Shown one piece after another: positions 1-64,000 of a stretch of 64,000 nucleotides of DNA. How positions within the stretch are numbered: position 1 is the stretch's first letter; every line of letters begins with the position of its first letter. The stretch covers positions 3,184-67,183 of the forward strand of contig JACRFL010000013.1 of NCBI GenBank assembly GCA_016217905.1, written 5' to 3'. This DNA comes from Candidatus Kaiserbacteria bacterium (GTDB lineage Bacteria > Patescibacteriota > Minisyncoccia > Phycocordibacterales > Phycocordibacteraceae). Below the pieces are notes generated by a model. It saw only the letters and a program-made list of their open reading frames with translations. It ran no database searches and had not been told where the DNA came from. Both the position numbers and the translations under genes were made by a program.

Positions 1-524
1 ACGCGAAAAAGATCTTGAGCGAGCTCGCGGGCTCCGGATTCACGATTGCCATTCTCACCGGCGACCGGAAGGAACACGCCGAAACGATGTTCGCCGGCCT
101 GTCGCTCGACATTCGCGCCGACTGCACGCCAGAAGGGAAATACCGTGTCGTCGAGGAAGCGCGGAAGCGCGGAGAGGTCATCGTCATGATCGGCGACGGA
201 CTCAACGACGCGCCCGCGCTCGCGAAAGCGGACATCGGCATCGTCTTCTCCGGCACCGAGAACAGCGCGTCAATCGAAGCGGCCGATGCCGCCATCCTCG
301 GGCACGATCTCCTGCTCATACAGGAGCTTTTCGCGCTCTCGAAACGCTCCGTGAGCATCGCGCGCGAAAGCGTTTACGCCGGCATCGGCCTCTCGACCGT
401 CGGCATGCTCGCCGCCGCGTTCGGTCTCATCGCACCGGTCGGAGGCGCCGTCATCCAAGAAGGCATCGACGTCATAGTCATCGTACACGCCCTGCGCGCG
501 GCATTCCGGCCGCGCGCGGCATAA
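1..524 (+). CDS. C-terminal fragment of a P-type (heavy-metal type) cation-transporting ATPase; 5' end lies outside the window
   Basis: Translation contains the P-type ATPase hinge motif MIGDGLNDAPALAKADIGI followed by two C-terminal hydrophobic helices. The ORF is open to the window edge. Confidence 0.75.
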   Translation, partial: AKKILSELAGSGFTIAILTGDRKEHAETMFAGLSLDIRADCTPEGKYRVVEEARKRGEVIVMIGDGLNDAPALAKADIGIVFSGTENSASIEAADAAILGHDLLLIQELFALSKRSVSIARESVYAGIGLSTVGMLAAAFGLIAPVGGAVIQEGIDVIVIVHALRAAFRPRAA

Positions 525-615
525 GCAAAAAGATGTTCTCGGCGGCGCGCCCTTACCAACATACGAAGGCCGCGCCGCGCCTTGACGCGTCCTGCGAATG
601 CTATTGTAGAAGCAC

Positions 616-1791
616 GTGACGGTTATGAGCGTACTTTTTTGGGTGAATATTATCGCACTTCTCTTTTCCTTCTTCGTCGTTGGAGCTGTTCTCGGCGCGC
701 TCTTCTCCAAGCCGATACGCGATAAGCTCGCCGGCCTCTTGCGCCTCAAGGAGCTTCGACGCTTCCTTCTTCTCGACCGGTCTCTCCGCAATCCAATCCT
801 CAAGCCCGGGACGCACCCGTGGACGGCCGAGGCGGTCATGAATCCGGCAGCGGCCATCCTCGACGGTCGCACATATCTCATATATCGCGCTATCGGCATA
901 GACGGCGTCTCGCGGCTCGGTCACGCGAGCAGTCCAGATGGCATCGCCTTCGACCGGCGCCTTCCCTATCCGGTCTACGTCGCGAGGAATCCGCACAATC
1001 CCGCGACGCATCTGCGACGCTATTCTCCCGTTTTGTATCCCTCGGGCGGCAGCTGGGGCGGGTGCGAAGACCCGCGCATGGTGGTCATTGAGGGGCGCGT
1101 GTACGTTACATTCAATATGTTCGAGAATTGGAAACTCCGCGTTGCGGCCATAGAAATGGACGTGGATGACTTTCTCGCCGAGCGCTTTACCGCCTGGGAG
1201 GGGCCGACCATACTCTCGCATAGCGACCGGGACAAGAACTGGGTGCTCTTCCCCGAGAAGATCGGCGGGCAGTTCGCCGTCCTTCACAGCATCATCGGCG
1301 ACGATGAATATCACGTACGCATCGAATACGTTGACGACCTCGCAACCCTGGCCACGCGGAAGTTCGCGAGCCCCGACCCGCAGAGGGTCCCCGATACGCC
1401 CGTTGCGTGGCACGTCCACACGCGAAGCGCCGGACCGCCGCCCCTCAAGACCGAGAGGGGGTGGCTCGTCCTCTATCACGCCAACGACGCGAAAGAGGGA
1501 CACCGCTATAAGCTCGGCTCGATGCTCTTAGACCTCACTGAACCGACCAGGGTGCTCTATCGCTCTGCGGCGCCCATTCTCTCTCCGGATGAGCCGTACG
1601 AGAACCACGGCAAGCCCGGCATCGTCTACGCCTGCGGCGCGACCGTCCAGGGCGGAAAACTCTTTGTATACTATGGCGGGGCGGACAAGGTCATCTGCGT
1701 CGCGACCGCGCCGCTTGACGCCTTTCTTGACGCGCTCGTCGCGGGCAGCCAGCCCTCGCTCGCAGCGATGACGCCTGCGCGAACTATATAA
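616..1791 (+). CDS. Membrane-anchored GH130-family glycoside phosphorylase/hydrolase (start GTG 616 or ATG 625)
   Basis: N-terminal TM helix. GH130 hallmarks present: NPAAAILDGRTYLIYRAIG, GCEDPRMVVIEG, LFPEKIGGQFAVLHS, C-terminal VYYGGADKVICVATA. Confidence 0.75.
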   Translation: MTVMSVLFWVNIIALLFSFFVVGAVLGALFSKPIRDKLAGLLRLKELRRFLLLDRSLRNPILKPGTHPWTAEAVMNPAAAILDGRTYLIYRAIGIDGVSRLGHASSPDGIAFDRRLPYPVYVARNPHNPATHLRRYSPVLYPSGGSWGGCEDPRMVVIEGRVYVTFNMFENWKLRVAAIEMDVDDFLAERFTAWEGPTILSHSDRDKNWVLFPEKIGGQFAVLHSIIGDDEYHVRIEYVDDLATLATRKFASPDPQRVPDTPVAWHVHTRSAGPPPLKTERGWLVLYHANDAKEGHRYKLGSMLLDLTEPTRVLYRSAAPILSPDEPYENHGKPGIVYACGATVQGGKLFVYYGGADKVICVATAPLDAFLDALVAGSQPSLAAMTPARTI

Positions 1792-1793
1792 CC

Positions 1794-3710
1794 ATGTTCG
1801 TCATCCGCCGAGAGCCGCATAACCCGATCCTCGCGCCGCAGCGCGAGCGCCCGTGGGAGGCGCGCGCCACCTATAACCCTTCCGCCGTGCGTACCGAGGA
1901 TGGCGTACGCCTTTTCTATCGCGCATTCGGGGATCCGGACGCTCTCCAGACGCCCATGGCGGGGCTCTCGACTATCGGCACCGCCTTTGCCGAAGACGGC
2001 GTCCATTTCCATTCACGACAGCAGGTCATCGCTCCTGAGGAGCAGTGGGACATATTCGGCTGCGAGGATCCGCGCGTCACGTTCTTTGAGGGACGCTGGT
2101 ACTGCTTTTATACCGCGCTCGGCGGCTACCCTTTCGGCCCCGACAACATCAAGATCGCGGTCGCTATCGGGGATACGCCCGACAACTTTACCGAACGGCA
2201 CCTCATTACTCCCTTTAATGCAAAAGCGGCGACCCTGTTCCCCGAACGCATCGATGGCGATATCGTGTTACTCCTCACCGCGCACACCGATTGGACGAGC
2301 GAGCACCCGCGGCCGACGATCGCCCTTGCGCGCGCGAAACGGATGGAAGATTTCTTTGATCCAGACTATTGGAATCGGTGGCACGCAATACTCGCCGATC
2401 ATGCACTTCCTGAAATGCGCCGCGGTGATGATGATCATGTTGAAGTCGGCGCTTCTCCCCTTCTCACGCCGCACGGCTGGCTGCTCATCTACTCGTATAT
2501 CCAAAATTACTACGACGAACGCAAACGCATCTTTTCGATCGAAGCGGCGCTCCTCGATCGCGACGATCCACAAAAACTCATTTCGCGTACCGAATCAATA
2601 CTCGTGCCGCAGGAATTTTATGAAGCGTATGGCCTCGTGCCGAACATTGTCTTCCCCACAAGCGCGACGGTCGGTGAAGGCGGCCTCCTCGATATCTGGT
2701 ACGGCGCGGCCGACACCGTCTGCGCGAAGGCGAGCGTGAAGCTTCACGATCTCATGCGCGCGCTTGACCCCGATCGGCCGGCGCGCACTTTCATCCGCGC
2801 GCCGCAGAACCCTATTCTCACGGCGAGGGGAAAAGGCTTTGAAAGCAGAGATGTGTTTAATGCCGCCGCCATCGACCTTAACGGCTCGGTCTACATTCTC
2901 TATCGCGCTATGGATCAGGCGGACACCTCGACCATCGGACTCGCCGTCTCGTCTGACGGCATCGCCATTGACGAACGCTTATCCGAGCCGATATACGTGC
3001 CGCGCGCTGATTTCGAAGCGAAGCGCGGAAATCCTGCGGGCAATTCCGGCTGCGAGGATCCGCGCATCGTGCGCATCGGCGACATGCTCCACATGACTTA
3101 CACCGCCTACGATGGCGTCCACTCGCCCGCCGGCGCGATCTCGTAGATAAGCGTGAGTGACTTTCTTGCACGCCGATGGCAAATGTGGAGCGCGCCGTTT
3201 TTGCTGACGCCCGACAATGTCGACGACAAAGACCTTGCGCTCCTGCCTGAAAAAATCGGCGCAAACTATCTTCTCTATCATCGCGTGAACAATCAAATCT
3301 GCGCCGATCTCCTACCCGACCTCGCCTCGGGCAAGCGGGTGAGCCGCTGTATCGAGGTGATTGGCCCCAGGCGCGGCATGTGGGACGGAGAGAAGGTCGG
3401 CAGTGCAGCCCCTCCCCTCAAGATCGGAGACAAATGGTTGATGATCTATCACGGCGTCTCGCGCCACGCCACCTACCGTCTCGGTGCCGCGCTGCTTGGA
3501 GCGAATGGTACGACGGTTCTTGCGCGCACCGCCGATCCGATCTTCGAACCGCTTGAAGACTATGAAAAGAGGGGCGAGATTGCGAACGTCGTCTTCTCCT
3601 GCGGCGCTGTCGTTCGCGACGATATGCTCTTTCTCTACTACGGCGCCGCCGACAAGGTCATCGGCGTCGCGACCGCGTCGCTCGCGCACATTCTCGATGC
3701 GCTTTCATAA
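1794..3710 (+). CDS. Tandem double-GH130-domain protein interrupted by an in-frame TAG at 3144-3146 (ORFs 1794-3146 and 3153-3710 are one reading frame)
   Basis: Domain A (1794 to about 2760) is a complete GH130 unit (GCEDPRVTFFEG ... IWYGAADTVCAKAS). Domain B starts near 2780 (NPILTARG ... GCEDPRIVRIG ... TYTAY) and continues in the same frame after the TAG (LLPEKIGANYLLYHR ... LFLYYGAADKVIGVATA). The TAG falls in a variable position when aligned to the upstream paralog. Confidence 0.6.
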
Positions 3711-4453
3711 TGCCACCACTCGTCATTTTCGACCTTGACGGCACGCTCGCGGAAAGCAAGCAACCGATCACGAGCGAGATGGGGATGCTCGTTGCGAAAT
3801 TGCTCGACGTGACGCAGGTCGCGGTCGTCTCTGGCGGCGCGCTTTCCCAATTTTTGAAGCAGGTGGTGGCGAAGCTCCCTCCGGATGCGCGCCTTGAACA
3901 TTTATATCTTCTCCCGACATCTGGCGCCGCGCTCTACGAGTGGCGAGGCGACGCGTGGAGCAAAATATACGAGGAGCGTCTCTCCGAAACGGAAAAAGAA
4001 ACCATCGAGACAGCGATACGTGCGGCGGCGAAGGAGACCGGATGTATCGACTTCTCGAAAAGTGCGTGGGGCGAGCGCATCGAATATCGCGGCGGGCAGG
4101 TGACGCTCTCCGCGCTCGGCCAGCAGGCGCCGCTCGACGAGAAAAAGGCCTGGGACCCCGACCACTCGAAACGTCATGCACTCCACGCCGTGCTGAAAGA
4201 ACGGCTGCCTAACTTTTCGGTGGGCATCGGCGGCGCCACGAGCATCGACATCACAAAACGCGGCGTCGATAAGGCATACGGCATTCGAAAACTCTGCGAA
4301 CGTCTCGGTATTCCGGAATCCGAGGTGCTCTATATCGGCGACGAGCTTGCCTCCGGCGGCAATGACGAGGCGGTCTACAAAACGAACGTGCGTGCGGAAA
4401 ACGTCGGCGGCCCGTCCGATACCGAACGCCTTATCAAAAGCATGGTGAAATAA
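3710..4453 (+). CDS. Eukaryotic-type phosphomannomutase (PMM/Sec53 family, HAD-IIB)
   Basis: FDLDGTL nucleophile motif at the N-terminus. PMM-like blocks IEYRGGQVTLSALGQ, SVGIGGATSIDITKRGVDKAYGI, YIGDELASGGNDEAVY. The start overlaps the GH130 stop (TAATG). Confidence 0.7.
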   Translation: MPPLVIFDLDGTLAESKQPITSEMGMLVAKLLDVTQVAVVSGGALSQFLKQVVAKLPPDARLEHLYLLPTSGAALYEWRGDAWSKIYEERLSETEKETIETAIRAAAKETGCIDFSKSAWGERIEYRGGQVTLSALGQQAPLDEKKAWDPDHSKRHALHAVLKERLPNFSVGIGGATSIDITKRGVDKAYGIRKLCERLGIPESEVLYIGDELASGGNDEAVYKTNVRAENVGGPSDTERLIKSMVK

Positions 4454-4484
4454 TAAATCGATTCGCTTCGCCGCGCGCCGGACA

Positions 4485-6152
4485 CTATTGCGAGCGCATG
4501 AGCCGCACGAGGCGGATGGTTTCGAAGGAGTGGCGGCCGCCAAGAGCGTGGAAAACGGGCGAGAGGCGGTCGCCGCCCTCCGCAAAAAGCGTTTCGTGAA
4601 TCTCCTCAAGCGCGCCCTCCGACACGAGGTGAGCGAAATCCGCGCGCACGAGACGGCCGAGCTCGGCGAGCTCTTCGAGGTGCTTTACAATAGTCGAAGC
4701 GACGAGTCCGCGCGCTTTCGCCGCATCCTTCAGATTTTTTGCATCTCGCACTGCCTGCAGGGTTTCCGCCAATCTTCCCGGCAACCCTGTTTGGTTTTTG
4801 CTTACACCTTTCCCCTTGCCGCTTACGTCTTCAACCGACGCCCCTCCCATCGCTTTGACAAACTTTTTCTGCAGTGCGAGTTTTTCCATCTCGGGCATGT
4901 CTGCGAATGCGTCCCGCGCCGCCTCTGAGGCGGCGCGAAAATCCCTGTCTTTCTCAAGTATTTCCGGATGCACTTCAAGCGCGCGCTCGTTGAGTCCGGT
5001 GAGGTACACCCCCGCAAGCCGCCGCACCCGGGAAAGCGCGACGTACCCCTGTCCGTATTCAAATGCCCTCGAGAGATCCATGATGGCAGCGTCCATGCTC
5101 ATCCCCTGGCTCTTGTGGACCGTCATTGCATAGGAAAGACGCAGCGGTATCTGCGAGATGCTCGCCTTCACCTTCCCCTGCTCTTCGAGTTGCCATTCCA
5201 TCGGCTCGGTGGTGATCTTCACGCCATCTTTCGTCTTTACGATCGGCATCCCGTCCGTATCCCAGCCGGTCACGACGCCGAGAGTCCCGTTGACAAACTT
5301 CCCCTGCGGCGAGTTCTTGGTGAACATTACTGCCGCTCCCTCTTTCAATTCCAACACTTCGGGCGAGAGGCATCCGCGCTTGAGCCCATCCACAAGCGAA
5401 TCCTTCCCCTTCGAGCTCATGCGGAATTTCTTCGCCGTGCCCGGGAGCTTTGCGAGCTCCTCCGCATTGATGCGATCCACGTCCGCGTTATGCGAGAAGA
5501 GCTTCGGCGCGTTCGCGGGAACCGCCGAAGGGTCGGTGTGGTGCCGCATCAACTCCTCGTAGTGCGCCTCCTCGACCTCTCCCGAGCGTATCGCGGAGAG
5601 TACGCCGAGGAATTCGGTGTCGTCTTGCCGGTATTGCTCGGTGAGATAGCAGACGATCGGGTTGAGCTCGCGCCAGAGCTTCGACGCGAACGCGAACGCG
5701 ACTTCGCGGCCTCTTGAGACCGGCGGAAGCTGGAAGAAATCTCCGACGAGAATGGCCGTGAGACCGCCGAATGGCTTGTCCGTGCGTCGCACTTCTCGAC
5801 AGACCGTATCCGCCATCTCAAATGTCGAAGAAGAGAGCATTGAGATCTCCTCGATGATGAGCATCTTTGCTTTCTGGATGCGCCGCGCGACATGCTCTTT
5901 ACTGGCGATGCGGTCGACATCCGCGCGCGAGAGCGACTCCGCGACGCCGATGCCGCTCCAGGAGTGGAGCGTCATGCCCGCGACATGCGTCGCGGCGATG
6001 CCGGTCGCGGCGGTTACCGACGGATCGATACCCGAGGCGCGCAGCCATGCGATGAACTCGTTTATCGTGTGCGTCTTCCCGCTCCCGGGGCTCCCGGTGA
6101 GGTACACGTTCGCGCCGGTCTTCAGTATCGTGAGCGCTTCAGCTTGAGTCAT
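4485..6152 (-). CDS. PIF1/RecD-family ATP-dependent DNA helicase
   Basis: Walker A GSPGSGKTHTI, PIF1/AAA_30-like core, UvrD_C_2-like C-terminal part with helix-hairpin-helix tail. Confidence 0.75.
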   Translation of the reverse strand: MTQAEALTILKTGANVYLTGSPGSGKTHTINEFIAWLRASGIDPSVTAATGIAATHVAGMTLHSWSGIGVAESLSRADVDRIASKEHVARRIQKAKMLIIEEISMLSSSTFEMADTVCREVRRTDKPFGGLTAILVGDFFQLPPVSRGREVAFAFASKLWRELNPIVCYLTEQYRQDDTEFLGVLSAIRSGEVEEAHYEELMRHHTDPSAVPANAPKLFSHNADVDRINAEELAKLPGTAKKFRMSSKGKDSLVDGLKRGCLSPEVLELKEGAAVMFTKNSPQGKFVNGTLGVVTGWDTDGMPIVKTKDGVKITTEPMEWQLEEQGKVKASISQIPLRLSYAMTVHKSQGMSMDAAIMDLSRAFEYGQGYVALSRVRRLAGVYLTGLNERALEVHPEILEKDRDFRAASEAARDAFADMPEMEKLALQKKFVKAMGGASVEDVSGKGKGVSKNQTGLPGRLAETLQAVRDAKNLKDAAKARGLVASTIVKHLEELAELGRLVRADFAHLVSEGALEEIHETLFAEGGDRLSPVFHALGGRHSFETIRLVRLMRSQ

Positions 6153-6181
6153 CCGAATACTCTACCAGATGCGCGCGGATT

Positions 6182-6721
6182 TCAACGAATGCCGGTGTCG
6201 CAGGAAATGTTTGCTGCGACGTACCCGGTCGGAGGGACGGAGACATCGACTGGCAAACAGCGCGGGAGCGCCTTACCGCCTGACGGGGCCAGCGTGTAGG
6301 AACCGGGAGGAAGCGAAAAGTTGAACGTGCCGCTTGCATCCGAATTCCCGATGATAAACGGCAATTCCGAACCGGCGCGGTACACCGTTATTGCCGCCGC
6401 GTACGGCTTGTCGGCGCACGTATGGTCGGGCGGTATACGAGCGACCGGGCAGGTCGGCCCGAGCATAACCGTCCCGCGTACGCCGGAATTGTAGGGTAAG
6501 ATACCGACTCCGCCCGTGGTGCTTGCGGCGTCTGCCGTGGGACACGGGGCGAATTCACAGTTGGGGCCGGTGCGGCCTACCGAGGAGCCGTCGGGGCAAA
6601 TTTTGGCCTCCTGTGTGCATGCCCGCGGGCCGGGCGCATTCGCCACGCGCGCACCGATTGCCCAAAGAGCAAGAAGAACCGCTATCGCGACGATGCCAAT
6701 AACGAGCGCATACTTCCTCAT
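6182..6721 (-). CDS. Secreted Cys-containing hypothetical protein
   Basis: N-terminal signal/TM segment (MRKYALVIGIVAIAVLLALWAIGA) followed by a Cys/Pro/Gly-rich mature part. No recognisable family. Confidence 0.5.
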   Translation of the reverse strand: MRKYALVIGIVAIAVLLALWAIGARVANAPGPRACTQEAKICPDGSSVGRTGPNCEFAPCPTADAASTTGGVGILPYNSGVRGTVMLGPTCPVARIPPDHTCADKPYAAAITVYRAGSELPFIIGNSDASGTFNFSLPPGSYTLAPSGGKALPRCLPVDVSVPPTGYVAANISCDTGIR

Positions 6722-7045
6722 ACCCTAAGCATAGCAGGTTATTTCTGTACCTGGTGTTCAGAACAAAATACATTGACATTGATAGCTCGACGTGTTTGAA
6801 TGTGCCTAACGTCGTTTGTTCATTTTCATTTTGCAGCAGGTTACGACGTTTCCTGCGGGCAAAGGAGAAAGCCATGGAATCAAGCACACATGCAAGACTC
6901 ATCGTACCGCAGGTATACCGACCACGTGCGGGTGAGCGAGATCTTCACCTGACGACCGTTGCAGTTACATAGGGCTGCCCTATGTATTTTCTATGTATTT
7001 CAAATTGTGCATGCTCTCATTTCCCGATTTTTGATGTCCTAGTTT

Positions 7046-7477
7046 CTACCAAGTTTCTTTTGTCCTAAGATACGTCCGCACGATTTTGACTAGAGAAACG
7101 ATGACGAGAATGATGTAGAGGATGCCGATGACAAGAGCATCGAACGCGCCCGATACTGCGCCGCTGATGCCTATGCCCCCGCCGCCGCCCGCGTTTTGTA
7201 AAAAGAGCGTCACCGCGATAATCACCGGCACCCACCACCGTGCGAATCTCCACCACGCCTGGAAGACTTCGTCTTTCAGGCGATACGTGATGAGGGAGAA
7301 AATGAGAATTGGCACTAAAGGGAACACCGAGACAGCAACAATTTCGTAAGAATCATTGCAAAAAAACCAATTTTTCTGATAACAAGACAGGATTTGGTTC
7401 AAGATAGCCGGAAGAAATAACAAAATGCTTCCAACTATTCCCAGAAACAATACATTCTTTTTTGTATTCATAATCAA
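7046..7477 (-). CDS. Small integral membrane protein (hypothetical), in low-GC island
   Basis: Four predicted TM helices and a Gly run (GGGGGIGISG). Local GC is visibly lower than surrounding genes. Confidence 0.5.
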   Translation of the reverse strand: MIMNTKKNVLFLGIVGSILLFLPAILNQILSCYQKNWFFCNDSYEIVAVSVFPLVPILIFSLITYRLKDEVFQAWWRFARWWVPVIIAVTLFLQNAGGGGGIGISGAVSGAFDALVIGILYIILVIVSLVKIVRTYLRTKETW

Positions 7478-7482
7478 AAAAA

Positions 7483-10224
7483 TTAATAATTCACCTCGAT
7501 CTTCCCCTTATTAGTCGTAAGATCGATGACAGCTAATCCCGGTAAGATTTTCTTGATCTCTCTTTCACTCTTATCTTCTTCGCTCTTTACCTCTTCCTCA
7601 ATCCTTGTCACGTTCTTCTTCGCATCGTAATGACCCTCGATCTTCAGAGTGCCCACTGTTGTTTTTTCTTCAAGCTCTTTAATGGCTTCGGTTTTGTCTG
7701 TGGACCACTCATATTTTAACATCGTCTTAGGGAGCAGTTCCGCAGATATGCCGCTGTATCGGAGCTCTTGGATTTCCAATTTGAGTTCGTGTTTTCCTTG
7801 ATTGAGTTTCTTGAAGACGATCTGCAGTGTGTTGCCGGCTTCGTCGGCAATGGTGGTGCTCGTGGCTGTTGTTAGGACAGTGGTACTGGAGAGATTATCA
7901 GTCCCGATAATCTTAAATTTTTGCGATGCCGGATCGAAAGTCAGGACTGCTTCCGGCGGTGTGATGTCGAACACAATCGTCTTTCCGATTTCCGACTTGA
8001 ACGAGAAGTCGGTCGTGCCATTCCCATCATAGTCGAGAAGAAGAGGTGAGGCGTTTTGGAGGGTGCCGTCGATAAATGTCATAGTCGCTTTGGTGCTTGT
8101 TGCAGACGGGATGGCGGAGAGGGTGCTTGAGGCGATAATGGTATTGCTCCCGTCTATTTCTTGCATATCAAGCGTGAATGAGCCTGTGGCGTAGCCGTCA
8201 AGGTTGAGGGTGAGAGGAGTGTTCTTGGGAACGGTGATCACTTGAACTTCGCCGTAGCGCTTAAAGCGGCCGCCGGGGATGGTGGAAGTGGCAGCATTAA
8301 CGACGTTGCCGAGGTTATCGGTGGCAGAGAGATTGAGAGGCGAGTGGAGAAGGAAGCGGAGACGTTTGTCGGCAACTGCGTCGGTGGCAGGTTGGGTGGT
8401 GAAAATAAATGCCAGTGGTGTTGTTGAGGTGGAATTGGTGAGAATGTTTTGAACCAGCGTGCGGAGTTCGGGGATTTCGAGGATGTCGGCGTGCTTGCGC
8501 GGGACATTTCCATTAAGCCACCATTTATTATAATCCTCCAAATTCACCCAGTACTTCCCCGCTGTCGAAGCAGTCGTTGTCCACAGTGCGCTCGGAACGA
8601 GTACCGTGCCATCTCCTTCCACAACCTCTTTGGGGCTGTAGGTGATTGCCGGAGAGACGGTGCAGGTGCGCACATCTGACATATCACTGCAATACGTTTT
8701 CCTCCCTTCCTGGTATTCAATCGTCGCAAGGGTATCCTCTCCCCACCCGGCGATTTCGTAGAGCTGCACTCCCTGCGGAGGCGCCCACGTATCAAGAGCA
8801 TTATGAACCGCTTCCGCTTTGGAAAGAAGTACCGCATTCCCTACACTCGGGTAGATGAGGTCGCTTGGTGATGATGAAGCGAGACGTCACGCGTCGGCAA
8901 TGAAGTTTTTAAGTTGCGCTCCGTCATGAATCGTACTGCCATAACGCGCGCGGAATGCGGCGAGAAAATCTGAATCATCAAACTTCACGACCGGATTATC
9001 GACATAGGTGAAATAGTTTGCCGACGGGAGAAGGTTGTACGCACTTGGCATATTTGCTGTAAGCGTGCGAGCGGTTTCGGGAGAAAGGAAAACAGAAAGC
9101 CAATCCTTGGGCAATCCCTGTTCGTATCCGTGAAGAATCGCGCTAATCGCTTGCGGCGTTCCCGCCTGCGGCACGGCAATAAAAATGATCTTGTCGATGA
9201 GTTTGGCGGCTTCCGTATCGACGAGCTTCTGGATAAGCGCTTTGGTCATGAGTCCGCCGTTACTGTGCGCGACGATGGTCACCTTGCCCGTCTTCGAGCT
9301 TTTAGCCAGTCGGCGGAGCTCTTGACTGATATAGGGCGACGAAGTCGCCCTAAGGTCGCCGGAATAGTAGATGCGGCCGTCGGGAATGGGAACGGGCACC
9401 ACCAGACTCGTGGTAACGACGTGCCCGGATCCATCGTAGGCGGTGATGGTAATTTTAATTGAGGCGGCGATACTGAGAGCGTTCGACGGACTGTCGTTAA
9501 GAATAAATGGCACACGAGTGAATGAGCCATCGACCGAGGAAGCGATCGCTGTTGTGAGCAAATTTTTGCCATAGTCAATTCCACCGCTGGAACCAAAAAT
9601 CGGATTCCCTAGTGCGTCCCATAACGTTTCCCTGATCTGATATATGGTTAAAACGCTACCGGTGCCGTCCGATAACCCGCTCAAATACATAACGTCGCCT
9701 TTTTGGGGCGGCACGACTGAGAATGAAATGTCAGTGAGCGAAATCGTCGGCGGAACGTTGTCGATTATTATCTTCGTGCTACCCGTGGCAACATTCCCCA
9801 CCGCGTCAGTGGCTATCACCGAGATGGTCTTAAGACCATCGGGAACATCCGCACCGATAGTTAGCGGCCAGAATTTAAAAAAATAATCCGGGTAATAATC
9901 GGCACCATTGATATAAAAATGATACGGATTATTTCCCCCCGATAAAGGCGTAGTGGTCGGGCTTAAGAAACCTATCTGTGAAAGATCGGCTGAGATGGTC
10001 GGTACCCCTTGCCAGCTTTGCACGTTAATTGTAATCTGCTGGTTCGCGTCACCCGCTTTAAGTGTGGTTTGATACATTCCGTATCCCAAAGTCGAAATCA
10101 TCGGCAGGTCTCCAATTCTGACTTGAGCCACGTACAGTGGTGAACTCGCCTGAACTAAGGACGGAAAAATAAAAAACACGAGCGAAAAGAAAAACGGCCA
10201 AAAAACTTGTGCACGGGTGTGCAT
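7483..10224 (-). CDS. Giant secreted alpha/beta-hydrolase (lipase/PGAP1-like) domain protein; ORFs 8887-10224 and 7483-8769 are joined in frame across a TGA at 8887-8889
   Basis: N-terminal signal peptide (MHTRAQVFWPFFFSLVFFIFPSLVQASS). Lipase-type nucleophile elbow VTIVAHSNGGLMTKAL. The frame is continuous from the TGA to the downstream ORF (…FIADA*RLASSSPSDLIYPSVGNAVLL…GVQLYEIAGW…) with no independent ATG or RBS for the second ORF. Atypically low GC. Confidence 0.55.
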
Positions 10225-10273
10225 CGTATCTAATGTAGCACCAATACTCGTGGAACGAGTATACTATGCACAT

Positions 10274-11965
10274 ATGACAAAAGACGAATTGAAAAACGCG
10301 CTTGCGGGTGTCCTGCAAGGGGAAGTATCGAATGATGCGGTGGCGCTTGAGAAAGCGAGCCGCGACACCTCCCTCTTCGAGCGAATGCCGAAGCTGGTAG
10401 TGTATCCAAAAGATGCCAAGGACGTGAGCGCGGCGGTGAGAGAGGTAGCCCGCGCCCGCTCCGCGGGCGCGGATGTATCGCTTGCGGCGCGCGCGGGCGG
10501 GACCGATATGTCGGGCGGCCCCTTGACCACTAGCATCGTGGTTTCCTTCACCAAACACATGAATCATGTACTCGAGGTTTCCTCCAACTTGGAGGCCCGG
10601 CCTCCAAGTGAAGGATATGCGGTGACGGAACCGGGGGTTTATTATAGGGATTTTGAAAAGGCGACGCTTGAAAAAGGCTTCATACTTCCCTCTTATCCCG
10701 CCAGCCGCGAGATAGCCGCCATGGGCGGCATCGTCGCGAACAATTCCGGCGGCGAGCGCACGCTCAAGTACGGCCAGACGGAGCGGTACGTCGAGGAACT
10801 GGAGGTCGTGCTCTCTGACGGTTCGCAAGTTACGTTCAAAGCGTTGACACCTGCGGAATTGGAGGAAAAAAAGAAACTTCAGACGCTTGAAGGCGCCATC
10901 TACCGCGAGATGGACGCGCTTATCACCGACAATGCCGGGCTCATCGAGGGGCGCCGGCCGCGCGTGTCGAAGAATTCCGCCGGCTACGCGCTCTGGAGCG
11001 TACTTGATGCGAAAACCGGCACCTTCAATCTCGCGAAGCTGATCTGCGGCTCCCAGGGGACGCTCGCCCTCTGGACGAAGGCGGAGCTCTCCCTCGTGAA
11101 GCCGAAAGGGCACCGCGCGATGCTCGTCGCCTTCCTCTACGACCTTTCCGACCTCCCCGAAATAGTAAAGCGCGTGCTCGCGCAGGGCCCGGAATCTTTC
11201 GAATCTTATGACGACCACACCTTCACGCTTGCGGTGAAATTCATTCCCGAGATGCTTTCGCAGATGGGCTTGTTTAAGGCCGCGCGGCTCGGCATCGACT
11301 TCATCAGCGAAGCGGCAATGGTCGCCACCGGCGGCGTGCCGAAGCTCATCTTGATGGCGGAATTCGCCGAGGACACTATCGAGGAAGCCGATCGGAAGGC
11401 GCTTCTCGCGAAGGAAGCGCTCGCCGACCTTCATCTTCATACCAAAATAGAGAAGGATGAGAAAGAGTCGGAGAAGTATTGGATCGTCCGACGCGAGAGC
11501 TTCTCGCTCCTGCGCAAGAACGTTCACGGGCTCCACACCGCGCCTTTCATCGACGATTTCGTCGTTCCGCCTTCGAGCTATCCCGACTTCCTGCCGAAAC
11601 TGAACGCGCTTCTCGAGGAATACTCATCGCACTTCATCTACACGATCGCGGGACACATCGGCAACGGCAACTTCCACATCATTCCGCTCATGGATCTCAC
11701 GAAGGAGGAGAACCGACAAGTCATCCTCGACCTTGCGCCCCGAGTCTACGAACTCGTCACCCGAGAGGGTGGCACGACGACCGGCGAGCACAACGACGGC
11801 ATCATCCGCACGCCGTACCTCAAGCTGGTTTTCGGCGCGGAAATGGTCGCGCTCTTCGAGCGGACGAAAAAAATCTTCGATCCTTTGAATATTTTCAACC
11901 CCGGGAAGAAAGTCGGCGGCACGTTTGCTGACATCGAGCGGGACATGATTAAGACGGCACCGTAA
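10274..11965 (+). CDS. FAD-linked oxidase (GlcD / D-lactate dehydrogenase-like, PCMH-type FAD-binding domain) carrying an in-frame palindromic insertion
   Basis: FAD-binding PCMH-type N-terminal domain and FAD-oxidase C-terminal domain (HGLHTAPFID, GEHNDGIIRTPYL). ATG at 10274 (MTKDELKNAL) is preferred over the tracker start 10217. Confidence 0.75.
   Translation: MTKDELKNALAGVLQGEVSNDAVALEKASRDTSLFERMPKLVVYPKDAKDVSAAVREVARARSAGADVSLAARAGGTDMSGGPLTTSIVVSFTKHMNHVLEVSSNLEARPPSEGYAVTEPGVYYRDFEKATLEKGFILPSYPASREIAAMGGIVANNSGGERTLKYGQTERYVEELEVVLSDGSQVTFKALTPAELEEKKKLQTLEGAIYREMDALITDNAGLIEGRRPRVSKNSAGYALWSVLDAKTGTFNLAKLICGSQGTLALWTKAELSLVKPKGHRAMLVAFLYDLSDLPEIVKRVLAQGPESFESYDDHTFTLAVKFIPEMLSQMGLFKAARLGIDFISEAAMVATGGVPKLILMAEFAEDTIEEADRKALLAKEALADLHLHTKIEKDEKESEKYWIVRRESFSLLRKNVHGLHTAPFIDDFVVPPSSYPDFLPKLNALLEEYSSHFIYTIAGHIGNGNFHIIPLMDLTKEENRQVILDLAPRVYELVTREGGTTTGEHNDGIIRTPYLKLVFGAEMVALFERTKKIFDPLNIFNPGKKVGGTFADIERDMIKTAP
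10584..10610. repeat. Palindromic element family A copy (CCAACTTGGAGGCCCGGCCTCCAAGTG), in frame inside the FAD-oxidase CDS
   Basis: Stem of 10 bp (ACTTGGAGGC / GCCTCCAAGT) with a 3-nt loop. Encodes SNLEARPPSE. The same sequence recurs at 38450 and 42379. Confidence 0.8.
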
Positions 11966-12010
11966 AAAAGGCGCCTCGCGCGAGGCGCCCTTGCGGAAAG
12001 GACCAGGAAA

Positions 12011-12430
12011 TCATCTGGCCCACTTCGCTAACTGGAGTTCGGCGGACAATCGCGCGCCGCGGTCGTTCCGGGCTGAGAAGGGCAGGTGCAGATGGTCGTA
12101 CCGCTCCCCAACATCGGCCACGATCGGCGGTCTATACACCCGCATATCGAACCAGTACTTGAACAATTCGCCGGTCGGCTGTGACTCGTCGATTTTGTCC
12201 AGCTCGCAATTTTCGCACGCGCCGGAGTTGATCGGAAACGGGCAATCCCGACACCCTGTTGGTTCAGCCGCAATGCCGCAGACTGTCGACTCGGTGTCTA
12301 GCTCGTTCGGGTCAGGCGCCGCGTCCGCGTGATGCGCGGGAAGACGTAGAGCGGCCCATCGGACGATTCCCTTCACTGCTTTGGCTCGAGCTGCAGCCTC
12401 TTCTTCTCTGAACGGTAAGTAACGAGGCAT
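12011..12430 (-). CDS. Hypothetical Cys-rich protein (possible zinc ribbon)
   Basis: ATG at 12430 preceded by AAAAGGGGAAATATC (RBS-like). Motifs CGIAAEPTGCRDC ... CENCELD. The tracker N-terminal extension was rejected. Confidence 0.5.
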   Translation of the reverse strand: MPRYLPFREEEAAARAKAVKGIVRWAALRLPAHHADAAPDPNELDTESTVCGIAAEPTGCRDCPFPINSGACENCELDKIDESQPTGELFKYWFDMRVYRPPIVADVGERYDHLHLPFSARNDRGARLSAELQLAKWAR

Positions 12431-12721
12431 GATATTTCCCCTTTTTTGCGAAAGTTTTTGAAAGATCAATCTCCTTGCCGGAAGTCGCACGCCGGAGGCG
12501 CTTGACTTATGGCACTTTTATACTACAACGTTTCCCGAATAACAGCAAGTGCTCTTTGGGGATAGCCGCCCCGCGGACGGCTTTGCCGTCCGCGGGAACT
12601 CTGCTATATTCCCTTGATGAAGCGCGCCCTCGCCGTCACTATCGTCGTCCTCTTGGCGCTTGGCATGCTCGGGATGTTCTTCCCCGCCCTCGTCTCCGGC
12701 AGACTCTGATTTTGTCCGGAG

Positions 12722-12964
12722 CTATTCCGGATCGCGTGAATAGCGAATCCAGGCGAGCCATGCAAGCAATCCCGCGAGAATCACGGAAAGCGGAATAACA
12801 ATGCATTCATTCCGGAAGATAAGCGCATAGGCGAGCGCGAGGAGGATGCCTCCGATGAGGAACAGCGCCCTCTTCAATCGGTACTCGCGAGGCGGCATAC
12901 TCTCCGCATAACCGCGCCATACGCTGATCAGCATCCATGCCACCAGGAGGCCGACGAGTACCAT
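12722..12964 (-). CDS. Small membrane protein (hypothetical)
   Basis: 80 aa, three hydrophobic helices. Confidence 0.45.
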   Translation of the reverse strand: MVLVGLLVAWMLISVWRGYAESMPPREYRLKRALFLIGGILLALAYALIFRNECIVIPLSVILAGLLAWLAWIRYSRDPE

Positions 12965-13146
12965 GAGCGGAATGAGAAGGCAATCGAACGATGCGGAGAA
13001 TTCGAAGAAACCGGGCGGCAGGCCAAGAAGTGCGGCGGCCGCGAGCGTGCCCCCCGCTTCTCCCGCGGTCTCCCCGCTTGAGGTCGCTTGCGCGCCCTTC
13101 GCGCCCCCTTCAGTCGGAGTCTGAAGCGCGACATTCCCCCCGCCTT

Positions 13147-14133
13147 CTATCGTTTTGCCGCCTCCGGAGGAAGACCCGGGAGCGGGCGTCGAACCGCCCC
13201 CACTGGACTGTTCGTCGAACCGCCTGCTTGCGCCAACAAGGGCACCGTGAACCGGCGCTCAACGCTTATCGTCGGCGGCGAGGCCCGAGAGATGACGCGG
13301 TATACGTACGTCTCTCCCGGCGTCAGACCGGTGAGTAAGAAAGAATGATTCGTTACTTTCGTCGTGTCTTCGGGAGTGGCGAACGGGTAGCCAAAATTCG
13401 GAGGTATCAGGACCAGAGCGTAGGGGCCGCCGGAGACCGGGCCATAGACGACCTGGCTGGTCGAGAGAAGATTTGTTTCCCACGTTATCGTGGCTAGTCC
13501 GGACTGGCCCACGTTCGATATGTCGAGGGCTTTTTCGTTGAATATGAAGAGACTGTTCCCAATCGATCCCCCGCCTCCTCCTCCGCCAGAACCAAGAATA
13601 GTCCCACCGCCCGGCGGCGTTCCACCTCCTCCGCCGCCTTCGCCTCCTACGACCGTGTTGCCGCAGCGGGTGGTACCCCCGTTGAACCCGACGCATACGT
13701 CGAAGCCGAGCGTCTTTCCTTGATACGAATTATCGCTTGAATCGATGAAGGAAACGTTGTACGTGAACGTCTTTGATTCTCCGTTTCCAATCGCACCGAG
13801 AGGGACTTCACCGGCGGTCGAGAGGAAATTCGCAAGAGAGTCGTCGAAGAGTGTTCCGCTGTTCCCGGTTATAGAGAGATGCAGAAGGGCGCTGAAGTTG
13901 CCGGCATCAAAAACATTAATGGCTTCGGTCAAGACGTTTTGTGTCGCGCCGGAATTATTGGTGACCGTAACGGTGCCGGCCGTCGAGTCGAGCGGAAGAA
14001 AATTCGATTTGTTGAACAGCGGATCCGGGACGAACTGGACGCCAAGCGGCGCCTGTGCCAAGGCAACGCCGGCGAAGCCCGTCAGAGAGAGGGCGACGAC
14101 CGGCAGTATCGAGATTTTAAGAAAGTTCTTCAT
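13147..14133 (-). CDS. Secreted Gly-rich protein with C-terminal FN3-like domain (true start at MKNFLK; tracker Arg-rich extension rejected)
   Basis: Signal peptide MKNFLKISILPVVALSLTGFAGVALAQA. Poly-Gly linkers GGEGGGGGGTPPGGGTILGSGGGGGGGS. C-terminal beta-sandwich-like block (ATITWETN ... LTPGETYVYRV). The start lies 4 nt after the stop of the upstream LTD gene. Confidence 0.65.
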   Translation of the reverse strand: MKNFLKISILPVVALSLTGFAGVALAQAPLGVQFVPDPLFNKSNFLPLDSTAGTVTVTNNSGATQNVLTEAINVFDAGNFSALLHLSITGNSGTLFDDSLANFLSTAGEVPLGAIGNGESKTFTYNVSFIDSSDNSYQGKTLGFDVCVGFNGGTTRCGNTVVGGEGGGGGGTPPGGGTILGSGGGGGGGSIGNSLFIFNEKALDISNVGQSGLATITWETNLLSTSQVVYGPVSGGPYALVLIPPNFGYPFATPEDTTKVTNHSFLLTGLTPGETYVYRVISRASPPTISVERRFTVPLLAQAGGSTNSPVGAVRRPLPGLPPEAAKR

Positions 14134-14137
14134 ACGT

Positions 14138-16135
14138 TTATTCGGCCGGGGTCGCCTCCGTCGGAGCGCTCTCGACAACTGCCGGAGCGCTCTCCGCCAC
14201 CACTGCCGCCGGCTCCGCTGGAGCGACTGCGGGCTCGGGGATGGCTGGCTCGACCGGCGTTTCCACGGCCGCTTCCGGCTCCGGAGAGAGAATGTCCTCT
14301 TCACGTGTGACGGCCGGCTCGACCGCCGCCGGCTGATCGGGAGCGGCCGTCTCCGCGGGAGCGGTCTCTTGAGACGTTCCCTCTGTCGAGATAGTCGTTT
14401 CAGACGCCACGATCTCGGTCTCCTCGGACGCACCTTCCTCGACCGGCAGCGGCGCCACGACGTTCTCCGGCCCGATGAAGAGGGGGAACGGATCATAGAT
14501 TCGGCCGCTCACGCTGCCAGAATTGAGCATCGGATTTTCCGGACCGATGGCGACGAGATGGATCCAGATGTAGCCGAGGAATCCGGACGGCACCGTCCAG
14601 GTAAACGCGCCGTCGTTTCCAGTAGTTTCGACTATCGTGTGCGTCGTGTCACCCAGACTTATTTTTCCGTCGTGGTTTACGTCCTTCACGTAGTAGATGC
14701 CGATGTCGAGGTCGCCGTCGGGGCCGTTGTTATTCGTCGCCGTCCACTTGATCTCGTAACTGTGCGTCCAGTACCACGTGTACGAGCCTCCCTCGTCCGG
14801 GTAGACGAGATCGATCGAAGGCGGCACGAGTTCTTTCCAATCGGAGGGCGCGTCGGTGTCGTAACCGGAAGGTACTCGAGCAAGGACGTTGCCCTCGGCG
14901 ACATTTGCCGCCCCGGGATCCCAGACGTTCGGATTGTAATTCGTCCATCCGGTGTCGGGGGTGCCCCAGTTCATCTGGTCGACGATAATCCTGTCGGGAC
15001 GTTTGAGGACAAGCATGTCGGCGTCGTTATCCAAACCGCCCCCGATTTTCGAATGTATGTTGATTTCGGTCACCTCGCTCGGCAGATACCAGTACGCGGG
15101 CAGGCCGCTCGAAACGGTCGTTGAGGTGGCGGTGGTTGACGTGGCAACGATGACCGCATATTTCTGCGCGGGAATGAGGAGTGTCGTCGGCAGGGTGTCA
15201 CACGAGGTGTTGTCGCAAATCTGCCATCCGGAAATATCCAAAGGCACGTTTGTCTGATTGTAGATCTCCACCCATTCGTTCGTACCCTCCGCACCGCGCT
15301 CCGGCGTTTTCACGTTGTAGTAGATCTTGTTGATCCGGAATCCCCACGAAGCGAGATGGTTTTTTACTTTTTCCGTATCGTTAAATCCGCCACCCTCGTA
15401 GCTCGGGTAGTCGTGCCGCGTTTGCCAGCCGTTGTAATCGATGTCGAAGTCGCAGGTGCGGTTTTGGAGATTGCTGGTCCCCGCCGTGTAGGCGAATTCC
15501 CACGGGTCGAGCGCGGTTGTCGTGGCGGTGAGGAGCCCCGTAAGAGGACCGTGATACATCTGGGTGCCCCCGCGCGTCGCGGTAACGTCAAGCCCCGAGC
15601 AGAAATCGGCATCGCCGGTAAAGTTGGTCGAGGTGGCGAAGTATTGAAACGGATTGCTCGCTTGCGGGTCGATCGCAACCGTCTTTTTCGTAACATCTCC
15701 GGGCGGCATCGACACGGCCGTACTCGTCGCCTGCCAGCCGGAAGTTGTCAGCGAGAAATCGACCGAACCCGCCCGGAAGGCATTCTCGGTCGAGCTCTCG
15801 ATATCGTTGTAGTATCCCCTTGTACTGCCGAGGCCGGTGATGCCGACGCTGTTAAGGCCGATCATGAGCGTGACGGCGAGCGCTTTAAGCGACAGCCGCG
15901 GCGTCGCCCTTATAAAAAACGGAGAGAGGACGCTCTTGCGCCTGTTCGCCCGCGCCGCGCGCGGCGCGCACGCGGCGCGCGGGCGCAGATCGAGCACATG
16001 CGCAGACGACGCGACGCGACGCGCCTTCCTCCTGGCGACCCTTCTCACCGGCACGGAAACACGCGCAGCGACAGTCGCTTTTTCTTTTTTCCGGGGAGTC
16101 TTCTTTATCGCTCCCGTTTTAATATGTACCGCCAT
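14138..16135 (-). CDS. Lamin-tail-domain (LTD) protein with SipW-cognate-like signal region and Pro/Glu/Ala-rich C-terminal tail (start uncertain: 16135 or internal MIGLNS)
   Basis: N-terminal K/R-rich segment then TM (LKALAVTLMIGLNSVGITGLG). This is followed by GYYNDIESSTENAFRAGSVDFSLT, resembling the TasA/camelysin SipW-cognate motif. LTD signature GTNEWVEIYNQTNVPLDISGWQI ... IPAQKYAVIVA. C-terminal low-complexity PEPEAAVETPVEPAIPEPAVAPAEPAAV. Confidence 0.65.
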   Translation of the reverse strand: MAVHIKTGAIKKTPRKKEKATVAARVSVPVRRVARRKARRVASSAHVLDLRPRAACAPRAARANRRKSVLSPFFIRATPRLSLKALAVTLMIGLNSVGITGLGSTRGYYNDIESSTENAFRAGSVDFSLTTSGWQATSTAVSMPPGDVTKKTVAIDPQASNPFQYFATSTNFTGDADFCSGLDVTATRGGTQMYHGPLTGLLTATTTALDPWEFAYTAGTSNLQNRTCDFDIDYNGWQTRHDYPSYEGGGFNDTEKVKNHLASWGFRINKIYYNVKTPERGAEGTNEWVEIYNQTNVPLDISGWQICDNTSCDTLPTTLLIPAQKYAVIVATSTTATSTTVSSGLPAYWYLPSEVTEINIHSKIGGGLDNDADMLVLKRPDRIIVDQMNWGTPDTGWTNYNPNVWDPGAANVAEGNVLARVPSGYDTDAPSDWKELVPPSIDLVYPDEGGSYTWYWTHSYEIKWTATNNNGPDGDLDIGIYYVKDVNHDGKISLGDTTHTIVETTGNDGAFTWTVPSGFLGYIWIHLVAIGPENPMLNSGSVSGRIYDPFPLFIGPENVVAPLPVEEGASEETEIVASETTISTEGTSQETAPAETAAPDQPAAVEPAVTREEDILSPEPEAAVETPVEPAIPEPAVAPAEPAAVVAESAPAVVESAPTEATPAE

Positions 16136-16158
16136 ATATCGGTGTGGAGGTCAGACCT

Positions 16159-16704
16159 TCATAGCGCGGCAGAATCACCGAGAGGATCTTCTCCTTTCGG
16201 CCGCTTCATCTTCCGCACCTCCCTCCGGATATTCTGCGCTTCGTCGAAGACGACGATGACAGCCGGCACGCCGATGAGAAGAACGAATCCGAACGGCTTT
16301 TTCGCGAAGTCGAGCAGGTAGCCGAGATACGGGACCGAGAAGAGCACCTTCCCGATTACCTCGCTTTGCCGCACCAGCTGCGGATCGGAATCTTCGTTCG
16401 CGTCTCCCTTCGTCGTGTAGTAGAAGACGCCGCCCCTCACCTCGTCAGAGACGATGCGATGGGTCGTCGGGACTTGCGTCTTCGTGTCCGGCCCGAACAT
16501 GATGACGTCTCCCACCGCGTACTTCCCGAGAGGCTTGACCACCGTGAGCGCGCCCGTCTTGATGGTCGGCTCCATTGAGCCCGACTGAACTATTTTCACC
16601 TCGATATTCCCCGGTATCGGCACCAGGCTCACCACGAGGAGCGCGCCAAGCGCAAGGACGGCGCCGACGAGGACGTAATATGCGGTTTTGAAGAGTGTGT
16701 GCAT
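16159..16704 (-). CDS. sipW: Signal peptidase I, SipW/archaeal-eukaryotic type (S26B)
   Basis: N-terminal TM then SGSMEPTIKTGALTVV catalytic-Ser block typical of SipW/Sec11-type peptidases. Sits between the TasA-like genes and the LTD gene. Confidence 0.8.
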   Translation of the reverse strand: MHTLFKTAYYVLVGAVLALGALLVVSLVPIPGNIEVKIVQSGSMEPTIKTGALTVVKPLGKYAVGDVIMFGPDTKTQVPTTHRIVSDEVRGGVFYYTTKGDANEDSDPQLVRQSEVIGKVLFSVPYLGYLLDFAKKPFGFVLLIGVPAVIVVFDEAQNIRREVRKMKRPKGEDPLGDSAAL

Positions 16705-16798
16705 GCGTGGCTCCGCTCGAGCCCCGGCTCTTCCGCGCCGCGAACATGCGGCGCGGAACCTGCCGATACTCGAGCGCTACTCGGTCAAGAGAGATCTC

Positions 16799-18127
16799 TT
16801 ATTCAGGAGTGTAGGGCGGACGACTCGCAATACTCGTGCACCTGAAGCCAGAGTTGCTCCTTGTTTGCTCTGCGTACGCCGTCAAAGACGCCGAGAATGA
16901 ATCCGACTGCGCAATGTTACCCATTCCAGAACCGTTGCAGCCGAATGCGCTGCCTGGAGTAGCGGTGAGCGTTCCTGCACACCATACAAGACCGATATTC
17001 TTGGTAGTGGTGGCGGTGAGGAATTGACCATTGCTGGGATCCATACTCATGATGCTGGTGAGCGATGAGAGCGGTCCGACGCCGCCGAGAGGAGTCTCGC
17101 CCACGTCATAGAGACCATTCCCGTTGGTATCTCCCCAGGTGAATACATTGAGGAAGTTGGATAACTCGCCTTTTCCAGTTGGATTACCAACCCCGTTCGC
17201 GTCACCCGCTGCTATTTCAGGAGCGAGTGGTTGTGCCGGGTTCTCTTGGTCATCTTTGTCGCCCACGATAAGGCATGAGTAGGCATCGTTGCTCGACACA
17301 TGAAGCGATATTTCATTTGTACCCCAGTCAGCCGGCTTTACATCTCCAAAGTTGAAGAATGTATCTCCTTGGCCAAGGTCCTTTTCCGTCCAAAGCCGGC
17401 AGACCTGCTGGAAGGCAGAATCTGCTTTACACTGCGCCGGATCACGATGAATATTCAGCTTGAAGAGAAGTCCAGCCGGATTCCCTGAAGAGCCTCCGCC
17501 GGCAGACATGTTACGAACAACTATGTCAAGCGTGTTCTGTCCGTTCACCATCGCTCCCATGAAGGCGGCCTCTTGAGCGCCAGTCAAGGAAACAGCCGGA
17601 TTATAGTTGAACTCGAGAGGGAGCTTATCGACAATAGTTGTTCCGTTGAGGATAATCTTGTACCCGTTGTCAGCCGCGAGAGCGAGATCTAAGTTCACGC
17701 TCACGACAGAGCCGTTCCACTGGAACTTGTTCTCGAATGTGTACTCTGCGTTATTGGTCGTATCGTTCAACGTTGTCGGATCAGTCGCCCAGATCCACTG
17801 CGCCGGAGCGAGAGCGGCTTCGCTCTGCCAGGCCGGATGTGGGCTGCTCACGTCAACAGCCGGAATGGGGAAAGGACCCTGATTTGAGGCTCCCGCGCTT
17901 GCTGCCACGACCTTTGTTGCTGTAGAGCTGTACACATTCACACTGCACGTCTCACAGTCTACGCCATTGTAGGTCTGCTTCGTGTGATCCACCTTGAGGT
18001 CAATGGAACCCGCGGTGAAGATGTTGCCCGTCGAGGTCTCGGTGTCAGCGTAGAACGCGATGGTCCCGCCGACCGCGAGAGCCGCGACGACCGCTATCGT
18101 CCCAGCGCTAAGAAGAATTTTATTCAT
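16799..18127 (-). CDS. TasA/camelysin (CalY)-family protein with SipW-cognate class signal peptide
   Basis: N-terminus MNKILLSAGTIAVVAALAVGGTIAFYADTETSTGNIFTAGSIDLKVD matches the TIGR04088-type SipW-cognate signal (GT.A.F.D.E.S.GN.FTAG..DL). Confidence 0.8.
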   Translation of the reverse strand: MNKILLSAGTIAVVAALAVGGTIAFYADTETSTGNIFTAGSIDLKVDHTKQTYNGVDCETCSVNVYSSTATKVVAASAGASNQGPFPIPAVDVSSPHPAWQSEAALAPAQWIWATDPTTLNDTTNNAEYTFENKFQWNGSVVSVNLDLALAADNGYKIILNGTTIVDKLPLEFNYNPAVSLTGAQEAAFMGAMVNGQNTLDIVVRNMSAGGGSSGNPAGLLFKLNIHRDPAQCKADSAFQQVCRLWTEKDLGQGDTFFNFGDVKPADWGTNEISLHVSSNDAYSCLIVGDKDDQENPAQPLAPEIAAGDANGVGNPTGKGELSNFLNVFTWGDTNGNGLYDVGETPLGGVGPLSSLTSIMSMDPSNGQFLTATTTKNIGLVWCAGTLTATPGSAFGCNGSGMGNIAQSDSFSASLTAYAEQTRSNSGFRCTSIASRPPYTPE

Positions 18128-18148
18128 GTTCTTTTGTTAGGCTGGTGA

Positions 18149-18973
18149 CTATGCCGACCTCGGTGAACAAAGGAATCCTGGATTGTTTCGAGATTGCACT
18201 GCACGGAAGCTCACATCAGCAGTCAAACTGTCGGTCTGCGTGATGTTGTTTACCTGGGAACCATTGCAGACGATACCTCCAGTTGAATTGGCCGGGGTTC
18301 TTGGGCTGGTCGTACCCATCCCATCCTGCTCAAGAGGAGCTGCCGAAATAGCGCCAAAACACCACGCCTTACCGATGAAGCGCTCTGAACCGCCCGGCAA
18401 TGGACCTCCTTCATCCGTCCAGATGTTCGTTTGAGAGTCAGCGAGGGCAACCGACGATGTCGCTGAGGCCGAGGCAAGCGTTCCCGAAGGGAGCGGCGTT
18501 TCGTTGTTCTCTAGAACATTGTCTCCGTCGTCAGCCCACCACATGAAGTTTACTGCCTGTGCCAATTCTCCGTTACCGGCACCATCTGATACATCACCAT
18601 CCTGCCTTTCCGGTTCCGTAATACCGTTATCATCGTTACTCGTCAGCTTTACGTCAGCACAAACGTAGGCATCGTTGTTGTTTACGTGGAGACTGATAGT
18701 GTCCTCCCCTCGATCGCCTGGCTTAAGATCAAGAAAATTAAAGAATTTCTCAATCGTCAAATCCTTTAATTCCCAAGTCGTGTCTTGATTCAGAACACCG
18801 TTATAATAACTTTCGTTATCAACCTTCAGATCAATCGCGCCGGCGGTGAAGGTGTTGCCGGTTGATGTCTCCGTGTCCGAGAAGAACGCCCCTGTCGCGC
18901 CTAAAGTGGCCGCAACGACGAACACAATCACTCCCAGACTCAAGAGAATCCTTTTGTTAAGAAGTGCTGTCAT
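18149..18973 (-). CDS. TasA/camelysin (CalY)-family protein with SipW-cognate class signal peptide (start at MTALLNKR, 18973)
   Basis: MTALLNKRILLSLGVIVFVVAATLGATGAFFSDTETSTGNTFTAGAIDLKVD. The same conserved signal block as the neighbouring paralog. The tracker start 19060 adds an Arg-rich extension that was rejected. Confidence 0.78.
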   Translation of the reverse strand: MTALLNKRILLSLGVIVFVVAATLGATGAFFSDTETSTGNTFTAGAIDLKVDNESYYNGVLNQDTTWELKDLTIEKFFNFLDLKPGDRGEDTISLHVNNNDAYVCADVKLTSNDDNGITEPERQDGDVSDGAGNGELAQAVNFMWWADDGDNVLENNETPLPSGTLASASATSSVALADSQTNIWTDEGGPLPGGSERFIGKAWCFGAISAAPLEQDGMGTTSPRTPANSTGGIVCNGSQVNNITQTDSLTADVSFRAVQSRNNPGFLCSPRSA

Positions 18974-19092
18974 AACGTATTCTTTGTTTACGCACCTTCT
19001 AAATAGGTGTCTGCAAACACGAATAGAGCGCGTTCGCACCCGCAGACGCCCCGTCTGCAACTGCCATAAGTAGATACCTCCCTAAGATCAAA

Positions 19093-19106
19093 GTCAACTT
19101 GTTGAC
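19093..19106. promoter_or_regulatory. Perfect 14-nt palindrome GTCAACTTGTTGAC in the divergent intergenic region between the TasA-like operon and the RRM gene (candidate operator)
   Basis: Seen directly. Shares the CAACTTG end-motif with palindromic family A. Confidence 0.35.
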
Positions 19107-19299
19107 AAGAACAAGAAATGCAATGCAATCATGGAGGCCGGACCTCCGCTAGAGACGGGCGACACTATCCCCACCCACACTTGCGCCTCCAGGACATTTC
19201 TGGCATACTGCGGGCACTCGCAGAGTATTCGAGCTTCGCTCGGCCGCTTGCGGCCGCAAGTGTTCAGTTTCGGCGAGGTTAACCGGTTAGACCCACCAC

Positions 19300-19650
19300 A
19301 TGGATAATCAGCAGTCAGTTCAGGGGAACAAGCTTTACGTAGGCGGAATCCCCTACCGCTCGACAGAAGACGATCTCAAGAAGACCTTTAGCGAGGCCGG
19401 CACGGTCGTCTCCGCGAGCATCATCAGCGACCGCATGACGGGCCGCTCGAGGGGCTTCGGCTTCGTCGAGATGGCTACCGAGGCGGAAGCGCAGGCGGCT
19501 ATCGACCGCTGGGACGGCAAGGAGATGGACGGGCGCACGCTCTCGGTCTCTTTCGCACGCCCGCAGGGCGATCGTCCCCCGCGCCGCGAAGGCGGCTTCG
19601 GCGGCGGCGATCGCGGAGGCAACGGCGGCTATGGCCGCGGCGGATATTAA
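19300..19650 (+). CDS. Glycine-rich RNA-binding protein with RRM domain
   Basis: RNP-2 LYVGGIP and RNP-1 RGFGFVEM. C-terminal RGG/GGY-rich tail. Confidence 0.85.
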   Translation: MDNQQSVQGNKLYVGGIPYRSTEDDLKKTFSEAGTVVSASIISDRMTGRSRGFGFVEMATEAEAQAAIDRWDGKEMDGRTLSVSFARPQGDRPPRREGGFGGGDRGGNGGYGRGGY

Positions 19651-19661
19651 TCCTTCTCGAC

Positions 19662-19697
19662 AAAACAAAAACGCCCCTCGCCGGGGCGTTCTTGTTT
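19662..19697 (+). terminator. Rho-independent terminator-like hairpin after the RRM gene
   Basis: AAAACAAAAACGCCCCTCGCCGGGGCGTTCTTGTTT: a 7-bp GC stem, 5-nt loop, T-rich tail. Confidence 0.6.
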
Positions 19698-19916
19698 ACC
19701 CCGTTCATCCTCTCGATGGGAATGAGCCTCGGTTTTATAGGTGGTCTTAGGTAGCGAACAATAGTTCGCATGTAACGGACCGGTAAAAGTGTTAAGGTTC
19801 TTCCCGCGTGAGAACGAACTCTCTATAGTCTCATCGATACATTTCAAATGTCAAGCAAAATCTGAGGAAAAAACAGTGCAGAAGCTGTGCATATCTCTGT
19901 ATACTACGTGCATATC

Positions 19917-20669
19917 ATGACTCGCGACGAGAAGTGGCTCTTGGAGGAAAAATATCATGGAAACGCGACAGTCGCATATGCGGCGGATGCGAAGCGGCTC
20001 GCCTCCGGCGAGCCGCTCGGCTATGTGATCGGCTGGCAGCCGTTTCTCGGCCTCAACATCTATCTCGATTCGCACCCTCTCATCCCCCGCCCCGAGACGG
20101 AGTGGTGGACGGAGCAACTTCTAACCAACTTGGAAGCGAAGCTTCCAATTGGAAGCTTCGCTTCCAAGTTTAAGTTCCTCGACCTGTGCGCCGGATCCGG
20201 TGCCATCGGCTGTGCCGCGCTCGCGAGACTGCCGGACGCCCGGGTATATTTCGGCGAGATCGATCCGGCGCATACCGCGACCATTGTGAAAAACATTCGA
20301 GAAAATAATCTCGACGAACCACGCGCGGACATCCTCACCGGTGATCTCTTCGGACCGTTCGCCGGTTTGCGCTTCGACGTCATCGCGGCGAACCCGCCCT
20401 ACGTTTCCGCAGGCCGCGCGCTCCCCTCAAGCGTCGCGGGCTACGAGCCGGCTACGGCCCTCTTCGCCGGAGAGGATGGCCTCGATATCATCCGCCGCAT
20501 CGCGAAAGAGCTTTCGAAATATCTTAAAGAGAGCGGTACCGCGTGGATCGAGTGCGACAGCGCGCACGCGGCAGCCGCGTGCGCGCTCTTCGCGGAGCAG
20601 GGATTCGACGCACAGATACGCACCGACCAATACGGCGACTCGCGCGTTCTCGTAGTATCATTCCCCTGA
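19917..20669 (+). CDS. prmC: Release-factor N5-glutamine methyltransferase (HemK/PrmC family) carrying an in-frame 44-nt perfect palindrome
   Basis: NPPY catalytic motif (IAANPPYV), SAM-binding LDLCAGSGAIG. Start MTRDEKW at 19917. Confidence 0.75.
   Translation: MTRDEKWLLEEKYHGNATVAYAADAKRLASGEPLGYVIGWQPFLGLNIYLDSHPLIPRPETEWWTEQLLTNLEAKLPIGSFASKFKFLDLCAGSGAIGCAALARLPDARVYFGEIDPAHTATIVKNIRENNLDEPRADILTGDLFGPFAGLRFDVIAANPPYVSAGRALPSSVAGYEPATALFAGEDGLDIIRRIAKELSKYLKESGTAWIECDSAHAAAACALFAEQGFDAQIRTDQYGDSRVLVVSFP
20127..20170. repeat. 44-nt perfect palindrome (AACTTGGAAGCGAAGCTTCCAA | TTGGAAGCTTCGCTTCCAAGTT) in frame inside prmC; variant of family A
   Basis: Perfect 22+22 inverted repeat. Encodes NLEAKLPIGSFASKF between the conserved EQLL and LDLCAGSG blocks, where E. 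coli PrmC has a shorter linker. Confidence 0.8.
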
Positions 20670-20950
20670 TGCCGGATCAACCGCTTCGACCGTTTGCGCC
20701 CCCGCCCGCCCTGTTCGACACGCTGCATGTGTCGGGGATTTCTTCCGACGCACTGGTGACGTGGGCTCTGTACGCGGTTTTCACATTCTGGGCGGTCTAC
20801 ACGCTCGTCGCCGTCTATCACTGGCTCAAATATTCGCACGCCTCGTGGATCGCCTTCCCCGCGATCGCGGCACACGTGTTCGTATCATTCGCGCTCATGC
20901 TCTATGCGCTCTCCGGCGCCGCGTTCCCGTTCACTTCCTATTTGCCATGA
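20669..20950 (+). CDS. Small membrane protein (hypothetical)
   Basis: ATG overlaps the prmC stop (TGATG). Two or three TM helices. Confidence 0.5.
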   Translation: MPDQPLRPFAPPPALFDTLHVSGISSDALVTWALYAVFTFWAVYTLVAVYHWLKYSHASWIAFPAIAAHVFVSFALMLYALSGAAFPFTSYLP

Positions 20951-21483
20951 AAGAATTCGAGCTTGAGCCGGGCGAACATGTCGTGCTCGAAACCCGCAAA
21001 CACTGGTTCCTCTTCTTAACTGAACTCCTGCCGTATTCCATCATCGCCCTCACTCCTTTCGCTCTCCCGAAGCTGCTTGTGCTCGCGCCGCCTCTGGTAC
21101 CGTATGCGACATTTTTCGACTACCACACGCCGTTTTCGCGCGCGGCGCTCGGCGTCTGGCTGCTCGTCGCGTGGACGAGCGCGTGGGGCGCCTTCACCCG
21201 CTACTTCCTCAACGCGTGGATACTCACCAACGAACGCATTGTGAACATCAAGCAGCGCAGATACTTCTCCCGCGGAGTCTCCAGTCTCTTTCTCTCGCGC
21301 GTGCAGGACGTGACGACAGATGTTACGGGTGTGCTCCCCTCGCTCCTCGGCCTCGGCGACATCAAGGTGCAAACCGCGTCGGAGGATGTCGAGTTCGTCA
21401 TGCGCGGCATCCCGCGCCCGGAGCAGATGCGCGACCTGATCCTTAAATACGTTCCCGAAGAACCCCAAAATACCGGCGTCTGA
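20947..21483 (+). CDS. Membrane protein with bacterial PH (bPH_2/YdbS-like) domain
   Basis: Start MKEFELEPGEHVVLETRKHWF (ATGA overlap with the upstream gene). Two TM helices then a bPH-like domain. Confidence 0.55.
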   Translation: MKEFELEPGEHVVLETRKHWFLFLTELLPYSIIALTPFALPKLLVLAPPLVPYATFFDYHTPFSRAALGVWLLVAWTSAWGAFTRYFLNAWILTNERIVNIKQRRYFSRGVSSLFLSRVQDVTTDVTGVLPSLLGLGDIKVQTASEDVEFVMRGIPRPEQMRDLILKYVPEEPQNTGV

Positions 21484-21498
21484 TATACTCAAACGTAT

Positions 21499-22734
21499 AT
21501 GGCTGAGCCGCTCTCAACCGACCCGTACAAGGGTGTCCGCGACTTCTACCCCGCCGAGTGGGAGAGGGTGGGCGCGATGTTCAGCGCAATTCGGGATACG
21601 CTTCGCGCCTGGGGATACGAAGAATACAACGCCTCCCCGCTTGAGCGCACCGAACTCTACGAGGCGAAGACGTCAGAAGAGATAGTGAACGAGCAGACCT
21701 ACACCTTCACCGACCGCGGCGGTCGAAGCGTGACGCTCCGCCCCGAGATGACTCCCACGCTTGCGCGCATGGTCGCCGCCAAACGCCGCGAACTCACCTT
21801 TCCGCTGCGTTGGTTTTCCATCGGCAACCGCTTCCGCTACGAGCGTCCGCAGAAAGGCCGCCTCCGCGAGTTCTACCAGGCGGACATCGACCTCGTCGGT
21901 CTTCCCGAGGGCGAGGCGGACATCGAAATCGTACAACTCGCCTCGGCGATACTCACTGCGTTTGGCGCTACAGAACGCGATTTTATTATTCGAGTTAACT
22001 CTCGCTCACTTCTAAACGCCGCGTGCGAAGCGGCTGGACTTACCGGCGACGCAGTCAGACAGTATCTGCGTCTTCTCGATAAGAGATCGAAAATGACTCC
22101 TGAGGCCTTCCGAGCTGCTTCAACCGCGATTACCGCAACCGATCCGCTCACGCTCATCGATTCAAAAAAAATGGATGCCTTTATCTTTACGCTCAAAGAG
22201 CGCGGCATCGGCAATATCGTCTTCGACGCCGGCATCACGCGCGGTTTTGACTATTACACCGGCATGATTTTTGAGGTATTCGATACGAATCCGACGAACC
22301 CGCGCTCGCTCTTCGGCGGCGGACGCTATGACGGCCTGGTCGCACTCTGGGGCGACGACGCCGTCCCGGCGGTCGGCTTCGCGCTCGGGGATGTTACGCT
22401 CGCCGACTTTCTTGAGACGCATTCGCTCCTACCGAAGTCAGACTTCGGTAGGCCGCAGGTGTATCTTGGCACGCCGACCGCCGGCGACATCCCCGCTGCA
22501 CAAGCATTCGCTGATACGCTGCGCAAAGAGGGCTTCCGCGTTTTCGTCAATCTCTCCGACCGCTCGCTCGGCGACCAAATAAAAGATGCCGTGAAGCGCG
22601 GCGTCCCGCTCTTCCTCGCGTATGGTGTCGACGAGGTTGCTCGCCAAACGGTCCGCATGAAGATACTCCGTACCGGCGAAGAAGCTGAACTCCCGGCGTC
22701 CGAGCTCCCCGCGCGGCTGCGCGCTGGGAGCTAG
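21499..22734 (+). CDS. hisS: Histidyl-tRNA synthetase
   Basis: Class-II aaRS motifs and HisRS-specific blocks (RPEMTPTLARMV, FRYERPQKGRLREFYQ, GGGRYDGL). Contains a 25-nt perfect palindrome in frame. Confidence 0.9.
   Translation: MAEPLSTDPYKGVRDFYPAEWERVGAMFSAIRDTLRAWGYEEYNASPLERTELYEAKTSEEIVNEQTYTFTDRGGRSVTLRPEMTPTLARMVAAKRRELTFPLRWFSIGNRFRYERPQKGRLREFYQADIDLVGLPEGEADIEIVQLASAILTAFGATERDFIIRVNSRSLLNAACEAAGLTGDAVRQYLRLLDKRSKMTPEAFRAASTAITATDPLTLIDSKKMDAFIFTLKERGIGNIVFDAGITRGFDYYTGMIFEVFDTNPTNPRSLFGGGRYDGLVALWGDDAVPAVGFALGDVTLADFLETHSLLPKSDFGRPQVYLGTPTAGDIPAAQAFADTLRKEGFRVFVNLSDRSLGDQIKDAVKRGVPLFLAYGVDEVARQTVRMKILRTGEEAELPASELPARLRAGS
22428..22452. repeat. Palindromic element family B copy (CCTACCGAAGTCAGACTTCGGTAGG) in frame inside hisS
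   Basis: Perfect 12-bp arms around a central A. Encodes LPKSDFGR. Confidence 0.8.
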
Positions 22735-22738
22735 CCCT

Positions 22739-23320
22739 ATGCGCGCGATCACTTTCGACATCGAGTCCATCTCCGATTCCATGGTGCGCGGGCGCATCGA
22801 TGTCACCGAACAGGAGCTCACCGTCGTCGCCATCCACGATTCGGAAACCGGCGAGTTTTCTTCATATTTCAAAGAAGACTTGCCGAGACTCTGGCCGGTA
22901 CTCGAGCGCGCCGATATGCTCATCGGTTTCAATTCCGATGCGTTTGATATTCCGCTCTTGAACCGCTACTACCCAGGCGATCTCTCCCCTATCCGCTCGC
23001 TTGACCTGCTCGCCGAAGTGCAAAAAGTCCTCGGCCGGCGCATCCGCCTCCAATCGCTCGCGGAAGCGACCTTGGGCAAAGGGAAAAAGGGCGACGGCCT
23101 TTTGGCCGGCGAGTGGTGGCGCGAGGGGAAGAAAGACAAGGTCGCGCAGTACTGCATCGAGGACGTCCGGCTGACGCGCGCTCTCTACGACCACGCGATG
23201 GCGCACGGCGTCCTCAAATACAAAGACCTGCGCGATATCCGCGACATCAAGCTCGACACGTCGCACTGGAACGGCGCCATTTCCGCGACCCCCACGATGA
23301 CTCATGCGCTCCCGCTATGA
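22739..23320 (+). CDS. DEDD-type 3'-5' exonuclease (RNase H-like superfamily, PolB-exo-like)
   Basis: Exo I FDIES, Exo II GFNSDAFDIPLL, Exo III YCIEDV. Confidence 0.6.
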   Translation: MRAITFDIESISDSMVRGRIDVTEQELTVVAIHDSETGEFSSYFKEDLPRLWPVLERADMLIGFNSDAFDIPLLNRYYPGDLSPIRSLDLLAEVQKVLGRRIRLQSLAEATLGKGKKGDGLLAGEWWREGKKDKVAQYCIEDVRLTRALYDHAMAHGVLKYKDLRDIRDIKLDTSHWNGAISATPTMTHALPL

Positions 23321-23988
23321 AATCCTCTCTTACAATTCCCCTCTCGATAATTCTTGGCGGCGTGATCGTTGCGATAGCAGTCTACGCTTCAATGCCCAAA
23401 AAAATCCAGACTGATTCGGGATCCGGTAACCCCGCCCTCGTACGGCCGGTAAGTGCAAGCGACCATATCCTCGGTAATCCCGCAGCGAAAGTCGTGATTG
23501 TCGAATATTCCGACTTCGACTGTGACTACTGCAAAAGTTTTCACGACACGCTACACCAGATTATCGCGAACGAGGGCGCGCGGGGCGACGTCGCGTGGGT
23601 CTTCCGCGAATTCCCTCTTTCTGAAATACACCCGAACGCGCTCTCCCACGCCCGCGCCGCCGAGTGCGCTGCGGCCGCCTCCGGCAATGACGCGTTCTGG
23701 AAATTTGCAAATGCGCTCTTCGCGAATCAGCCGGCTGACCCGAAGGACTACGGTATCATCGCCGCCGCGGCGGGCATCTCGGGCGACGCCTTCGCGGCCT
23801 GCTACGCGACCGCTTCAACGACGCTTGACGCGCGAATCGCTGCCGATCGCCGAAACGCGCTCGATGTCGGCGCGCAGGGCACCCCGTATTCGCTCCTCAT
23901 CACCGCCGACAAACCGCCTGTCGTTATCGACGGCGCCTATTCCTATGAGGCGGTAAAAGAACTCGTCGACCAAACACTTGGAAACTAG
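23318..23988 (+). CDS. DsbA-family thiol:disulfide oxidoreductase (membrane-anchored)
   Basis: Start MKSSLTIPLSIILGGVIVAIAVYA (TM), thioredoxin-fold CxxC FDCDYCKSFH. The tracker start 23113 was rejected. Confidence 0.7.
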
Positions 23989-24000
23989 AGTCGGCAGTTT

Positions 24001-24843
24001 TTACTCCTCCACCAACTTAAGCCGATAGATATCAAACGAATTGTCGCCTTCAAACATATCGGAGGGGTTGGGGAGATATTTTCTTTGTCTTGAAATTTCC
24101 TCGGTCGCATCGTTGATAAGACGATGAAAGACCGCGAAATCTTCTTCGCGCTCTTTGAAGTCTATTTCATATCGCCGCATCTGCGGAGAGCCATCGGCAT
24201 TCTTCGTCTTCTTGCATTCATACACGATGAAGCGCCGTACTGGCTTCCCGAACATAACACTTGCGGTGTAGTAGTTGAATATCGCCTGAATGATGAAAAG
24301 CGTCTTCGCCGCGCCCCTCTTCGTAAAGGACGCGACGAACTTGTGGTCCACGATGTCGACCGCGCCCTTTTGAATACGCGACTCTACCATCAGATCCGAA
24401 ACCGCCTTGATCGGGAGCGAGAGCCCTTCCACTTCTACCACTCCCCGCACTTCAACGCCAAGTACTTTATGCTTTGGCGGTCGCGCCAAATAATAACCAA
24501 TGGCCCGCGAATATTCCGTTTCCATCGCCTTCCGCTTCTCCCTCTTCGCGCTTCGCGTTGTTGCCGTTCCGAAATCAATCTCGAAGTCTCCGACGTCGCG
24601 CAGGTAATCGAGACCTTTTTGTATAGCACTATCTTTGGACACGCCCAAGTAGAAATGTTCGAGCGCTCGGTGAGCGGCACGTCCGACGACCGAAGCGGGT
24701 GTTGTCGGCGTGTCGTATATCTCTTCCACATAGCGCTTGTACCAGGCAAGCGGATTGCGCAGGAACGCCATCAAGCTTGAGTGGCTCCAGTGCTTGATGG
24801 GCGGTTTCGGTCTCCTTTTTGTCGCCTTTTTCTTTCCCCCCAT
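24001..24843 (-). CDS. PD-(D/E)XK nuclease superfamily protein (RecB/Cas4-like fold, no Fe-S cysteines)
   Basis: Catalytic block GAVDIVDHKFV (D ... DxK). N-terminal WSHSSLMAF is typical of this family. Confidence 0.55.
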   Translation of the reverse strand: MGGKKKATKRRPKPPIKHWSHSSLMAFLRNPLAWYKRYVEEIYDTPTTPASVVGRAAHRALEHFYLGVSKDSAIQKGLDYLRDVGDFEIDFGTATTRSAKREKRKAMETEYSRAIGYYLARPPKHKVLGVEVRGVVEVEGLSLPIKAVSDLMVESRIQKGAVDIVDHKFVASFTKRGAAKTLFIIQAIFNYYTASVMFGKPVRRFIVYECKKTKNADGSPQMRRYEIDFKEREEDFAVFHRLINDATEEISRQRKYLPNPSDMFEGDNSFDIYRLKLVEE

Positions 24844-24859
24844 AGGAGGAGTATACCTT

Positions 24860-26101
24860 CTAGTACGACTTCAGGTGCCGCGCGCTCTCGTGCGTACGAA
24901 TCTTCTCAAGCGCCTTCGCTTCAATTTGACGGATGCGCTCCCGAGTCACGCCGAATTCCCTCCCCACTTCTTCAAGCGTGTGGTAAATGCCGTCCATGAG
25001 GCCGTGACGCATCTCGAGGATCTTGCGCTCTTTGGGCGAAAGGTCGGAGAGGATGGCGCGTACTTGTTCCGCGAGGATGCGCTCCGAGGATTCCTGTATC
25101 GGGGACGGGATCTTGTCGTCGGGGATGAAGTCGCCCAAGGTCGACTTCTCGTCGTCGTCGGAGCCGACCGGATTCTCAAGCGAGAGGGTGTCCTGATTGA
25201 TTTTCTCTATCTGATATATCTTCTCCGGCTCCACCCCCATCTCCACCGCGATCTCCTCCGCCTGCGGGTCGCGACCGAGCACCTGGGCGAGGCGGCGCGA
25301 TACCTGCTTGTATTTGGCGATGGTCTCGACCATGTGGACGGGGATGCGGATGGTGCGCGACTGATCCGCGAGCGCGCGCGTAATCGCCTGGCGAATCCAC
25401 CACGTCGCGTACGTCGAGAACTTGTATCCTTTCTTCCAGTCGAATTTGTCCACCGCGCGGAAGAGGCCGAGGTTCCCCTCCTGGATGAGGTCGAGGAGAG
25501 TGAGGTCGGGACTGCGTCCGACGTATTTCTTCGCAATGGAGACCACGAGGCGAAGATTGCTCCTCGCGAGAATGTTGCGCGCTTCTGCGTCCCCCTTCTC
25601 GATGCGCTTGGCAAGCTCGCGCTCCTCAGCGGCGGTCAGGAGCGGATACTGCCCGATCTCGCGCAGGTAGATTTGAATGGAGTCGTAGCTCGTCGAGTGG
25701 CGATCTTTGATGTTGCGTGTGGCAAGGTACTCGTCTGCGGCGTCCTCAAGCATGCCGCCCTCGAGCACGTCAACGCCGGCCGCGGCGAAGCGCTCGTAGA
25801 GCGACTCGAGGAAGCTTACATCGTCCTCGATGTGCGGGAACGACTTGAGAATTTCGCTGTAGGTCACATAACCGCGCTCCTTTCCTTTCTCGATGAGCGA
25901 GTCCGCCGAGAGCGACTTCTGCACGTACGCTTTCGCCTTCGCGCCGCGCAGGGCGGCGTGGACGATTTGTTTCTTCGTACGCCTGGGCGCGACACGACGC
26001 TTCGCGACTTTTCTCTTCTTCGCGGGCGCGCGCCTCTTCGCGGCGCGCTTGAGTCCCATCCGAAACGTCCTTTTTTTCTTGCGTATGATTGATTTTGCCA
26101 T
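24860..26101 (-). CDS. rpoD: RNA polymerase sigma-70 factor
   Basis: Regions 2-4 ([13 protein letters not shown], helix-turn-helix [23 protein letters not shown]). Confidence 0.9.
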
Positions 26102-26122
26102 GTGAAAATGAATAGAGGGGAA

Positions 26123-27814
26123 CTATGCACCGAGTGCGGCGAGCCGCGCGGAAAGCTTTGCACACTGTTTTTGCATATCACCGACCAACAAGGCGTCTTC
26201 CGATGCCTCGGCCCTGCGTAGCGCCCTTACCGCTTCCTGATACGCCTCGCGGATAACCGCTTCTTCAAGGGCGCAAAGAAGCTCGTCTCCCGCCTTCTCG
26301 TCCGGATTTTCGCCGAATGTCTGTTCTGCATAGAACAGGGACGATTCCAAAAGCGCGATAGGCGGCAGTTCTTGAGCTTCGGTAATCCGACAATACTCCG
26401 ATGTGACGCGCTTCGCAAGCGGCGTATCGGGATAAGCCCGGATAACCGCAAGAAGTTGTTCCGAACGGATTTCCGATGCCGAACGGGCCGGCGGCGTTGT
26501 TTTTCGCATGCTCGCCGTATCCGTGTCGACCGTAAAATCTTTCGGCAAGCGTTTGAGCGATTCGCGCACGGCCTCGCCGGAGATCCCGAGCGCGCGGGCG
26601 GCCGCTTGTACGAAATGTTCGCGCTCCATCGGGCTCGGTATCGCGTTGATGAGCGGAAGCACGATGCTTTCGGCCAGCCGCAAGAACCGGTGAGGGTCGC
26701 GCTCCTGCTCGGCGAGAACGCCGAGAAAGAACTCTACGACCGGTTTAGCGGCGGCGACGCGCTTGCCGAATTCCGCCGCATCTTCGCTGATAAGGTCAGC
26801 CGGATCTTTTCCGAAAGGCAGTGCGACTGCCTTGACCCGAAGTCCCTGGCGAAGGGTCAGTTCGGCCGCGCGCGCCGTCGCTTTGAGTCCGGCGGGATCG
26901 GCGTCAAGAACAAGCATCACGTTCTCGCTGTAGCGCTTCATAAGACCCGCGTGACGGCCAGTGAGGGCCGTGCCCGAGAGAGCGATCGTGTTCTGGAAGC
27001 CCGCCTGGTGCGCCAAGATAACGTCTATCTGCCCTTCAACGAGCATCGCGAAGCCGCGCGTGCGAATGGCGTCTTTCGCCATATCCATACCGAACAATAC
27101 TTCGGACTTGTGGTAGAGCTCGGTCTCGGGGCTGTTGAGATACTTCGCCTGCTCGTCCGCGGAGAGCGCGCGGCCGGTGAAGCCGACCACGCGGCCGACG
27201 GCGTCGCGTATCGGGAACATCAGCCGATTGCGGAAGCGGTCGTAGTAGGTGCCCGGCTTCCCGTCGGCTTCTTTGATGAGTCCCGCGGCAAGCAATTCCT
27301 GCGTGGAGAATCCTTCCGCAGTCATCGCCTCAAGCAGCGCGCGCCATGCCTCCGGCGCATACCCGAGCCGCCAGGCGCGGATAGTTTCCTCCGTAAGACC
27401 GCGCCGCTTCGCATACGGAGCGGCGGGACTCTCGGCGAGCTTGCCCGCATACCATTCGCTCGCGCGATTCATCAGGGCGCGCAGACGCTCTTTCTTCGAT
27501 GTATCTTCTTTCCCGGCACTACCATATATGGTAGTGATTTGGACGCCAGCCTTCTCGGCAAGAATCTTGAGCGCGCCCTTGAAATCAACTCCTTCGATCT
27601 TTTCAATGAAAGAAAAACCGTCGCCGCCCTCCCCACAACCGAAGCAGTGCCACGTCCCGCGTTCGGAACTCACGTGAAAGGACGGCGTTTTCTCTTTATG
27701 GAACGGGCAGAGGCCGCGCATGGACTTTCCCGCCCGCGTGAGCTTCACATAGGGGTTGATAATCTCGACGATGGAGAGACGGTCTTTGATTTGGGCGACC
27801 GTGTCTTTCGCCAT
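26123..27814 (-). CDS. dnaG: DNA primase
   Basis: Zinc-binding CPFHKEKTPSF ... HCFGCG, TOPRIM domain (MLVEGQIDV, VLDADPAG). Confidence 0.9.
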   Translation of the reverse strand: MAKDTVAQIKDRLSIVEIINPYVKLTRAGKSMRGLCPFHKEKTPSFHVSSERGTWHCFGCGEGGDGFSFIEKIEGVDFKGALKILAEKAGVQITTIYGSAGKEDTSKKERLRALMNRASEWYAGKLAESPAAPYAKRRGLTEETIRAWRLGYAPEAWRALLEAMTAEGFSTQELLAAGLIKEADGKPGTYYDRFRNRLMFPIRDAVGRVVGFTGRALSADEQAKYLNSPETELYHKSEVLFGMDMAKDAIRTRGFAMLVEGQIDVILAHQAGFQNTIALSGTALTGRHAGLMKRYSENVMLVLDADPAGLKATARAAELTLRQGLRVKAVALPFGKDPADLISEDAAEFGKRVAAAKPVVEFFLGVLAEQERDPHRFLRLAESIVLPLINAIPSPMEREHFVQAAARALGISGEAVRESLKRLPKDFTVDTDTASMRKTTPPARSASEIRSEQLLAVIRAYPDTPLAKRVTSEYCRITEAQELPPIALLESSLFYAEQTFGENPDEKAGDELLCALEEAVIREAYQEAVRALRRAEASEDALLVGDMQKQCAKLSARLAALGA

Positions 27815-27817
27815 AGG

Positions 27818-30800
27818 TCAGAGCGCTCGCGGAGTGCGCGGGGCAAAGGATGTCGTGCGCGATTCGTAGGTCGGTGCCGGGCGCTCGGCCTGGAGCTTCT
27901 TGATGTACGCGAACTTCTTGCTGCCAGAGAAACCGGTCCCCGACGGTATGAGTCGGCCGAGAATGACGTTCTCTTTCAGTCCGCGCAAGCGATCCACCGA
28001 TCCGCGAAGCGCGGCATTGATAAGGATCTTCGTCGTCTGCTCAAAGGAGGCAGCCGAGAGGAACGAGCGGCGGGAAAGCGCGCTCTCCTTGATGCCAAGC
28101 ACGATCTCGTGCGCCGAGGGAGCCATCTTGCCCGCCTCCTCCATCTCCGCGACCGATTTCGCAAACTCCCAATCTTCCACGACGTCGCCGACCGAATAGT
28201 CGGTGTCGCCCGCATCCGTGATCTTCACGCGCGAGAACATCTGCTTCACGACGACCTCGAGGTGCTTTCGAGAGACGGGCGCGCCCTGGAGTTCGTATAT
28301 CTTGGACGCCTCCGTGATGATGTACTCCTGCACCGTCGCTCGGCCGGCGTGCTCGAAGAGGTCGTCGAGGTCAGCAGAACCGTCGGTGAGTATCCGGCCC
28401 TTTGTGACCGTATCGCCCTCCTTCACCAAAGGAACGCGCGGATACGGCGCGAGGTACTCGTACGCCGAACCGTCCTTCTTCCCTTGTCCGGCAAGCGGCG
28501 CCACGACGATGACCTTCTCGCGTCCCTCCTCTTTTATCTCGGTCACGATGCCGTCGGACTTGCTGATGACGGCCGGATTCTTCGGGGAGCGCTTCTCGAA
28601 TACCTCCTCGACGCGCGGAAGGCCGCTCGTGATATCGCCGCCGACCGATGCGACGCCGCCGGCATGGAAGGTGCGCATGGTAAGTTGCGTGCCCGGCTCG
28701 CCGATGGCCTGCGCCGCGATCGTGCCCACCGCCTCGCCGAGATCGACGAGCTCCTGGGTCGTGAGATCCATGCCGTAGCAGGTCTGGCAGACGCCGTAGC
28801 GCGTCTCGCACGACATCGCCGAGCGTGCGACGATCGACACGATCGAGGAAGCCGAAAGATCCTCGGCGTCAATCGCGGAGAGATAGTGCCCCTTCTTGAA
28901 AAGGGTCATGCCGTCTTCGCTCTTTGCGTCTTCGGCGAGGACGCGGCCGCGAAGCGCTTCGGCATAATTGATCTGGATGCCCGAAGCACTCACGCGATTG
29001 ATCTTCACGCCGCGCTTCGTGCCGCAGTCTTTCTCGGTTACGATGGAGTCCTGCGCCACGTCGAAGAGGCGGCGCGTGAGATATCCGGCTTTTGCGGTGC
29101 CGAGCGCGGTGTCGGTAAGGCCCTTCCGCGCGCCATGGGTGCTCATGAAGTACTCGATCGGATTCAACCCCTCGATCATCGACGAGGTGATCGGCACCTC
29201 GATGGTCTGGCCCGCGGTGTTCTGGATAAGACCCTTCATGCCCGCCATCTGGGTAAGGTTGCCGAGGGTACCGCGCGCTCCGCTTCGTACCATGTCGGCG
29301 ACGGAGCCCATCGGGTCGAGCTCGAGCGCGACCTGCTCCTCAACCGCCTGCTTGGATCCCTGCCAAATCTCGATGGCCATGCGACGCTTCTCTTCCTCGG
29401 AAAGAAGGCCGTTTTTATAATCCTCTTCTATCTTGGCGACCTTGGTGACCGCCTCCGCGACGATGCGCGCTTTCTCCTTCGGCACGGAAACGTCGTCGAT
29501 CGCCCACGAGATGCCCGAGCGCGTCGCGTAGTCGAAGCCGAAGCGCTTCACCTTGTTTACGATGTCCGGAACGGCGTCGAGGCCGTAGCGGGCGATGCAA
29601 TCGTTGACGATCCACGCGAGCGCTTTTTTGGTGATGGTCTCGTTGACGAACGGATAGTCGGCGGGTAGGACGGTGTTGAAGAGGAGCCGGCCGACCGTGG
29701 TCTCGAACGGACGGTTCTCGAATGCCGCGTACTTCTCCTTGCCGCTCATCGGAAGCACCCGGACCTTGGCTCGCAGATCGATGGCGCCGTATTCGGACGT
29801 GAGGATCGCCGCGTTCGGCGATGCGAAATACTCTCCTTCGCCCTTCGCGGCGTCGACCGCCTTCGTGAGCCAGTAGACGCCGAGAATGATGTCGAGTGGT
29901 TTCCCCGTGAGCACGATCATCTCGCCGGAACCCGGCTTGAGGATGTTCTTGTTCGCGCTCATGATATTTTTGGCTTCCCACTGCGCCTCCTCCGAAAGGG
30001 GCACGTGCACCGCCATCTGGTCGCCGTCGAAGTCCGCGTTGAACGCGTTGCAGACGAGCGGATGGAGCTGGATGGCGTCTCCTTCGATGAGCCGAGGACG
30101 GAACGCCTGGATGCCCTGGCGGTGCAGGGTCGGCGCGCGGTTGAGGAGCACGTGCTTCCCCTTGATGGCTTCTTCAAGAAGTTCCCACACTTCGGCAACG
30201 CCGTCCTCGATGAGGCGACCGGCGCCGCGAATGTTGAACGCGAGTTCGCGTTCGAGCAGACCCGCGATGACGAACGGGCGGAAAAGCTCGAGCGCCATGT
30301 GCTTCGGAAGACCGCACTCGTCGAGCTCGAGGTCCGGACCGACGACGATGACCGAGCGGCCGGAGTAGTCAACGCGCTTGCCGAGAAGATTCTGACGGAA
30401 GTATCCTTGCTTGCCCTTGAGGTAGTCGGCGAGCGACTTGAGCGGTCGGCGCTGCGCGAGCGTCATCGCGCCGGCGGAAGCGCCCCCCTTCCTCACGGAA
30501 TTGTCGAGGAGCGCATCGACCGCTTCCTGGAGAATGCGCTTCTCGTTCCGGAGGATGACCTCCGGCGCATGAATGTCGATGAGCTTCTTGAGGCGGTTGT
30601 TACGGTTGATGACGCGGCGATAGAGGTCGTTGACGTCGCTGGTCGCGTGGCGGCCGCCCTCAAGAGCGACCATGGGGCGAAGCGCCGGCGGGATGACCGG
30701 GATGCGCGTGAGGAACATCCACTCGGGCCGCACTCCGGAGGCGATGAGGCCAGCAATGAGCGAAAGGCGTTTTGCGAGCTTCTCGCGCTCGGCGGCGCCG

Positions 30801-31537
30801 GCGTGCTCGTAACGCGCCGCGAGAGTCTTCTCAAGCTCCGTGAGGTCAATCGAACGGAAAATATCATAAATAGCCTCGGCCCCAATCCTCGCTTCAAAGA
30901 GACCGCCGTACTTCACCGAGAAGCGGTGATACTCGAGCTCGTCGAGGACCTTGCCGACGACGACGCCTTCGATCTCGGATTTTGCGAGCGTCATCTTCTC
31001 CTTCAGAGCATCGCGATCTTTATCGCTTCCGAGCGACTTGTACTTCGACTTATACTCGCTCTCGAGCTCGGCGAGGAGGCGCTTCTTTTCCTCTTCGACG
31101 ACCTTCGTGACGATGTAGCCCGCGAAGTAGACGACCTTCTCGATATCGGCCGCGGAAGCACCGAGCAAGAGCGCCATACGCGAGGGCACCGAGCGGAGGA
31201 ACCAGATGTGCGCGACCGGCGTGCACAACTCGATGTGGCCCATGCGTTCGCGGCGCATGATGGAGCGGGTGATCTCGACGCCGCACTTGTCGCAGACGAT
31301 GCCCTTGTACCGGATGCCCTTGTATTTGCCGCAATAGCACTCGTAGTCCTTTTCCGGGCCGAATATCTTCTCGTCGAAGAGCCCGTGCTTCTCCGAACGC
31401 TGGGTGCGGTAGTTGATGGTCTCCGGCTTCGTCACTTCGCCCGAGGACCACGCGAGGATGCGCTCGGGCGAGGCGAGCGTGAGCCGAAGCGCGTTCCACG
31501 TATCGCGCGGAAGAAGTTTACGGGGGGTGAAGGACAT
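27818..31537 (-). CDS. rpoC: DNA-directed RNA polymerase beta' subunit
   Basis: Zn finger CYCGKYKGIRYKGIVCDKCG, catalytic NADFDGDQM. Confidence 0.95.
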   Translation of the reverse strand: MSFTPRKLLPRDTWNALRLTLASPERILAWSSGEVTKPETINYRTQRSEKHGLFDEKIFGPEKDYECYCGKYKGIRYKGIVCDKCGVEITRSIMRRERMGHIELCTPVAHIWFLRSVPSRMALLLGASAADIEKVVYFAGYIVTKVVEEEKKRLLAELESEYKSKYKSLGSDKDRDALKEKMTLAKSEIEGVVVGKVLDELEYHRFSVKYGGLFEARIGAEAIYDIFRSIDLTELEKTLAARYEHAGAAEREKLAKRLSLIAGLIASGVRPEWMFLTRIPVIPPALRPMVALEGGRHATSDVNDLYRRVINRNNRLKKLIDIHAPEVILRNEKRILQEAVDALLDNSVRKGGASAGAMTLAQRRPLKSLADYLKGKQGYFRQNLLGKRVDYSGRSVIVVGPDLELDECGLPKHMALELFRPFVIAGLLERELAFNIRGAGRLIEDGVAEVWELLEEAIKGKHVLLNRAPTLHRQGIQAFRPRLIEGDAIQLHPLVCNAFNADFDGDQMAVHVPLSEEAQWEAKNIMSANKNILKPGSGEMIVLTGKPLDIILGVYWLTKAVDAAKGEGEYFASPNAAILTSEYGAIDLRAKVRVLPMSGKEKYAAFENRPFETTVGRLLFNTVLPADYPFVNETITKKALAWIVNDCIARYGLDAVPDIVNKVKRFGFDYATRSGISWAIDDVSVPKEKARIVAEAVTKVAKIEEDYKNGLLSEEEKRRMAIEIWQGSKQAVEEQVALELDPMGSVADMVRSGARGTLGNLTQMAGMKGLIQNTAGQTIEVPITSSMIEGLNPIEYFMSTHGARKGLTDTALGTAKAGYLTRRLFDVAQDSIVTEKDCGTKRGVKINRVSASGIQINYAEALRGRVLAEDAKSEDGMTLFKKGHYLSAIDAEDLSASSIVSIVARSAMSCETRYGVCQTCYGMDLTTQELVDLGEAVGTIAAQAIGEPGTQLTMRTFHAGGVASVGGDITSGLPRVEEVFEKRSPKNPAVISKSDGIVTEIKEEGREKVIVVAPLAGQGKKDGSAYEYLAPYPRVPLVKEGDTVTKGRILTDGSADLDDLFEHAGRATVQEYIITEASKIYELQGAPVSRKHLEVVVKQMFSRVKITDAGDTDYSVGDVVEDWEFAKSVAEMEEAGKMAPSAHEIVLGIKESALSRRSFLSAASFEQTTKILINAALRGSVDRLRGLKENVILGRLIPSGTGFSGSKKFAYIKKLQAERPAPTYESRTTSFAPRTPRAL

Positions 31538-31577
31538 ATGCGTGATGTTTAAATTTTTAAATGTTTAAATATTCCAT

Positions 31578-34500
31578 TCACGCCTCCGGCTCCGACGGGA
31601 GCGAGAGCGGCTCGACATCAAGCGCGAGGCCGCGGATCTGGTTGGTGAGAACGGCGAAGGAAGCCGGGGTACCCGTATGACTGATCGGTTCGCTTTTGAC
31701 AATCGCATCGAAAGCGGCGGAACGCCCCTGGATGTCGTCCGACTTGATGGTGAGCATCTCGCGCAACGTGTACGCGGCGCCGTAGCCCAAGAGCGCCCAC
31801 ACCTCCATTTCGCCGAAGCGCTGGCCGCCGTTCTGCGCCTTGCCGCCAAGCGGCTGCTGAGTGATGAGCGAGTACGGGCCGATGGAACGCATGTGGATCT
31901 TGTCCTCCACCATGTGATGGAGCTTGAGAACGTACATGTAGCCGACCGCGATATCCTGCGCGAAGGCCTCGCCCGTGCGGCCGTCGTAGAGCCGCATCTT
32001 GCCACTCTTGTCGAATCCAGCGAGAGCGAGTTCTTCGCGGATCTCGTCAGCGGTCGCGCCCGCAAACGGCGGGACGACTGCCTGATACTGGAGCGTATGC
32101 GCCGCGAGCCCGAGATGCATCTCGAGAATCTGTCCGAGGTTCATGCGCGACGGGACGCCAAGCGGCGTGAGGATAATGTCGACCGGATTGCCGTCCTTGT
32201 CGTACGGCATGTCGGCAATCGGCAGCACGCGGCTGATAACGCCCTTGTTACCGTGACGTCCGGCAAGCTTGTCACCGACCGAAACATTGCGTACTTGCGC
32301 GACCGTCACGACGATCTTCTTAATGATACCCGTCTCGAGCTGATCGCCCTTCTCGCGGGAGAAAACACGCACGCCGATGACGCGGCCGCGCTTCCCGCCC
32401 TCCATCCGGAGCGACGTGTCCTTCACGTCCTTCGCCTTGTCGCCGAAAATGCTCCGGAGGAGGCGCTCTTCCGGCGTGAGCTGCGTCTCGCCCTTCGGCG
32501 TTACCTTGCCGACGAGGATGTCGCCCGGGCGCACCTCCGCGCCGATGCGGATCACGCCCTCTTCGTCGAGGTTCTTGAGCCGGAGTTCGCCGACGTTCGG
32601 GATGTCGTGCGTAGTCGTCTCGGGGCCGAGCTTCGTGTCGCGCACCACGCACTCGAAGTCTTCGATGTGTACGGTCGTGAACTTCGCCTCTTCGACGAGA
32701 CGTTCGGAGATGATGATGGCGTCTTCGTAGTTGGCGCCATTCCAGCTCATGAACGCGACGCGCACGTTCTGACCGAGCGCGAGCTGGCCCTGATCGGTCG
32801 AGGAGTTGTTCGCGAGCACGTCGCCCTTCTTCACCCTTTCGCCGAGAGCGACCGAGGGCCGCTGCATGAACGCAGAGTTCTGGTTGGTCTGGGTGAGTCC
32901 CTGGAGGCGGTACTCCTTCTTCTTCCCCTCCTTGTTTTCTACGACGATTTTGCGCGCATCGACGTATATGACTTCGCCGGATTCGCTTGCGAGCACGAGG
33001 CGGCCGGTCGAGCGCGCCGCGTGCGTCTCGATGCCGGTGGCGACAAGCGGCGCCTCGGGGATGAGGACCGGAGTCGCCTGCTTCTGCATGTTGGAACCCA
33101 TAAGCGCGCGGTTCGCGTCGTCATGGTCGACAAACGGAATCATCGATGTCGCAATGGAGAACATCTGGTAGGTTGAAGCATCCATGAGCGTGATCGAGTC
33201 GCGCGGAACGATGATCGGATTGCCCTTGTGGCGCGCCTCGACGAAGTCGGATGCTATTCTGCCGGAGTCATCGAGCTTGGTCGCGCCGTGCGCGATCATC
33301 TCAAGTTCCTCGTCAAGCGCGTTCAGATATACAACCTCATCGGTCACCTTTCCCCTCGAAACGCGGATGTAGGGCGTTTCAATGACGCCGAAATCGTTCG
33401 TGCGCGCGTGGGTCGCGAGCCGAAGGATAAGGCCGATGTTCTGCCCTTCCGGCGTATGGATGGGACAGAGGCGGCCGTAGTGAGAAGGATGCACATCGCG
33501 CACCTCGAAGCCGGCGCGCTCTCGGGTGAGGCCGCCAGGGCCGAGCGCGGAGAGCGTGCGCATGTTCTCGAGCTCGGCGAGGATGTTCTGCTGGTCCATG
33601 AACTGCGAGAGCTGGTTCGCGGTGAAGAACTCGTGCACGGAAGCGTGAAAGGGGCGCGGATTGACGAGCGCCATCGGGAGCGTGGTCTCGCTCTCAATCG
33701 TCGACATGCGATCCTGGATGTTGCGCTTCATGCGGCTCATGCCCACCCGCATGCGCGCCTGGAGAAGCTCGCCGACGAAGCGGACGCGGCGGAAGCCGAG
33801 GTGATCGATGTCGTCGGGACGTGCCGACAGATCCGCATTCAGCTTCGTGATCTCCGAAATGATGCGGACGAAGTCCGCGAGCGCGAGCGTGCGCCTCTCG
33901 AGCGCCTTCTCGGTCGTCGGCAAACCGAAACGTGCATTGAGACGATGGCGGCCGACCTTCCCGAGGTCGTAGCGTTCGGCGCTGAAGAGTGATTGCACAA
34001 AATTTTTCGCATTCTCTGGCGTCGCGAGGTCGCCGTCGCGCATGCGGCGGTGGATCTCGACGTACGCTTCCTCGACCGACTTCGCCTCGTCGTGGACTAG
34101 GGTCGCTTTTATCGCCGCGAGCGCGAGCGGATCGTTTGCGAAGTGCTTGGCTACCGCCTCGCCGACGACGCCGCCGAAGACGGTGAGTATCTGAGTGATG
34201 GGAAATTTGCGTTTCCGGTCGATCTTCATGAATATCGCGCCGTCGGCCTCCGAGTCGATCTCGATCCACACGCCCCGAAGCGGGATGATCTTCGAGCCGA
34301 AGTACTGCTTCCCGCGGATGAGCTCGGAGACGAAGAACGCGCCGAAGCTCCGGGCAAGCTGCGGGACGATGGCGCGCTCGACACCCGAGACGATGAAGGA
34401 GCCGTGCGGCGTCATGATCGGCATGTCGGTGAGGAAGATGTCCTGCGTCTTCTCCGAACCGAGCGTTTTATTCACGAGACGGACAGTCACCTTGATTGGC

Positions 34501-34754
34501 GCCTCGTACGTGCGCATATTTTCGCGCGCGAAGTCCTCGTCGTATTTGGACTCGCCGACTTCGAAATCTTCAAACCGCAACTCGAACTTCTTCCCCGAGT
34601 AATCGGTGATCGGTGAGAATTCCTTGAAAAGCTCGGTGAGACCGTCTTTGAGAAGCCAGTCGAACGAGCTGCGCTGGTGCCCCACGAGATCCGGGAATGG
34701 CACCTGCGGCGCCCGGAACGCGCCGAAAGTCTTCTGGACGATGTTTTTGCGCAT
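31578..34754 (-). CDS. rpoB: DNA-directed RNA polymerase beta subunit
   Basis: Conserved rifampicin-cluster and catalytic regions (GPGGLTRERAGFEVRDVHPSHYGRLCPIHTPEG). Confidence 0.95.
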   Translation of the reverse strand: MRKNIVQKTFGAFRAPQVPFPDLVGHQRSSFDWLLKDGLTELFKEFSPITDYSGKKFELRFEDFEVGESKYDEDFARENMRTYEAPIKVTVRLVNKTLGSEKTQDIFLTDMPIMTPHGSFIVSGVERAIVPQLARSFGAFFVSELIRGKQYFGSKIIPLRGVWIEIDSEADGAIFMKIDRKRKFPITQILTVFGGVVGEAVAKHFANDPLALAAIKATLVHDEAKSVEEAYVEIHRRMRDGDLATPENAKNFVQSLFSAERYDLGKVGRHRLNARFGLPTTEKALERRTLALADFVRIISEITKLNADLSARPDDIDHLGFRRVRFVGELLQARMRVGMSRMKRNIQDRMSTIESETTLPMALVNPRPFHASVHEFFTANQLSQFMDQQNILAELENMRTLSALGPGGLTRERAGFEVRDVHPSHYGRLCPIHTPEGQNIGLILRLATHARTNDFGVIETPYIRVSRGKVTDEVVYLNALDEELEMIAHGATKLDDSGRIASDFVEARHKGNPIIVPRDSITLMDASTYQMFSIATSMIPFVDHDDANRALMGSNMQKQATPVLIPEAPLVATGIETHAARSTGRLVLASESGEVIYVDARKIVVENKEGKKKEYRLQGLTQTNQNSAFMQRPSVALGERVKKGDVLANNSSTDQGQLALGQNVRVAFMSWNGANYEDAIIISERLVEEAKFTTVHIEDFECVVRDTKLGPETTTHDIPNVGELRLKNLDEEGVIRIGAEVRPGDILVGKVTPKGETQLTPEERLLRSIFGDKAKDVKDTSLRMEGGKRGRVIGVRVFSREKGDQLETGIIKKIVVTVAQVRNVSVGDKLAGRHGNKGVISRVLPIADMPYDKDGNPVDIILTPLGVPSRMNLGQILEMHLGLAAHTLQYQAVVPPFAGATADEIREELALAGFDKSGKMRLYDGRTGEAFAQDIAVGYMYVLKLHHMVEDKIHMRSIGPYSLITQQPLGGKAQNGGQRFGEMEVWALLGYGAAYTLREMLTIKSDDIQGRSAAFDAIVKSEPISHTGTPASFAVLTNQIRGLALDVEPLSLPSEPEA

Positions 34755-34953
34755 ATGGTGGTAACGTGAGGTGGTTAAAAAGGAAAACTATATACAAATG
34801 CGAACGCACGGAAATAAATCCGCTTGCGCTATCGCGTTTTTCTCCGGTTCCCGTATGAACTACCCAGCCCTCCATTCCATTACTCACTCGTATCTTGTAT
34901 GCTCACTGTATCAGCTCGCCTCTTTTCGCGCAAGAGGTGTTGGGGATAAGAAG

Positions 34954-35622
34954 CTAACGCTTCGTGCGCCACGCATCAATCTTGGCGTGGTGGCCGGTTC
35001 GGAGAACTTTGGGAACGCGATACTTCTTACCTTTGTATAAAATTGTCTCGGGGCGGGTGTAGACGGCCGATGAGGCGATACGACGCTCCTCCACGGAGGC
35101 GTCCTTGCCGAGGACGCCCGGCAGGCGGCGCGTGACCGCATCCACGATTGCGAGCGCCGGCACTTCCCCTCCGGTATACACCGCTTCGCCGACGGCAAAT
35201 TCTTTCACCGGCGCGAACGTCTTGAGGATCTTCTTCGCGCGCTCGTCGATGCCCTCGTAGCGGCCGCAGACAAGGACGACATCCGTGTACTTTGCAAGCG
35301 CGTCTGCATACTTATTTGTGAATTGCTTCCCGCTCGGACTAAACCATATAATTAGCGGCTTTTTCATGTAGGACGTACGACGTCCTACATTCTTTTTCAA
35401 AGCTTTTTCCACGGCTTTGACGACCGGGAGTGCGGTCATCACCATCCCGGGGCCGCCGCCATACGGACGTTCATCCACCTTGCCCCACTTGTTGTCGACG
35501 AAATCACGCGGGGTCTGATACGTTACAGAAATCTTCTTCTCCTTCCGCACGCGCCCGATAATCGACGCCGAAAGATACGCGTCGCACGCTTCTTCAAACA
35601 ATGTAATCAAATGGAATTTCAC
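34954..35622 (-). CDS. trmD: tRNA (guanine37-N1)-methyltransferase
   Basis: SPOUT/TrmD blocks ERPYGGGPGMVM. Confidence 0.9.
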   Translation of the reverse strand: MKFHLITLFEEACDAYLSASIIGRVRKEKKISVTYQTPRDFVDNKWGKVDERPYGGGPGMVMTALPVVKAVEKALKKNVGRRTSYMKKPLIIWFSPSGKQFTNKYADALAKYTDVVLVCGRYEGIDERAKKILKTFAPVKEFAVGEAVYTGGEVPALAIVDAVTRRLPGVLGKDASVEERRIASSAVYTRPETILYKGKKYRVPKVLRTGHHAKIDAWRTKR

Positions 35623-35624
35623 TT

Positions 35625-35924
35625 CTATAATTCTTCAACGACCTGATCCACGGTCTTGAACTCCTGTTCGCGCTTGCCACCGACCGGCTCGTTTATTTTG
35701 AGATTCACGCGCGCATTCCCTTTCATCCCGACGACCCGCAGAAGGATGCGAAGCGCCTCGGCGGTCTTGCCGCTCTTACCGATTATCTTGCCCATGTCCT
35801 CCGGGTGGACGGTGAGCGTGAGGAGGACGCCCATCTGATCAATGGTGCGCGTGATCTCGACCGCCTCGGGACGGTCGACGAGCGCCTTCACTGCGTATTC
35901 CAGAAATGCTTGGTCAGATTCCAT
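35625..35924 (-). CDS. KH-domain RNA-binding protein (YlqC/UPF0109 family)
   Basis: GKIIGKSGKTAEALR KH GxxG loop. Classical rpsP-KH-trmD neighbourhood. Confidence 0.8.
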   Translation of the reverse strand: MESDQAFLEYAVKALVDRPEAVEITRTIDQMGVLLTLTVHPEDMGKIIGKSGKTAEALRILLRVVGMKGNARVNLKINEPVGGKREQEFKTVDQVVEEL

Positions 35925-35968
35925 ACAGGGATATTTAGAATGGTAGCACCGCCCTGTGGGCGATGGGG

Positions 35969-36451
35969 TTACGCGGCCGGTGCCTCTTCGGCTGCCGGAG
36001 CTTCCGCGGGCGCAGCATCTTCTGCCGGAGCCGGTTCAGCTTCCACGGCGACTTCTGTCTCCGTCGACATAGGTGCTGCCTCTGCTGGAGCTTCGGCTGC
36101 GGCCTTTTCAGCGACCGCGGCGACCTTCGCGGCTTCCGCCGCCGCCGCTTCTGCGGCGATGACTTCTTCGCTCTTCTGCGGGGACTTGCGCGGGAGGACG
36201 TTCACCTTCTTCCCTCCGATGACGCCTTTATTGATAAGAAGATTGCGGATGGAGTCGGTTGGTTGGGCGCCCTTCGCGATCCACTCCTTCACGCTCTCTT
36301 CGTCGAACGTAAGTGCTTTGCTGCGCGGGTTGTAGGTACCGAGAAGTTCGACAATGTTGCCCGCTTTCGCCGCGCGCTCCTTCTCAAGGACGACAATGCG
36401 AAACGCCGGATCGTTGGTCCGGCCGATGCGCTGAAATCGAATCATCAACAT
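35969..36451 (-). CDS. rpsP: 30S ribosomal protein S16 with Ala/Glu-rich C-terminal extension
   Basis: MLMIRFQRIGRTNDPAFRIVV S16 N-terminus. Roughly 80-aa low-complexity tail. Confidence 0.85.
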   Translation of the reverse strand: MLMIRFQRIGRTNDPAFRIVVLEKERAAKAGNIVELLGTYNPRSKALTFDEESVKEWIAKGAQPTDSIRNLLINKGVIGGKKVNVLPRKSPQKSEEVIAAEAAAAEAAKVAAVAEKAAAEAPAEAAPMSTETEVAVEAEPAPAEDAAPAEAPAAEEAPAA

Positions 36452-36498
36452 AAGCGCGACTATAGCAGAAGCGCTGCAATATTGCTAGAGTACGAGAA

Positions 36499-38448
36499 AT
36501 GGCAGCGGAAACACTCTACGAGGGCCCGATAACGATGACCCGGAAAGGCATCGGCTTTTTCTCGGTTGGCGCCGATACGGAGGACCTGATTATCCCGCCG
36601 GAGTGGACCCATCACGCGCTTCACGGCGACATCGTGAAGGTCGCTCCGGCCGGCAGCTATCGCGACCCGAGGGGGATGATGCCGCCGAGAGAGGCCGGCA
36701 AGGTCGCCGAGATCGTCTCGCGCGCGCGCGAGACATTCGTCGGCACGCTAATCGAGGAAAACGACCTCACGATGATGGCGCCGGACTACAAGAAGATGCA
36801 TGTGCCGATTGTCATTAAGGACAGAGGCGATGCGCCGCTCGGCTATAAAGTCCTCGTGCGGCTCGCAAGCTGGGAGGCTGACAAAGAATATCCGCTCGGT
36901 ACTATCGAAGAAGTTATCGGCAAGGCTGGCGCGCATGAGACCGAGATGCGTGCACTCGCGCTTGGGCAGGGATTCTCGCCCGCCTTCCCTCCCGGTGTTG
37001 TCGCCGATGCGAAACATCTCGAGGAGCACGGACGCGCGCTGCTCGCCGAAGAGGCGAAAAATTCAAAGCGTCGCGACTTCAGAAACGTCAGCACCTGTAC
37101 CATCGACCCCTTCGACGCAAAAGACTTCGACGATGCGCTCTCCGTGCGGAAACTTCCTGACGGGAACATCGAAGTCGGCGTCCATATCGCCGATGTCTCT
37201 TTCTTCGTGAAGCCCGGTACCGCGCTCGACAAGGAGGCGGTGGAGCGCGCGACAAGCGTATACCTCGTCGACCGCACGATCCCGATGCTCCCCGAGATTC
37301 TCTCGACCAACCTCTGCTCGCTGAATCCGAACCAGGACCGCCTCGCCGTCTCTGCGGTCTTTACGCTCGATGAAGAGGCGAATATCAAGGATACCTGGTT
37401 CGGCGAGACGGTCATCCACTCCGACAAACGCTTTACGTATGAAAACGCTCAAGAGGTGCTCGACCGAGGCGAGGGCGATTTACACGCAGAGCTCTCGACA
37501 CTTCTCGAACTTTCCAAGAAGATCCGCGCGCGGCGCGCGGCGAAGGGCGCTATTGAATTTGATACCGCCGAGGTCAAGGTCGAGCTCGATGAGGCAGGTA
37601 AGCCGATCGCTATCCGTCTCAAAGAGCGCAAGGCGACGAACCTCCTCATCGAGGACTTTATGCTGCTCGCTAACGAAGCAGTGGCGAAGCATCTCTCTGC
37701 GCTCACGAAGAATGGCGGGCCGCACTTCTACTCGCTCTACCGTATTCACGATGTGCCGGACACCGACCGTATCGAAAATCTCGCGAACCTGCTTCGCTCC
37801 ATGGGCTACCACTTGAAAACGTCCGGCGGCGGCCAAGTCACCGGTGCCGAATTAAACAAACTTCTCGAATCGGTAAAGGGGAAGCCGGAAGAATATCTTG
37901 TAAAAACCGCGGCGCTGCGCTCGATGAGCAAGGCCGTCTACGCGACCCGCAACATCGGCCACTTCGGCCTCGCGTTCGACTACTACACGCACTTCACCTC
38001 CCCCATACGCCGCTACCCCGATCTCGTTGCCCATCGACTTATCAAGGCGCATGCAGGCGGCGCCCCGATAACGTCGGAAGAGATGCGGGAGTTTGATAAA
38101 CTCGCATTCCACGCCTCCGAGCGCGAGGTGGCCGCCGCCGACGCCGAGCGCGACTCGATCAAGATGAAGCAGGTGGAGTTTCTCGCCGAGCGCATCGGCG
38201 AAGAATTCGATGCCGTTATCTCTGGCGTCACCGATCGCGGCCTCTACGTCGAAGAACAGGCGACTCATGCCGACGGCATGGTCCGCATCAAAGACGTCGG
38301 CGACGATTATTTCGAATACGAAGAGAAGCAATATCGACTTGTCGGCCGCCGCACGAAGAAGGCGTACCGCCTCGGCGACCCCATCCGCGTGCGCCTCTCC
38401 GCCGCGCGCATCGCGGAAAAAGAACTGGACTTCGTTCCGGTCGTCTAA
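36499..38448 (+). CDS. rnr: RNase II/R-family 3'-5' exoribonuclease
   Basis: RNB catalytic domain and C-terminal S1 domain. Confidence 0.8.
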   Translation: MAAETLYEGPITMTRKGIGFFSVGADTEDLIIPPEWTHHALHGDIVKVAPAGSYRDPRGMMPPREAGKVAEIVSRARETFVGTLIEENDLTMMAPDYKKMHVPIVIKDRGDAPLGYKVLVRLASWEADKEYPLGTIEEVIGKAGAHETEMRALALGQGFSPAFPPGVVADAKHLEEHGRALLAEEAKNSKRRDFRNVSTCTIDPFDAKDFDDALSVRKLPDGNIEVGVHIADVSFFVKPGTALDKEAVERATSVYLVDRTIPMLPEILSTNLCSLNPNQDRLAVSAVFTLDEEANIKDTWFGETVIHSDKRFTYENAQEVLDRGEGDLHAELSTLLELSKKIRARRAAKGAIEFDTAEVKVELDEAGKPIAIRLKERKATNLLIEDFMLLANEAVAKHLSALTKNGGPHFYSLYRIHDVPDTDRIENLANLLRSMGYHLKTSGGGQVTGAELNKLLESVKGKPEEYLVKTAALRSMSKAVYATRNIGHFGLAFDYYTHFTSPIRRYPDLVAHRLIKAHAGGAPITSEEMREFDKLAFHASEREVAAADAERDSIKMKQVEFLAERIGEEFDAVISGVTDRGLYVEEQATHADGMVRIKDVGDDYFEYEEKQYRLVGRRTKKAYRLGDPIRVRLSAARIAEKELDFVPVV

Positions 38449-38449
38449 A

Positions 38450-38475
38450 ACAACTTGGAGGCCGGGCCTCCAAGT
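38450..38475. repeat. Palindromic family A copy (CAACTTGGAGGCCGGGCCTCCAAGTG) between convergent rnr and smc; probable bidirectional terminator
   Basis: Same element as at 10584 in opposite orientation (loop CGG vs CCG). Sits 2 nt after the rnr stop and 3 nt before the smc stop. Confidence 0.75.
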
Positions 38476-38477
38476 GC

Positions 38478-40688
38478 TTATTTTGCGACGGAGACCGCTT
38501 CGTCGAACTTCACCGAGAGGAGCTTGGAAACGCCGTCGCCGCCCATGGTAACGCCGTAGAGAACGCTCGTGCGGCTCATGGTTTCGCGATTGTGGGTGAT
38601 GACGATGAGTTGCGACTTCTGCGCGAGGTTCTCGATCATGTCGCCGTAGCGGCGGCTGTTCGCCTCGTCCAAGGCGGCATCGGTTTCATCGAGTATAAGA
38701 AATGGCGGCGGGTTCACCTGGCTCATCGCGAAGATGAGCGCGATCGAAGTGAGCGCGCGCTCGCCGCCCGAGAGCTGCATCAAGGAGCGCACCTTTTTCT
38801 TCGGCAGATTGACGGCTATTTCTATGCCGGGACGCTCTTCTTTCTCTGGTTCGTCGCTCGATTCTTCTTCACCATCTTCTAACTCTTCGGGTTCTTCCGG
38901 CTCTTCGAGCGTGAGCCGCGCGCCGCCGCCGCCGAACATAAGCGCGAAGTATTCGCCGAACGATGCGTTCACCTTGGTGAGCCCTTCGGAGAAATGCTTC
39001 GCGAGCTCTGTGTCAAGGTCGTGGATGAGCGAACCGAGACCTGCAGAGGACTTCGCAAGATCCTCAAGCTCGGTCGCAAGAAACGCTTCTCGCTCCGACA
39101 CCTCCTTGTGCTCCTGCCGGATCTCTTCGCCGGTACCACCCGCCTCCTCGAGGCGAATCTTGGTGCGCTCAAGGACGCGCTTACGATCTTCTTGCACTTT
39201 GCGCTCCCCATCGGGCAGTTGTGCAAGAGGCGCATACGAGATGGTCGCCGTGCCAGCGATGGCGAGCGCTTCTCCTTTGTCACGTTCAAGCGACTCGGCG
39301 AGGAGCGTGAGTTCGAACTCGCGCGCCTCGGCCTTGGCTATCTCGCCCTCCTCGCGCGCCTTCGTTTGTGCAAGGTCGAGGATGCGTCGCCTCACTTCGC
39401 GGCCGGTCTCTTCAAGCGCAAGCATCGCTTCGCGGGAGCGCGCACGCGCCGACTCGGCATTCTCGAGCGCCGCCGAGGCGGCCGCATATTTCTCGGCGAG
39501 CGCGCTTCGCTCCTGCTCAAGCTTCAGAGCGGCATTTTCCTCCTCGGAGAAATAGTCGTCTCGGGGCGCGCCGTGCCGGGAGAAGAAGAATCTGACCGCC
39601 GCAGCGATCGCGTCAAGCGCGGCGCGTAACGCCTCGACGCTCCCACCGGCGACGGTCTGAGCCTGCTTCTCGACCTCGTCGCGCAACGCTTCGAGCTCTT
39701 CGCGCGGCACCTTCGCGTACGGCTCACGTGCGACCGCAGAGGCGCGCCGCTTCACCTCCGCGAGCGCGCCCTCGACGCGGCCGATATCGCGCGAGAGCGA
39801 GGCGCGCGCACTCGAGTTCTCGACGACCTCCCGTTCCGCCCTCCGCAGCGCTTCGGCGCGCTGAACCGTCTCATGGTCTGCCGACTTTGGGTCTGCGACC
39901 CGATCGAGCTCGACGCTCACTACCGCAAGGCGTTCGGTCGCGTTTCGCTTCTCTCCAGCAACTTTTATTTTCTCTTGCGCAAGATAGGCGTCCTCGATTG
40001 CAAAGTACGTCTGCGCGAGTCCGACGAGCTCGACGCGGAGCGTATCGGCGCGCTCAAGCTTCTTCACCTGTCCTTCGAGGAATCGCAGATGCGGCGCGAG
40101 CTCGCGCCGCAACGAGTTGACCTGCGCAATATTCTCTTCGGTCTTTTCAAGTTTTTTCTCCGCCTCGCGTTTTTTAAATTCGTAAATCTTTAGTCCAAGC
40201 GCGTCCTCAAGTATCGCGCGGCGGTCGCGGGGAGAGGCGAGCAGTATCCTATCCGCCTCGCCCTGGGAAATGATGTGGTGCCCCGTCTCGCCGATGTTCG
40301 CGCCGGCCAAGAGCTCCTCTATGTCGCGCAGCCGCACGCGCGAGCCGTTAATGGAGTACTCGCTCGCTCCGTCGCGCAGCACGGCGCGCTCGATCGAGAC
40401 TTCGTCGAAGTCGATCTTGAACGTACGCCGGGAATTATCGAATACGATCGTCACAGCCGCGCGATTTGCCCTTGGGACTGTATGGGAACCGCCCCAGATG
40501 AGGTCCTCCGCACGCTTGCCGCGCATGCTCTTCATCGACTGCTCGCCGAGCGCGAAGCGGAACGCCTCGGCGACATTCGATTTGCCTGAGCCGTTCGGGC
40601 CGACGATCGCGGTCGTAGAATTGGAAAAATCCAAAACCGTCTTCTTGGCGAACGACTTAAACCCGACGATCTCCAATCGCTTCAGCAT
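38478..40688 (-). CDS. smc: SMC-family chromosome segregation ATPase (unusually short, 736 aa)
   Basis: N-terminal Walker A GPNGSGKSN. C-terminal signature/Walker B LSGGERALTSIALIFAM ... FLILDETDAALD. Long coiled-coil middle; no clear hinge seen. Confidence 0.7.
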   Translation of the reverse strand: MLKRLEIVGFKSFAKKTVLDFSNSTTAIVGPNGSGKSNVAEAFRFALGEQSMKSMRGKRAEDLIWGGSHTVPRANRAAVTIVFDNSRRTFKIDFDEVSIERAVLRDGASEYSINGSRVRLRDIEELLAGANIGETGHHIISQGEADRILLASPRDRRAILEDALGLKIYEFKKREAEKKLEKTEENIAQVNSLRRELAPHLRFLEGQVKKLERADTLRVELVGLAQTYFAIEDAYLAQEKIKVAGEKRNATERLAVVSVELDRVADPKSADHETVQRAEALRRAEREVVENSSARASLSRDIGRVEGALAEVKRRASAVAREPYAKVPREELEALRDEVEKQAQTVAGGSVEALRAALDAIAAAVRFFFSRHGAPRDDYFSEEENAALKLEQERSALAEKYAAASAALENAESARARSREAMLALEETGREVRRRILDLAQTKAREEGEIAKAEAREFELTLLAESLERDKGEALAIAGTATISYAPLAQLPDGERKVQEDRKRVLERTKIRLEEAGGTGEEIRQEHKEVSEREAFLATELEDLAKSSAGLGSLIHDLDTELAKHFSEGLTKVNASFGEYFALMFGGGGARLTLEEPEEPEELEDGEEESSDEPEKEERPGIEIAVNLPKKKVRSLMQLSGGERALTSIALIFAMSQVNPPPFLILDETDAALDEANSRRYGDMIENLAQKSQLIVITHNRETMSRTSVLYGVTMGGDGVSKLLSVKFDEAVSVAK

Positions 40689-40728
40689 TGTCTCTTTATT
40701 GTATCAAATGAAAAGAGTTGTTTTCTGC

Positions 40729-41418
40729 TTACCAACCCATCTTCTCGAGTGCGTTCTGAGCGGAAGATTGTTCGGCTTCTTGCTTAGAGTTCCCTTCTCC
40801 GCGGGCGATTTCGGAGGAGCCAATGAAGACGCCGACGGTGAAGCGCTTGTCGTGATCGGGCCCGACTTCAGAGAGAGTCTCGTAGGCAGGCGTGATGCCC
40901 CGCTTCTCCTGTGCGCTTTCCTGGAACCTGCTCTTCGCGTCTTGGTAGGAGCGCTTGGCGATAACCTCGTCGATTTTAATGTACACATTCCGCGCGATGA
41001 ATTGTTCGGCCGGCGCGTAGCCCTGATCCAAATAGATTGCGCCGATGACTGCTTCGAACGCATCCGCGAGGATCACATCGCGCGCGCGGCCGGTATCTTT
41101 CGCCTCACCCTTCGAGAGCAGCAAAAAATCATTGATGCCGAGCGCCTGCGCGCGCTCGGCCAAGGAGACGGTGTTTACGAGCGCGGCGCGATACGCCGTG
41201 AGCTCCCCTTCGGGCTTCTCGGGGAATTTTTTAAAAAGAAAATCAGTAGTGGCGAGCTCAAGCACCGCATCACCGAGAAACTCGAGCCGCTCGTTGTGAG
41301 ACCCCGTGTATTCGCGGTGCTCGTTGAGGTAGGAGCGGTGCGTCAGGGCCTCGATAAGAAGGTCGAGGCTGTTGAAGGAGAGACCGAGTCGTGCTGCGAA
41401 AACGTTGAAATCAGGCAT
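40729..41418 (-). CDS. rnc: Ribonuclease III
   Basis: RNase III signature ERLEFLGDAVLE plus C-terminal dsRBD. Start at MPDFNVF (41418). Confidence 0.88.
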   Translation of the reverse strand: MPDFNVFAARLGLSFNSLDLLIEALTHRSYLNEHREYTGSHNERLEFLGDAVLELATTDFLFKKFPEKPEGELTAYRAALVNTVSLAERAQALGINDFLLLSKGEAKDTGRARDVILADAFEAVIGAIYLDQGYAPAEQFIARNVYIKIDEVIAKRSYQDAKSRFQESAQEKRGITPAYETLSEVGPDHDKRFTVGVFIGSSEIARGEGNSKQEAEQSSAQNALEKMGW

Positions 41419-42328
41419 GAAGTTGCGTCTCACGTGCGGCGCCGGCGTGGTCGAGGAGTTTCTGGACGGCGACAGTGACGATGGGGAGCATATCATCGTA
41501 GAAATTGAGATCAATGATGTCCTGGAGCCGGAACCATTTCGCGTCGTCGAGCCCGCCGCTCTTCTTCAGCTGAAGCGGCTCGAAGTTGCTCGACGCGAGG
41601 AAGAACCAGACGTGCTTCCTGACCTTCCCTTTCTCCGGGTGCGAAGCGACGTATTCGTTCTCGCCGACCTGTGCGCCCACGGAAGCGGTGAGACCGAGTT
41701 CTTCCTTGATGACGCGCGCGACGCCCGTCTGCGGCGTCGCGTCCTCTTCGATGTGGCCCTTCGAGAGCGTCCAGTGGCCGAAGACGTCGTGCACGAGCGC
41801 GAGGTAATACTGTCCCTCGTGCTTGGCATACACGATGGCGCCGCCCATTTTCTCAAGCGGCAATTCTTCGCGCTTTACTTTCTTTCCTCCGTGCTCGTTC
41901 TTGCCGGGTTCGCCGAGCTCCTTGTAGACCGCGCCGAGGACTCCGTTAACGAACCGGCCGCTCGAGTCGCCGCCGAAGGTCTTCGCGAGCTCGATGGCTT
42001 CGTTGATAGCGACTTTTGCGGGTACCTGTGTGCGATCGGCGAAGAGGAGTTCGTGGAGCCCGAGGCGGAGGATGTTGCGGTCAATGGGTGCGATGCGCTC
42101 CAAAGGCCACTCGGGAGCGGCTTTTTCGATGACGAGATCGATGTCGCTTTTCTTGGTGAGGACGCCCGAGAGAAGGCCATTCATGAACGATTGGTCGACA
42201 TCGCCGCTGCCGAACTCCTCGACATTGCGCGCGAGGATCGCGAACGTGTCCTTCTCGGACGCATGCATGGTGTCCCACTCAAAGAGTGTTTGAAGGACAA
42301 TGGAACGCGCGAGGTGTCGATTCGCCAT
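41411..42328 (-). CDS. nusB: NusB antitermination factor fused to a C-terminal Nudix hydrolase domain (start at MANRHL, 42328; tracker TTG start rejected)
   Basis: NusB fold from the start to about residue 150 (IVLQTLFEWD ... RFVNGVLGAVYKE). This is followed by a Nudix-box-like GHIEEDATPQTGVARVIKEELGL and a Nudix C-terminal part. Confidence 0.65.
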   Translation of the reverse strand: MANRHLARSIVLQTLFEWDTMHASEKDTFAILARNVEEFGSGDVDQSFMNGLLSGVLTKKSDIDLVIEKAAPEWPLERIAPIDRNILRLGLHELLFADRTQVPAKVAINEAIELAKTFGGDSSGRFVNGVLGAVYKELGEPGKNEHGGKKVKREELPLEKMGGAIVYAKHEGQYYLALVHDVFGHWTLSKGHIEEDATPQTGVARVIKEELGLTASVGAQVGENEYVASHPEKGKVRKHVWFFLASSNFEPLQLKKSGGLDDAKWFRLQDIIDLNFYDDMLPIVTVAVQKLLDHAGAARETQLHA

Positions 42329-42378
42329 GTTAAAGATCTGTGCTCGTAGTATAGCAAACAACGCGGCCGCGTGGATTG

Positions 42379-42407
42379 CCAACTTGGAGGTCCGGCCTCC
42401 AAGTTGG
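42379..42407. repeat. Palindromic family A copy (CCAACTTGGAGGTCCGGCCTCCAAGTTGG) in the rpmF-nusB spacer; terminator/attenuator-like hairpin
   Basis: 12-bp perfect arms, 5-nt loop. Confidence 0.75.
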
Positions 42408-42408
42408 A

Positions 42409-42762
42409 TTATGCGCCGCCGCCGAAGCCGCTACGCGCCTTGGGGCGGCCGCCGGTCGCGAGCTTTCCGAAAATTCCTTTCGAGCTTTTTGCGTCGGCAT
42501 TCGCGTGCTCCTCGTGCGCGTGTTCATGAGCATGCTTTGCTTCGGGCGAGGTCGAAGGGCCTTTCACCTTTTCTTTTGAAACACGCGTCCCGCGGGCTGG
42601 TGCGATCTGCTTGCCGCGGTACATTCCCGTCGCTTCGTCGAGGCGGTGCGGGAGGCGTGCGTTGCCGCTCTCTTTATCATTCACGATATTCGTGTTCTTG
42701 AGCGCGTGGTGTGACCGGCGATTGCTGGTGTGGCCTCTGGTGTGGCGCATGCGAATTGACAT
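42409..42762 (-). CDS. rpmF: 50S ribosomal protein L32 with long His/Ala/Gly-rich C-terminal extension
   Basis: N-terminus [21 protein letters not shown] ... GMYRGKQI matches the L32 RRSHDAL ... GYYRGRK signature. About 60 extra C-terminal residues ([10 protein letters not shown]). Confidence 0.7.
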
Positions 42763-42839
42763 AGGCACCACCCTATCATGCCGCGGATAAAAAATCAAAA
42801 CGTCGCCTATAGGGCGACGTTTGCTAATCTGGGAGTCCG

Positions 42840-43133
42840 CTAAGTGGCGGCCTCGGTTTTCCTGCAGGCACAGGTCTGCGCCTCCGCAGCGGAAACTGCG
42901 GCGCGCTGAATCCCGCAACACACCGTAAACTTACTGATGCCCTTTCTGTCAATTGCCGTCGGGCCGATGCAGCCGACGCAATTCTTAAAACCGAAAGTTC
43001 TCAATGCATCGGGCGTTGGTTTGACCGTCCCATTTTCATTTATGTGGAACTCTTGTAGGCGGTCACGTTGGCCGCTAAGCGACCCTTCTTGTTGCAGCAT
43101 ATCTTCTCCTTGAAAGATCTCGTTCTTGCCCAA
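42840..43133 (-). CDS. Small Cys-rich hypothetical protein upstream of rpmF
   Basis: 97 aa with CVGC ... CC ... CAC. Positionally where DUF177/YceD is often found, but homology is not established. Confidence 0.4.
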
Positions 43134-43165
43134 CCCCCATGGCTGGACAAGCGACTACCATATCC

Positions 43166-43765
43166 TTATTCCCGAATGGAATCAAGATGCAGGAAGGAAC
43201 GGCGGTGGATAACGCAGGGGCCGTATTTTTCAAGTGCTTCGTAATGCGCGCGGGTACCGTAGCCCTTGTGCTTCTCAAAACCGTAGAGCGGGTACTCTGC
43301 CGACAGCCGGACCATGAGCCGGTCGCGGCTGACCTTCGCCGCAATAGAGGCGAGTGAGATAAGCGGAACGAGCTCGTCGCCGCCCACGATAGTTTCTTGC
43401 GCATATTCAGGCGGCGCCTTGAGTGCCCCGTCCAGCAGAATACGGAAGTCAGACTTCCGTACTTCTCCTACGAGAACACGTACGCCGCGGAAGAGCGCGC
43501 GACGCACGGCTGTTACGATTCCTTCCCTGTCGATTATTCCGGCGCTCTCGAACTCGACCGTAAAGCGCGCGTCGCCCAGGGCGACGCGCGCTTCGAGCAT
43601 CCGGTAAATCGCCTCCCTTTTCTTTTCTGAAAGTTTTTTCGAGTCCCTGACGCCCGGGAACTCGCCCGCCACATCGAACCCTTCCGGCATCGCGACCACG
43701 CCGACCGCCAAGGGTCCCGCCAAGGGTCCCCGCCCCGCTTCATCCACCCCGAGCAAGAATCGCAT
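43166..43765 (-). CDS. rnhB: Ribonuclease HII
   Basis: LGVDEAGRGPLAGPL catalytic N-terminus. Contains a family B palindrome in frame. Confidence 0.88.
   Translation of the reverse strand: MRFLLGVDEAGRGPLAGPLAVGVVAMPEGFDVAGEFPGVRDSKKLSEKKREAIYRMLEARVALGDARFTVEFESAGIIDREGIVTAVRRALFRGVRVLVGEVRKSDFRILLDGALKAPPEYAQETIVGGDELVPLISLASIAAKVSRDRLMVRLSAEYPLYGFEKHKGYGTRAHYEALEKYGPCVIHRRSFLHLDSIRE
43441..43461. repeat. Palindromic family B copy (TACGGAAGTCAGACTTCCGTA) in frame inside rnhB
   Basis: 10-bp arms. Encodes RKSDFR on the coding (minus) strand. Confidence 0.8.
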
Positions 43766-43785
43766 ACAGAAAGTATACTAGTCCC

Positions 43786-46700
43786 ATGGCCTCGCGCTTC
43801 ATCCACCTGCATACGCACAGCCACTACAGCTTTCTCCAGGCGTTACCGAAAGTTGACGAGCTGGTGGAGAAAGCGAAAAAGGAGGGCATGGATGCGCTCG
43901 CGCTCACCGACGCGGGTAACATGCACGGCGCGATAGAGTTCTACAAAGCGGCGAAAGCGGCCGGCGTAAAGCCCATTCTCGGAGTCGACGCGTATCTCGC
44001 TCCGCGCTCGCGGCACGACCGAGACCACGCCCTCGACGCGAAGCGCTCACGCCTCGTCCTTCTCGCAGAAAACAACGAAGGTTACGCGAACCTCCTCGCG
44101 CTTGTGACGAAGTCGTGGACGGAGGGGTTCTTCGAGCGTCCGCGCCTCGACAAGGAGCTTCTGCGCGAATATTCGCGCGGCATCATCGCGCTTCTGCCCT
44201 CGTTCGCGGGCGACATCGCGCAGTGTTTGCGCGCCGGAGACGCTGACGGCGCCGCAGCCGCGCTCGCCGAATTCAAAAATATCTTCGGCGCCGGGAACGT
44301 CTTTTTGGAAATTACGCACCATCCGAAAGTCGAGGGACATGAAGCGCTCATGCAAAAAATCGTTGCGCTCGGGCAGACGAGCGGTACGCCGCTCGTCGCC
44401 CAGCACGACGTGTACTATCTGGAGACCTCCGACCGCGAAGCGACCGAGATTATGCGCCGCATCCAGCACGGCGCACACGGCAGGAATGAGGACGAGGATT
44501 TCTCCTTTATTGGCGAAAAAGCCGCGGAGAAAATTTTTAAGGATACTCCCGACGCGATCGACAATTCGCGGAAGATCGCAGACCGCTGTTCCGTCTCTTT
44601 TGACCTCGGGAAATGGACCTTCCCCGCCGTGCCGGTGTCGCCCGGTTTTAAAAACCACGACGAAGAGCTCCGAGCGAAGGCGTACGCCGGCATCGCGACA
44701 CGGAAACTCGAAGAAACAAAAGAGGTTACCGACCGCATCGAATACGAATTGAATATCATTATCGGCAAAGATTTTGCGGTGTATTACCTCATCGTCGCGG
44801 ACCTGCTCGCGTTCGCGCGGCGCGAAGGCATCCTCACCACCACACGCGGGAGCGCTGCCGGAAGCCTCGTCGCGTATCTCATCGGCATCACGAACGTGAA
44901 TCCGCTTTTCTACAAGCTCCCCTTCGAACGGTTCCTCAATCCGGAGCGCCCGAAAGCGCCGGACATCGACATGGACATGGCCGACAACCGCCGCGACGAG
45001 ATGGTCGCGTACACGAAGCGGAAATACGGCGAAGACCACGTCGCACAGATAGGAACCTTCGGCACGATGATGGCGAGGGCGGCGGTGCGCGATGTCGCGC
45101 GCGCTCTCGGCCACGCCTATAGCGCCGGCGACCGCATCGCAAAGCTCATTCCGATGGGTTCTCAGGGTTTCCCGATGACCATCGACCGCGCGCTCGAGCT
45201 CGAGTCGGATCTGAAAGCGCTCTACGATGAGGACGACGAGTCGCGGGAAATACTCGACCTCGCAAAGCGCATTGAGGGCTGCGTGCGGCACGTGGGAGTG
45301 CATGCGGCGGGCGTCGTGGTCGCGCCGACCCCGCTTATCGAGTGGACGCCTATCCAGCCCGACCCGAAGGGTACCGGCAAGCTCATTACGCAATACGACA
45401 TGTACTCCATTACTGACGAGTACGGCGGTGTCGGGCTCCTGAAATTCGATTTCCTCGGCATCAAGAACCTTGCCATCCTCGCCGACGCGGTTGCACGCGT
45501 GAAAGAGACGCGCGGTATTGAGATCGATATCGAAAATGTTCCTATCGACGATGGTAAAACGTATCAGATGCTCGCTCGCGGTGAGACGGAGGGGACCTTC
45601 CAGCTAAACGGCTCCGGCATGACCCGCTGGCTGAAGGAGCTGTGCCCCACGACCATCCACGACATCAACGCGATGGTCGCGCTCTATCGCCCGGGGCCGA
45701 TGGAGACGATTCCGCAATACATTGAACGAAAGCACAATCCCAAGCTCGTCCGCTACGCGGACGAGCGCATGAAGGAGTATCTTGACTTCTCCTACGGCCT
45801 CCTCGTCTACCAAGATGACGTGCTCCTTACCGCCATCAAGCTCGCCGGCTATTCCTGGCTCGAGGCGGACCAGCTTCGCAAAGCGATGGGGAAAAAAATC
45901 CCGAAAGTCATGCAGGCGGAAAAACAGAAACTGACCCGGGGGTTCATCGGATACGGAAAACTTTCGGAGAGCATGGCGGAAAAACTCTGGAAGCTCATTG
46001 AGCCGTTCGCCGCGTACGGCTTCAACAAGGCACACGCAGCTTCATACGGCAAGGTCGCCTATCAAACGGCGTATATGAAAGCGAATTATCCGGTGGAGTA
46101 TCTCGCCGCACTCCTGACCGCCGACTCGGGCGACACCGACTCCATCGCCATTTTCGTCGCTGAAGCCAAGCGCATGGGTATCCCCGTATTTCCCCCGGAC
46201 GTGAACGAAAGCGGAACGGCATTTACCGTTGTCGGCGCGGATAGAGACGCGATCCGCTTCGGTTTGTCGTCCATTAAGAACTTCGGTGACGGCATCTCGG
46301 AGGCGATCATCGCCGAACGGAAGAAGCGCGGCCCTTTTGCTTCCCTCTCCGATTTCCTCTCTAGCGTCGGCTCGAGAAACCTGAACCGAAAATCGCTTGA
46401 GTCCTTGATCAAATGCGGAGCGCTTGACTCTCTAAACTCCTCACGCGACGGACGCGGCACCTTGCTCGACGGCATCGAAACCCTTCTCGCCTTTCATAAA
46501 GAGGCGACCGTGGTGGCGCCGCAAGATTCCCTTTTCGGCTCGCTCAACTTGGCGCCTTCGCTTACGCTTCCGGAAGGCAAGCCGACCTCGCTCTTTGACA
46601 AGCTCGCCTGGGAAAAGGAATTGCTCGGTATTTACGTAAGCGGCCACCCGCTTGATGCGCATGAAGCCATCGTCAAAAAATCTGCCTTTTCCGTTAAAAA

Positions 46701-46968
46701 AATAAAAGAAGAACCGCAGCCAGGAATGCTTCTCATCCTGCCCGTGCTCGTCTCAATCGTGCGCGCTCTTCTTACTAAGAGCGGCGAAAAGATGGCGTTC
46801 GTCACGATGGAAGACACCACAGACTCCATTGAAGCGGTCGTCTTCCCGAAACTTTTTAAAGAACATGCGGGCGTCATCGTGCCCGGAACATGTCTCCTTG
46901 TGAAAGGGAAAGTTTCGGTCCGAAACGGCGAACCCTCGCTCGCGATAGAAGAGCTCAAGCCGCTGTGA
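43786..46968 (+). CDS. dnaE: DNA polymerase III alpha subunit (compact, 1060 aa)
   Basis: PHP domain HLHTHSHYSF ... ALTDAGNMHG, polymerase core, OB-fold C-terminus. Confidence 0.92.
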   Translation: MASRFIHLHTHSHYSFLQALPKVDELVEKAKKEGMDALALTDAGNMHGAIEFYKAAKAAGVKPILGVDAYLAPRSRHDRDHALDAKRSRLVLLAENNEGYANLLALVTKSWTEGFFERPRLDKELLREYSRGIIALLPSFAGDIAQCLRAGDADGAAAALAEFKNIFGAGNVFLEITHHPKVEGHEALMQKIVALGQTSGTPLVAQHDVYYLETSDREATEIMRRIQHGAHGRNEDEDFSFIGEKAAEKIFKDTPDAIDNSRKIADRCSVSFDLGKWTFPAVPVSPGFKNHDEELRAKAYAGIATRKLEETKEVTDRIEYELNIIIGKDFAVYYLIVADLLAFARREGILTTTRGSAAGSLVAYLIGITNVNPLFYKLPFERFLNPERPKAPDIDMDMADNRRDEMVAYTKRKYGEDHVAQIGTFGTMMARAAVRDVARALGHAYSAGDRIAKLIPMGSQGFPMTIDRALELESDLKALYDEDDESREILDLAKRIEGCVRHVGVHAAGVVVAPTPLIEWTPIQPDPKGTGKLITQYDMYSITDEYGGVGLLKFDFLGIKNLAILADAVARVKETRGIEIDIENVPIDDGKTYQMLARGETEGTFQLNGSGMTRWLKELCPTTIHDINAMVALYRPGPMETIPQYIERKHNPKLVRYADERMKEYLDFSYGLLVYQDDVLLTAIKLAGYSWLEADQLRKAMGKKIPKVMQAEKQKLTRGFIGYGKLSESMAEKLWKLIEPFAAYGFNKAHAASYGKVAYQTAYMKANYPVEYLAALLTADSGDTDSIAIFVAEAKRMGIPVFPPDVNESGTAFTVVGADRDAIRFGLSSIKNFGDGISEAIIAERKKRGPFASLSDFLSSVGSRNLNRKSLESLIKCGALDSLNSSRDGRGTLLDGIETLLAFHKEATVVAPQDSLFGSLNLAPSLTLPEGKPTSLFDKLAWEKELLGIYVSGHPLDAHEAIVKKSAFSVKKIKEEPQPGMLLILPVLVSIVRALLTKSGEKMAFVTMEDTTDSIEAVVFPKLFKEHAGVIVPGTCLLVKGKVSVRNGEPSLAIEELKPL

Positions 46969-46982
46969 TATATTCCACAGAT

Positions 46983-48224
46983 ATGGATATGCCTGCGGAG
47001 AAAGAACGCGATCATAAGAAGCTCGGCAAAGAGCTTGACCTCTTCACCTTCTCGGACTCGGTCGGCAAAGGACTTCCTCTTTTCACCCCCAAGGGCTCGG
47101 TTGTTCGCCGCGAACTTGAACGTTTTATTGTTGACGAAGAGATTCGACGCGGCTACCTCCACGTGTACACGCCCGATATCGCGAAAATTGATTTGTATAA
47201 AAAAAGTGGTCACTATCCGCACTACAAGGATTCTATGTACGCGCCTATTGAAATAGACAAGGAACAATTTATGCTCCGTCCGATGACTTGTCCGCATCAC
47301 TTTGAACTCTACCTGCGCAAGCCGGTGAGCTATCGTGAGTTGCCGATGCGCATTGCCGAGCTCGCGAAACTGTATCGTTACGAACAGTCCGGCGAAATTA
47401 TGGGGCTGCAACGAGTTCGCACTTTCTGTCTGGCCGATGCACATATTATTTGCGCAAACGAAGAACAGGCCGTGGATGAAATCAGCGGGGCGCTTGACCT
47501 CATTGAATACGTCACTTCCGTATTCGATCTCGCGCTTGACGTGGATTACCGTTATCGCCTTTCGCTCGGCGATCGCGCGAACACAGAAAAATATTATGCA
47601 AATGACGACGGCTGGGAGAAAGCGGAGGACCTTCTGCGAAAGCTGATGCAAAAGCGCGGTTCAAAATTTGAAGAAGCGAAGGATGAGGCCGCCTTCTATG
47701 GACCGAAAATTGATATTCAAATGAAAAATGTGAACGGAAAAGAAGATACTGCCTTTACCGTGCAGTACGACTTTTGCATGCCGGAGCGATTTGACCTTTC
47801 ATACATCGGCGAGGATGGTGAAAAGCATCGTGCGTTTGTTGTGCATCGCTCCTCTATCGGTGCCATTGAACGTATTATGGCGTTCCTCATAGAGAAATAT
47901 GCGGGTGCCTTCCCGCTCTGGCTTGCGCCCGTGCAGGCCACAGTGTTGAGCGTGTCGGAGAAACATGCGGCGTATGCGCGGGAAGTCGCCAATGCGCTTA
48001 GGGCAGAGAACATCCGTGCGAACGTAGACGACACGAACGAATCGCTTGGGAAAAAGATACGCAACGCGAAGACGGAAAAAATTCCCTACTCGCTTGTCGT
48101 CGGCGATGCCGAAGTCGCCGCAAAGACAGTTTCGGTCGACAGCCGCGACCACGGAAAGCTCGGCGCGACTTCCCTGTCTGATTTCATTGCAAAAGCGGTT
48201 GAAGAAATAAGAGATCGAAAATAA
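46983..48224 (+). CDS. thrS: Threonyl-tRNA synthetase, catalytic plus anticodon-binding domains only (no N-terminal TGS/editing domains)
   Basis: Begins at the catalytic-core entry RDHKKLGKELDLF (about residue 240 of E. coli ThrRS). Class-II motifs. No upstream ORF encodes the editing domain. Confidence 0.8.
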   Translation: MDMPAEKERDHKKLGKELDLFTFSDSVGKGLPLFTPKGSVVRRELERFIVDEEIRRGYLHVYTPDIAKIDLYKKSGHYPHYKDSMYAPIEIDKEQFMLRPMTCPHHFELYLRKPVSYRELPMRIAELAKLYRYEQSGEIMGLQRVRTFCLADAHIICANEEQAVDEISGALDLIEYVTSVFDLALDVDYRYRLSLGDRANTEKYYANDDGWEKAEDLLRKLMQKRGSKFEEAKDEAAFYGPKIDIQMKNVNGKEDTAFTVQYDFCMPERFDLSYIGEDGEKHRAFVVHRSSIGAIERIMAFLIEKYAGAFPLWLAPVQATVLSVSEKHAAYAREVANALRAENIRANVDDTNESLGKKIRNAKTEKIPYSLVVGDAEVAAKTVSVDSRDHGKLGATSLSDFIAKAVEEIRDRK

Positions 48225-48239
48225 GGAAGTCTGACTTCC
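48225..48239. repeat. Palindromic family B copy (GGAAGTCTGACTTCC) immediately after the thrS stop; bidirectional terminator-like
   Basis: 7-bp arms, opposite orientation (central T). Confidence 0.6.
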
Positions 48240-48243
48240 CTAC

Positions 48244-51063
48244 TTAGGCGCCGAGGATCGCGAGCGCACGAGTAAGCGCGAGCTTCGCGCCCGTCACGCC
48301 CGTCGAGTAGCTGGAGTCGATAGCGGTTGTGAGGGAGGCAACGAGCTTCTCCAGAACCGGCGTCGAAAATCGGGCGGTCAAGCGTACGATTCCGGCATCG
48401 CAGGTAGTGCCGTCAATACGCGCGCGATACGCGTCGTCGATGAGGCAGACGATGCTTGAGAGAAGCTGCTCCGGCGCACCGGCACCCTGCACATGCCCCC
48501 GCAACCCAGCGAAGACCGCGGCACGGTCGCCCTCAAGCAGCGCGGCGGCAAAATCGCGAACGGATGCGGGTGCTGCAACTGCCGTCGCCGCCTCGCCGGT
48601 ATCGGCGGCAATCGGTTCGACGTTTTCATACACCGGCTCAACCCTTTCATATATCGGCTCTACTCGCGGCGCCGGTTCCCCTTTTTCTTCGACAGTTCGC
48701 GGAAGATGGTGCCGCGAAAGGCTCTTCACGATGTCATCAATCGAGAGCGCGCCGTCGTGCGCAAAAGACTTGAATCCGTGGTACGGCGAATACCCGCGCG
48801 GCGTCGCGGGCTCTGGCACAGGGAGAAGAGATTCGTTTTTCTCCGGAGGTTTCGGGTGCGGCGGAGCTACGGAAACGGCCCGCGTGGAAAGCGCAGTCGA
48901 AACGCGGGAAACGAAGCTGCGAATCGAGCGGTTCGCGAACGGCACCGCGCCGAAGAGCACGAGATACGCAAGCGCGAGCGCCCATCCGACAAGGGCGATC
49001 CAATACAGTACCGTGCCGACGGGTCCGAGCTCAAGGCCGGTGTACGGAATTTGAGAAAGATAGAGATACGCGAGCGGTTGCGCGTTCACGTGCGGAAGCG
49101 CCGCAAGCGTGATGGTCGGCGGAGGCGGGCCTCCTCCGCCACCACCGCCACCACCGCAGTTGCTGGTGCATCCGCCTCCGCCTCCGCCAGTCACAGAGAG
49201 CGCCGCGGTACAGGTGAGCGTCTGGCCGGTATTCGCCGTGAATACACCGGTGTACGTGTAGCTGCCTACGGCCGTCGGCGACACACTTGTCGAACTCGGT
49301 ATCGTCGTCGTCGCGCCGACACCGTTGTCTATAGACACGCTTTGTATTCCCGAGCCGCCCCACGAGAGCGTCGCCGAACTGCCAGAAACAATGCTGGTCG
49401 GACTGACGGCGAGAACGCACGACGGACCTCCGCCGCCGCCTCCGCCTGTGTTAACCGAGACCGTCGCGGTACAAGTCGCGGTTCCACCCGTCGGACTCAC
49501 CACTGTGCCGGTAAAGATAGTGTCCGCATTGATCGCGAGAGACATTATCGAACCGCCCACTGCGGGACTCACCGAGCCGATGCCCTGATTAATACTGAAA
49601 GTGTCGGCATTTGTGGCCGTCCACGTAAGCGATGCGCGATCGCCTCTATTCACTTTCACCGGAGAGGCGAGAAGCGTGCAGGTGGGTGCGGACGGAGGGG
49701 GTGGGGGTGGGGGTTTCGTCGTGACCGTCACCGTCGCCGCGCAAGTTGCCGAGCCGCCCGCGCCGGTGGCGGTGCCGGTGTACGTGGTGGTAAGGGTCGG
49801 CGAGACCGACTTCGAGCCGGACGCGACCGGCGCCACGGAGCCGATAGTGTGATTAATCGAGAACGATGCCGCATTCGCGGTCGTCCAAGAAAGTGTCGAA
49901 GGCGAGCCGGTCTGAATAGTCGTCGGCGATGCGACAAGGGTGCAGGTGGGAGCGGGAGGTGGGGGTGGGAGATGCGGGTATGTGCAGGTGATACCGGCCT
50001 GGCTCGTCGCAGCCGGGTTGTAGTTGGTGGCGGAGGGGTCCATACAGCCGTAAACGGGAGGGGGCGGGGGCGGTGTTGGGGTGACCGTAACGGTTGTCGA
50101 GCACGTTACAGAACCGCCCGCGCCGGTGGCGGTGCCGGTGTACGTGGTGGTAAGGGTCGGCGAGACCGACTTCGAGCCGGACGCGACCGGCGCCACGGAG
50201 CCGATAGTGTGGTCGATGGAAAATGCCGCAGCACTCGTCGTCGTCCATGAAAGCGTTAAAGAGGAGCCGACTTGGACGGTCGAAGGCGACGCCGAGAGTG
50301 CACAGGCAGGAGTGACAAGGGGCGGAGGAGCGCAACCCGGATCAGTCCCTATGTATTTATAGTTTCGCGGAGTCGAATCATCGTAGGCCCAGATCTGCCA
50401 GTTATTCCCGTTTAGATCATTACCGCCAGTACAGTAATTGGTCCAGATGGGCTCGACGACAACGGGAGCGACACATCCGTTCGCAATCGTTCCGTTTTCT
50501 ACAAACAGGTAGTTCGTCGGGGTGGAATTATCGTATGCCCATATTTGCCATGGGTGCAAAACGTCATTCGCTCCCGTACAGTAATTAGTCCACACGGGGG
50601 GCGGGGACGAGACTGCGATCTCAGCCGTACAGGTACCCTCCCCGCCCGGGCCCGAGACAGTCATCGTGTAGTTCGTCGTCGCTGTGACGGAGATTGTTCG
50701 AGAGCCGGAGTCAGCGGGCGAAACCGCTCCTACACCGTTGTCGATAGCTGCGCCCGTGGCCGTAGTCGTTGTCCACGAGAGCGTCGAGGAGCCGCCGCCG
50801 AAGGCGAGCGAAGCCGGGTTCGCGGAGAGCGCGCAGGTGGGTGCGGGCGGCCCGTCTAGACCGCCGCCGCCGCCGTCACCAGCGCCGCCTCCTCCCCCGC
50901 CCCCATCTCCGCCGCCACCTCCTCCACCGCCCCCATCTCCCTCGGCAAGCGCATGGAGAACGCCGAACGGAGACAACTCACCGTAGTGCTGCAGCACAAA
51001 GCCGCGCGAGAGCGCGAGTAGCATAAAAAGCAGTATCAGGGTGATCGAATATCGGAAAGGCAT
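48244..51063 (-). CDS. Giant cell-surface protein with tandem Ig-like repeats, poly-Gly/Pro linkers, a C-proximal IPYTG + TM + basic segment and a roughly 200-aa cytoplasmic tail
   Basis: Signal peptide MPFRYSITLILLFMLLALS. At least five repeats of about 75-90 aa (P.C.L.ASP..V..G...TLSWTT ... Y.GT.TG.GG. ..C). Two repeats share about 100 nt of identical DNA (49750-49850 vs 50110-50210). Sorting-signal-like SQIPYTGLELGPVG[TM]NRSIRS. Confidence 0.65.
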   Translation of the reverse strand: MPFRYSITLILLFMLLALSRGFVLQHYGELSPFGVLHALAEGDGGGGGGGGGDGGGGGGGAGDGGGGGLDGPPAPTCALSANPASLAFGGGSSTLSWTTTTATGAAIDNGVGAVSPADSGSRTISVTATTNYTMTVSGPGGEGTCTAEIAVSSPPPVWTNYCTGANDVLHPWQIWAYDNSTPTNYLFVENGTIANGCVAPVVVEPIWTNYCTGGNDLNGNNWQIWAYDDSTPRNYKYIGTDPGCAPPPLVTPACALSASPSTVQVGSSLTLSWTTTSAAAFSIDHTIGSVAPVASGSKSVSPTLTTTYTGTATGAGGSVTCSTTVTVTPTPPPPPPVYGCMDPSATNYNPAATSQAGITCTYPHLPPPPPAPTCTLVASPTTIQTGSPSTLSWTTANAASFSINHTIGSVAPVASGSKSVSPTLTTTYTGTATGAGGSATCAATVTVTTKPPPPPPPSAPTCTLLASPVKVNRGDRASLTWTATNADTFSINQGIGSVSPAVGGSIMSLAINADTIFTGTVVSPTGGTATCTATVSVNTGGGGGGGPSCVLAVSPTSIVSGSSATLSWGGSGIQSVSIDNGVGATTTIPSSTSVSPTAVGSYTYTGVFTANTGQTLTCTAALSVTGGGGGGCTSNCGGGGGGGGGPPPPTITLAALPHVNAQPLAYLYLSQIPYTGLELGPVGTVLYWIALVGWALALAYLVLFGAVPFANRSIRSFVSRVSTALSTRAVSVAPPHPKPPEKNESLLPVPEPATPRGYSPYHGFKSFAHDGALSIDDIVKSLSRHHLPRTVEEKGEPAPRVEPIYERVEPVYENVEPIAADTGEAATAVAAPASVRDFAAALLEGDRAAVFAGLRGHVQGAGAPEQLLSSIVCLIDDAYRARIDGTTCDAGIVRLTARFSTPVLEKLVASLTTAIDSSYSTGVTGAKLALTRALAILGA

Positions 51064-51163
51064 GCGTTAATTCCTATTTCCGAGACGCCTCATCGAGACG
51101 TGCCGGAAAAGGGATCCATCGGGAGATGCGCGAACGCACCTCCGATGGACACGAGCGCAGAGA

Positions 51164-52261
51164 TTATTCGATCCAGTGCTCGTTCATGATGCAATCCGGG
51201 ACCGGATTGCTGTCCCACTCGCCGAGCGTAGTGCCCGGCAAACGGTTGAAGAACCGGAGCTCGTGGAGCCCCGTTTGGTGATATCGAGGCGGCGATACGA
51301 CATCATCGTTTATCGATACAACCCGGATTGCATCCCAAGTCTCGAGCTGAGCTCGTGAAAACTGAAGCTCGTGGAGCCCCGTTATCGGGACATCGCCAAG
51401 GACGTGCTCCTCGGTTACCGCAGGCGCTTCGCCGCGAACCTCCGGTGTCATGATGAACGACACACGGAAGACCCTGGTGGTCGCACTGCGCGCGATTTCT
51501 CCGGCAGCGTAGGCCTTGCGGAACTGCCCGCCGTGCATCCGCGAGACATGCGATGCTCCGACGAATTTTTCTTCGAGCTCTTCTTTTGCCGCCGTGCGCT
51601 CGACCCCAGGAAGGTTGAATGCTTTGCGTTCCCAAACGTTCACCTTCAGGGTGTACACGTCCGGGCACGCCCCGAGTGGCTTGAGAACGGCAGGCACTAC
51701 CGGTTGTTCCGGAGAAGCCGTTGCCACCCAGCTGACGTTGAAGCACACGAATGGGAGGTACAGAACGTAAACCTTCCCTTCGTGCGCAAACGTCCACGAG
51801 AACGCCTTCGCCGCTTCGGCGACCGCGCCCTTGCGGTACGACCGGCCGTCGGGCGATTTGAGAACCGGCAATTCCCCCACCGTGACGTTGTTCATCACGT
51901 GCGGTTTGGGGCCGCCGCTCCACATCTGCTCGAGCCGCTGGTGCGGCGTAAGCCACACCTCGGTGCCGCCTTTGCAGGTGGCGCCGAGAGCGGCCTTGAA
52001 ATGCTCCTTGACCGGCGGCGGCATGTTAAAGCCGTCGATGGACTCAATAAGCACTTTCGCGCATGCTTCCTCTTTCGAAGAAGCAAACGGTGCGATGTTC
52101 CACCTGTCCCATTTCACTCCGGCCTCGGCTGCTCGCACCTCCGGGATGACCATTGTCGGAATGAATATGAGCAGCAAAAACGCTGCGAACAGGAGAAGCA
52201 CCTTGAAGGCGATTTCCCGCACTTTGATTTTCATAGCACTTCTCCTGCCTGTGCCGCGCAA
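51164..52261 (-). CDS. Secreted/membrane-anchored hypothetical protein
   Basis: N-terminal hydrophobic signal-anchor (AFKVLLLFAAFLLLIFIPTMVIP). No recognisable family. C-terminal NRLPGTT motif without a following TM. Confidence 0.5.
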   Translation of the reverse strand: MRGTGRRSAMKIKVREIAFKVLLLFAAFLLLIFIPTMVIPEVRAAEAGVKWDRWNIAPFASSKEEACAKVLIESIDGFNMPPPVKEHFKAALGATCKGGTEVWLTPHQRLEQMWSGGPKPHVMNNVTVGELPVLKSPDGRSYRKGAVAEAAKAFSWTFAHEGKVYVLYLPFVCFNVSWVATASPEQPVVPAVLKPLGACPDVYTLKVNVWERKAFNLPGVERTAAKEELEEKFVGASHVSRMHGGQFRKAYAAGEIARSATTRVFRVSFIMTPEVRGEAPAVTEEHVLGDVPITGLHELQFSRAQLETWDAIRVVSINDDVVSPPRYHQTGLHELRFFNRLPGTTLGEWDSNPVPDCIMNEHWIE

Positions 52262-52298
52262 GCGGCGATTGGTTGAAAGAACTTTTCTCTCCCTTACG

Positions 52299-52344
52299 GA
52301 GAGCCACGCGATTTCCGGCGTTAGCCGGAAATCGCGTGGCTCTC
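52299..52344. repeat. 21-bp perfect inverted repeat straddling the sortase stop codon (GAGAGCCACGCGATTTCCGGC gtta GCCGGAAATCGCGTGGCTCTC)
   Basis: Seen directly. The right arm encodes the last seven sortase residues (ESHAISG). No T-tract follows. Confidence 0.7.
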
Positions 52345-52998
52345 AACAAAGTCTGCGGTGACAACGAACCGGTCCGTTTTCTTCCCGAAGGAGTCGCAGG
52401 TCACAAGCGTAAGCACCTTCCCCCCTGTAGAAAGCGGAATGGCCGTGTTATCGTTCGCGCTTTCTTTCGCGACGCTTTGCACCCGGTACGTATACGCCGC
52501 GCCCGAAGCGTACACGATAATCGCGTCTCCGGCAACGAGCTTCTGGATGCCGTTGAAGGTCTTGTACGCTTGATTCTTGACGACCGGCAGGTAGCTCGAG
52601 TGCCCGAAGAGAACGACATTGCCCGTCTCTCCGAGCAGGGCCGATGTCGGGTAGCGCACCGCTCCCGACAGGAGCTCTCGGTCAAGCGCATCGATTGCGG
52701 TCGTTGTCGGGTTCACGACTGCCGCCGAAAGGCCGATGGCGGAAATTTCTATCTTCGTCGGCAATTCAGAAACGACCGGTGACGCCTGCGTTCTCCGCTC
52801 CGATGTCGCGCGCGAGACGGCCGGAGACGCGGAAACGGCACCGGTCGCACGCGCTTCCGGCAAAAGATCGAGCCTGCCGAGCACGGCGATGCTTCCGAGA
52901 AACAGTGCGGCGAAAAAACAAAGAAAGCTCCACTTCCGCGCGTACGCGCGCTCCGCGGCTTCGACAAGCCCCACGATAAAATCAATAAACTTCTGCAT
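52321..52998 (-). CDS. Sortase-family transpeptidase (membrane-anchored)
   Basis: N-terminal TM. Catalytic His (VVLFGHSSY), TLxTC cysteine motif (LTLVTCDSFG), conserved Arg (RFVVTADF). Confidence 0.7.
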   Translation of the reverse strand: MQKFIDFIVGLVEAAERAYARKWSFLCFFAALFLGSIAVLGRLDLLPEARATGAVSASPAVSRATSERRTQASPVVSELPTKIEISAIGLSAAVVNPTTTAIDALDRELLSGAVRYPTSALLGETGNVVLFGHSSYLPVVKNQAYKTFNGIQKLVAGDAIIVYASGAAYTYRVQSVAKESANDNTAIPLSTGGKVLTLVTCDSFGKKTDRFVVTADFVESHAISG

Positions 52999-53061
52999 AT
53001 CGTCTTATCAAGAAATACACCATTGTGTTACACCTGTCAAGCTTGACATAGAAAGTACATC

Positions 53062-53844
53062 ATGTTATGTATAACGCATCCTATGGACACACCGGACACC
53101 CATATGTCAGCCCGCCAGACGGCCACAAACGTCCTTGCGGTCGTCGGCTTCATCGCGATTATCGGCGCGAGCCTCTGGCTCGCCGCGTACTCGACGCGTT
53201 TCGTCCCCTCGGTGGCGGGGCGCATCGGCAGCGCGGCCGTGTACCTCGGCTCGATCTTCTCCTCTTCCGAGGAACCCGCTCTCTCGGTTGTCTCGACGCC
53301 AGCCGCGTCCTCGACAATCACTTTTGGTGAGGCGGTTTTAACCACGACTGATGAAATAACGCTTCCCGTAACGCCCCCAAAAGCGCCCGCCCCGACCCCG
53401 GGCGCAAAGACGAGCAACGTGTACTCGCTCGGCAGTGCAACGACGACCGCCCCCGCCGTGCAAGGGGGACTTCCTGATCTCATCGTAAACATCGATGCGA
53501 TCGGCTACCTCGCCACAACCTCGGCGGAATCCTTCATCGCCAGCTCGACCGTCCCCGTTCACAACCGCCCGGCGGTCGCGTTTACTATCAAAAACGTCGG
53601 TACGGGCGCGACCGGAACGTGGCGCTGGAGCGCATCCATCCCGACGCAAACTGCATATATATACCAGTCGCAGCCGCAGCAGTCGCTGAATCCAGGCGAC
53701 CGTATCGACTATACACTCGGCTTCGACCAGGCGAATAAGGGCGCTCAGACCATCTCCATTACCGCAAACTTCGACCGCGCTGTCGTCGAGTCGAACTCGA
53801 ACAATAACAGCGCTTCCGTAAACGTAACTATTCTCGGTTCCTAA
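53062..53844 (+). CDS. Secreted/membrane-anchored CARDB-domain protein (alternative start 53104)
   Basis: TM anchor. C-terminal CARDB-like beta-sandwich (DLIVNIDAIGY ... FTIKNVGTGATG ... ESNSNNNSASVNV). Confidence 0.55.
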   Translation: MLCITHPMDTPDTHMSARQTATNVLAVVGFIAIIGASLWLAAYSTRFVPSVAGRIGSAAVYLGSIFSSSEEPALSVVSTPAASSTITFGEAVLTTTDEITLPVTPPKAPAPTPGAKTSNVYSLGSATTTAPAVQGGLPDLIVNIDAIGYLATTSAESFIASSTVPVHNRPAVAFTIKNVGTGATGTWRWSASIPTQTAYIYQSQPQQSLNPGDRIDYTLGFDQANKGAQTISITANFDRAVVESNSNNNSASVNVTILGS

Positions 53845-55931
53845 ACGTCCAGATTCGCAAGTTTCGCATTGCTTTGGATGAAGGACTTGCGCGAGGCGAC
53901 GTCTGTACCCATGAGAATGTCGAAGATGCGGTCGGCCGCCTCGGCGTCGTCGATGGAAACCTGCTTTAACACGCGGCGCGTAGGATCCATCGTCGTCTCC
54001 CAGAGCTCGCTCGGATTCATTTCTCCGAGACCTTTGTAGCGCTGGATATTCACCTTCGTCGCCTTCTTCGTCGCGACGACTTCCCCTTCGGCCTCCTCGA
54101 GGGCTTCATCGCCCTCAAGCGGATTTTCCGAAATCTCCCCCGTGGCGGTACCGAGCTCTTTCAATACCGCCTCCTTCTCTTTATCCGAATACGCGTACGC
54201 GACGGATTTGCCTTTGACAATTTTATACAGAGGCGGTTGGGCGATGTAGACGAAACCGCCTTCGATAATCGGCCGGAAGTGGCGGTAGAGAAGCGTGAGA
54301 AGCAGCGTGCGGATGTGCGCGCCGTCGACGTCTGCATCGGTCGCGATGATGATCTTGTGGTAGCGCAGCTTGGAAATGTCGAAGACGTCCCCGATGGCGG
54401 TACCCATCGCGATGACAAGCGCGCGGATCTCGATAGAGGCGAGCATGCGGTCGATGCGCGCGCGCTCGACGTTGAGGATCTTCCCGCGCAAGGGAAGAAT
54501 GGCTTGCGTTCGACGGTCTCTGCCCTGCTTGCTCGAGCCGCCAGCCGAATCGCCCTCCACGATGAAGAGCTCGCCCTCCTCCGCGCTCTTAGTCTGGCAG
54601 TCGGCGAGCTTGCCGGGGAGCGTCATGCCCTCGAGAGCCCCCTTGCGCAGCACCGAATCCTTGGCCGCCTTCGCCGCCTTGCGCGCCTTCAGCGCCAGCA
54701 AGACTTTGTTGATGATGGCGCGCGCATCATCCGGGTTCTCCTCAAGAAACGCGCTTAGCGCCTCTCCAAAGACGGTCGAGACGGCGCCCTGCGCCTCGAC
54801 CGAGCCGAGCTTCGCCTTCGTCTGCCCCTCGAACTGAATCTCGGGAAGCTTGACCGAGATAACGGCGGTGATGCCCTCAAGCACGTCGTCGCCGGTGAAG
54901 TTTTCGTCCTTCTCTTTCAGGATGTTCGCGCTTCTGCCGTAGGTGTTGAGCGCGCGGGTGAGCGCCGTCTTGAAACCGGTGATGTGCGTGCCGCCCTCGC
55001 TGTTGTAGGTGTTGTTGGCGAAGGCGGCGATGCGCGAGGTTATATCATCGACATACTGAAGCGCGACTTCGACCTGTACATTGTCCTGCTCGCGCTCGAC
55101 GTAGAAAATGTTTTTGTGCACGGGCGTTTGGTGCTTGTTATAAAAGGCGACGAGCGACTTGAGACCCCCCTCAAAGTAGAATGTCATCGACGGAACGTTC
55201 AGCTTCTGCTCGCGAAGGAAGAGCGTATCCGTTTCAAACGCATCCTTCGCTGCGCGCGCGTCAATGAGCGCAATGCGGACGCCTTTCACCAGATACGCCT
55301 GCTGGCGCAGATGCGTAACGATCTTCTCCCAGCTCCATTCGACGCCTTCCTTGAAGATAGTCGCGTCCGGCTTGAAAAAGACGATTGTGCCGTGCTCTTT
55401 CGTCGTGCCAATCTTCTTCACTTTCGCGAGCGGCTTGCCGATCTTGTATTCCTGCATGTGCTGGCCGCCATCCTGGTGCACGACGACCTTCGTGTGTTCG
55501 GAGAGCGCGTTCACCACGGACGCGCCGACGCCGTGAAGGCCTCCCGAGATCTTGTATCCGCTCTCATCGCCGCCGAACTTCCCGCCGGCGTGGAGCGTCG
55601 TCATGATGGTCTCAAGCGCAGAGACCTTTGTTTTCGGATGGATGCCCACGGGAACGCCGCGGCCATTGTCGGCGACGCGCACGTAGCCGTCGGGCAAAAG
55701 CGCGACTTCAATGTCGCCCGCATACCCGCCCATCGCCTCGTCGCGCGCATTGTCGAAGATCTCCCACACGAGGTGGTGGAGACCGTCTGGCCCGGTCGTC
55801 CCGATATACATCCCCGGGCGCTTCCGCACCGGCTCGAGTCCCTCAAGGACGGTAATAGACGAGGCATCATACGCCTTCGCGGCGCCTTTGGCGCCGCGCT
55901 TTTCCCCGCCTTTTTGAGCCGTTTTCGCCAT
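53841..55931 (-). CDS. gyrB: DNA gyrase subunit B (type IIA topoisomerase ATPase subunit)
   Basis: GHKL ATPase (ITVLEGLEPVRKRPGMYIG), TOPRIM (LFIVEGDSAGGS), C-terminal domain. Confidence 0.85.
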   Translation of the reverse strand: MAKTAQKGGEKRGAKGAAKAYDASSITVLEGLEPVRKRPGMYIGTTGPDGLHHLVWEIFDNARDEAMGGYAGDIEVALLPDGYVRVADNGRGVPVGIHPKTKVSALETIMTTLHAGGKFGGDESGYKISGGLHGVGASVVNALSEHTKVVVHQDGGQHMQEYKIGKPLAKVKKIGTTKEHGTIVFFKPDATIFKEGVEWSWEKIVTHLRQQAYLVKGVRIALIDARAAKDAFETDTLFLREQKLNVPSMTFYFEGGLKSLVAFYNKHQTPVHKNIFYVEREQDNVQVEVALQYVDDITSRIAAFANNTYNSEGGTHITGFKTALTRALNTYGRSANILKEKDENFTGDDVLEGITAVISVKLPEIQFEGQTKAKLGSVEAQGAVSTVFGEALSAFLEENPDDARAIINKVLLALKARKAAKAAKDSVLRKGALEGMTLPGKLADCQTKSAEEGELFIVEGDSAGGSSKQGRDRRTQAILPLRGKILNVERARIDRMLASIEIRALVIAMGTAIGDVFDISKLRYHKIIIATDADVDGAHIRTLLLTLLYRHFRPIIEGGFVYIAQPPLYKIVKGKSVAYAYSDKEKEAVLKELGTATGEISENPLEGDEALEEAEGEVVATKKATKVNIQRYKGLGEMNPSELWETTMDPTRRVLKQVSIDDAEAADRIFDILMGTDVASRKSFIQSNAKLANLDV

Positions 55932-55991
55932 GTTTCTAATACTTTCATTCTATCACAAAACGCCCCTGTTTGCAGAGTGAAATAACGTCAG

Positions 55992-58543
<2,552 letters not shown>

Positions 58544-58579
58544 TCCAGAAATATAGCAGATTGTGGTACAGTGGCCACG

Positions 58580-59815
58580 ATGAGTCCCGAGGCGTTTGCA
58601 TATCCGTTTCTTTTCATCGCGATATTCTTCGAGTCGTTCATCCTTGTGACGTTCCTCTCGAAGCCCGCGCGCGCTGCGCGCGCGCGTACGCCAAATACGG
58701 AAACGCCCGCGGTCGCCGTCATCGTGCCTTGCTACAATGAGGCCGCGACGGTCGCCGGCACCTGCGAGTCGCTCCTCGCGCTTGACTATCCGAAGGAGAA
58801 GCTCGAGGTCATCCTCGTCGACGACGGTTCGACCGACGGAACCACGAAAGCGATGGCGCGCTTCCGGGGTCATCCGCAGATTCGCGTCATCCGCAAGGAA
58901 AACGGCGGGAAGCATACCGCGCTCAACGCCGGCATCGCCGCGACCTCTGCGGAAATCATCGGGTGTCTCGACGCCGATTCATTCGTCGAGCCGGACGCGC
59001 TCCGTGAGATCGTACCGTGCTTCGCGAATTCGCGCGTGGCGGCGGTCACCGCCGCCATGTCGGTGCATCGCCCGAAAAACCTGCTCCAGCACATGCAGAA
59101 CGCCGAATACACTTTCGGCATCACGCTCCGCCACACGCTCGCCTCGATCAACGGCCTCTACGTCACCCCAGGACCTTTCTCGTTTTATCGACACACCACG
59201 CTCAAGGAGATTGGAGACTTCCGGTACGGCCACCAGACCGAGGACATGGAGATGGCTCTCCGCATCCAGCGGGCGGGTTATGAGATCGAGAACGCGCCAC
59301 GCGCGCGCGCGTACACGAAATCGCCGAACACCATTGCGAAACTTCTCAAGCAGCGCACCCGCTGGACGACCGGATTCTTGAGGAACATTCTCGGAGAATA
59401 TCGCTGCCTCGTGGGGAATCGCGCCCACGGCGCTCTCGGTATGCTGGTGCTCCCTACCGCACTCATCGCCATCGGCGGCGGCATTCTTACTTTTTCTGCC
59501 ACGCTTTTCAATTTTGCCCGGCACGCTATGGCCGCAGCCGAGGTCCGCGCCGGCGTTCCGCTCTCCTATACGCTCCTGATGCGCGGCCCGTTCGATTGGT
59601 TCTATCTCCCCGTGAGTTTTTTCCTGCTGCTCGGCGCGACGATGCTTGTCGCCTCGTTTTCTTTGATCGTCACCGGCAAGCGCATTTCAAAAACGCCGGG
59701 TAACCTTGTGCTCGGCATCGTCTCATATGCGTTCCTCTACGGCCTCGTCGCGCCGCTGTGGCTCCTGCGCGCCACTACCGATGTCGCGCTCGGAAAGCGC
59801 CGCCAGTGGCGCTGA
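58580..59815 (+). CDS. GT2-family processive beta-glycosyltransferase (NodC/HasA/PgaC/cellulose-synthase-like), polytopic membrane protein
   Basis: VIVPCYNE, ILVDDGSTDGT, CLDADSF, QTEDMEM, KQRTRWTTG (QxxRW). Start MSPEAFAYPFLF at 58580; the tracker start 58151 was rejected because it overlaps pheS. Confidence 0.75.
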   Translation: MSPEAFAYPFLFIAIFFESFILVTFLSKPARAARARTPNTETPAVAVIVPCYNEAATVAGTCESLLALDYPKEKLEVILVDDGSTDGTTKAMARFRGHPQIRVIRKENGGKHTALNAGIAATSAEIIGCLDADSFVEPDALREIVPCFANSRVAAVTAAMSVHRPKNLLQHMQNAEYTFGITLRHTLASINGLYVTPGPFSFYRHTTLKEIGDFRYGHQTEDMEMALRIQRAGYEIENAPRARAYTKSPNTIAKLLKQRTRWTTGFLRNILGEYRCLVGNRAHGALGMLVLPTALIAIGGGILTFSATLFNFARHAMAAAEVRAGVPLSYTLLMRGPFDWFYLPVSFFLLLGATMLVASFSLIVTGKRISKTPGNLVLGIVSYAFLYGLVAPLWLLRATTDVALGKRRQWR

Positions 59816-59822
59816 TTCTCCC

Positions 59823-60491
59823 ATGTCGCTTCTCGCCAGAAACGCTCTCATAGCCCTTGTCATCACGATCGTGCTCATCGGTACGGTCGCCTATGCACTC
59901 AGCTACCTGAACAACGCCCGCATCGCCGAACTCGCCGCCATCGAGGATCAGCTCTCAATTGACACGCTCTCTCTCGATACGCAATTCTCCCTCCTTGAAG
60001 CGGCGCCGTGCGACAGCGCCGCTTCGTCGACCGCATTTACCGGAACGCTCGCTGACTTGGGCGACCGCCTCTCCTACGCCGAAAGCCAGCTCGGTACGGA
60101 CAACCCACAGGTGGTGCGGCTGAAGCAGCACTATTCCCTGCTCGAGATACGCGACTATCTCATTACCAAGAAACTCGCCGCCGCTTGCAAGACGAAACCC
60201 ATAACCGCGCTCTATTTCTACAGCAATGCCGGCGACTGCGCCGATTGCGACCGGGCTGGCTACGCGCTTTCTTATCTGCGCGACACGTACCCGAATCTGC
60301 GCGTCTATTCGTTCGACTACAATCTCGACCTTGGCGCTTTGGAAACGTTCATCGCGCTCGAGGGCGTGCGGCGGTCGTTGCCGGCTTTCGTCATTAACGA
60401 GAAACCGTTCTACGGCTTTACCTCGCTCGAAGAGCTTGAAAAACAATTCCCGAAAGGGGTGTTCGCAACGACAACCGGTTCCACGCTTTGA
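59823..60491 (+). CDS. Membrane-anchored hypothetical protein with CxxC (CADC) motif downstream of the GT2 synthase
   Basis: N-terminal TM (ALIALVITIVLIGTVAYAL). No family recognised. Confidence 0.45.
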   Translation: MSLLARNALIALVITIVLIGTVAYALSYLNNARIAELAAIEDQLSIDTLSLDTQFSLLEAAPCDSAASSTAFTGTLADLGDRLSYAESQLGTDNPQVVRLKQHYSLLEIRDYLITKKLAAACKTKPITALYFYSNAGDCADCDRAGYALSYLRDTYPNLRVYSFDYNLDLGALETFIALEGVRRSLPAFVINEKPFYGFTSLEELEKQFPKGVFATTTGSTL

Positions 60492-60569
60492 GTCTCAATT
60501 GTACTCCGCTAGAATCTAGTTTAGCAAAAATCTCGACCGACTTCGCACGCGCCGAGGCCGTATGCGCTT

Positions 60570-60607
60570 GCCCCAGAGCCCGCGCGTACTCGCGCGGGCT
60601 CTGGGGC
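60570..60607. terminator. 17-bp perfect hairpin (GCCCCAGAGCCCGCGCG tact CGCGCGGGCTCTGGGGC) between convergent genes
   Basis: Seen directly. Lies 5 nt from the stop of the minus-strand gene. No clear T-tract. Confidence 0.45.
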
Positions 60608-60611
60608 AGAA

Positions 60612-62324
60612 TCACGAATTCGAAATGTCTCGTATCTCTTTTGTAACCACTTCTTCTGCCTCTTCAAGTTTTTGCTCAAATTGTTCCAAAAATTCCGCTT
60701 CTTCGTCTGTCAGTTTTCTATTGACTTTCTTGAGCCGAGCCACATGTTTTTGAACGCCATCGCGAAGGACCTTAAACGCTCGTTCGGATGTTTTCTCCGC
60801 CTCCCGTGCTTCACGTCGCATACGCGATATGGTGCGGGGAATCCTAAACCAGAGGCGAGCTCCGATCCAAACAAGAGCGCCGAGTGCGAGCAATATTAGG
60901 ATTGCGACAGAAAGATATTTCAAAGTGAAACCAATAAGACCTGTCACAAACTCCGATCGAACGGTAATCGTAAGTGGGGATGTTTCTGCACTCTGTGCTC
61001 CTCGATCATCTTTCACGTGGAGGATTATGGTGTACACGCCGGGGTCAAGCCGTTTGGTGGCCACAAGCGCAAAGTCGCCCAAAGAGTTGCTTCGGGTAAA
61101 TTCCTCCGACATCAGTGAGTTACCTTCGCGGATGGAGACGATTACATCGGAATCGGGATAGGTCGTTCCCCTGACTTTCAGAATATCTCCCTCTTCTATC
61201 GCCTCCGGATAGTGGGTAATGACCGGAGCGTCGATGCCTTCAATCGTAAACTCTGCCGATCCGCTGCGAATGTTGCCGGCGTTGTCTATGGCCGATACAA
61301 AAAGAGTATAGGCACCGGGAATCTGTGACGGGAGAACATACGGATTGGATTCCGCAAGGGGAGCTGTCTTGACCGGCTTCGTATCACTTCCTATTTTGAT
61401 TTCGTAGTGACTTATCCCCGATTCGTTGTCTGTCGTGTTGAAGAAAACGACCGGCTGGGGTTCCAGCCCCTTGTTTCCGTGCGGGAAGGAGATAGAGAAT
61501 GGTTTCGGCGGAGTGGTATCAATATTCACGCGGTACCGCGAGACTGCGCTCCAGCCGGCAGAGGTGCGCGCTTGGAGCGAGAAGTAATAGGTACCATCCG
61601 GAAGCTCATCAATTTTCTTTTTTGAGATAGGCGGAATGTAGGAAACCGACGGATTGCCTACGGGAGATTTTCCAATGAGCGTGCGGACTTCAAGTGTACC
61701 CTCCGGCAACTTCCACGAAAATTCTGGCGTATTGTCTGCATACCATTTCCCCTGGTCCGGATGCGTGGCAGAGGTGATGCCGAGTGTGTTCCCGGTCGCG
61801 ACCGGGGGCGTTTCCGTTTGAGGCGCAAGAGGAGGCCTCTCTCCCGCGGCGGTGAGCGTAAAGACCGCCATCCGAAGCCCGTTTAAGATATTCATCCCTG
61901 TGCCATCGTTTGCCAGAACAGAGCCAGAGGAAAAGCTTAGATTCGCTTGCCCGGCACTCCGCGCGCGGAAGGTAATAGTAAGGATTTTCCCAGAGGCACC
62001 CGTATAGCCGGGGTTAAGCACGATACCTTCAAAAGAAACAGTGCCTTGGCTGTTCGAAAAAGACGGCTCCGCAGGCCAGAGAGAGAAAATTGACCCCTGT
62101 TTGGAAATAGAGACGACTTCAAACTTGTCCCACGGAAAAGACACGACGCCGGAAGCGGCATTCATCGCCTGATCGGAGCTCTCTACATTCACGTTTACAG
62201 AAAAGGTGCTGCCGACACTGTACGAACCAGACGGCGGCGAAAAATTGAGAGATGCCGCCTGCGCCGAAAACGGCGCAAGTACGAACAGTGCGAACACGAA
62301 CGTTATTTTATAAATCGTATCCAT
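60612..62324 (-). CDS. Surface protein with N-terminal cohesin-like domain, Ig-like region, C-proximal TM and cytoplasmic coiled-coil tail
   Basis: Signal peptide MDTIYKITFVFALFVLAPFSAQA. Cohesin-like beta-sandwich (ASLNFSPPSGSYSVGSTFSVNVNV ... KILTITFRARSAGQANLSF). TM TGLIGFTLKYLSVAILILLALGALVWIG. Charged tail. Confidence 0.55.
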   Translation of the reverse strand: MDTIYKITFVFALFVLAPFSAQAASLNFSPPSGSYSVGSTFSVNVNVESSDQAMNAASGVVSFPWDKFEVVSISKQGSIFSLWPAEPSFSNSQGTVSFEGIVLNPGYTGASGKILTITFRARSAGQANLSFSSGSVLANDGTGMNILNGLRMAVFTLTAAGERPPLAPQTETPPVATGNTLGITSATHPDQGKWYADNTPEFSWKLPEGTLEVRTLIGKSPVGNPSVSYIPPISKKKIDELPDGTYYFSLQARTSAGWSAVSRYRVNIDTTPPKPFSISFPHGNKGLEPQPVVFFNTTDNESGISHYEIKIGSDTKPVKTAPLAESNPYVLPSQIPGAYTLFVSAIDNAGNIRSGSAEFTIEGIDAPVITHYPEAIEEGDILKVRGTTYPDSDVIVSIREGNSLMSEEFTRSNSLGDFALVATKRLDPGVYTIILHVKDDRGAQSAETSPLTITVRSEFVTGLIGFTLKYLSVAILILLALGALVWIGARLWFRIPRTISRMRREAREAEKTSERAFKVLRDGVQKHVARLKKVNRKLTDEEAEFLEQFEQKLEEAEEVVTKEIRDISNS

Positions 62325-63172
62325 GTCCTTTTATAGAGAAGTGCAACGAGAACTAACACTATAAGTATAGCGAATAATCCTGACTTCTCCCACGGCGCGC
62401 GTGCATAGCGCGCCGGAACAACGGCAACTCGCTCATTTCCGGCGTGGTCTACCGCTTTCACATACACATCTCGGTTAAGGTCTCGATACTTTAGAAGATA
62501 GGGACTTTCTGCTTCTCTAAAGAATCCCCATCTACCTTCACGCACTTCATAATGGTCAATCCCCGAGGTTTTATCTTGAGTTGCGAAAACGAGAAAGTAT
62601 TTCCCGTCAAATAGGTTTGGGTCGCTTGAAATAGTCGGGTTAAAATCTTCCGGCAATTCCGTATCAATCAATGTCTCTTTACGCACATTGCTGTCTCCGT
62701 GTTTTATAGAAACGGCTGTATCACGAGTTGAGAGAACCGATTCTGTGCCTAGTCCATCATTTTTCAAAGCTTTTATATTTTGTAGCGCGACAGAAGCCAC
62801 TCCCGTATTTTTTGCCTCAAAAACTACGGAAAAGATATTGTTGTTCGCCCCGCTAAATCCTCCGGGAGTGATGCCGGAAAACAAGACGATACCCGGCGTG
62901 TCAACGCGGGGCTTCTCAACCCAGAAATTGATAACAGAATTACCATCGCGAATCTCTTTAACAGAAAGCAAATCCTGCGGAAATACCAGTCGCCCCTCAA
63001 TCGCATTTACAGACTCCTTCGAATGAAGGACTATATCTATCAAAAATTGCTCGCCAAAGTTAATTTCTGATTTATTCGCATCAAGGCGAATTTCCGCGGC
63101 GTATGCGCCATAGGGAACGCACGCGAGAAGCGCGAATGCAAAAAAGATGAGGGTTTTGTAAGAAAAAGTCAT
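62303..63172 (-). CDS. Surface protein with N-terminal cohesin-like domain and C-terminal TM anchor (start MTFSYK at 63172)
   Basis: Signal peptide MTFSYKTLIFFAFALLACVPYGAYA. Cohesin-like block (EIRLDANKSEINFGEQFLIDIVL ... NIFSVVFEAKNTGVASVAL). C-terminal TM LFAILIVLVLVALLY + KRTW. Confidence 0.55.
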   Translation of the reverse strand: MTFSYKTLIFFAFALLACVPYGAYAAEIRLDANKSEINFGEQFLIDIVLHSKESVNAIEGRLVFPQDLLSVKEIRDGNSVINFWVEKPRVDTPGIVLFSGITPGGFSGANNNIFSVVFEAKNTGVASVALQNIKALKNDGLGTESVLSTRDTAVSIKHGDSNVRKETLIDTELPEDFNPTISSDPNLFDGKYFLVFATQDKTSGIDHYEVREGRWGFFREAESPYLLKYRDLNRDVYVKAVDHAGNERVAVVPARYARAPWEKSGLFAILIVLVLVALLYKRTWIRFIK

Positions 63173-63173
63173 G

Positions 63174-64000
63174 TTAGCCAGTCCAGTTAAAAGCCATGAT
63201 ACTAAAATCGACCAGATCAACTTTGCCGTCGCCATTCAAATCGCTCGACGCAGGGGGGCTCGCGCGTTTATACCAATACGCCGCTACCGAGAAATCGACA
63301 AGGTTCACCCGACCATCCCCATTTGTATCTCCTTTCGCTACGACCTTCGGCAATTGAGCGAGCACATTTTTCGTGCCGACGGCAAAACCTATCACTTTGC
63401 TAAAAGAGCTAATTTCACCATTCAGGGCGACTTTTGATTTTGTATTATGTTGCCCCATTTCAAGCACCGAGGTATCAAAATTGAGTAAATATACTCCACC
63501 AGCATCAGACATTTTCTTCACAAAAAATTCTTCATTTGAATTAACGCTGATGGTGATTTCCGATGCGGGCGCACTCTGGCCGAAAATAGCGATATTGTCT
63601 CCCCGCCTCACTTCACCCTTGTCAACGGCGATAGTGGGTGCGATAAAGATACCGCTGATTTTGGTGGTCACGCCCGAAGTGATGAAAATTGGAAAAGTAA
63701 ACAAGCTGGAACGGATATTATTTTTATCTTCTCCATATACCGCAAATGTATAGTTGCCCGTTGAAAGACCGCTTATCGTGGCAGTAAAATTGCTGTCGGG
63801 ACCGGCAATAGTGGTCAGGGCGATCTGTCCATCCTTGAGAATACTAACTCGGCTCAAAGGATAGGCTCTCCCAGAGAAAACAACATTGGTATCAGGAATT
63901 GATGGTGAAGACGGAGCACCTCCACCGCCCCCTCCTCCACCACCACCGGAGGAACCGGACGTACATTGCGAAGTATTAAACGTACACGCGGACGTGCAAG
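63174..64000 (-). CDS. Dockerin-containing secreted protein; 5' end lies outside the window
   Basis: C-terminal tandem dockerin type-I repeats GDTNGDGRVNLVDFSVAAY ... DLNGDGKVDLVDFSIMAF. The upstream frame is open through 64000 (poly-Gly/Pro linker). Confidence 0.65.
   Translation of the reverse strand, partial: CTSACTFNTSQCTSGSSGGGGGGGGGGAPSSPSIPDTNVVFSGRAYPLSRVSILKDGQIALTTIAGPDSNFTATISGLSTGNYTFAVYGEDKNNIRSSLFTFPIFITSGVTTKISGIFIAPTIAVDKGEVRRGDNIAIFGQSAPASEITISVNSNEEFFVKKMSDAGGVYLLNFDTSVLEMGQHNTKSKVALNGEISSFSKVIGFAVGTKNVLAQLPKVVAKGDTNGDGRVNLVDFSVAAYWYKRASPPASSDLNGDGKVDLVDFSIMAFNWTG

Follow-up and report, generated by a model that had tools for sequence, protein, structure and literature searches.

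An in-frame TAG inside a tandem GH130 gene of a Candidatus Kaiserbacteria MAG: probably a consensus error or a minority allele

When a stop codon interrupts a conserved bacterial gene and the reading frame continues undisturbed behind it, does the stop belong to the biology of the organism or to the record in which it was deposited? This question is raised by a stretch of 64,000 nt (hereafter the window; 58% G+C) from a GenBank contig of 76,600 nt that belongs to a Candidatus Kaiserbacteria MAG (locus tags HY972_*), in which a TAG lies inside a gene for a protein with two GH130 domains. The initial annotation of the window had kept three explanations for this codon, namely a base-call error, a very recent pseudogenisation and a programmed read-through. 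Here, we examined the site in orthologs, in a second assembly of the same organism and in the light of the stop codons used in the window. The TAG is real in the deposited record, but it probably does not belong to the biology of the organism, and it is not novel.

The interrupted gene and its neighbourhood

The open reading frame that starts with ATG 1794 meets the TAG at 3144-3146, and the same frame then stays open to the TAA at 3708-3710, giving 639 codons when both stops are counted. The locus contains the following features:

625-1791, plus strand: upstream single-domain GH130 paralog HY972_02565, 388 aa, with an N-terminal hydrophobic segment (Pfam, alignment)
1794-3710, plus strand: tandem GH130-GH130 gene, 638 codons with 3144-3146 taken as Ser (Pfam, orthologs)
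1794-3146, plus strand: truncated product HY972_02570, 450 aa, MBI5405895.1, a hypothetical protein in the GenBank annotation
3144-3146, plus strand: in-frame TAG, with A as its second base (3145), where the Logan contig L001 has C (TCG, Ser451)
3183-3710, plus strand: downstream fragment HY972_02575, 175 aa, MBI5405896.1, a hypothetical protein in the GenBank annotation, with an internal ATG as its start
3710-4453, plus strand: phosphomannomutase (PMM)-like HAD-IIB hydrolase, part of the conserved cluster, whose start overlaps the GH130 stop (TAATG)

The 450-aa upstream part matched the GH130 profile PF04041 with 163 bits (cut-off, 26 bits) in two stretches, the better one covering residues 5-324, and the 187-aa part encoded downstream from the TAG matched profile positions 155-318 of 320 (121 bits, E=6.7e-35). 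Since GH130 matches are present on both sides, the TAG lies inside the second GH130 domain, ∼40% into it, and the 450-aa product consists of an intact first domain followed by ∼115 aa of the second. Domain 2 can be aligned over its full length with both domain 1 and the upstream paralog (DFLARRW versus DFLAERF), and the profile match across the domain places it in the GH130 family. These results bear out what the initial annotation had described, i.e. a stop within the second domain without any frameshift and flanks that align with the upstream paralog. Two potential start codons, GTG 3153 and ATG 3183, follow the TAG in frame, and no Shine-Dalgarno-like sequence was found by reading the sequence upstream of either of them. 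If the gene were translated as written, the product would be released after 450 aa with its first GH130 domain intact and its second beta-propeller broken, and the downstream part would be unlikely to be produced.

Domain 2 gave the best match to solved GH130 phosphorylases (E=6.7e-51 to 5.9e-33), the nearest structures being those of a beta-1,2-mannobiose phosphorylase (7FIP), a 1,2-beta-oligomannan phosphorylase (9FJ8) and Lin0857 (5B0P). As judged from its sequence, the product of the tandem gene is a GH130 enzyme that is closest to the beta-1,2-mannobiose and 1,2-beta-oligomannan phosphorylases, and the adjacent phosphomannomutase-like HAD gene fits a role in mannose-1-phosphate metabolism. 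The cluster as a whole (616-6152) is composed of the genes for the membrane-anchored GH130 protein, the tandem GH130-GH130 protein and the PMM-like HAD-IIB hydrolase, followed by a convergent gene for a Pif1-type helicase. Its gene order is kept across related Kaiserbacteria/Paceibacterota genomes (33 loci, L004-L036, some of them incomplete). The composition of the cluster suggests a clade-typical module for beta-mannoside phosphorolysis and mannose-phosphate metabolism.

The TAG site in orthologs and in a second assembly

Homologs of the read-through protein number in the thousands; they are found in MAGs of Candidatus Kaiserbacteria, Paceibacterota and other Parcubacteria. The best 120 of them are all uninterrupted, mostly exactly 638 aa long, with 77-85% identity over 100% coverage, and in the column of the TAG 117 have a Ser and the remaining 3 a Thr. 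At the DNA level, a TCN codon occupies the site in 33 of 33 GTDB species-representative genomes and in L001 (TCG in 13, L001 included, TCA in 8, TCT in 7 and TCC in 6). The use of all four synonymous codons with Ser held constant indicates purifying selection on this residue. Moreover, no internal stop was found in the 27 loci that have a full-length tandem gene. Altogether, the uninterrupted orthologs, the TCN codon and the lack of internal stops point to an old, conserved single ORF, and therefore neither a pair of separate ORFs nor a conserved recoding site fits. The initial annotation had considered that the two ORFs would be genuinely separate if orthologs lacked the downstream half, which is contradicted by the fusion of both halves in the orthologs. 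The TAG does stand, as would a stop in a pseudogene, where functional orthologs have a sense codon.

For the comparison with a second assembly, four Logan contigs of run SRR12113407 were used, and 12,940 nt were compared at the DNA level:

window 1-4498: L001 (4857 nt), one mismatch at 3145, A here and C there (TCG, Ser)
window 4924-8064: L037, no mismatch
window 41969-44084: L003, no mismatch
window 55809-58993: L002 (3185 nt), one mismatch at 58099, TGA in pheS here and AGA (Arg) there

Thus, only two differences were observed in the 12,940 nt, and both create a stop codon (C>A and T>A on the plus strand). An exact-sequence look-up found the intact 638-aa GH130 and 244-aa pheS products in Logan only and their fragments in NCBI only, and the 450-aa product was not found in the Logan contigs. 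Twelve other proteins of the window, seven of which extend the DNA comparison, are identical in NCBI and Logan, with no near-identical variant seen. In the ∼21 kb examined, no synonymous or missense difference stands beside the two nonsense ones. The C-to-A change is therefore private to the deposited record, and the stop is not reproduced in independent data from the same organism. Signs of secondary decay are likewise missing from the gene, as the 187 codons downstream from the TAG are open and identical to those of the intact copy.

The organism appears in only one Logan run, from which we infer that the MAG and the Logan contigs share one read set. As Logan assemblies often break where variation is unresolved, some polymorphic sites may be hidden at the contig ends, which probably also interrupt at least four ORFs (dnaG, dnaE, Pif1 and that of a 442-aa protein). 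Exact-pattern scans with N at the variable base returned nothing from the GTDB representative genomes or the JGI metagenomes, so that the strain is absent from these two collections. Nothing relevant was found in the literature on the run accession or on in-frame stops in CPR. We also considered whether the stop had been added after deposition, and rejected this because the fragments of both genes (MBI5405895.1 and MBI5405896.1 for the GH130 gene, MBI5405940.1 and MBI5405941.1 for pheS) are in the GenBank annotation.

Companion stops and stop codon usage in the window

According to the initial annotation, the TAG is one of three events of the same type in the window. The other two are:

8887-8889, minus strand: in-frame TGA inside the 913-codon gene (7483-10224) of an LCAT-like lipase surface protein; Arg or Trp at this site in homologs
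58097-58099, minus strand: in-frame TGA inside pheS (57809-58543); in L002 the codon is AGA (Arg), the only mismatch in 3185 nt

Conserved genes are indeed interrupted by both, but they are minus-strand TGA codons and not TAG, and only one of them resembles the GH130 stop in its distribution. The stop in pheS behaves like the TAG, with a sense codon in the Logan contig. It sits directly ahead of a motif of 13 protein letters, and the gene is represented in GenBank by fragments of 148 and 79 aa (MBI5405940.1 and MBI5405941.1, respectively). Unlike the TAG, the stop at 8887 is supported by the second assembly: the 445-aa truncated product of the lipase gene (PF02450 and PF24096) is on record from both NCBI and Logan, and for this reason the TGA is probably real. 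The evidence for this site is at the protein level, as the DNA comparison with L037 ends at 8064. Among the homologs, 33 have Arg and 18 have Trp at this position. The lipase gene with its TGA lies in the first of two stretches (7046-10263 and 60612-64000) whose third-position G+C is 0.42-0.58, versus ∼0.66-0.82 for typical coding ORFs elsewhere in the window; these stretches may have been acquired or be under a different constraint.

The nature of the two differences from the Logan contigs deserves attention in its own right. We computed that 3.2% of the possible single-base changes in these genes create stops, and the probability that two differences of two are nonsense is ∼1e-3. By a hand calculation, a pair of differences drawn at random as 3% of all those in the window would have been accompanied by about a dozen others in the 12.9 kb, and none was seen. 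Simple random error does not account for this nonsense excess.

To which extent are TAG and TGA used as ordinary terminators? The ends of 23 genes, nearly all of them supported by Pfam, were checked; TAG terminates five (those of the Pif1 helicase, hisS, rpoD, dnaG and an M73-like protein) and TGA terminates eight. The domain matches of dnaG, rpoD, hisS, rpoC and rpoB reach the natural C-termini at TAG or TGA stops. TAG is a normal terminator in the window, and is thus neither rare nor unused in this function. No tRNA gene was found in the 64 kb. Nor was any hairpin found after the TAG that could act as a downstream stimulatory structure, the region 3135-3234 having a folding energy of -22.3 kcal/mol against a mean of -26.7 for shuffled sequences (z=+1.29).

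A composition scan for in-frame stops proved too permissive because antisense frames look coding in GC-rich DNA, and same-strand junctions were checked with Pfam instead. The plausible junctions at 27818 (between rpoC and dnaG), 26123 (between dnaG and rpoD) and 21481 (between bPH and hisS) are ordinary gene boundaries by this measure.

Several other arrangements in the window were recorded. On the minus strand, rpoB, rpoC, dnaG and rpoD follow each other head to tail (24860-34754); rpoC, dnaG and rpoD share one reading frame, with a single codon between the stop of rpoC and the start of dnaG. In this unusual arrangement, the rpoBC and dnaG-rpoD operons are fused. Another arrangement on the minus strand (14138-19060 and 52321-52998) brings together the genes for a signal peptidase I, a lamin-tail-domain protein and two M73 proteins of the camelysin/TasA-like type, with that for a sortase elsewhere in the window, and recalls the sipW-tasA fibre locus of Bacillus. 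Finally, a 939-aa ORF (48244-51063, minus strand) has an unusual second-position G+C of 0.63, and its product may be low-complexity or repetitive.

Origin of the TAG and comparison with known systems

In our view, the A at 3145 is likely to be a consensus error or a minority allele in the MAG, the gene of the organism itself being intact; we infer that the TAG does not represent the dominant genotype. The private C-to-A change at 3145 turns the strictly conserved TCG codon of Ser451 into TAG; in the sequence of events that we propose, the bulk of the population would carry the intact 638-codon gene. The stop would most likely have entered the record through an error in the consensus, or because the MAG assembler took up a minority allele, and no special decoding mechanism for TAG would be involved. 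This proposal is strengthened by the private stop in pheS: the gene is essential, and such an allele would be unlikely to be dominant in a viable population.

The alternatives differ in what they demand of the organism. A real and very recent nonsense mutation, dominant in the source population of the MAG, would represent the incipient pseudogenisation of the second GH130 domain, with the first domain and the upstream paralog still functional. The presence of the TAG in the GenBank deposit, and not in the window alone, is in line with such a mutation, as is the fact that NCBI and Logan products share a comparable in-frame TGA at 8887. Moreover, the organism could tolerate losing one GH130 domain out of three, and zero divergence of the flanks fits a very young mutation. 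However, the sole independent assembly has TCG and no Logan contig encodes the 450-aa product; the parallel private nonsense change in pheS indicates that such changes were not filtered by viability, and the ∼21 kb examined hold no accompanying synonymous or missense differences. On balance, we regard a dominant nonsense mutation as unlikely, yet as the only alternative that carries appreciable weight.

A decoding of the TAG, and of the TGA in the other two genes, by programmed read-through, suppression or recoding would restore the 638-aa protein. The maintained frame with two fully conserved flanks, and the occurrence of three in-frame stops in 64 kb, including one within an essential gene, would agree with it. 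Against this stand the lack of a stop at the site in all 120 homologs, all 33 species genomes and the otherwise identical L001, the ordinary use of TAG at five and TGA at eight of the 23 gene ends checked, the lack of tRNA genes in the window and of any structure behind the TAG, and the fact that two different stop codons would both have to be suppressed. We consider read-through very improbable and, of the three explanations that the initial annotation had listed, we reject this one as far as 64 kb of sequence allow; a base-call error and a recent nonsense mutation are retained, with preference for an error or a minority allele. Least probable of all is a split gene, in which a 450-aa and a ∼175-185-aa polypeptide would reassemble into a functional second GH130 propeller. 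Two CDSs are indeed annotated in GenBank, and GTG 3153 and ATG 3183 are available behind the stop; however, neither is preceded by an initiation signal, all 27 full-length loci are uninterrupted with no split ortholog among them, and a single base in an identical background separates this sequence from the intact gene.

If the TAG is an error or a minority allele, as we favour, the result is mainly one of annotation and quality control: single private bases have caused the conserved tandem GH130 enzyme of 638 aa, like pheS, to be annotated in GenBank as a pair of 'hypothetical proteins'. To infer gene loss, pseudogenisation or a deviation of the genetic code from these stops in a Kaiserbacteria MAG would be misleading. 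If the stops were dominant in a viable CPR population, the nonsense codon in pheS would imply that read-through is strong there; the evidence points otherwise. There is only a very slim chance that the stops are real and dominant and that TAG and TGA are efficiently read through even in pheS, for example through suppressor tRNAs or a weakened release factor whose genes would lie outside the window, which would amount to an early stop-codon ambiguity in this Parcubacteria lineage. To our knowledge, no deviation from the standard code has been described in the lineage concerned.

With respect to known systems, the product of the tandem gene resembles the GH130 beta-1,2-mannoside phosphorylases (7FIP, 9FJ8 and 5B0P) by a PF04041 match in both of its domains, and differs from them in being a tandem two-domain fusion that adjoins a third, membrane-anchored paralog. 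Stop codons are recoded in several systems, including UGA as Gly in Gracilibacteria and Absconditabacteria (code 25), TAG in some phages and the codon of pyrrolysine. Such systems show many in-frame stops throughout the genome, loss of the codon as a terminator and a dedicated tRNA. The GH130 locus shares with them an in-frame stop in a conserved CPR ORF with the frame kept, whereas TAG and TGA are normal terminators here, the stop is unique to one record and the orthologs have Ser. A close parallel is offered by nonsense single-base differences that arise in MAGs as consensus errors or minority alleles: as in those cases, a single assembly carries the base, an independent assembly has the same flanks with no decay downstream, and the conserved sense codon is a single mutation away (TCG to TAG). 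What sets this locus apart from ordinary random MAG error is that both differences are nonsense, which a rate of 3.2% per random change does not predict.

Follow-up and report, generated by a model that had tools for sequence, protein, structure and literature searches.

A probable recent pseudogene of an LCAT/LPLA2-type lipase/acyltransferase in a Kaiserbacteria genome

A large gene that GenBank annotates as two hypothetical proteins is probably a recently decayed copy of a known enzyme family, most likely the inactivated remnant (pseudogene) of a lipase/acyltransferase common among CPR bacteria, rather than a case of stop-codon recoding or part of a freshly imported island. It lies on the minus strand of the window, by which we mean the whole stretch of 64,000 nucleotides analysed. 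The region to which it belongs appears to be a two-gene operon typical of the CPR bacteria Paceibacteria/Kaiserbacteria. The first gene would encode a large exported protein with a signal-like N-terminus, a variable Ig-like N-terminal module (N-module), an alpha/beta-hydrolase of LCAT/LPLA2 type whose triad is Ser-Asp-His, and C-terminal beta-sandwich domains; the second would encode a small four-helix membrane protein, the putative membrane partner of the enzyme. The first gene has a premature stop at codon 446 of 913 and a deletion that constitutes a second, independent disabling lesion. The stop could have arisen by a single G-to-A change that turned TGG (Trp446) into TGA, which would cut the serine nucleophile off from the aspartate and histidine of the triad. 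The deletion would be an in-frame loss of about 122 codons, with a Pro-Asp microhomology on either side, that cost the catalytic domain its first third, VLFLPG loop and family-invariant PYDWR motif included.

The whole disrupted gene occupies positions 7483..10224 (minus strand), from an ATG at 10224-10222 through 913 codons to a TAA at 7485-7483, and is predicted to specify a surface or secreted lipase/acyltransferase of the LCAT/LPLA2 family. Its parts, from the N- to the C-terminus, are a signal-peptide-like segment, an Ig-like N-module, a truncated catalytic domain and beta-rich C-terminal domains. The frame is open for 445 codons, meets the TGA at codon 446 (8887..8889, minus strand, in the context GCG TGA CGT) and is then open for another 467 codons, so that the TGA is the sole interruption. 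The upstream open reading frame (8890..10224, minus strand, 445 aa) corresponds to the hypothetical protein MBI5405902.1 (HY972_02605) and contains the signal-like segment (residues 1-26), a Big_13-like N-module (residues ~27-279) and the nucleophile elbow AHSNGG. The downstream open frame (7483..8886, minus strand, 467 codons and the TAA) encodes the remainder of the catalytic domain and the C-terminal beta-sandwich region. Upstream of the GTG at 8769 it lacks a usable start; this GTG is the first in-frame start past the TGA, 39 codons on, and has a GGGAG merely 1-2 nt ahead of it; the first ATG lies further on still. An earlier note on this DNA had described a frame of about 910 aa that continues through the TGA into an ORF with no ATG or ribosome-binding site of its own. 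The 913-codon frame bears out the first part of that description, and the second is fair, with the GTG 39 codons in and the GGGAG too near to it. The note also called the protein secreted, and to this extent the N-terminus agrees: a single hydrophobic stretch (residues 6-24) precedes VQA/SS, a signal-peptide-like arrangement.

Several observations tie the two halves together. We found 983 homologues (about 1000), all in Patescibacteria, and the 120 best of them, when inspected for this feature, were without exception single polypeptides of 700-1500 aa aligned across the TGA junction. The residues of the predicted catalytic triad are Ser321 in AHSNGG (codon 9262..9264, minus strand), Asp538 in GDGTV (8611..8613, minus strand) and His578 in RKHADIL (8491..8493, minus strand). 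All three are invariant in 40 aligned sequences, and the TGA parts the serine, which precedes it, from the aspartate and histidine, which follow it. Since the homologues are unsplit and the triad straddles the stop, the two ORFs are, as judged from sequence comparison, one gene. The Pfam LCAT family (PF02450) matches residues 308-545 of the joined protein, crossing codon 446, with a score of 48.6 bits as compared to 40.9 bits for the N-terminal half alone (gathering cut-off 21); the downstream half alone matches no Pfam family. The match covers profile positions 116-355 of 392 in the window gene and 43-389 in intact homologues. The alpha/beta-hydrolase assignment and the AHSNGG elbow of the earlier note are thereby upheld, but its comparison with PGAP1 is not, LCAT being the best Pfam model and PGAP1 a sub-threshold match.

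The relationship to LCAT and LPLA2 of known structure was drawn from the fold of the syntenic orthologue, P0008, and not from the window protein itself. The AlphaFold model of P0008 has a mean pLDDT of 77, and its catalytic domain is mostly above 85. In a Foldseek comparison with the PDB, the 12 best matches of this model were all LPLA2 or LCAT, with E values of 1e-9 to 2e-5, target-normalised TM scores of 0.57-0.67 and sequence identities of just 13-16%. Searches of the PDB with phmmer (query P0008) and with a family profile yielded no significant match, so that fold comparison was needed to establish the link. The bacterial proteins thus resemble LCAT/LPLA2 (PF02450; PDB 4X90-4X97, 5BV7, 4XWG) in Pfam match, nucleophile elbow, Ser-Asp-His triad and, for P0008, predicted fold. 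They differ in length, which is two to three times greater, in an exported Ig-like or beta-helix module at the N-terminus, in about 300 residues of C-terminal beta-sandwich domains, and in having a small membrane partner protein. The window copy differs further: its catalytic domain has lost its first third, and it has a premature stop. Nearer relatives are the Patescibacteria proteins that NCBI names "Lipase/acyltransferase domain-containing protein" (for example P0025 and P0046; PF24096 = DUF7379), of which hundreds are 70-78% identical to the window protein over residues 280-913. The window gene has the same operon partner as these proteins, and its architecture is that of P0001, the closest full-length homologue; whereas the relatives listed are uninterrupted and keep VLFLPG..PYDWR, in the window copy 122 residues are deleted and a stop replaces W446.

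The deletion is apparent from alignment with P0001, which takes in the whole of both proteins (70% identity) and has one gap only, of 122 residues (P0001 residues 275-396). The junction, VPVPIP/DGRIYY, lies in frame at 9382..9390 (minus strand). The lost segment bears PPDPC, SNVLFLPG.EASRLY, WEP and PYDWRLS, and it was not found in any frame of the window. It is present in 39 of 39 aligned homologues, in which W224, E225, P226, Y289, D290, W291 and R292 are invariant; in total the deletion removes 11 invariant and at least 12 near-invariant positions of the family. A complete alpha/beta-hydrolase core, with the N-terminal strands, the (V/F)LxPG loop and PYDWR, is therefore absent from the window gene. 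The VLFLPG loop is presumably the counterpart of the oxyanion-hole loop of LPLA2/LCAT. In the DNA of orthologues both edges of the deletion carry a CCN-GAY (Pro-Asp) microhomology. The proteins that share the N-module all go on with PPDPC..VLFLPG..YDWR. Recombination between paralogues, giving a chimera, was considered as the origin of the junction and rejected: P0001 has the same N-module together with a full, intact catalytic domain, and a simple internal deletion therefore suffices.

Both lesions are real in the data, since Logan contigs are identical to the GenBank sequence and GenBank itself carries the 445-aa product. Two Logan contigs from run SRR12113407 (L020 and L001) cover positions 4924-10723 (5.8 kb) at 100% identity, with the TGA and the deletion junction included. 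The Logan assembly and the GenBank MAG possibly share reads and are thus not fully independent. The earlier note had counted a further in-frame stop in the window, and one does exist: a TGA at 58097-58099 in pheS, which GenBank also has as a split gene. At this codon, where homologues have K, Q or R, a Logan contig of the same run reads AGA (Arg), the only difference in 3185 bp. The pheS TGA was accordingly not taken as solid support for recoding, the Logan codon falling in the residue class of the homologues.

The pheS discrepancy is also one reason to consider that the TGA of the large gene might be an artefact of consensus or population, that is, sample-specific, a minority allele, or an error of assembly or polishing, with an intact TGG allele coexisting. 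A break of the Logan contigs within the large gene, at 8045-8064, is a second, hinting at graph branching. Against this, the GenBank MAG and the Logan contig both have the TGA and the deletion junction and agree fully over 5.8 kb, albeit with reads that may be shared, and we regard an artefact as unlikely.

The TGA is best read as a lesion, acting as an ordinary stop, and not as recoding. In orthologues the codon at this site is TGG (Trp) at 6 loci, CGC (Arg) at 6 loci and GCC at 1 locus; P0001 and P0008 both have Trp, and homologues have W, R or S but no Cys. The occurrence of TGG provides a one-step route to TGA. Elsewhere in the window TGA is a regular terminator, ending 14 of the 41 confident ORFs; rpoB, rpoC and dnaE end in it, and so does pheS; rpoB, rpoC and dnaE contain no in-frame TGA over ~3300 codons. 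Scans of codon usage in all frames revealed no interrupted gene besides pheS and the LCAT-like gene, the other cases being neighbours that share a frame. There were no stops in the LCAT genes of 17 other related loci, at the TGA site or elsewhere, and a degenerate pattern of the TGA site had 0 matches in JGI metagenomes. The sequence that follows the TGA forms no stable structure (fold z = +0.44), and has no SECIS-like element and no Rfam match. Neither a tRNA gene nor prfB is among the genes examined in the 64-kb window. The read-through or recoding that the earlier note implied is not supported, given the TGA stops of rpoB, rpoC and dnaE, the TGG and CGC codons of orthologues and the loss of 122 residues of the core.

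We considered reassignment or special decoding of UGA, by code 4 (Trp), code 25 (Gly) or as selenocysteine, to be scarcely credible. Like genes in such systems, the large gene has an in-frame TGA in a conserved sequence, with a Trp codon in the closest relatives. There are two in-frame TGAs in about 55 genes of this MAG, and code 25 is used by some CPR lineages, namely Gracilibacteria and Absconditabacteria. In those recoding systems, unlike here, TGA is not a regular terminator; the present event is moreover confined to one MAG, and the homologues have Trp or Arg, not Cys or Gly. Genome-wide reassignment was ruled out by stop usage in rpoB, rpoC and dnaE, and selenocysteine by the absence of a SECIS element and of Cys in homologues. 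That the pheS site is AGA in the other assembly also weighs against reassignment.

Leaky read-through is a less drastic alternative. The UGA would be read some of the time, most simply by tRNA-Trp, and the resulting protein of ~100 kDa would still function, perhaps in a non-catalytic surface or adhesion role. Termination at UGA is weak when C comes next, and tRNA-Trp, reading UGA as a near-cognate codon, would put back the ancestral residue; with an ancestral TGG, insertion of Trp returns the wild type. The 467 intact downstream codons, the lack of clear rate acceleration and the in-frame TGA in the essential pheS of the same MAG are also consistent with it. Opposed to these points are the use of TGA as a working stop in rpoB, rpoC, dnaE and pheS, the AGA at the pheS site in the Logan assembly, the lack of a recoding structure, and the lack of any other population with TGA at the site among JGI metagenomes and the 17 related loci. 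Furthermore, with the catalytic core deleted, read-through would not rescue enzyme activity. On balance we think read-through improbable. An extension of it, which we consider very doubtful, is that the population tolerates in-frame UGA by leaky termination, with near-cognate insertion of Trp or Arg restoring the residues of the LCAT-like gene (TGG) and pheS (AGA). If that were true, a CPR lineage that does not belong to the code-25 groups would be in an early, ambiguous phase of UGA reassignment, of which the two in-frame TGAs within 64 kb, including that of the essential pheS, would be the trace.

The region is poor in GC. Positions 6722-10224 have a GC content of 0.493, as compared to 0.586 elsewhere in the window, which places them in the lowest 0.4% of windows of the same size; the sole rival low-GC region in the window is at 60.3-64 kb. 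A difference from the surrounding DNA, as proposed in the earlier note, is thus evident, but the flanks have 58-62% GC and not the roughly 65% that the note gave them. Set against 30 housekeeping genes with Pfam support, the large gene has z scores of -2.9 for GC and -2.6 for GC3, and the small membrane gene a z score of -4.5 for GC. Such values, 2.6-4.5 sd under the housekeeping genes, could be explained if the LCAT-like gene and the small membrane gene formed an island recently acquired by horizontal transfer. The N-module (GC 0.485) gives this idea some substance. It is the sole part of the gene that differs from the syntenic orthologue, where it has no counterpart, and it is 63% identical to the N-module of P0001, which implies that at least the N-module has been exchanged and leaves room for module exchange within the gene.

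The wider context argues against recent acquisition of the gene pair. Two related loci (L002 and L008) hold it at the same position with the same neighbours, an FAD oxidase on one side and a 179-aa protein and a PIF1 helicase on the other. Identities to orthologues, 65-85%, are on a par with those of neighbouring genes, and housekeeping proteins of the syntenic relative are 74-79% identical. The orthologues in L002 and L003 are likewise GC-poor relative to their own flanks, and GC is just as low in other genes for surface proteins in the window. At the boundaries of the region there is no tRNA gene and no integrase or transposase, and flanking repeats are only short and chance-like. Low GC is long-standing in this gene family, as it is in other genes for surface proteins of this genome, and does not betray a recent import. 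The earlier note's horizontally acquired cargo finds no backing in this evidence, and we consider acquisition of the whole pair quite unlikely.

Inactivation, which we favor, must be reconciled with the otherwise healthy appearance of the gene. Past the TGA 467 codons are open, no invariant residue outside the lesions has been lost, the rate of change in the window lineage is not clearly accelerated relative to intact orthologues, and the partner gene is intact. These facts suggest that the lesions are very recent, or that a product is still made. The deletion is in frame, which makes a non-catalytic (adhesin-like) role possible, and the gene may retain such a role.

The finding in the window matters little in itself, and no case for stop-codon recoding or for an imported island should be built on it. 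The intact family, with its roughly one thousand exported members in Patescibacteria, its LPLA2/LCAT fold, its swappable N-terminal module and the four-helix protein encoded next to it, is possibly more useful. To judge only by fold and family, the intact relatives are most likely cell-surface phospholipases A or acyltransferases that act on foreign (host) membrane lipids. To our knowledge, CPR bacteria are unable to make their own fatty acids or phospholipids. A full-text literature search that combined LCAT, phospholipase and host-lipid terms with CPR names returned no paper tying LCAT to CPR bacteria. Taken with their lipid dependence, this makes the LCAT-like operon a concrete, testable candidate for a host-lipid harvesting system of CPR bacteria.

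The small membrane protein of the operon (7046..7477, minus strand; likely start ATG 7471, 141 aa) has four hydrophobic segments, in keeping with the polytopic membrane protein of the earlier note, and matches no Pfam family. Its gene begins 5-11 nt past the stop of the large gene, and in all related loci that continue beyond the 3' end of the LCAT-like gene a homologue follows immediately. Beyond it is the AT-rich non-coding stretch that the note had put at about 320 nt. It measures 324 nt (6722..7045), has a GC content of 0.448, and is otherwise an ordinary intergenic region with no Rfam family; it takes in the sequence ahead of the next gene (6182-6721, minus strand). Only the ~25 nt adjoining the start of that gene can be aligned to the syntenic relative. 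Within the same 324 nt, a perfect 9-bp hairpin at 6966-6986 resembles a terminator.

The LCAT-like frame, on the minus strand, opens with an ATG at 10224, runs for 445 codons to a TGA at 8887-8889, and continues for 467 codons to a TAA at 7485-7483. It is open across the TGA, as the earlier note had read it, and the downstream ORF has no ATG of its own at its head: the first in-frame start past the TGA is a GTG 39 codons downstream, abutted by a purine-rich stretch, and the first ATG lies still further on. GenBank holds the upstream ORF as a 445-aa hypothetical protein (MBI5405902.1). Two Logan contigs from run SRR12113407 together span 4924-10723; they are 100% identical to the window there and carry the TGA. 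These contigs end and overlap by 20 nt at 8045-8064, inside the C-terminal half of the LCAT-like gene; the break hints that the assembly graph branches here, and hence that strains vary within the gene.

The two ORFs are one gene. The joined sequence matched 983 homologues, all from Patescibacteria where the source is named (Paceibacteria, Kaiserbacteria, Yonathbacteria, Minisyncoccota). Each of the 120 that were listed is a single protein of 700-1500 aa, as expected of the single polypeptide proposed earlier, and the best of these have 70-78% identity to query residues 280-913, junction included. With the N-terminal half alone, the Pfam LCAT model (PF02450) aligns to residues 308-404; with the C-terminal half alone it has no match, and on the joined sequence the match extends over residues 308-545. 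Ser321 (AHSNGG), Asp538 (GDGTV) and His578 (RKHADIL) are invariant in a 40-sequence alignment, and the TGA parts the nucleophile, Ser321, from the other two. The catalytic domain is confident in the AlphaFold model of the syntenic orthologue, P0008, and the 12 best PDB matches to this model are all lysosomal phospholipase A2 (LPLA2) or LCAT (E values 1e-9 to 2e-5, target-normalised TM 0.57-0.67), which with the LCAT match bears out the alpha/beta-hydrolase call. A search of the PDB by sequence only gave nothing significant.

Directly 3' of the enzyme gene lies a small gene (7046-7471/7477, minus strand) whose product has four hydrophobic segments and is the small polytopic membrane protein recognized earlier. 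Wherever a related locus continues beyond the 3' end of the LCAT-like gene, a homologue of the small gene lies no more than tens of bases from the LCAT-like stop, and this holds even for enzymes of only 37-45% identity. The small protein matched no Pfam family; its 175 homologues are all from CPR bacteria where named. Some genomes carry extra tandem copies of the small gene (for example L012, CAZJZB010000015.1, at 1113-3962) and at least one Kaiserbacteria MAG has two LCAT-like paralogues (L009 and L016), indicating that the cassette duplicates. The 324-nt spacer that follows is an ordinary intergenic region, with a perfect 9-bp hairpin at 6966-6986 and only about 25 nt conserved in the syntenic relative, adjoining the following gene. 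The equivalent of this spacer (6722-7045) in the related locus L002, at 13222-13554, holds an 18-bp perfect palindrome and an apparent short reading frame whose peptide would be highly basic (MATNPPPGPGRRGQVKKRD...); the window conserves neither.

The TGA in the LCAT-like gene is a lesion and not a recoded codon. TGA terminates rpoB, rpoC, dnaE and pheS, and 14 of the 41 confident ORFs; rpoB, rpoC and dnaE contain no internal TGA, and codon-usage scans found only pheS as a further interrupted gene. At the TGA codon, orthologue DNA has TGG in six loci (the syntenic L002 and L008 among them), CGC in six and GCC in one, and TGG to TGA is one transition. The gene has no internal stop in any of 17 related loci, Cys never occupies the site in homologues, and a degenerate DNA pattern demanding TGA there found nothing in JGI metagenomes. 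The RNA 3' of the TGA is no more stably folded than shuffled sequence (z = +0.44), and Rfam had no match anywhere in the window. In a Minisyncoccia MAG (JBAQCU010000020.1), the alignment to the LCAT-like gene at 5533-7412 falls into two parts, 5533-6192 and 6150-7412, which overlap and lie in different frames. A frameshift may have occurred there, and decay in this family may then not be confined to the window.

The essential gene pheS (57809-58540, minus strand) has a TGA at 58097-58099, ahead of the catalytic motif(s), and is annotated in GenBank as two fragments. The earlier note's second in-frame stop thus exists in the MAG but not in the Logan assembly, where a contig from SRR12113407 matches the window at all but one of 3185 bp; its codon is AGA (Arg), and its PheS is intact at 244 aa. 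Homologues have K, Q or R at this site. The TGA is thus a minority allele or a MAG error and gives recoding no support.

The enzyme gene has also suffered a deletion. Every BLAST match starts at window residue 280, and the LCAT model begins about 70 profile positions earlier in intact homologues than in the window protein. No frame of the window encodes the conserved segment PPDPC..SNVLFLPG.EASRLY..WEP..PYDWRLS. When the N-terminal 282 residues were searched against the whole library, the proteins found to share the Ig-like N-terminal module all ran on into this segment. P0001 (1028 aa), the top-ranking homologue, shares this module at 63% identity. Its end-to-end alignment with the window protein is 70% identical and has a single gap, where 122 residues are gone from the window protein after residue 279. 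Lost with them are 11 invariant and at least 12 near-invariant family positions; in the P0008 model the stretch supplies strands 200-204, 210-216, 219-222, 248-253 and 284-286 and helices 230-235, 266-277 and 295-300 of the hydrolase core. Pro-Asp CCN-GAY microhomology at both edges, seen in orthologue DNA, is consistent with simple slippage or illegitimate recombination. The junction is present in the Logan contig and in the GenBank protein. Population polymorphism is one of the two main residual alternatives to inactivation.

All other invariant residues are kept in the remaining LCAT-like sequence, which has not clearly diverged more than intact orthologues have. Either the two lesions are young, then, or the product is still of some use; low-level read-through, yielding a non-catalytic surface protein, is the other main alternative. 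We consider it probable that the region is a conserved Paceibacteria operon for an exported enzyme of LPLA2/LCAT fold and its small membrane partner, and that a nonsense mutation, together with an in-frame deletion in the catalytic core, has inactivated the enzyme gene in this genome. Judged by fold and family, the intact proteins would be surface phospholipases or acyltransferases acting on host lipids; a literature search found no description of their function.

The AT-richness noticed earlier is real: GC is 0.493 at 6722-10224 versus 0.586 in the remaining window, within the lowest 0.4% of same-size windows and matched only at 60.3-64 kb, though the flanks measure 58-62% GC and not the roughly 65% claimed. 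Against 30 Pfam-supported housekeeping genes, the LCAT-like gene has z = -2.9 for GC and -2.6 for GC3, and the small gene z = -4.5 for GC. The neighbourhood is ordinary chromosome (rpoB, rpoC, dnaG, rpoD, dnaE, SMC, RNase III, pheST, HisRS, sortase and several surface-protein genes).

The region is not a recent island, and the idea of horizontally acquired cargo found no support in the comparison with relatives. Gene order in L002, a 173-kb ENA contig, is as in the window (RNase H-like, HisRS, bPH_2, MTS methyltransferase, RRM, FAD oxidase, LCAT-like, small membrane protein, 179-aa-protein orthologue and, further on, PIF1 helicase). Protein identities to L002 are 85% for LCAT-like residues 281-445, 71% for 447-913 and 65% for the small protein, comparable to those of the neighbours (PIF1 and FAD oxidase 79%, HisRS 74%, 179-aa protein 66%), so divergence has kept step with them. 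In L002 and the non-syntenic L003, too, GC and GC3 are lower in the LCAT-like gene, and above all in the small gene, than in the flanks, and no tRNA, integrase or meaningful flanking repeat was found at the region. Surface-protein genes at 16.8-19 kb (Peptidase_M73-like) and 60.6-63.2 kb (Big_13/cohesin) are equally GC-poor. The latter stretch lies in a second strongly GC-poor block, 60612-63857 (minus strand), where GC falls as low as 0.44 and the products are Big_13/cohesin-domain and unannotated proteins; the block fits the pattern of GC-poor surface-protein genes in this genome.

The N-terminal module is the sole part with a different history, having no counterpart in the syntenic orthologue and being present in P0001 and others. 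N-termini vary across the family (Ig-like, parallel beta-helix, DNRLRE and others), which points to module exchange. Between the FAD oxidase and RRM genes, about 7.3 kb (11966-19299) is absent in L002, where the two genes sit 325 nt apart; its six minus-strand ORFs are of secreted or surface type (an LTD domain, a purple-acid-phosphatase N domain, two Peptidase_M73/camelysin-like), and a variable island is more plausible here than at the LCAT-like region. At 616-3710 (plus strand) three GH130 (mannoside phosphorylase) ORFs stand in succession, the first matching the model from position 85 only and the third (3153-3710, 185 aa) its C-terminal half only (155-318 of 320); they may be further gene fragments or remnants of a tandem duplication.

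Follow-up and report, generated by a model that had tools for sequence, protein, structure and literature searches.

The REP sequences of Proteobacteria such as E. coli, Pseudomonas and Stenotrophomonas, with their RAYT transposases (TnpA_REP, the 'REPtrons'), are the closest described counterpart of the repeat, family A, that we describe here in a Candidatus Kaiserbacteria contig. Common to both are short palindromic hairpins, a Y1 HUH transposase gene bracketed by cognate repeats (for family A, in related CPR genomes), separate transposase clades with separate repeat families, intergenic copies near gene 3′ ends and between convergent genes, similarity of the copies within a genome, and the lack of target-site duplication. 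REPs are predominantly extragenic, whereas ~46% of the sampled family A copies are intragenic and in-frame; they number tens to hundreds per genome, whereas the copy number of family A seems low; and they are usually species-specific, whereas the family A stem is common to CPR classes. In addition, family A stems are perfect, and the canonical unpaired GTAG/CGTC tag at the hairpin foot is absent from family A copies. The RAYT gene of family A holds two in-frame copies of its own repeat, and its product, at ~220 aa, falls under the NCBIfam RAYT cutoff, which likewise sets it apart from known RAYTs.

Intragenic REPs are known in other phyla, from Opitutus terrae and from Rickettsia conorii (RPE-4 and RPE-6), where they are classed as CGTC REPs (PMC3733652). 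Like family A, these are short hairpins lying in-frame in housekeeping genes, apparently in tolerant regions and sometimes twice or as dimers (PMC3733652), but family A differs from them in tag, sequence family and phylum. CGTC REPs were reported without a dedicated transposase (PMC3733652), whereas a cognate RAYT is evident for family A. Insertion sequences of the IS200/IS605 type (IS608, ISDra2) resemble the family A system in transposase superfamily and, on the mechanism proposed below, in recognition of single-stranded DNA hairpins and in seamless insertion and excision; they are autonomous and multi-copy with distinct left and right ends, whereas the dispersed unit of family A is a bare hairpin.

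Rickettsia RPE-1 also consists of palindromic repeats that lie in-frame in protein genes as well as in non-coding DNA. RPE-1 is about 100-150 bp long and adds tens of residues, whereas family A measures 23-29 nt and adds a net 9 aa; to our knowledge RPE-1 is confined to Rickettsia, and we know of no transposase associated with it. Correia elements and other MITEs are, like family A, small non-autonomous repeats able to affect adjoining genes, but the Correia elements of Neisseria are about 100-155 bp long with terminal inverted repeats and a TA target duplication, none of which is seen in family A.

Hairpin copies in the Kaiserbacteria window

The window, by which we mean the whole 64-kb stretch of the Candidatus Kaiserbacteria contig that was analysed, contains a 23-nt hairpin core, ACTTGGAGG-N5-CCTCCAAGT, in three intact copies. 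One is in-frame in a FAD oxidase gene and two lie just past stop codons. Two relatives are present as well, and for copies and relatives together ~0 are expected by chance. The features are as follows.

10274..11965, plus strand: CDS of the FAD-binding oxidoreductase (FAD_binding_4 + FAD-oxidase_C) that hosts the in-frame copy
10580..10612, plus strand: in-frame insert of 33 nt coding for SSNLEARPPSE (residues 103-113), from ortholog alignments
10587..10609, no strand assigned: family A core ACTTGGAGGC ccg GCCTCCAAGT, inside the FAD oxidase CDS
19133..19147, no strand assigned: 15-nt core GGAGGCCGGACCTCC, intergenic, upstream of an RRM-protein gene
20127..20170, no strand assigned: 44-nt perfect palindrome inside an MTS/PrmC-like methyltransferase CDS (Pfam)
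38453..38475, no strand assigned: family A hairpin between convergent rnr (plus strand, stop 38446-38448) and smc (minus strand, stop 38478-38480)
42379..42407, no strand assigned: family A hairpin CCAACTTGGAGG tccgg CCTCCAAGTTGG with a 12-bp stem

A first-pass annotation of the window had proposed one palindrome with an N3-5 centre at the three main sites. The sequences are all present, but the literal pattern CCAACTTGGAGG-N3-5-CCTCCAAGTTGG matches only 42379-42407, and what the copies given as 10584 and 38450 carry is the shorter 23-nt core at 10587-10609 and 38453-38475. Each of these two copies has a 10-bp stem and a 3-nt loop, and one is the reverse complement of the other at 23/23 positions, as read directly from the sequences. 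The third copy sits 1 nt past the minus-strand stop of rpmF, with the likely nusB ATG (42328) ~50 nt downstream of the copy. Pfam backs the gene contexts (RNase R, SMC, rpmF, nusB), in agreement with the placement between convergent rnr and smc and between rpmF and nusB given in the annotation. With up to one mismatch allowed, the 11-mer CAACTTGGAGG occurs six times in the window against 0.7 expected, a count that 0 of 100 shuffles reached. DNA folding of the three intact copies gave -12.2, -10.8 and -13.9 kcal/mol (z = -5.1, -4.9 and -7.3). The copy at 38453-38475 has a terminator-like score on both strands, with a GC-rich stem and a T run at a gene 3′ end, and by its sequence looks like a bidirectional terminator; there is no T run after the copy at 42379-42407.

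Of the two relatives, the 44-nt perfect palindrome that had been reported within prmC is indeed there. It consists of a pair of inverted units, TTGGAAGC gaa GCTTCCAA and TTGGAAGC ttc GCTTCCAA, related to family A and carrying a compensated G>A / C>T change. It folds at -24.1 kcal/mol (z = -9.9), and the linker of the PrmC-like methyltransferase in which it encodes TNLEAKLPIGSFASKF is variable. We do not take it as a proven insertion, given that there is no net gain relative to one ortholog of equal length and that the linker is variable; a palindrome in HisRS likewise substitutes for a segment of equal length. The other relative, described earlier as a degenerate core at 19133, exists as a sequence and equals the central 15 nt of the 42379 copy in reverse complement, but it does not fold significantly (z = -0.5). 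We take it as a probable decayed relic.

Several other identities were set aside. Rfam at gathering thresholds gave no match in the window, and a tRNA or rRNA fragment, a CRISPR repeat, a DGR hairpin and Shine-Dalgarno/anti-SD pairing were all dismissed on spacing, the variable central base and gene contexts. The first-pass annotation had likened the repeats to Rickettsia RPEs and Correia elements and had raised target-site duplication, but no target-site duplication or flanking direct repeat is visible at any of the three window copies. The family is not Correia-like, because there are no terminal inverted repeats round a core and no target-site duplication, and it is not RPE-1-like, because the element measures 23-29 nt and not 100-150 bp. 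A DNA-uptake sequence, or a miniature transposon of either kind that depends on a DDE transposase, is a very improbable identity for a single 23-29-nt hairpin at ~8-47 copies per Mb, far under the uptake-sequence density of about one per kb, that is associated with a Y1 transposase (see below), even though the in-frame insertion recalls RPEs and paired uptake sequences can form terminators. What the evidence points to is REP repeats with a cognate RAYT (Y1 HUH) transposase.

The insertion site in the FAD oxidase gene

Translated from the M at 10274, the FAD oxidase is 100% identical to P0001 (563 aa), which is named 'FAD-binding oxidoreductase [Candidatus Kaiserbacteria bacterium]', and the hairpin codes within it for S-N-L-E-A-R-P-P-S-E, as the annotation had read it. 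In alignments of 28 and 120 orthologs, SSNLEARPPSE replaces the two residues G-D of insert-free proteins, for a net gain of 9 aa, and the AF2 model places it as a loop between strands 101-103 and 113-118. The insert is absent at that codon from 60 of the 120 orthologs (77-100% identity), and in the other 60 the same codon is occupied by a family A variant, a tandem double or a palindrome from another family. The family A variants read GGAGG, GGCGG, GGGGG and GGGTG, each with compensated arms, such that the DNA arms covary as GGAGG/CCTCC, GGCGG/CCGCC, GGGGG/CCCCC and GGGTG/CACCC. On a neighbour-joining tree, at least 26 gain/loss steps are required at the site. The insert is lineage-specific, a point that the earlier annotation had proposed to check.

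It is barely credible, then, that the segment is ancestral and palindromic by chance, with the intergenic matches coincidental. An xNL..PPS-like peptide is common to several orthologs at the site, as such a history would have it, but the segment is absent in half of the orthologs, unrelated palindromes occupy the same codon in others, the DNA arms covary and the chance expectation for the motif is ~0. The ortholog DNA comparison already contradicts this history, and the ortholog alignment refutes an ancestral origin of the peptide.

Copies inside genes are matched by others of their own genome. On contig Ga0334722_10000054, the FAD oxidase copy, ACTTGGGTGTccaACACCCAAGT, is the same at 23/23 positions as the repeat flanking a clade-1 RAYT ~69 kb away, and in all, two genomes have an in-gene copy that agrees at 23/23 positions with another of their copies, either intergenic or beside a RAYT. 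The REP/RAYT model alone gives no account of one codon position being reused by several palindrome families.

Family A in CPR genomes and an associated transposase gene

We scanned reference genomes with the pattern ACTTGGNGGN{3,5}CCNCCAAGT and found at least 120 loci; 75 of the matches listed are CPR-labelled by their record titles, from many classes, and so the repeat is by no means restricted to the window copies. In other genomes, mostly CPR/Patescibacteria, the hairpin reads ACTTGG-N-GG / CC-N'-CCAAGT with a covarying central pair, the two N positions being complementary in 129 of 151 instances among the matches listed. The flanks show a weak [CT][CT][CA] / [GT][GA][GA] preference that tends to lengthen the stem. 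ORFs of 150 aa or more contain 54 of the 117 perfect copies sampled, with each of the three frames represented, and ~17 of these 54 are inside RAYT genes. When ten host ORFs were compared with Pfam, nine matched (class I tRNA synthetase, DnaE, FGAM synthase, PheT, TsaD in two ORFs, XseA, ArgRS and phosphoglucomutase, PGM) and one, L068 (664 aa), had no match; the hairpin is mostly at domain boundaries in the nine that matched. Among the 67 non-coding copies, 21 have a stop codon no more than 20 nt away. The 895 kb of loci selected for the FAD oxidase gene contain 13 family A copies, of which 6 occupy the FAD oxidase site, which leaves a density away from that site of ~8 per Mb in this sample; the window has 3 in 64 kb.

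Among the matches listed, all loci with at least three copies have copies around and inside a gene of 214-230 aa that matches Pfam Y1_Tnp, with E-values of 1e-4 to 1e-10. The top NCBIfam match is NF047646, REP-associated tyrosine transposase, though under the curated cutoff, and JGI labels the homologs 'REP element-mobilizing transposase RayT'. H84/H86 (NPNHxH) and Y144 (YVNLN) are invariant in these RAYT-like proteins. Neither a single RAYT nor a profile of 10 sequences gave a useful hit when compared with PDB sequences. The top Foldseek match in the PDB is 4er8_A, a complex of TnpA_REP with a REP hairpin, and the IS608 and ISDra2 TnpA come next; the structure model is poor (pLDDT 55.7), and we treat the match to 4er8_A as suggestive and as support only.

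We found 24 RAYT-like genes. Family A flanks clade 1, and the palindrome that flanks other clades is ..GAAGT cag ACTTC.. or ATGTAGGACGT acg ACGTCCTACAT, so that distinct RAYT clades pair with distinct palindromes; both of the latter palindromes are also present in the window. The RAYT gene holds two in-frame, co-varying copies of its own repeat, which appear as identical 7-mers in 69 of 100 proteins against 10.9 expected. One 170-kb contig contains two RAYT clades, with one gene each. The repeat family exists, is concentrated in CPR and physically brackets a RAYT gene. A tblastn search with ten RAYT proteins found no RAYT gene in the 64-kb window, and for the Kaiserbacteria genome the RAYT link rests on relatives.

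A Y1_Tnp family gene with a hairpin at either end, close in fold to the IS608 and ISDra2 TnpA, is also what an autonomous insertion sequence of the IS200/IS605 type would present, and the hairpins could then be its ends or leftover ends. We regard this as distinctly improbable, since solo hairpins far outnumber the gene (the 895 kb hold 13 family A copies and 0 clade-1 genes), a single palindrome stands at both flanks and internally where distinct left and right ends would be expected, the best family match is to RAYT and not IS200, and each clade occurs once on the 170-kb contig.

Alternatively, the hairpin may be a structural signal selected by the host, such as a 3′-end terminator, an mRNA stabiliser or a host-protein site, with the RAYT a mere passenger or user. 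The low copy number, the conservation of the stem across CPR classes unlike the usual species-specific REPs, the preservation of its pairing by compensatory changes, the share of non-coding copies close to stop codons and the bidirectional terminator pattern at rnr/smc all fit such a signal. It is nevertheless unlikely, as copies occur in all three frames of unrelated housekeeping genes, every RAYT clade has a palindrome family of its own on its flanks, copies of one genome are identical whereas orthologous sites in different genomes are not, no T run follows the 42379 copy, and no Rfam family matches.

A probable REP-type repeat population in CPR

From these comparisons, we consider it likely that family A represents the REP-type repeats belonging to one clade, specific to CPR, of Y1 HUH transposases that resemble RAYTs. 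The repeat unit is ACTTGG-N-GG-Y / R-CC-N'-CCAAGT, with a stem of 10-12 bp and a loop of 3 nt. By analogy with TnpA_REP and the IS200/IS605 TnpA, the RAYT would recognise and cut this hairpin in single-stranded DNA and may catalyse its copying or movement without target-site duplication, and a conversion or re-insertion step could keep the copies of one genome alike. The family A stem has no stop codon in any frame, and for this reason in-frame copies in loops or domain linkers can persist as short peptide inserts such as SSNLEARPPSE. Copies just past stop codons would persist as 3′-end hairpins, possibly with terminator or mRNA-stabilising activity.

A broader reading, which we offer only tentatively, is that CPR harbour an ancient, radiation-wide REP-RAYT partnership. 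The RAYT would keep its two in-frame target hairpins, possibly for self-regulation or as conversion templates, in-gene copies would be actively rewritten to the current variant of their genome, and the repeats would be a recurrent source of short peptide inserts in essential proteins, at loops and linkers, with the FAD oxidase loop as one of the preferred sites.

The first-pass annotation knew of no description of such repeats in this kind of genome, and in the limited literature that we searched we likewise found no paper on RAYT or REP in CPR, with one incidental mention that concerns an archaeon. Its central idea, one hairpin repeat in coding and intergenic DNA with the coding copy in-frame, holds. 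CPR/Patescibacteria genomes are tiny and streamlined, which makes it unexpected that a repeat system should persist in them and write itself into essential genes. If our interpretation is true, REP/RAYT biology reaches a major uncultivated radiation, and the FAD oxidase codon, empty or filled by different families, is an unusually clean natural insertion set. The repeats would also account for some of the lineage-specific peptide inserts and contig breaks in CPR assemblies and would offer a testable case of repeat homogenisation inside coding DNA, and the genetically tractable Saccharibacteria may allow a direct test of RAYT activity.

Family A copies in the window

The stretch at 10584-10610 reads tCCAACTTGGAGGcccggCCTCCAAGTgaa. 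Three copies of one full palindrome had been proposed in the first-pass annotation; the full pattern matches exactly only at 42379-42407, where the stem is 12 bp, and the copies placed at 10584 and 38450 have a shorter 23-nt core, ACTTGGAGG-N5-CCTCCAAGT, which folds into a 10-bp stem with a 3-nt loop. Read side by side, the core inside the FAD oxidase gene (the in-gene copy) and the core of the 38453 copy are exact reverse complements, matching at 23/23 bases.

Family A hairpins and a relative in the window
10587-10609: in frame in the FAD oxidase CDS (10274..11965, +)
38453-38475: between convergent RNase R (+) and SMC (-), 4 nt and 2 nt from their respective stop codons
42379-42407: begins 1 nt past the rpmF stop, upstream of the same-strand nusB-NUDIX ORF
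20127-20170: 44-nt perfect palindrome within an MTS/PrmC-like gene

Folding energies of the three copies, treated as single-stranded DNA, are -12.2, -10.8 and -13.9 kcal/mol (z-scores -4.9 to -7.3), and the family A 11-mer with up to one mismatch occurs six times in the window against 0.7 expected. Pfam matches bear out the neighbours named earlier for both intergenic copies, as well as the location of the 44-nt palindrome in a PrmC-like gene. This palindrome folds at -24.1 kcal/mol (z = -9.9). It is built from a pair of units in inverted orientation, TTGGAAGC-gaa-GCTTCCAA and TTGGAAGC-ttc-GCTTCCAA, which makes it a relative of family A that carries a compensated change. The 15 nt of the degenerate core reported at 19133 do match the middle of the 42379 copy, read on the opposite strand, but fold no better than shuffles.

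The 38453 copy matches a terminator pattern on both strands, and the 42379 copy is not terminator-like because no T run follows its hairpin. An Rfam search of the whole window gave no match. Among the flanking genes, the SMC-like protein (38478-40688, -) has only 736 aa, and the ORF at 41411-42328 (-) joins a NusB domain (residues 25-154) and a NUDIX domain (194-292) in one frame. In the 170-aa product of the rpmF ORF (42409-42921, -), the L32p domain spans residues 59-106; the start may have been called too early, or the protein may be extended at its N terminus.

The insertion site in the FAD oxidase

The FAD oxidase is identical to a protein that NCBI assigns to Candidatus Kaiserbacteria, which places the window in a CPR/Patescibacteria genome. 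At the insert position it reads EV-SSNLEARPPSE-GYAV, where about half of 28 aligned orthologs (77-82% identity) read EVG-DDYAV and are 554 aa long. That the palindrome is an insertion and not ancestral sequence, as first proposed, is upheld by 60 of the 120 listed orthologs, which lack any insert; the remaining 60 have a wide variety of inserts at exactly the window's insert codon. AlphaFold models the insert in the window protein as a coil that joins strand 101-103 to strand 113-118 (pTM 0.79).

Where the ortholog insert is family A, DNA comparison shows the hairpin kept by changes on both arms: GGAGG/CCTCC in the window, GGCGG/CCGCC in locus L001, GGGGG/CCCCC in L002 and L154, and GGGTG/CACCC in L204. 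Some orthologs have tandem double family A inserts (e.g., EVVSNLAAKPPSHLEVSPPSAGYA), and in others unrelated perfect palindromes occupy the identical codon.

Unrelated palindromes at the FAD oxidase codon
ATGTAGGAC[AG]T ccg/acg: six loci
CACTTGGAAGT cgg ACTTCCAAGTG: one locus
GAAATCGCG ggcta CGCGATTTC: three loci (L135, L146, L155)

Fitch counting on a neighbour-joining tree, a crude one, gives at least 26 gains or losses of the insert; with shuffling the mean is 40.6. Several palindrome families share this one codon, possibly through a target preference (the sequence of the empty site is GTC-GGC-GAC, and L125 and L126 have native stems of 9-11 bp), through plain tolerance of the loop, or through repeats attracting repeats. 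In the ortholog at L145:2863, an in-frame stop directly follows the inserted palindrome (..SYIDG*AVTEPG), which may point to a pseudogene or to an error in sequencing.

Spread of family A and its link to a transposase

Scanning species-representative genomes for ACTTGGNGGN{3,5}CCNCCAAGT returned at least 120 loci. Among the matches listed, 75 loci have Patescibacteria (CPR) labels by record title (Kaiser-, Nomura-, Taylor-, Wolfe-, Niyogi-, Giovannoni-, Vogel-, Zambryski- and Moraniibacteria, Paceibacterota, Minisyncoccia and Saccharibacteria) and about 13 are titled merely 'bacterium'; most of the listed non-CPR matches, as would be expected of chance matches, show 3-4-nt loops or N positions that do not pair. 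One contig labelled Gammaproteobacteria (CAZHDT010000007.1, 35% GC), which may be mis-binned or mislabelled, has three family A hairpins within 130 nt. Again among the matches listed, the two N positions are complementary in 129/151 instances, and the first and last bases of the 5-nt 'loop' pair in 99/122. The 895 kb fetched for the FAD oxidase gene contains 13 copies against 0.2 in shuffles; six of these occupy the FAD oxidase codon, which leaves a background of only about 8 per Mb.

Loci with at least three copies share one layout, with a hairpin on either side of a gene of 214-230 aa and one or two inside it. All nine such genes match Pfam Y1_Tnp, and in NCBIfam they score highest against 'REP-associated tyrosine transposase' (RAYT), at 24-34 bits, below the cutoff of 80. 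A database search for RAYT-like proteins gave 3,991 clusters at E <= 1e-5, with all named matches from CPR and several called 'REP element-mobilizing transposase RayT' by JGI; the HUH histidines and the YVNLN tyrosine are invariant. The structure model is weak (pLDDT 55.7), yet its best PDB match is 4er8_A, the REP-associated transposase of E. coli in complex with a REP hairpin; the IS608 and ISDra2 transposases come next. There is no RAYT gene within the 64-kb window. Many RAYT-bearing contigs are just 1-3 kb, as expected if repeats break assemblies.

Across all fetched loci, a profile search picked up 24 RAYT-like genes, and each sub-clade among them is flanked by its own palindrome.

Palindromes flanking RAYT genes
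Clade 1: family A
L003 and L147: ..TGAAGT cag ACTTCA..
L004: ATGTAGGACGT acg ACGTCCTACAT
L012, L135 and L022: other palindromes

The L003/L147 and L004 types also occur in window genes (22428, 43441, 35366 and 57547).

In-gene perfect palindromes in the window
35366-35390: ATGTAGGACGT acg ACGTCCTACAT, coding NVGRRTSYM
57547-57567: GTGGGACGT acg ACGTCCCAC

The family at 35366-35390, that of the L004 flanks, also occupies the FAD oxidase codon of L141, L142 and L145. The palindromes at 22428-22452 (HisRS) and 43441-43461, ..CCGAAGT cag ACTTCGG.., code a KSDF motif and resemble the flanking hairpins of the second RAYT clade (L003, L147). Long perfect hairpins of unrelated sequence, with 21-bp and 18-bp stems, are found at 52299-52344 and 60569-60608; the former includes GAAATCGCG, the stem that L135, L146 and L155 have at the FAD oxidase site.

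Copies inside genes and known REP/RAYT systems

Among the listed scan loci and the window, 54 of 117 perfect copies are inside ORFs of at least 150 aa, in all three frames (LGGxTxK 31 times, L[EAGV]xxPPS 16 times, TW[RG]xxxQV 7 times); half of the 23-mers are free of stop codons across all six frames. Nine of ten host ORFs checked matched Pfam (class I tRNA synthetase, DNA polymerase III alpha, FGAM synthase, PheRS beta, TsaD in two ORFs, exonuclease VII large subunit, ArgRS and phosphoglucomutase), the 664-aa ORF at L068 being without a match, and the hairpins were mostly at domain boundaries. A stop codon is within 20 nt of 21 of the 67 non-coding copies.

In the 170-kb contig Ga0334722_10000054, the hairpin in the FAD oxidase gene, ACTTGGGTGTccaACACCCAAGT, is identical at 23/23 bases to the repeat just upstream of a clade-1 RAYT gene about 69 kb away, and is a genome-specific variant. 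The window is parallel, with its in-gene copy matching the rnr/smc copy. Two in-frame copies inside RAYT genes code LGGxTxK, and their 7-mers are identical in 69/100 proteins against 10.9 expected from random pairing (maximum 21). From the same-genome matches and this RAYT-internal identity, we conclude that in-gene copies either arrived recently or are being converted to match the local variant. Gene calls of the RAYT homologs P0124, P0228, P0135 and P0173 extend through the flanking repeats, so the protein termini gain peptides of the LGGxTxK or PPS type.

Orthologous sites sometimes share a stem with an inverted loop, as in TsaD (L020 vs L071). The window HisRS palindrome (22428) is present at the matching site in L204:21556, loop inverted, and in the PrmC-like gene the 11-bp stem AGCGGCTCGCC is common to window 19993-20017 and L002:17482-17506, with the 3-nt loop inverted (tcc vs gga). 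A PIF1-like helicase gene has CG[CT]GCCGCCT c[at]g AGGCGGC[AG]CG, a 10-bp stem, at a conserved place in three genomes (window 4915-4937, L002:7009, L003:2675); one change in the stem is compensated, and the loop is flipped.

REP-flanked RAYT genes are well known (PMC3733652), the transposase gene of these 'REPtrons' being flanked by hairpins as arranged here (PMC3733652, PMC6006769), and REPs within genes have been described from Opitutus terrae and Rickettsia conorii (PMC3733652). Family A works like such a system in its transposase and flanking hairpins; it differs in that a GTAG- or CGTC-like tag, looked for at the hairpins, was absent, and in that its copies are not predominantly extragenic. 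The apparently low background density, the use of one FAD oxidase codon by several palindrome families and the inverted loops at orthologous sites also depart from the classical pattern. Surveys of RAYT and Y1 transposases make no mention of CPR, and a search of the REP/RAYT and CPR literature, limited in reach, gave no description of the phenomenon, in agreement with the novelty first claimed for this kind of genome. To what is known of REP/RAYT systems, family A adds self-decoration of the RAYT gene, a stem conserved across CPR classes, and an insertion hot spot.

Follow-up and report, generated by a model that had tools for sequence, protein, structure and literature searches.

The operon tapA-sipW-tasA of Bacillus subtilis encodes an S26B signal peptidase, SipW, among its own substrates. 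Residues 28-38 of the major subunit TasA, directly after the site of SipW cleavage, form the donor strand, and the N-terminus of TapA mimics this strand. In the sipW-calY1-calY2 operon of Bacillus cereus, one TasA-family paralogue may be a nucleator (Roske et al. 2023). In archaea, the TasA superfamily likewise forms filaments with donor-strand complementation, namely AbpA/AbpB, AbpX, the CanA cannulae and the 0406 threads. Among these, AbpB is a larger multi-beta-domain protein proposed to be both first-strand donor and adhesin, AbpX genes often adjoin genes for signal peptidase I, and calcium drives the assembly of cannulae. Patescibacteria are among the phyla with PF12389 homologues (Wang et al. 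2022).

Here we analyse a five-gene cassette in a 64-kb window (the whole stretch of DNA under study), and consider it reasonably likely that the locus encodes an elaborated, Patescibacteria-type form of the TasA/SipW system of extracellular fibres. Such a fibre would depend on SipW, assemble by donor-strand exchange, and comprise a lectin subunit, a nucleator or adaptor that resembles TapA and bears a lamin tail domain (LTD), and a membrane anchor. If this is correct, the cassette may provide an attachment organelle in a lineage about whose contact with hosts little is understood.

Results

The window is from a metagenome-assembled genome of Candidatus Kaiserbacteria, an organism described as an ultra-small groundwater-type bacterium. 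An ORF check placed genes A to E co-directionally on the minus strand at the positions in Table 1, separated in the order A-B, B-C, C-D, D-E by 21, 94, 23 and 4 nt. For gene A the ATG at 18973 was used, the TTG at 19060 being merely the start of the longest ORF. As E is split by a frameshift, the locus reaches to 12722, and with the shifted-frame C-terminal part of E included it spans 12722-18973. At the locus no promoter or terminator signal supporting the operon limits was found, no LPxTG motif, and likewise no usher, chaperone or sortase. Only three ORFs of the window, A, B and D, have the SipW-type motif. A low GC content had been ascribed to the whole locus; this is true of A (0.512) and B (0.543), which lie below the window mean of 0.581, but not of C, D and E (0.59-0.61). 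Proteins of Candidatus Kaiserbacteria match those of the cassette with 100% identity, in the case of D an NCBI entry, and the original prediction, made from the DNA letters, had thus guessed the kind of organism correctly (a probable ultra-small or episymbiotic bacterium).

Table 1. Features of the cassette, with positions in the window and residue numbers in the respective protein
Feature	Position	Strand	Description
Gene A	18149..18973	-	TasA/camelysin-family protein, 274 aa counted from ATG
A signal peptide			helix residues 3-26; predicted SipW cleavage after ..LGATGA
A donor-strand-like motif			FFSDTETSTGNTFTAGAIDL
A beta-sandwich core			residues 49-260; 4 invariant Cys; invariant acidic loop WWADDGDNVLE
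Gene B	16799..18127	-	paralogue of A with inserted domain, 442 aa
Lectin-like beta domain inserted in B	17393..17959	-	residues ~57-245, ~190 aa
Gene C	16159..16704	-	S26B (ER/archaeal, SipW-type) signal peptidase I, 181 aa
Gene D	14138..16135	-	multidomain LTD protein, 665 aa
D donor-strand-like / SipW-cognate motif	15755..15814	-	YYNDIESSTENAFRAGSVDF; residues 108-127; ..GSTRG before motif (Thr at -3, small residue at -1)
D/E-type beta domain of D	15347..15754	-	residues 128-263; paralogous to N-domain of E
Lamin tail domain of D	14828..15340	-	residues 266-436; PF00932 score 42.6 (threshold 34.3); in 50/50 family members
Ig-like beta-sandwich of D	14495..14818	-	residues 440-547; high-confidence AF2 strands
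Acidic tail of D	14141..14479	-	residues 553-665; disordered, Pro/Glu/Ala/Val-rich; pLDDT <50; composition seen across family
Gene E as read in window	13147..14133	-	328 aa
E domains			AxA-type signal peptide (..GVALA|QA); D/E-type N-domain (~28-160); Gly-rich linker; FN3-like domain (~205-296)
G5 run	13197..13201	-	reading frame of E lost; one added G restores a 470-aa protein
Shifted-frame C-terminal part of E	12722..13258	-	Gly/Ser/Thr linker and three hydrophobic helices (~384-465 of reconstructed protein)

A and B are TasA/camelysin-family proteins with SipW-cognate signals, as had been proposed, scoring 29.8 and 23.6 bits respectively with PF12389 (gathering score 22.5) and 21.1 and 22.3 with TIGR04088 (cut-off 19). 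The two signal-peptide strings had been interchanged in the original prediction: GGTIAFYADTETSTGNIFTAGSIDLKVD is that of B, and ATGAFFSDTETSTGNTFTAGAIDLKVD that of A. AF2 folds A into a beta-sandwich, with an unstructured segment (28-43) after the cleavage site. The most conserved part of the A family is the segment equivalent to the TasA donor strand, with ~62% of positions 29-49 conserved at the level of at least 90%, versus ~36% elsewhere. This segment, ~20 residues long, follows the predicted cleavage site on its mature side and matches the TasA donor strand position for position. TasA was not retrieved from the PDB by sequence or profile searches with A and the A family. Generic jelly-roll and carbohydrate-binding domains match the fold of A with scores similar to that of TasA, and AbpA is a weak match to the A model (Foldseek E-value 0.016, rank 16). 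Conserved acidic, EF-hand-like loops are present in both A and B, which we set beside the calcium-driven assembly of cannulae.

In BLASTP, B shares 63% identity with A over residues 3-56 (A 8-60) and 35% over residues 246-431 (A 67-270); the two families align with 100% probability in hhalign (E-value 2.7e-62), with a clean gap over the insert of B. The invariant motifs of this insert are W..WIW, aaDNxY..LNG and NPaGL. A profile built from 10 family members (A4) matches the lectin of Pleurotus ostreatus, the oyster mushroom (6T0Q/6KBJ/6T1D), at E-values of 1.6-2.1e-10 and the S. avermitilis rhamnosidase 3W5M at 1e-7, while Pfam gave only sub-threshold CBM, GH2-galactose-binding and PA14 hints on the insert. 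The lectin 6T1D binds galactose and is calcium-dependent, as is the CBM67 carried by the rhamnosidase SaRha78A. From this lectin homology we infer that B may be a glycan-binding subunit.

The signal peptidase C scores 99.8 with TIGR02228 (archaeal/ER type, cut-off 51.85) and 22 with the LepB-type model TIGR02227, below its threshold of 47, and is as predicted a SipW-type S26B peptidase rather than a generic LepB-type enzyme. It has hydrophobic segments at the N- and C-terminus, a Ser box SGSMEP and a His box THRIV, and these boxes align with those of its closest solved relatives, human SEC11A/C (E-value 2.7e-8).

Protein D consists, in order, of a K/R-rich N-terminal tail (1-78), a transmembrane helix (79-100), the SipW-type motif, a D/E-type beta domain, the LTD, an Ig-like domain and an acidic P/E/A-rich tail that has neither a hydrophobic anchor nor LPxTG. 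In the AF2 model pLDDT exceeds 90 in all three beta domains; Kre9_KNH-like Ig domain matches were obtained for 6 of 50 family members. All 50 D-family members inspected have the motif with its -3/-1 pattern, which together with the LTD bears out the description of D as an LTD protein with a SipW-cognate N-terminus. D itself does not match TIGR04088; this model matches 24/50 members of the D family, and PF12389 matches 16/50. In hhalign the D family aligns with the A family over 74 columns comprising signal peptide and motif (97% probability, E-value 1.1e-10), and likewise with the B family (97.5%, 8.8e-12), while the D core against the A core gave a probability of 6.5%, i.e. no detectable relation to the TasA core. 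By these profiles D is not a further paralogue of TasA beside A and B: all that it has in common with them is its signal peptide and the donor-strand-like motif. Since its core is unrelated to the TasA core at the profile level, D resembles TapA in logic. The core of D is instead paralogous to that of E (96.2%, E-value 2.6e-9; with signal peptides included, 97.1%, 7.4e-11, 133 columns). The novelty claimed for an LTD-bearing SipW substrate was overstated, as 143 or more clusters at 90% identity belong to the D family and 3843 or more, in Patescibacteria, to the A family, some of them named 'TasA family protein' or 'SipW-like signal peptide'.

E matches PF16656 (32.7, threshold 30) and falls below threshold with the fn3 model (16.6, threshold 25). 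It has no SipW/donor-strand motif, and none of 43 E-family members matches TIGR04088. Relatives of E are 370-514 aa long with membrane helices at the C-terminus, and the family consensus ends in a hydrophobic segment followed by R/K. Reconstructed E aligns end to end with an intact 470-aa homologue (L087). The C-terminal part is found by tblastn with homologue C-termini (E-values down to 1e-47), and is 59% identical over 95 aa to the C-terminus of the homologue P0326 (E-value 1e-36); an 80-aa ORF listed separately at 12722-12964 is an ATG-started piece of it. Of the secreted FN3-like protein originally described, the FN3-like domain is present, but the protein is the frameshift-truncated N-terminal part of a membrane-anchored family.

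Conservation of the neighbourhood was assessed in 39 non-redundant loci encoding a D-type protein, from species-representative genomes nearly all labelled Patescibacteria. The peptidase is upstream of D in 38 of these, at least one TasA-like gene is upstream of D in 35, and E is downstream in 35; all three neighbours are present in 31/39, the exceptions lying mostly at contig ends. The neighbourhood is thus conserved in relatives, as anticipated, and individual syntenic examples reach down to 39% D identity. Cassettes contain two to four subunit paralogues, and a variant cassette (L049) retains the donor motif and the LTD and has a TM-anchored E. Failure of the PF12389 and TIGR04088 models, a LepB-type score for C and a scattered neighbourhood had been named beforehand as findings that would speak against a TasA-type system; all three were looked for, and each result was the opposite.

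Discussion

As in B. subtilis, the S26B peptidase of the cassette is encoded among its substrates (here predicted), the major subunit is a PF12389 protein with a TIGR04088 signal peptide, the conserved segment right after the cleavage site (also predicted here) is that of the TasA donor strand, and the accessory gene adjoins the peptidase gene, close or overlapping. TapA, like D, is subunit-like only in its N-terminal signal and donor strand, with another fold behind. In contrast to B. subtilis, the gene order is subunits, peptidase, accessory proteins, there are several subunit paralogues, one with a lectin-like insert, and C lies below the cut-off of the Bacillus SipW equivalog NF046067 (106.3 versus 190). 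D is 2.5 times larger than TapA, has an LTD, an Ig domain and an acidic tail, and does not match the TapA model TIGR04087, and the membrane-anchored fifth protein E has no Bacillus counterpart. The B. cereus camelysin operon similarly encodes two TasA-family paralogues with sipW, but is without an LTD protein, a lectin insert or a membrane-anchored D/E-type protein. The archaeal ABP operon, unlike the cassette with its possibly dedicated enzyme C, has no dedicated peptidase, and no LTD or lectin insert has been described in archaeal bundling pili or the wider archaeal TasA superfamily; the role proposed for AbpB is that which we propose for D. Chaperone-usher and sortase pili are functional analogues only, in that they have a shaft subunit, a specialised minor subunit carrying a binding domain, and a component that anchors the end, and have no homology to the cassette; chaperone-usher pili use donor-strand exchange, as proposed here. 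Patescibacteria are not known to have an outer membrane.

A, B, D and E could instead be non-polymerising surface or secreted adhesins and binding proteins that share export via an archaeal-type signal peptidase, with the N-terminal motif serving as a peptidase recognition or retention signal rather than a donor strand. The generic fold matches of A, the lectin-like domain of B, and the LTD and Ig domains of D, which are typical of adhesins, are consistent with this. However, a cleavage signal alone would not usually reach as far into the mature side as the conserved segment of A, which moreover corresponds to the donor strand of TasA; A and B score above the PF12389 gathering threshold; and an assembly system accounts better than unrelated adhesins for the TapA-like character of D and for the strict synteny of the five genes. 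We regard such adhesins as possible but rather unlikely. We find it improbable that the cassette forms a two-dimensional cell-envelope lattice (an S-layer-like coat) instead of a filament, with E as membrane tether and the acidic tail of D as wall-spanning spacer. While the very large A family, the acidic loops, which recall calcium-dependent S-layer assembly, and the membrane anchor of E would suit a coat, the known PF12389/TasA-superfamily structures found in our search are filaments or tubes with donor-strand complementation. An essential coat would also be expected to be distributed more widely than this patchy cassette, for which tblastn with D gave 204 matches among 185,579 species representatives, a pattern-limited lower bound in which LTD-only hits are counted.

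The name of PF12389, Peptidase_M73 (camelysin), would suggest that A and B are camelysin-type cell-surface metalloproteases in a proteolytic or nutrient-acquisition module, but no HExxH or other evident metal-protease motif is present in A, B or D, and characterised structures of the family are structural fibres, making this very unlikely. Even less credible, to the point of being negligible, is that the proteins are precursors of ribosomally synthesised peptides: the automatic JGI label 'predicted ribosomally synthesized peptide with SipW-like signal peptide' is just what TIGR04088 was formerly called, the products measure 274-665 aa and have confidently predicted folded domains, and no modification enzymes were found in the cassettes inspected.

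In the donor-strand-exchange fibre that we favour, the membrane peptidase C would cut the SipW-cognate signal peptides off A, B and D, baring the N-terminal segment that corresponds to the donor strand of TasA. A (core only) and B (core with lectin-like insert) would polymerise extracellularly, the N-terminal strand of each subunit completing the beta-sandwich of the next, and the conserved acidic loop may make assembly calcium-dependent. As it has only signal peptide and donor strand in common with the subunits, D could donate a strand and act like TapA or AbpB in nucleating or capping the fibre, and would also display its LTD, Ig-like domain and long acidic tail. Intact E, presumably held in the membrane by its C-terminal helices and having the core domain of D but no donor strand, is a candidate cell-proximal anchor, for which it would either pair with D or take up the terminal donor strand. 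This role is speculative, since the fold of the D/E core domain may already be complete and so unable to accept a strand, and two opposite models of fibre polarity fit the data. In an episymbiotic or ultra-small cell, a fibre with lectin domains would attach the cell to glycans of a host or surface. With E frameshifted in this genome, the organism may lack the anchor or make it only through slippage at the G-run, and part of its fibre system may be defective. At the frameshift in E, the sequence of a Logan assembly (L001) is identical to that of the window.

Gene organization of the locus

Five tightly spaced genes, designated A to E, lie on the minus strand within 12722-18973 and are separated in turn by intergenic gaps of 21, 94, 23 and 4 nt (see table). 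The Candidatus Kaiserbacteria lineage to which this genome belongs falls within the Parcubacteria group of Patescibacteria, and A, D and E each have a counterpart of 100% identity among the NCBI proteins of a Candidatus Kaiserbacteria MAG. A stretch of 5.4 kb of the locus is exactly reproduced in the Logan assembly of run SRR12113407. The original prediction, made from the sequence alone, gave the coordinates, lengths and motifs of these genes correctly, but assigned the two signal-peptide strings that it quoted for A and B to the wrong paralogue. Its left boundary at 13147 is here moved to 12722, since the C-terminal part of E sits there in another reading frame. The low GC content that it ascribed to the locus is confined to A (0.512) and B (0.543), the window as a whole being at 0.581. 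A promoter and terminator scan, which is uninformative for a CPR genome, returned counts near the shuffled expectation and nothing upstream of A on the minus strand. Directly upstream of the operon and divergent from it, at 19300-19650 on the plus strand, is a gene for a 116-aa RRM-type RNA-binding protein with a Gly/Arg-rich tail. In a close relative (locus L087), the gene after E encodes the same FAD-binding oxidase that is found beyond the operon at 10217-11965 in the window.

Genes of the SipW/TasA-type cassette
Gene	Coordinates	Strand	Length
A	18973-18149	minus	274 aa
B	18127-16799	minus	442 aa
C	16704-16159	minus	181 aa
D	16135-14138	minus	665 aa
E	14133-13147	minus	328 aa as it reads in the window

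TasA/camelysin-family proteins A and B

The assignment of A and B to the TasA/camelysin family with SipW-cognate signal peptides was upheld by both relevant models. Against PF12389 (Peptidase_M73; TasA/camelysin) A scored 29.8 and B 23.6 bits (gathering threshold 22.5), and against TIGR04088, the NCBIfam model of the SipW-cognate signal peptide, 21.1 and 22.3 (cut-off 19). The PF12389 match of B spans residues 10-49 only, and B is best described as A with an insertion: residues 3-56 of B are 63% identical to residues 8-60 of A, its C-terminal part (246-431) is 35% identical to A 67-270, and alignment of the B-family and A-family profiles (E 2.7e-62) leaves a clean gap across B 57-245. A reading of A and B as metalloproteases was rejected, as A, B and D lack HExxH, and a RiPP-precursor reading was rejected since the genes encode large folded proteins.

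In its AF2 model (pLDDT 80.6), A has a signal-peptide helix at residues 3-26, low confidence over 28-43 and a beta-sandwich at 49-260. When this model was compared with solved structures by Foldseek, the TasA fibre 8AUR was found at rank 4 (E 1.1e-3), and other jelly-roll domains scored equally, so that the fold of A is compatible with TasA without being decisive, and its similarity to TasA is modest. Sequence and profile searches of the PDB with A and the A family returned neither TasA nor any other informative relative. The most conserved part of the A family is the segment 29-49, which lies just past the predicted cleavage site and is unstructured in the monomer model; F30, F31, D33, E35, S37, N40, A44, G45 and L49 are invariant in the family alignment. 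Mature B. subtilis TasA begins at residue 28, and its residues 28-38 are inserted into the following subunit as the donor strand.

Also invariant are four cysteines and an acidic loop that reads WWADDGDNVLE in A and WGDTNGNGLYDVGE in B. This loop looks like an EF-hand-type calcium site, and is of interest because calcium drives the assembly of the cannulae of the TasA superfamily. Together, the loops and cysteines suggest calcium binding and disulfide formation, as would be expected for an extracellular assembly. The EF-hand-like stretch of A extends over residues 145-158 (WWADDGDNVLENNE), and the conserved cysteines number four in A and eight in B. Among the listed matches, most A homologues are proteins of approximately 450 aa with an additional C-terminal PF19403 (SpaA_2, prealbumin-like) domain; the A protein of the window is shorter and has the core only, which it shares with a minority of relatives of 270-302 aa.

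Pfam gave only sub-threshold matches to the insert of B. A profile built from ten inserts of related loci and run against the PDB matched both tandem domains of a Pleurotus ostreatus lectin (6T0Q/6KBJ/6T1D; E ~2e-10, best 1.6e-10) and the N-terminal region of a Streptomyces avermitilis rhamnosidase (3W5M; E 1e-7), and the insert alignment contains invariant DN and NPxGL motifs. The structure 6T1D is that of a calcium-dependent galactose-binding lectin, and SaRha78A carries CBM67, a calcium-dependent rhamnose-binding module. Residues 124-232 of 3W5M presumably lie inside the CBM67 module. With these solved relatives of its insert, B is a TasA-type subunit with a lectin-like domain on display, and may bind sugar.

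Signal peptidase C

C is not a LepB-like enzyme, consistent with the SipW-type peptidase originally proposed. It scored 99.8 bits against the archaeal/ER-type signal peptidase I model TIGR02228, well above the cut-off of 51.85, and only 22 against the bacterial model TIGR02227 (cut-off 47). Its closest solved relatives are human SEC11A/C, and its catalytic boxes SGSMEP (Ser) and THRIV (His) align with SGSMEP and IVHRV of SEC11A, giving a Ser-His rather than a Ser-Lys arrangement. Since C falls below the cut-off of the equivalog model for Bacillus SipW, NF046067 (106.3 bits against 190), it is SipW-type in the sense of belonging to the same subfamily type, and not a SipW orthologue. Through its genetic linkage to the neighbouring TasA-like proteins, C is a candidate for their dedicated, rather than housekeeping, peptidase.

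Protein D, a TapA-like protein with a lamin tail domain

In the AF2 model of D, a disordered K/R-rich tail (1-78) and a TM helix (79-100) are followed by a low-confidence segment holding YYNDIESSTENAFRAGSVDF, by confident beta domains at 128-263, 266-436 (the lamin tail domain, LTD) and 440-547 (Ig-like), and by a disordered acidic P/E/A tail (553-665) with neither a hydrophobic anchor nor LPxTG. The LTD recognised in the original prediction matches PF00932 at 42.6 (gathering threshold 34.3) and is present in 50/50 family members. The N-terminal extension, encoded at 15902-16135, is a long cytoplasmic stretch before the signal-anchor helix and contains 24 K/R and 2 D/E. Long basic extensions of similar composition precede the helix in many D homologues, including distant ones and those of AT-rich genomes, and as such the 78-residue tail of D is probably real.

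D resembles the subunits only at its N-terminus. Its alignment with the A family by hhalign (97% probability, E 1.1e-10) and with the B family (97.5%) covers the signal peptide, the conserved motif directly after it and the first strand, and once these parts are left out, the cores of D and A are unrelated (6.5%). The motif is kept in all 50 D-family members inspected, with Thr at -3 and Ala, Gly or Ser at -1; TIGR04088 is matched by 24/50 and PF12389 by 16/50. In TapA, likewise, an N-terminus resembling the donor strand precedes a fold that is different and complete, and TapA nucleates the TasA fibre. D is like TapA in that the sequence after its SipW-type signal peptide resembles the donor strand of the subunits and the remainder is a different fold, which supports a protein that would work like TapA rather than a third TasA. 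The TapA model TIGR04087 (YqxM_for_SipW) did not match D, and was matched by 1/50 family members at E 0.056, so D is an analogue of TapA and not a member of its family. The alternative that the cores of D and E are divergent TasA cores was rejected at the sequence level, the E core aligning with the A core at a probability of 0.1%.

Neither TasA nor any other informative relative was retrieved from the PDB by sequence and profile searches with D and its family. A Foldseek search with the full-length model of D matched only generic multi-Ig arrays at TM 0.1-0.2, such as macroglobulins, complement proteins and chaperone-usher pilins, which are given no weight here. Pfam gave only sub-threshold matches to the C-domain. 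A model of the LTD-bearing extracellular nuclease ExeM is weakly matched by four D-family members, a hint that DNA may be the ligand of the LTD.

Protein E and its frameshift

The N-domain of E is homologous to the core domain of D (hhalign 97.1%, E 7.4e-11), also when independent alignments without the signal peptides are compared (96.2%, E 2.6e-9). E has an ordinary AxA signal peptide and no donor-strand motif, and TIGR04088 is matched by 0/43 family members. The FN3-like domain matches PF16656 (FN3-like / purple acid phosphatase N-terminal domain) at 32.7 (gathering threshold 30), and the classical fn3 model PF00041 at 16.6, below its threshold of 25; it is unrelated to the C-domain of D (0.1% probability by hhalign).

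Homologues of E are 370-514 aa long, with hydrophobic helices at the C-terminus and basic residues after them. The corresponding part of E was located in the window at 13258-12722 in another frame by tblastn (E down to 1e-47), and shares 59% identity over 95 aa with the C-terminal end of an intact homologue, P0326. With one G added to the G5 run 13197-13201 (minus strand), the frame reads through into a protein of 470 aa whose C-terminal part has three hydrophobic segments, and this product can be aligned over its full length with the 470-aa protein of the closest relative. The ATG-started part of the three-helix anchor region appears as a separate listed ORF of 80 aa. E had been described as secreted; it is instead membrane-anchored in its family and truncated in the window. 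The same G5 is found in the Logan assembly and the frameshift is thus reproducible, although both assemblies may share reads. The interruption could be a fixed mutation, slippage or phase variation, or a shared assembly error.

Conservation of the cassette

A D-family profile yielded 80 loci from species-representative genomes, on which the five proteins were mapped by phmmer; the counts below refer to the 39 non-redundant loci in which the D homologue includes the N-domain as well as the LTD. The peptidase lies immediately upstream of D in 38 of these, one to four TasA-like genes are found upstream in 35, E is downstream in 35, and everything is present in 31, most exceptions sitting at contig ends. 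The conserved neighbourhood on which the original prediction depended therefore recurs in relatives. Gene calls from four independent contigs gave the same order, down to 39% identity of D. The families comprise at least 143 (D), 203 (E) and 3843 (A) clusters, as candidate-limited sizes. The organisms given by the sources for the listed A, D and E protein matches are all Patescibacteria lineages or plain "bacterium", although a few of the genome loci carry other labels. The cassette is well conserved and widespread.

One divergent form, at locus L049 in a MAG labelled Clostridia, has a D protein reduced to the donor motif and LTD in one ORF with the peptidase, and an E with a single TM segment. 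As this variant keeps these parts, it suggests that the donor strand, the LTD and an anchored E are the conserved essentials of the cassette. The apparently fused ORF (L049 5373-6935, from DATKVU010000026.1; 520 aa) lacks a D/E-type domain, and in its LTD part the motif YFSDVMIIPDNTFSMA follows a second TM segment and is joined to the LTD by a Pro/Thr linker; two short TasA-like genes (191-192 aa) lie ahead of it and the E homologue follows. At a further locus (L002/L003, on a 201-kb contig of JGI 3300029286), the curli secretion genes CsgG, CsgF and CsgE are located at 1202-2924, approximately 2-3 kb upstream of the cassette on the opposite strand, which would be surprising for a contig of a monoderm Patescibacterium.

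Proposed mechanism and relation to known systems

The best-supported reading of the cassette is a SipW-dependent donor-strand-exchange fibre, for which we infer each act of cleavage, polymerisation and binding. C would cleave A, B and D; A and B would polymerise via their N-terminal strands; D, bearing the LTD, Ig domain and acidic tail, would give its strand to start or cap the fibre; and E would tie the assembly to the membrane. Two polarities fit the data. D may be at the base, like TapA, which is thought to be cell-proximal, with E holding D through their shared domain. Alternatively, D may be an adhesin at the distal tip, similar to the role proposed for AbpB, in which case E would accept the last free donor strand. 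A more elaborate version of the donor-strand fibre, which we put forward as speculative and rather improbable, is a membrane-anchored Paceibacteria (Parcubacteria-group) pilus, distinct from type IV pili and processed by an ER-type peptidase, with calcium-dependent lectins along the shaft and the LTD module at one end. Such a pilus would serve as the tether of these ultra-small cells, holding on to host glycans or, via the LTD, to extracellular DNA, and slippage at the G run in E would switch between cell-bound and shed forms.

The closest known systems are the tapA-sipW-tasA operon of B. subtilis, sipW-calY1-calY2 of B. cereus and the archaeal TasA superfamily. In databases, "TasA family protein" and "SipW-dependent-type signal peptide-containing protein" are already in use as names for some of the PF12389 homologues. 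Literature searches on SipW, TasA, lamin tail, Patescibacteria and CPR found nothing relevant except one sentence in the AnnoTree survey of Wang et al. 2022, noting that PF12389 homologues occur in Patescibacteria. In the searched literature we found no description of the cassette of five genes, of an LTD protein encoded within a TasA/SipW operon, of the lectin insert or of the D/E domain. The TasA superfamily of Bacillus biofilms, archaeal pili and cannulae is extended here by three architectures not found in that literature, namely a lectin-like domain inserted into a subunit, an LTD on a TapA-like protein, and a paralogue of the latter protein that is anchored in the membrane.

Should D and E have the roles proposed, the cassette would encode a donor-strand fibre of a monoderm in which the terminal components are defined. 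To our knowledge, host attachment in Patescibacteria (CPR) other than Saccharibacteria is largely unexplained, and discussion centres on type IV pili. The cassette is a concrete, conserved and tractable candidate for attachment, with five small genes for which heterologous expression is possible, and each component lends itself to a specific prediction, be it the cleavage site, the donor strand, the lectin specificity or the membrane anchor.

Other features of the window

Scans for tRNA genes and for Rfam families at gathering score were negative across the whole 64-kb window. Other patches of low GC content (0.45-0.50, window mean 0.58) lie outside the cassette at 7001-8000, 47001-48000 and 62001-64000, and very large ORFs (1239, 1058, 1060 and 939 aa) are found in 26123-34754 and 43786-51063.
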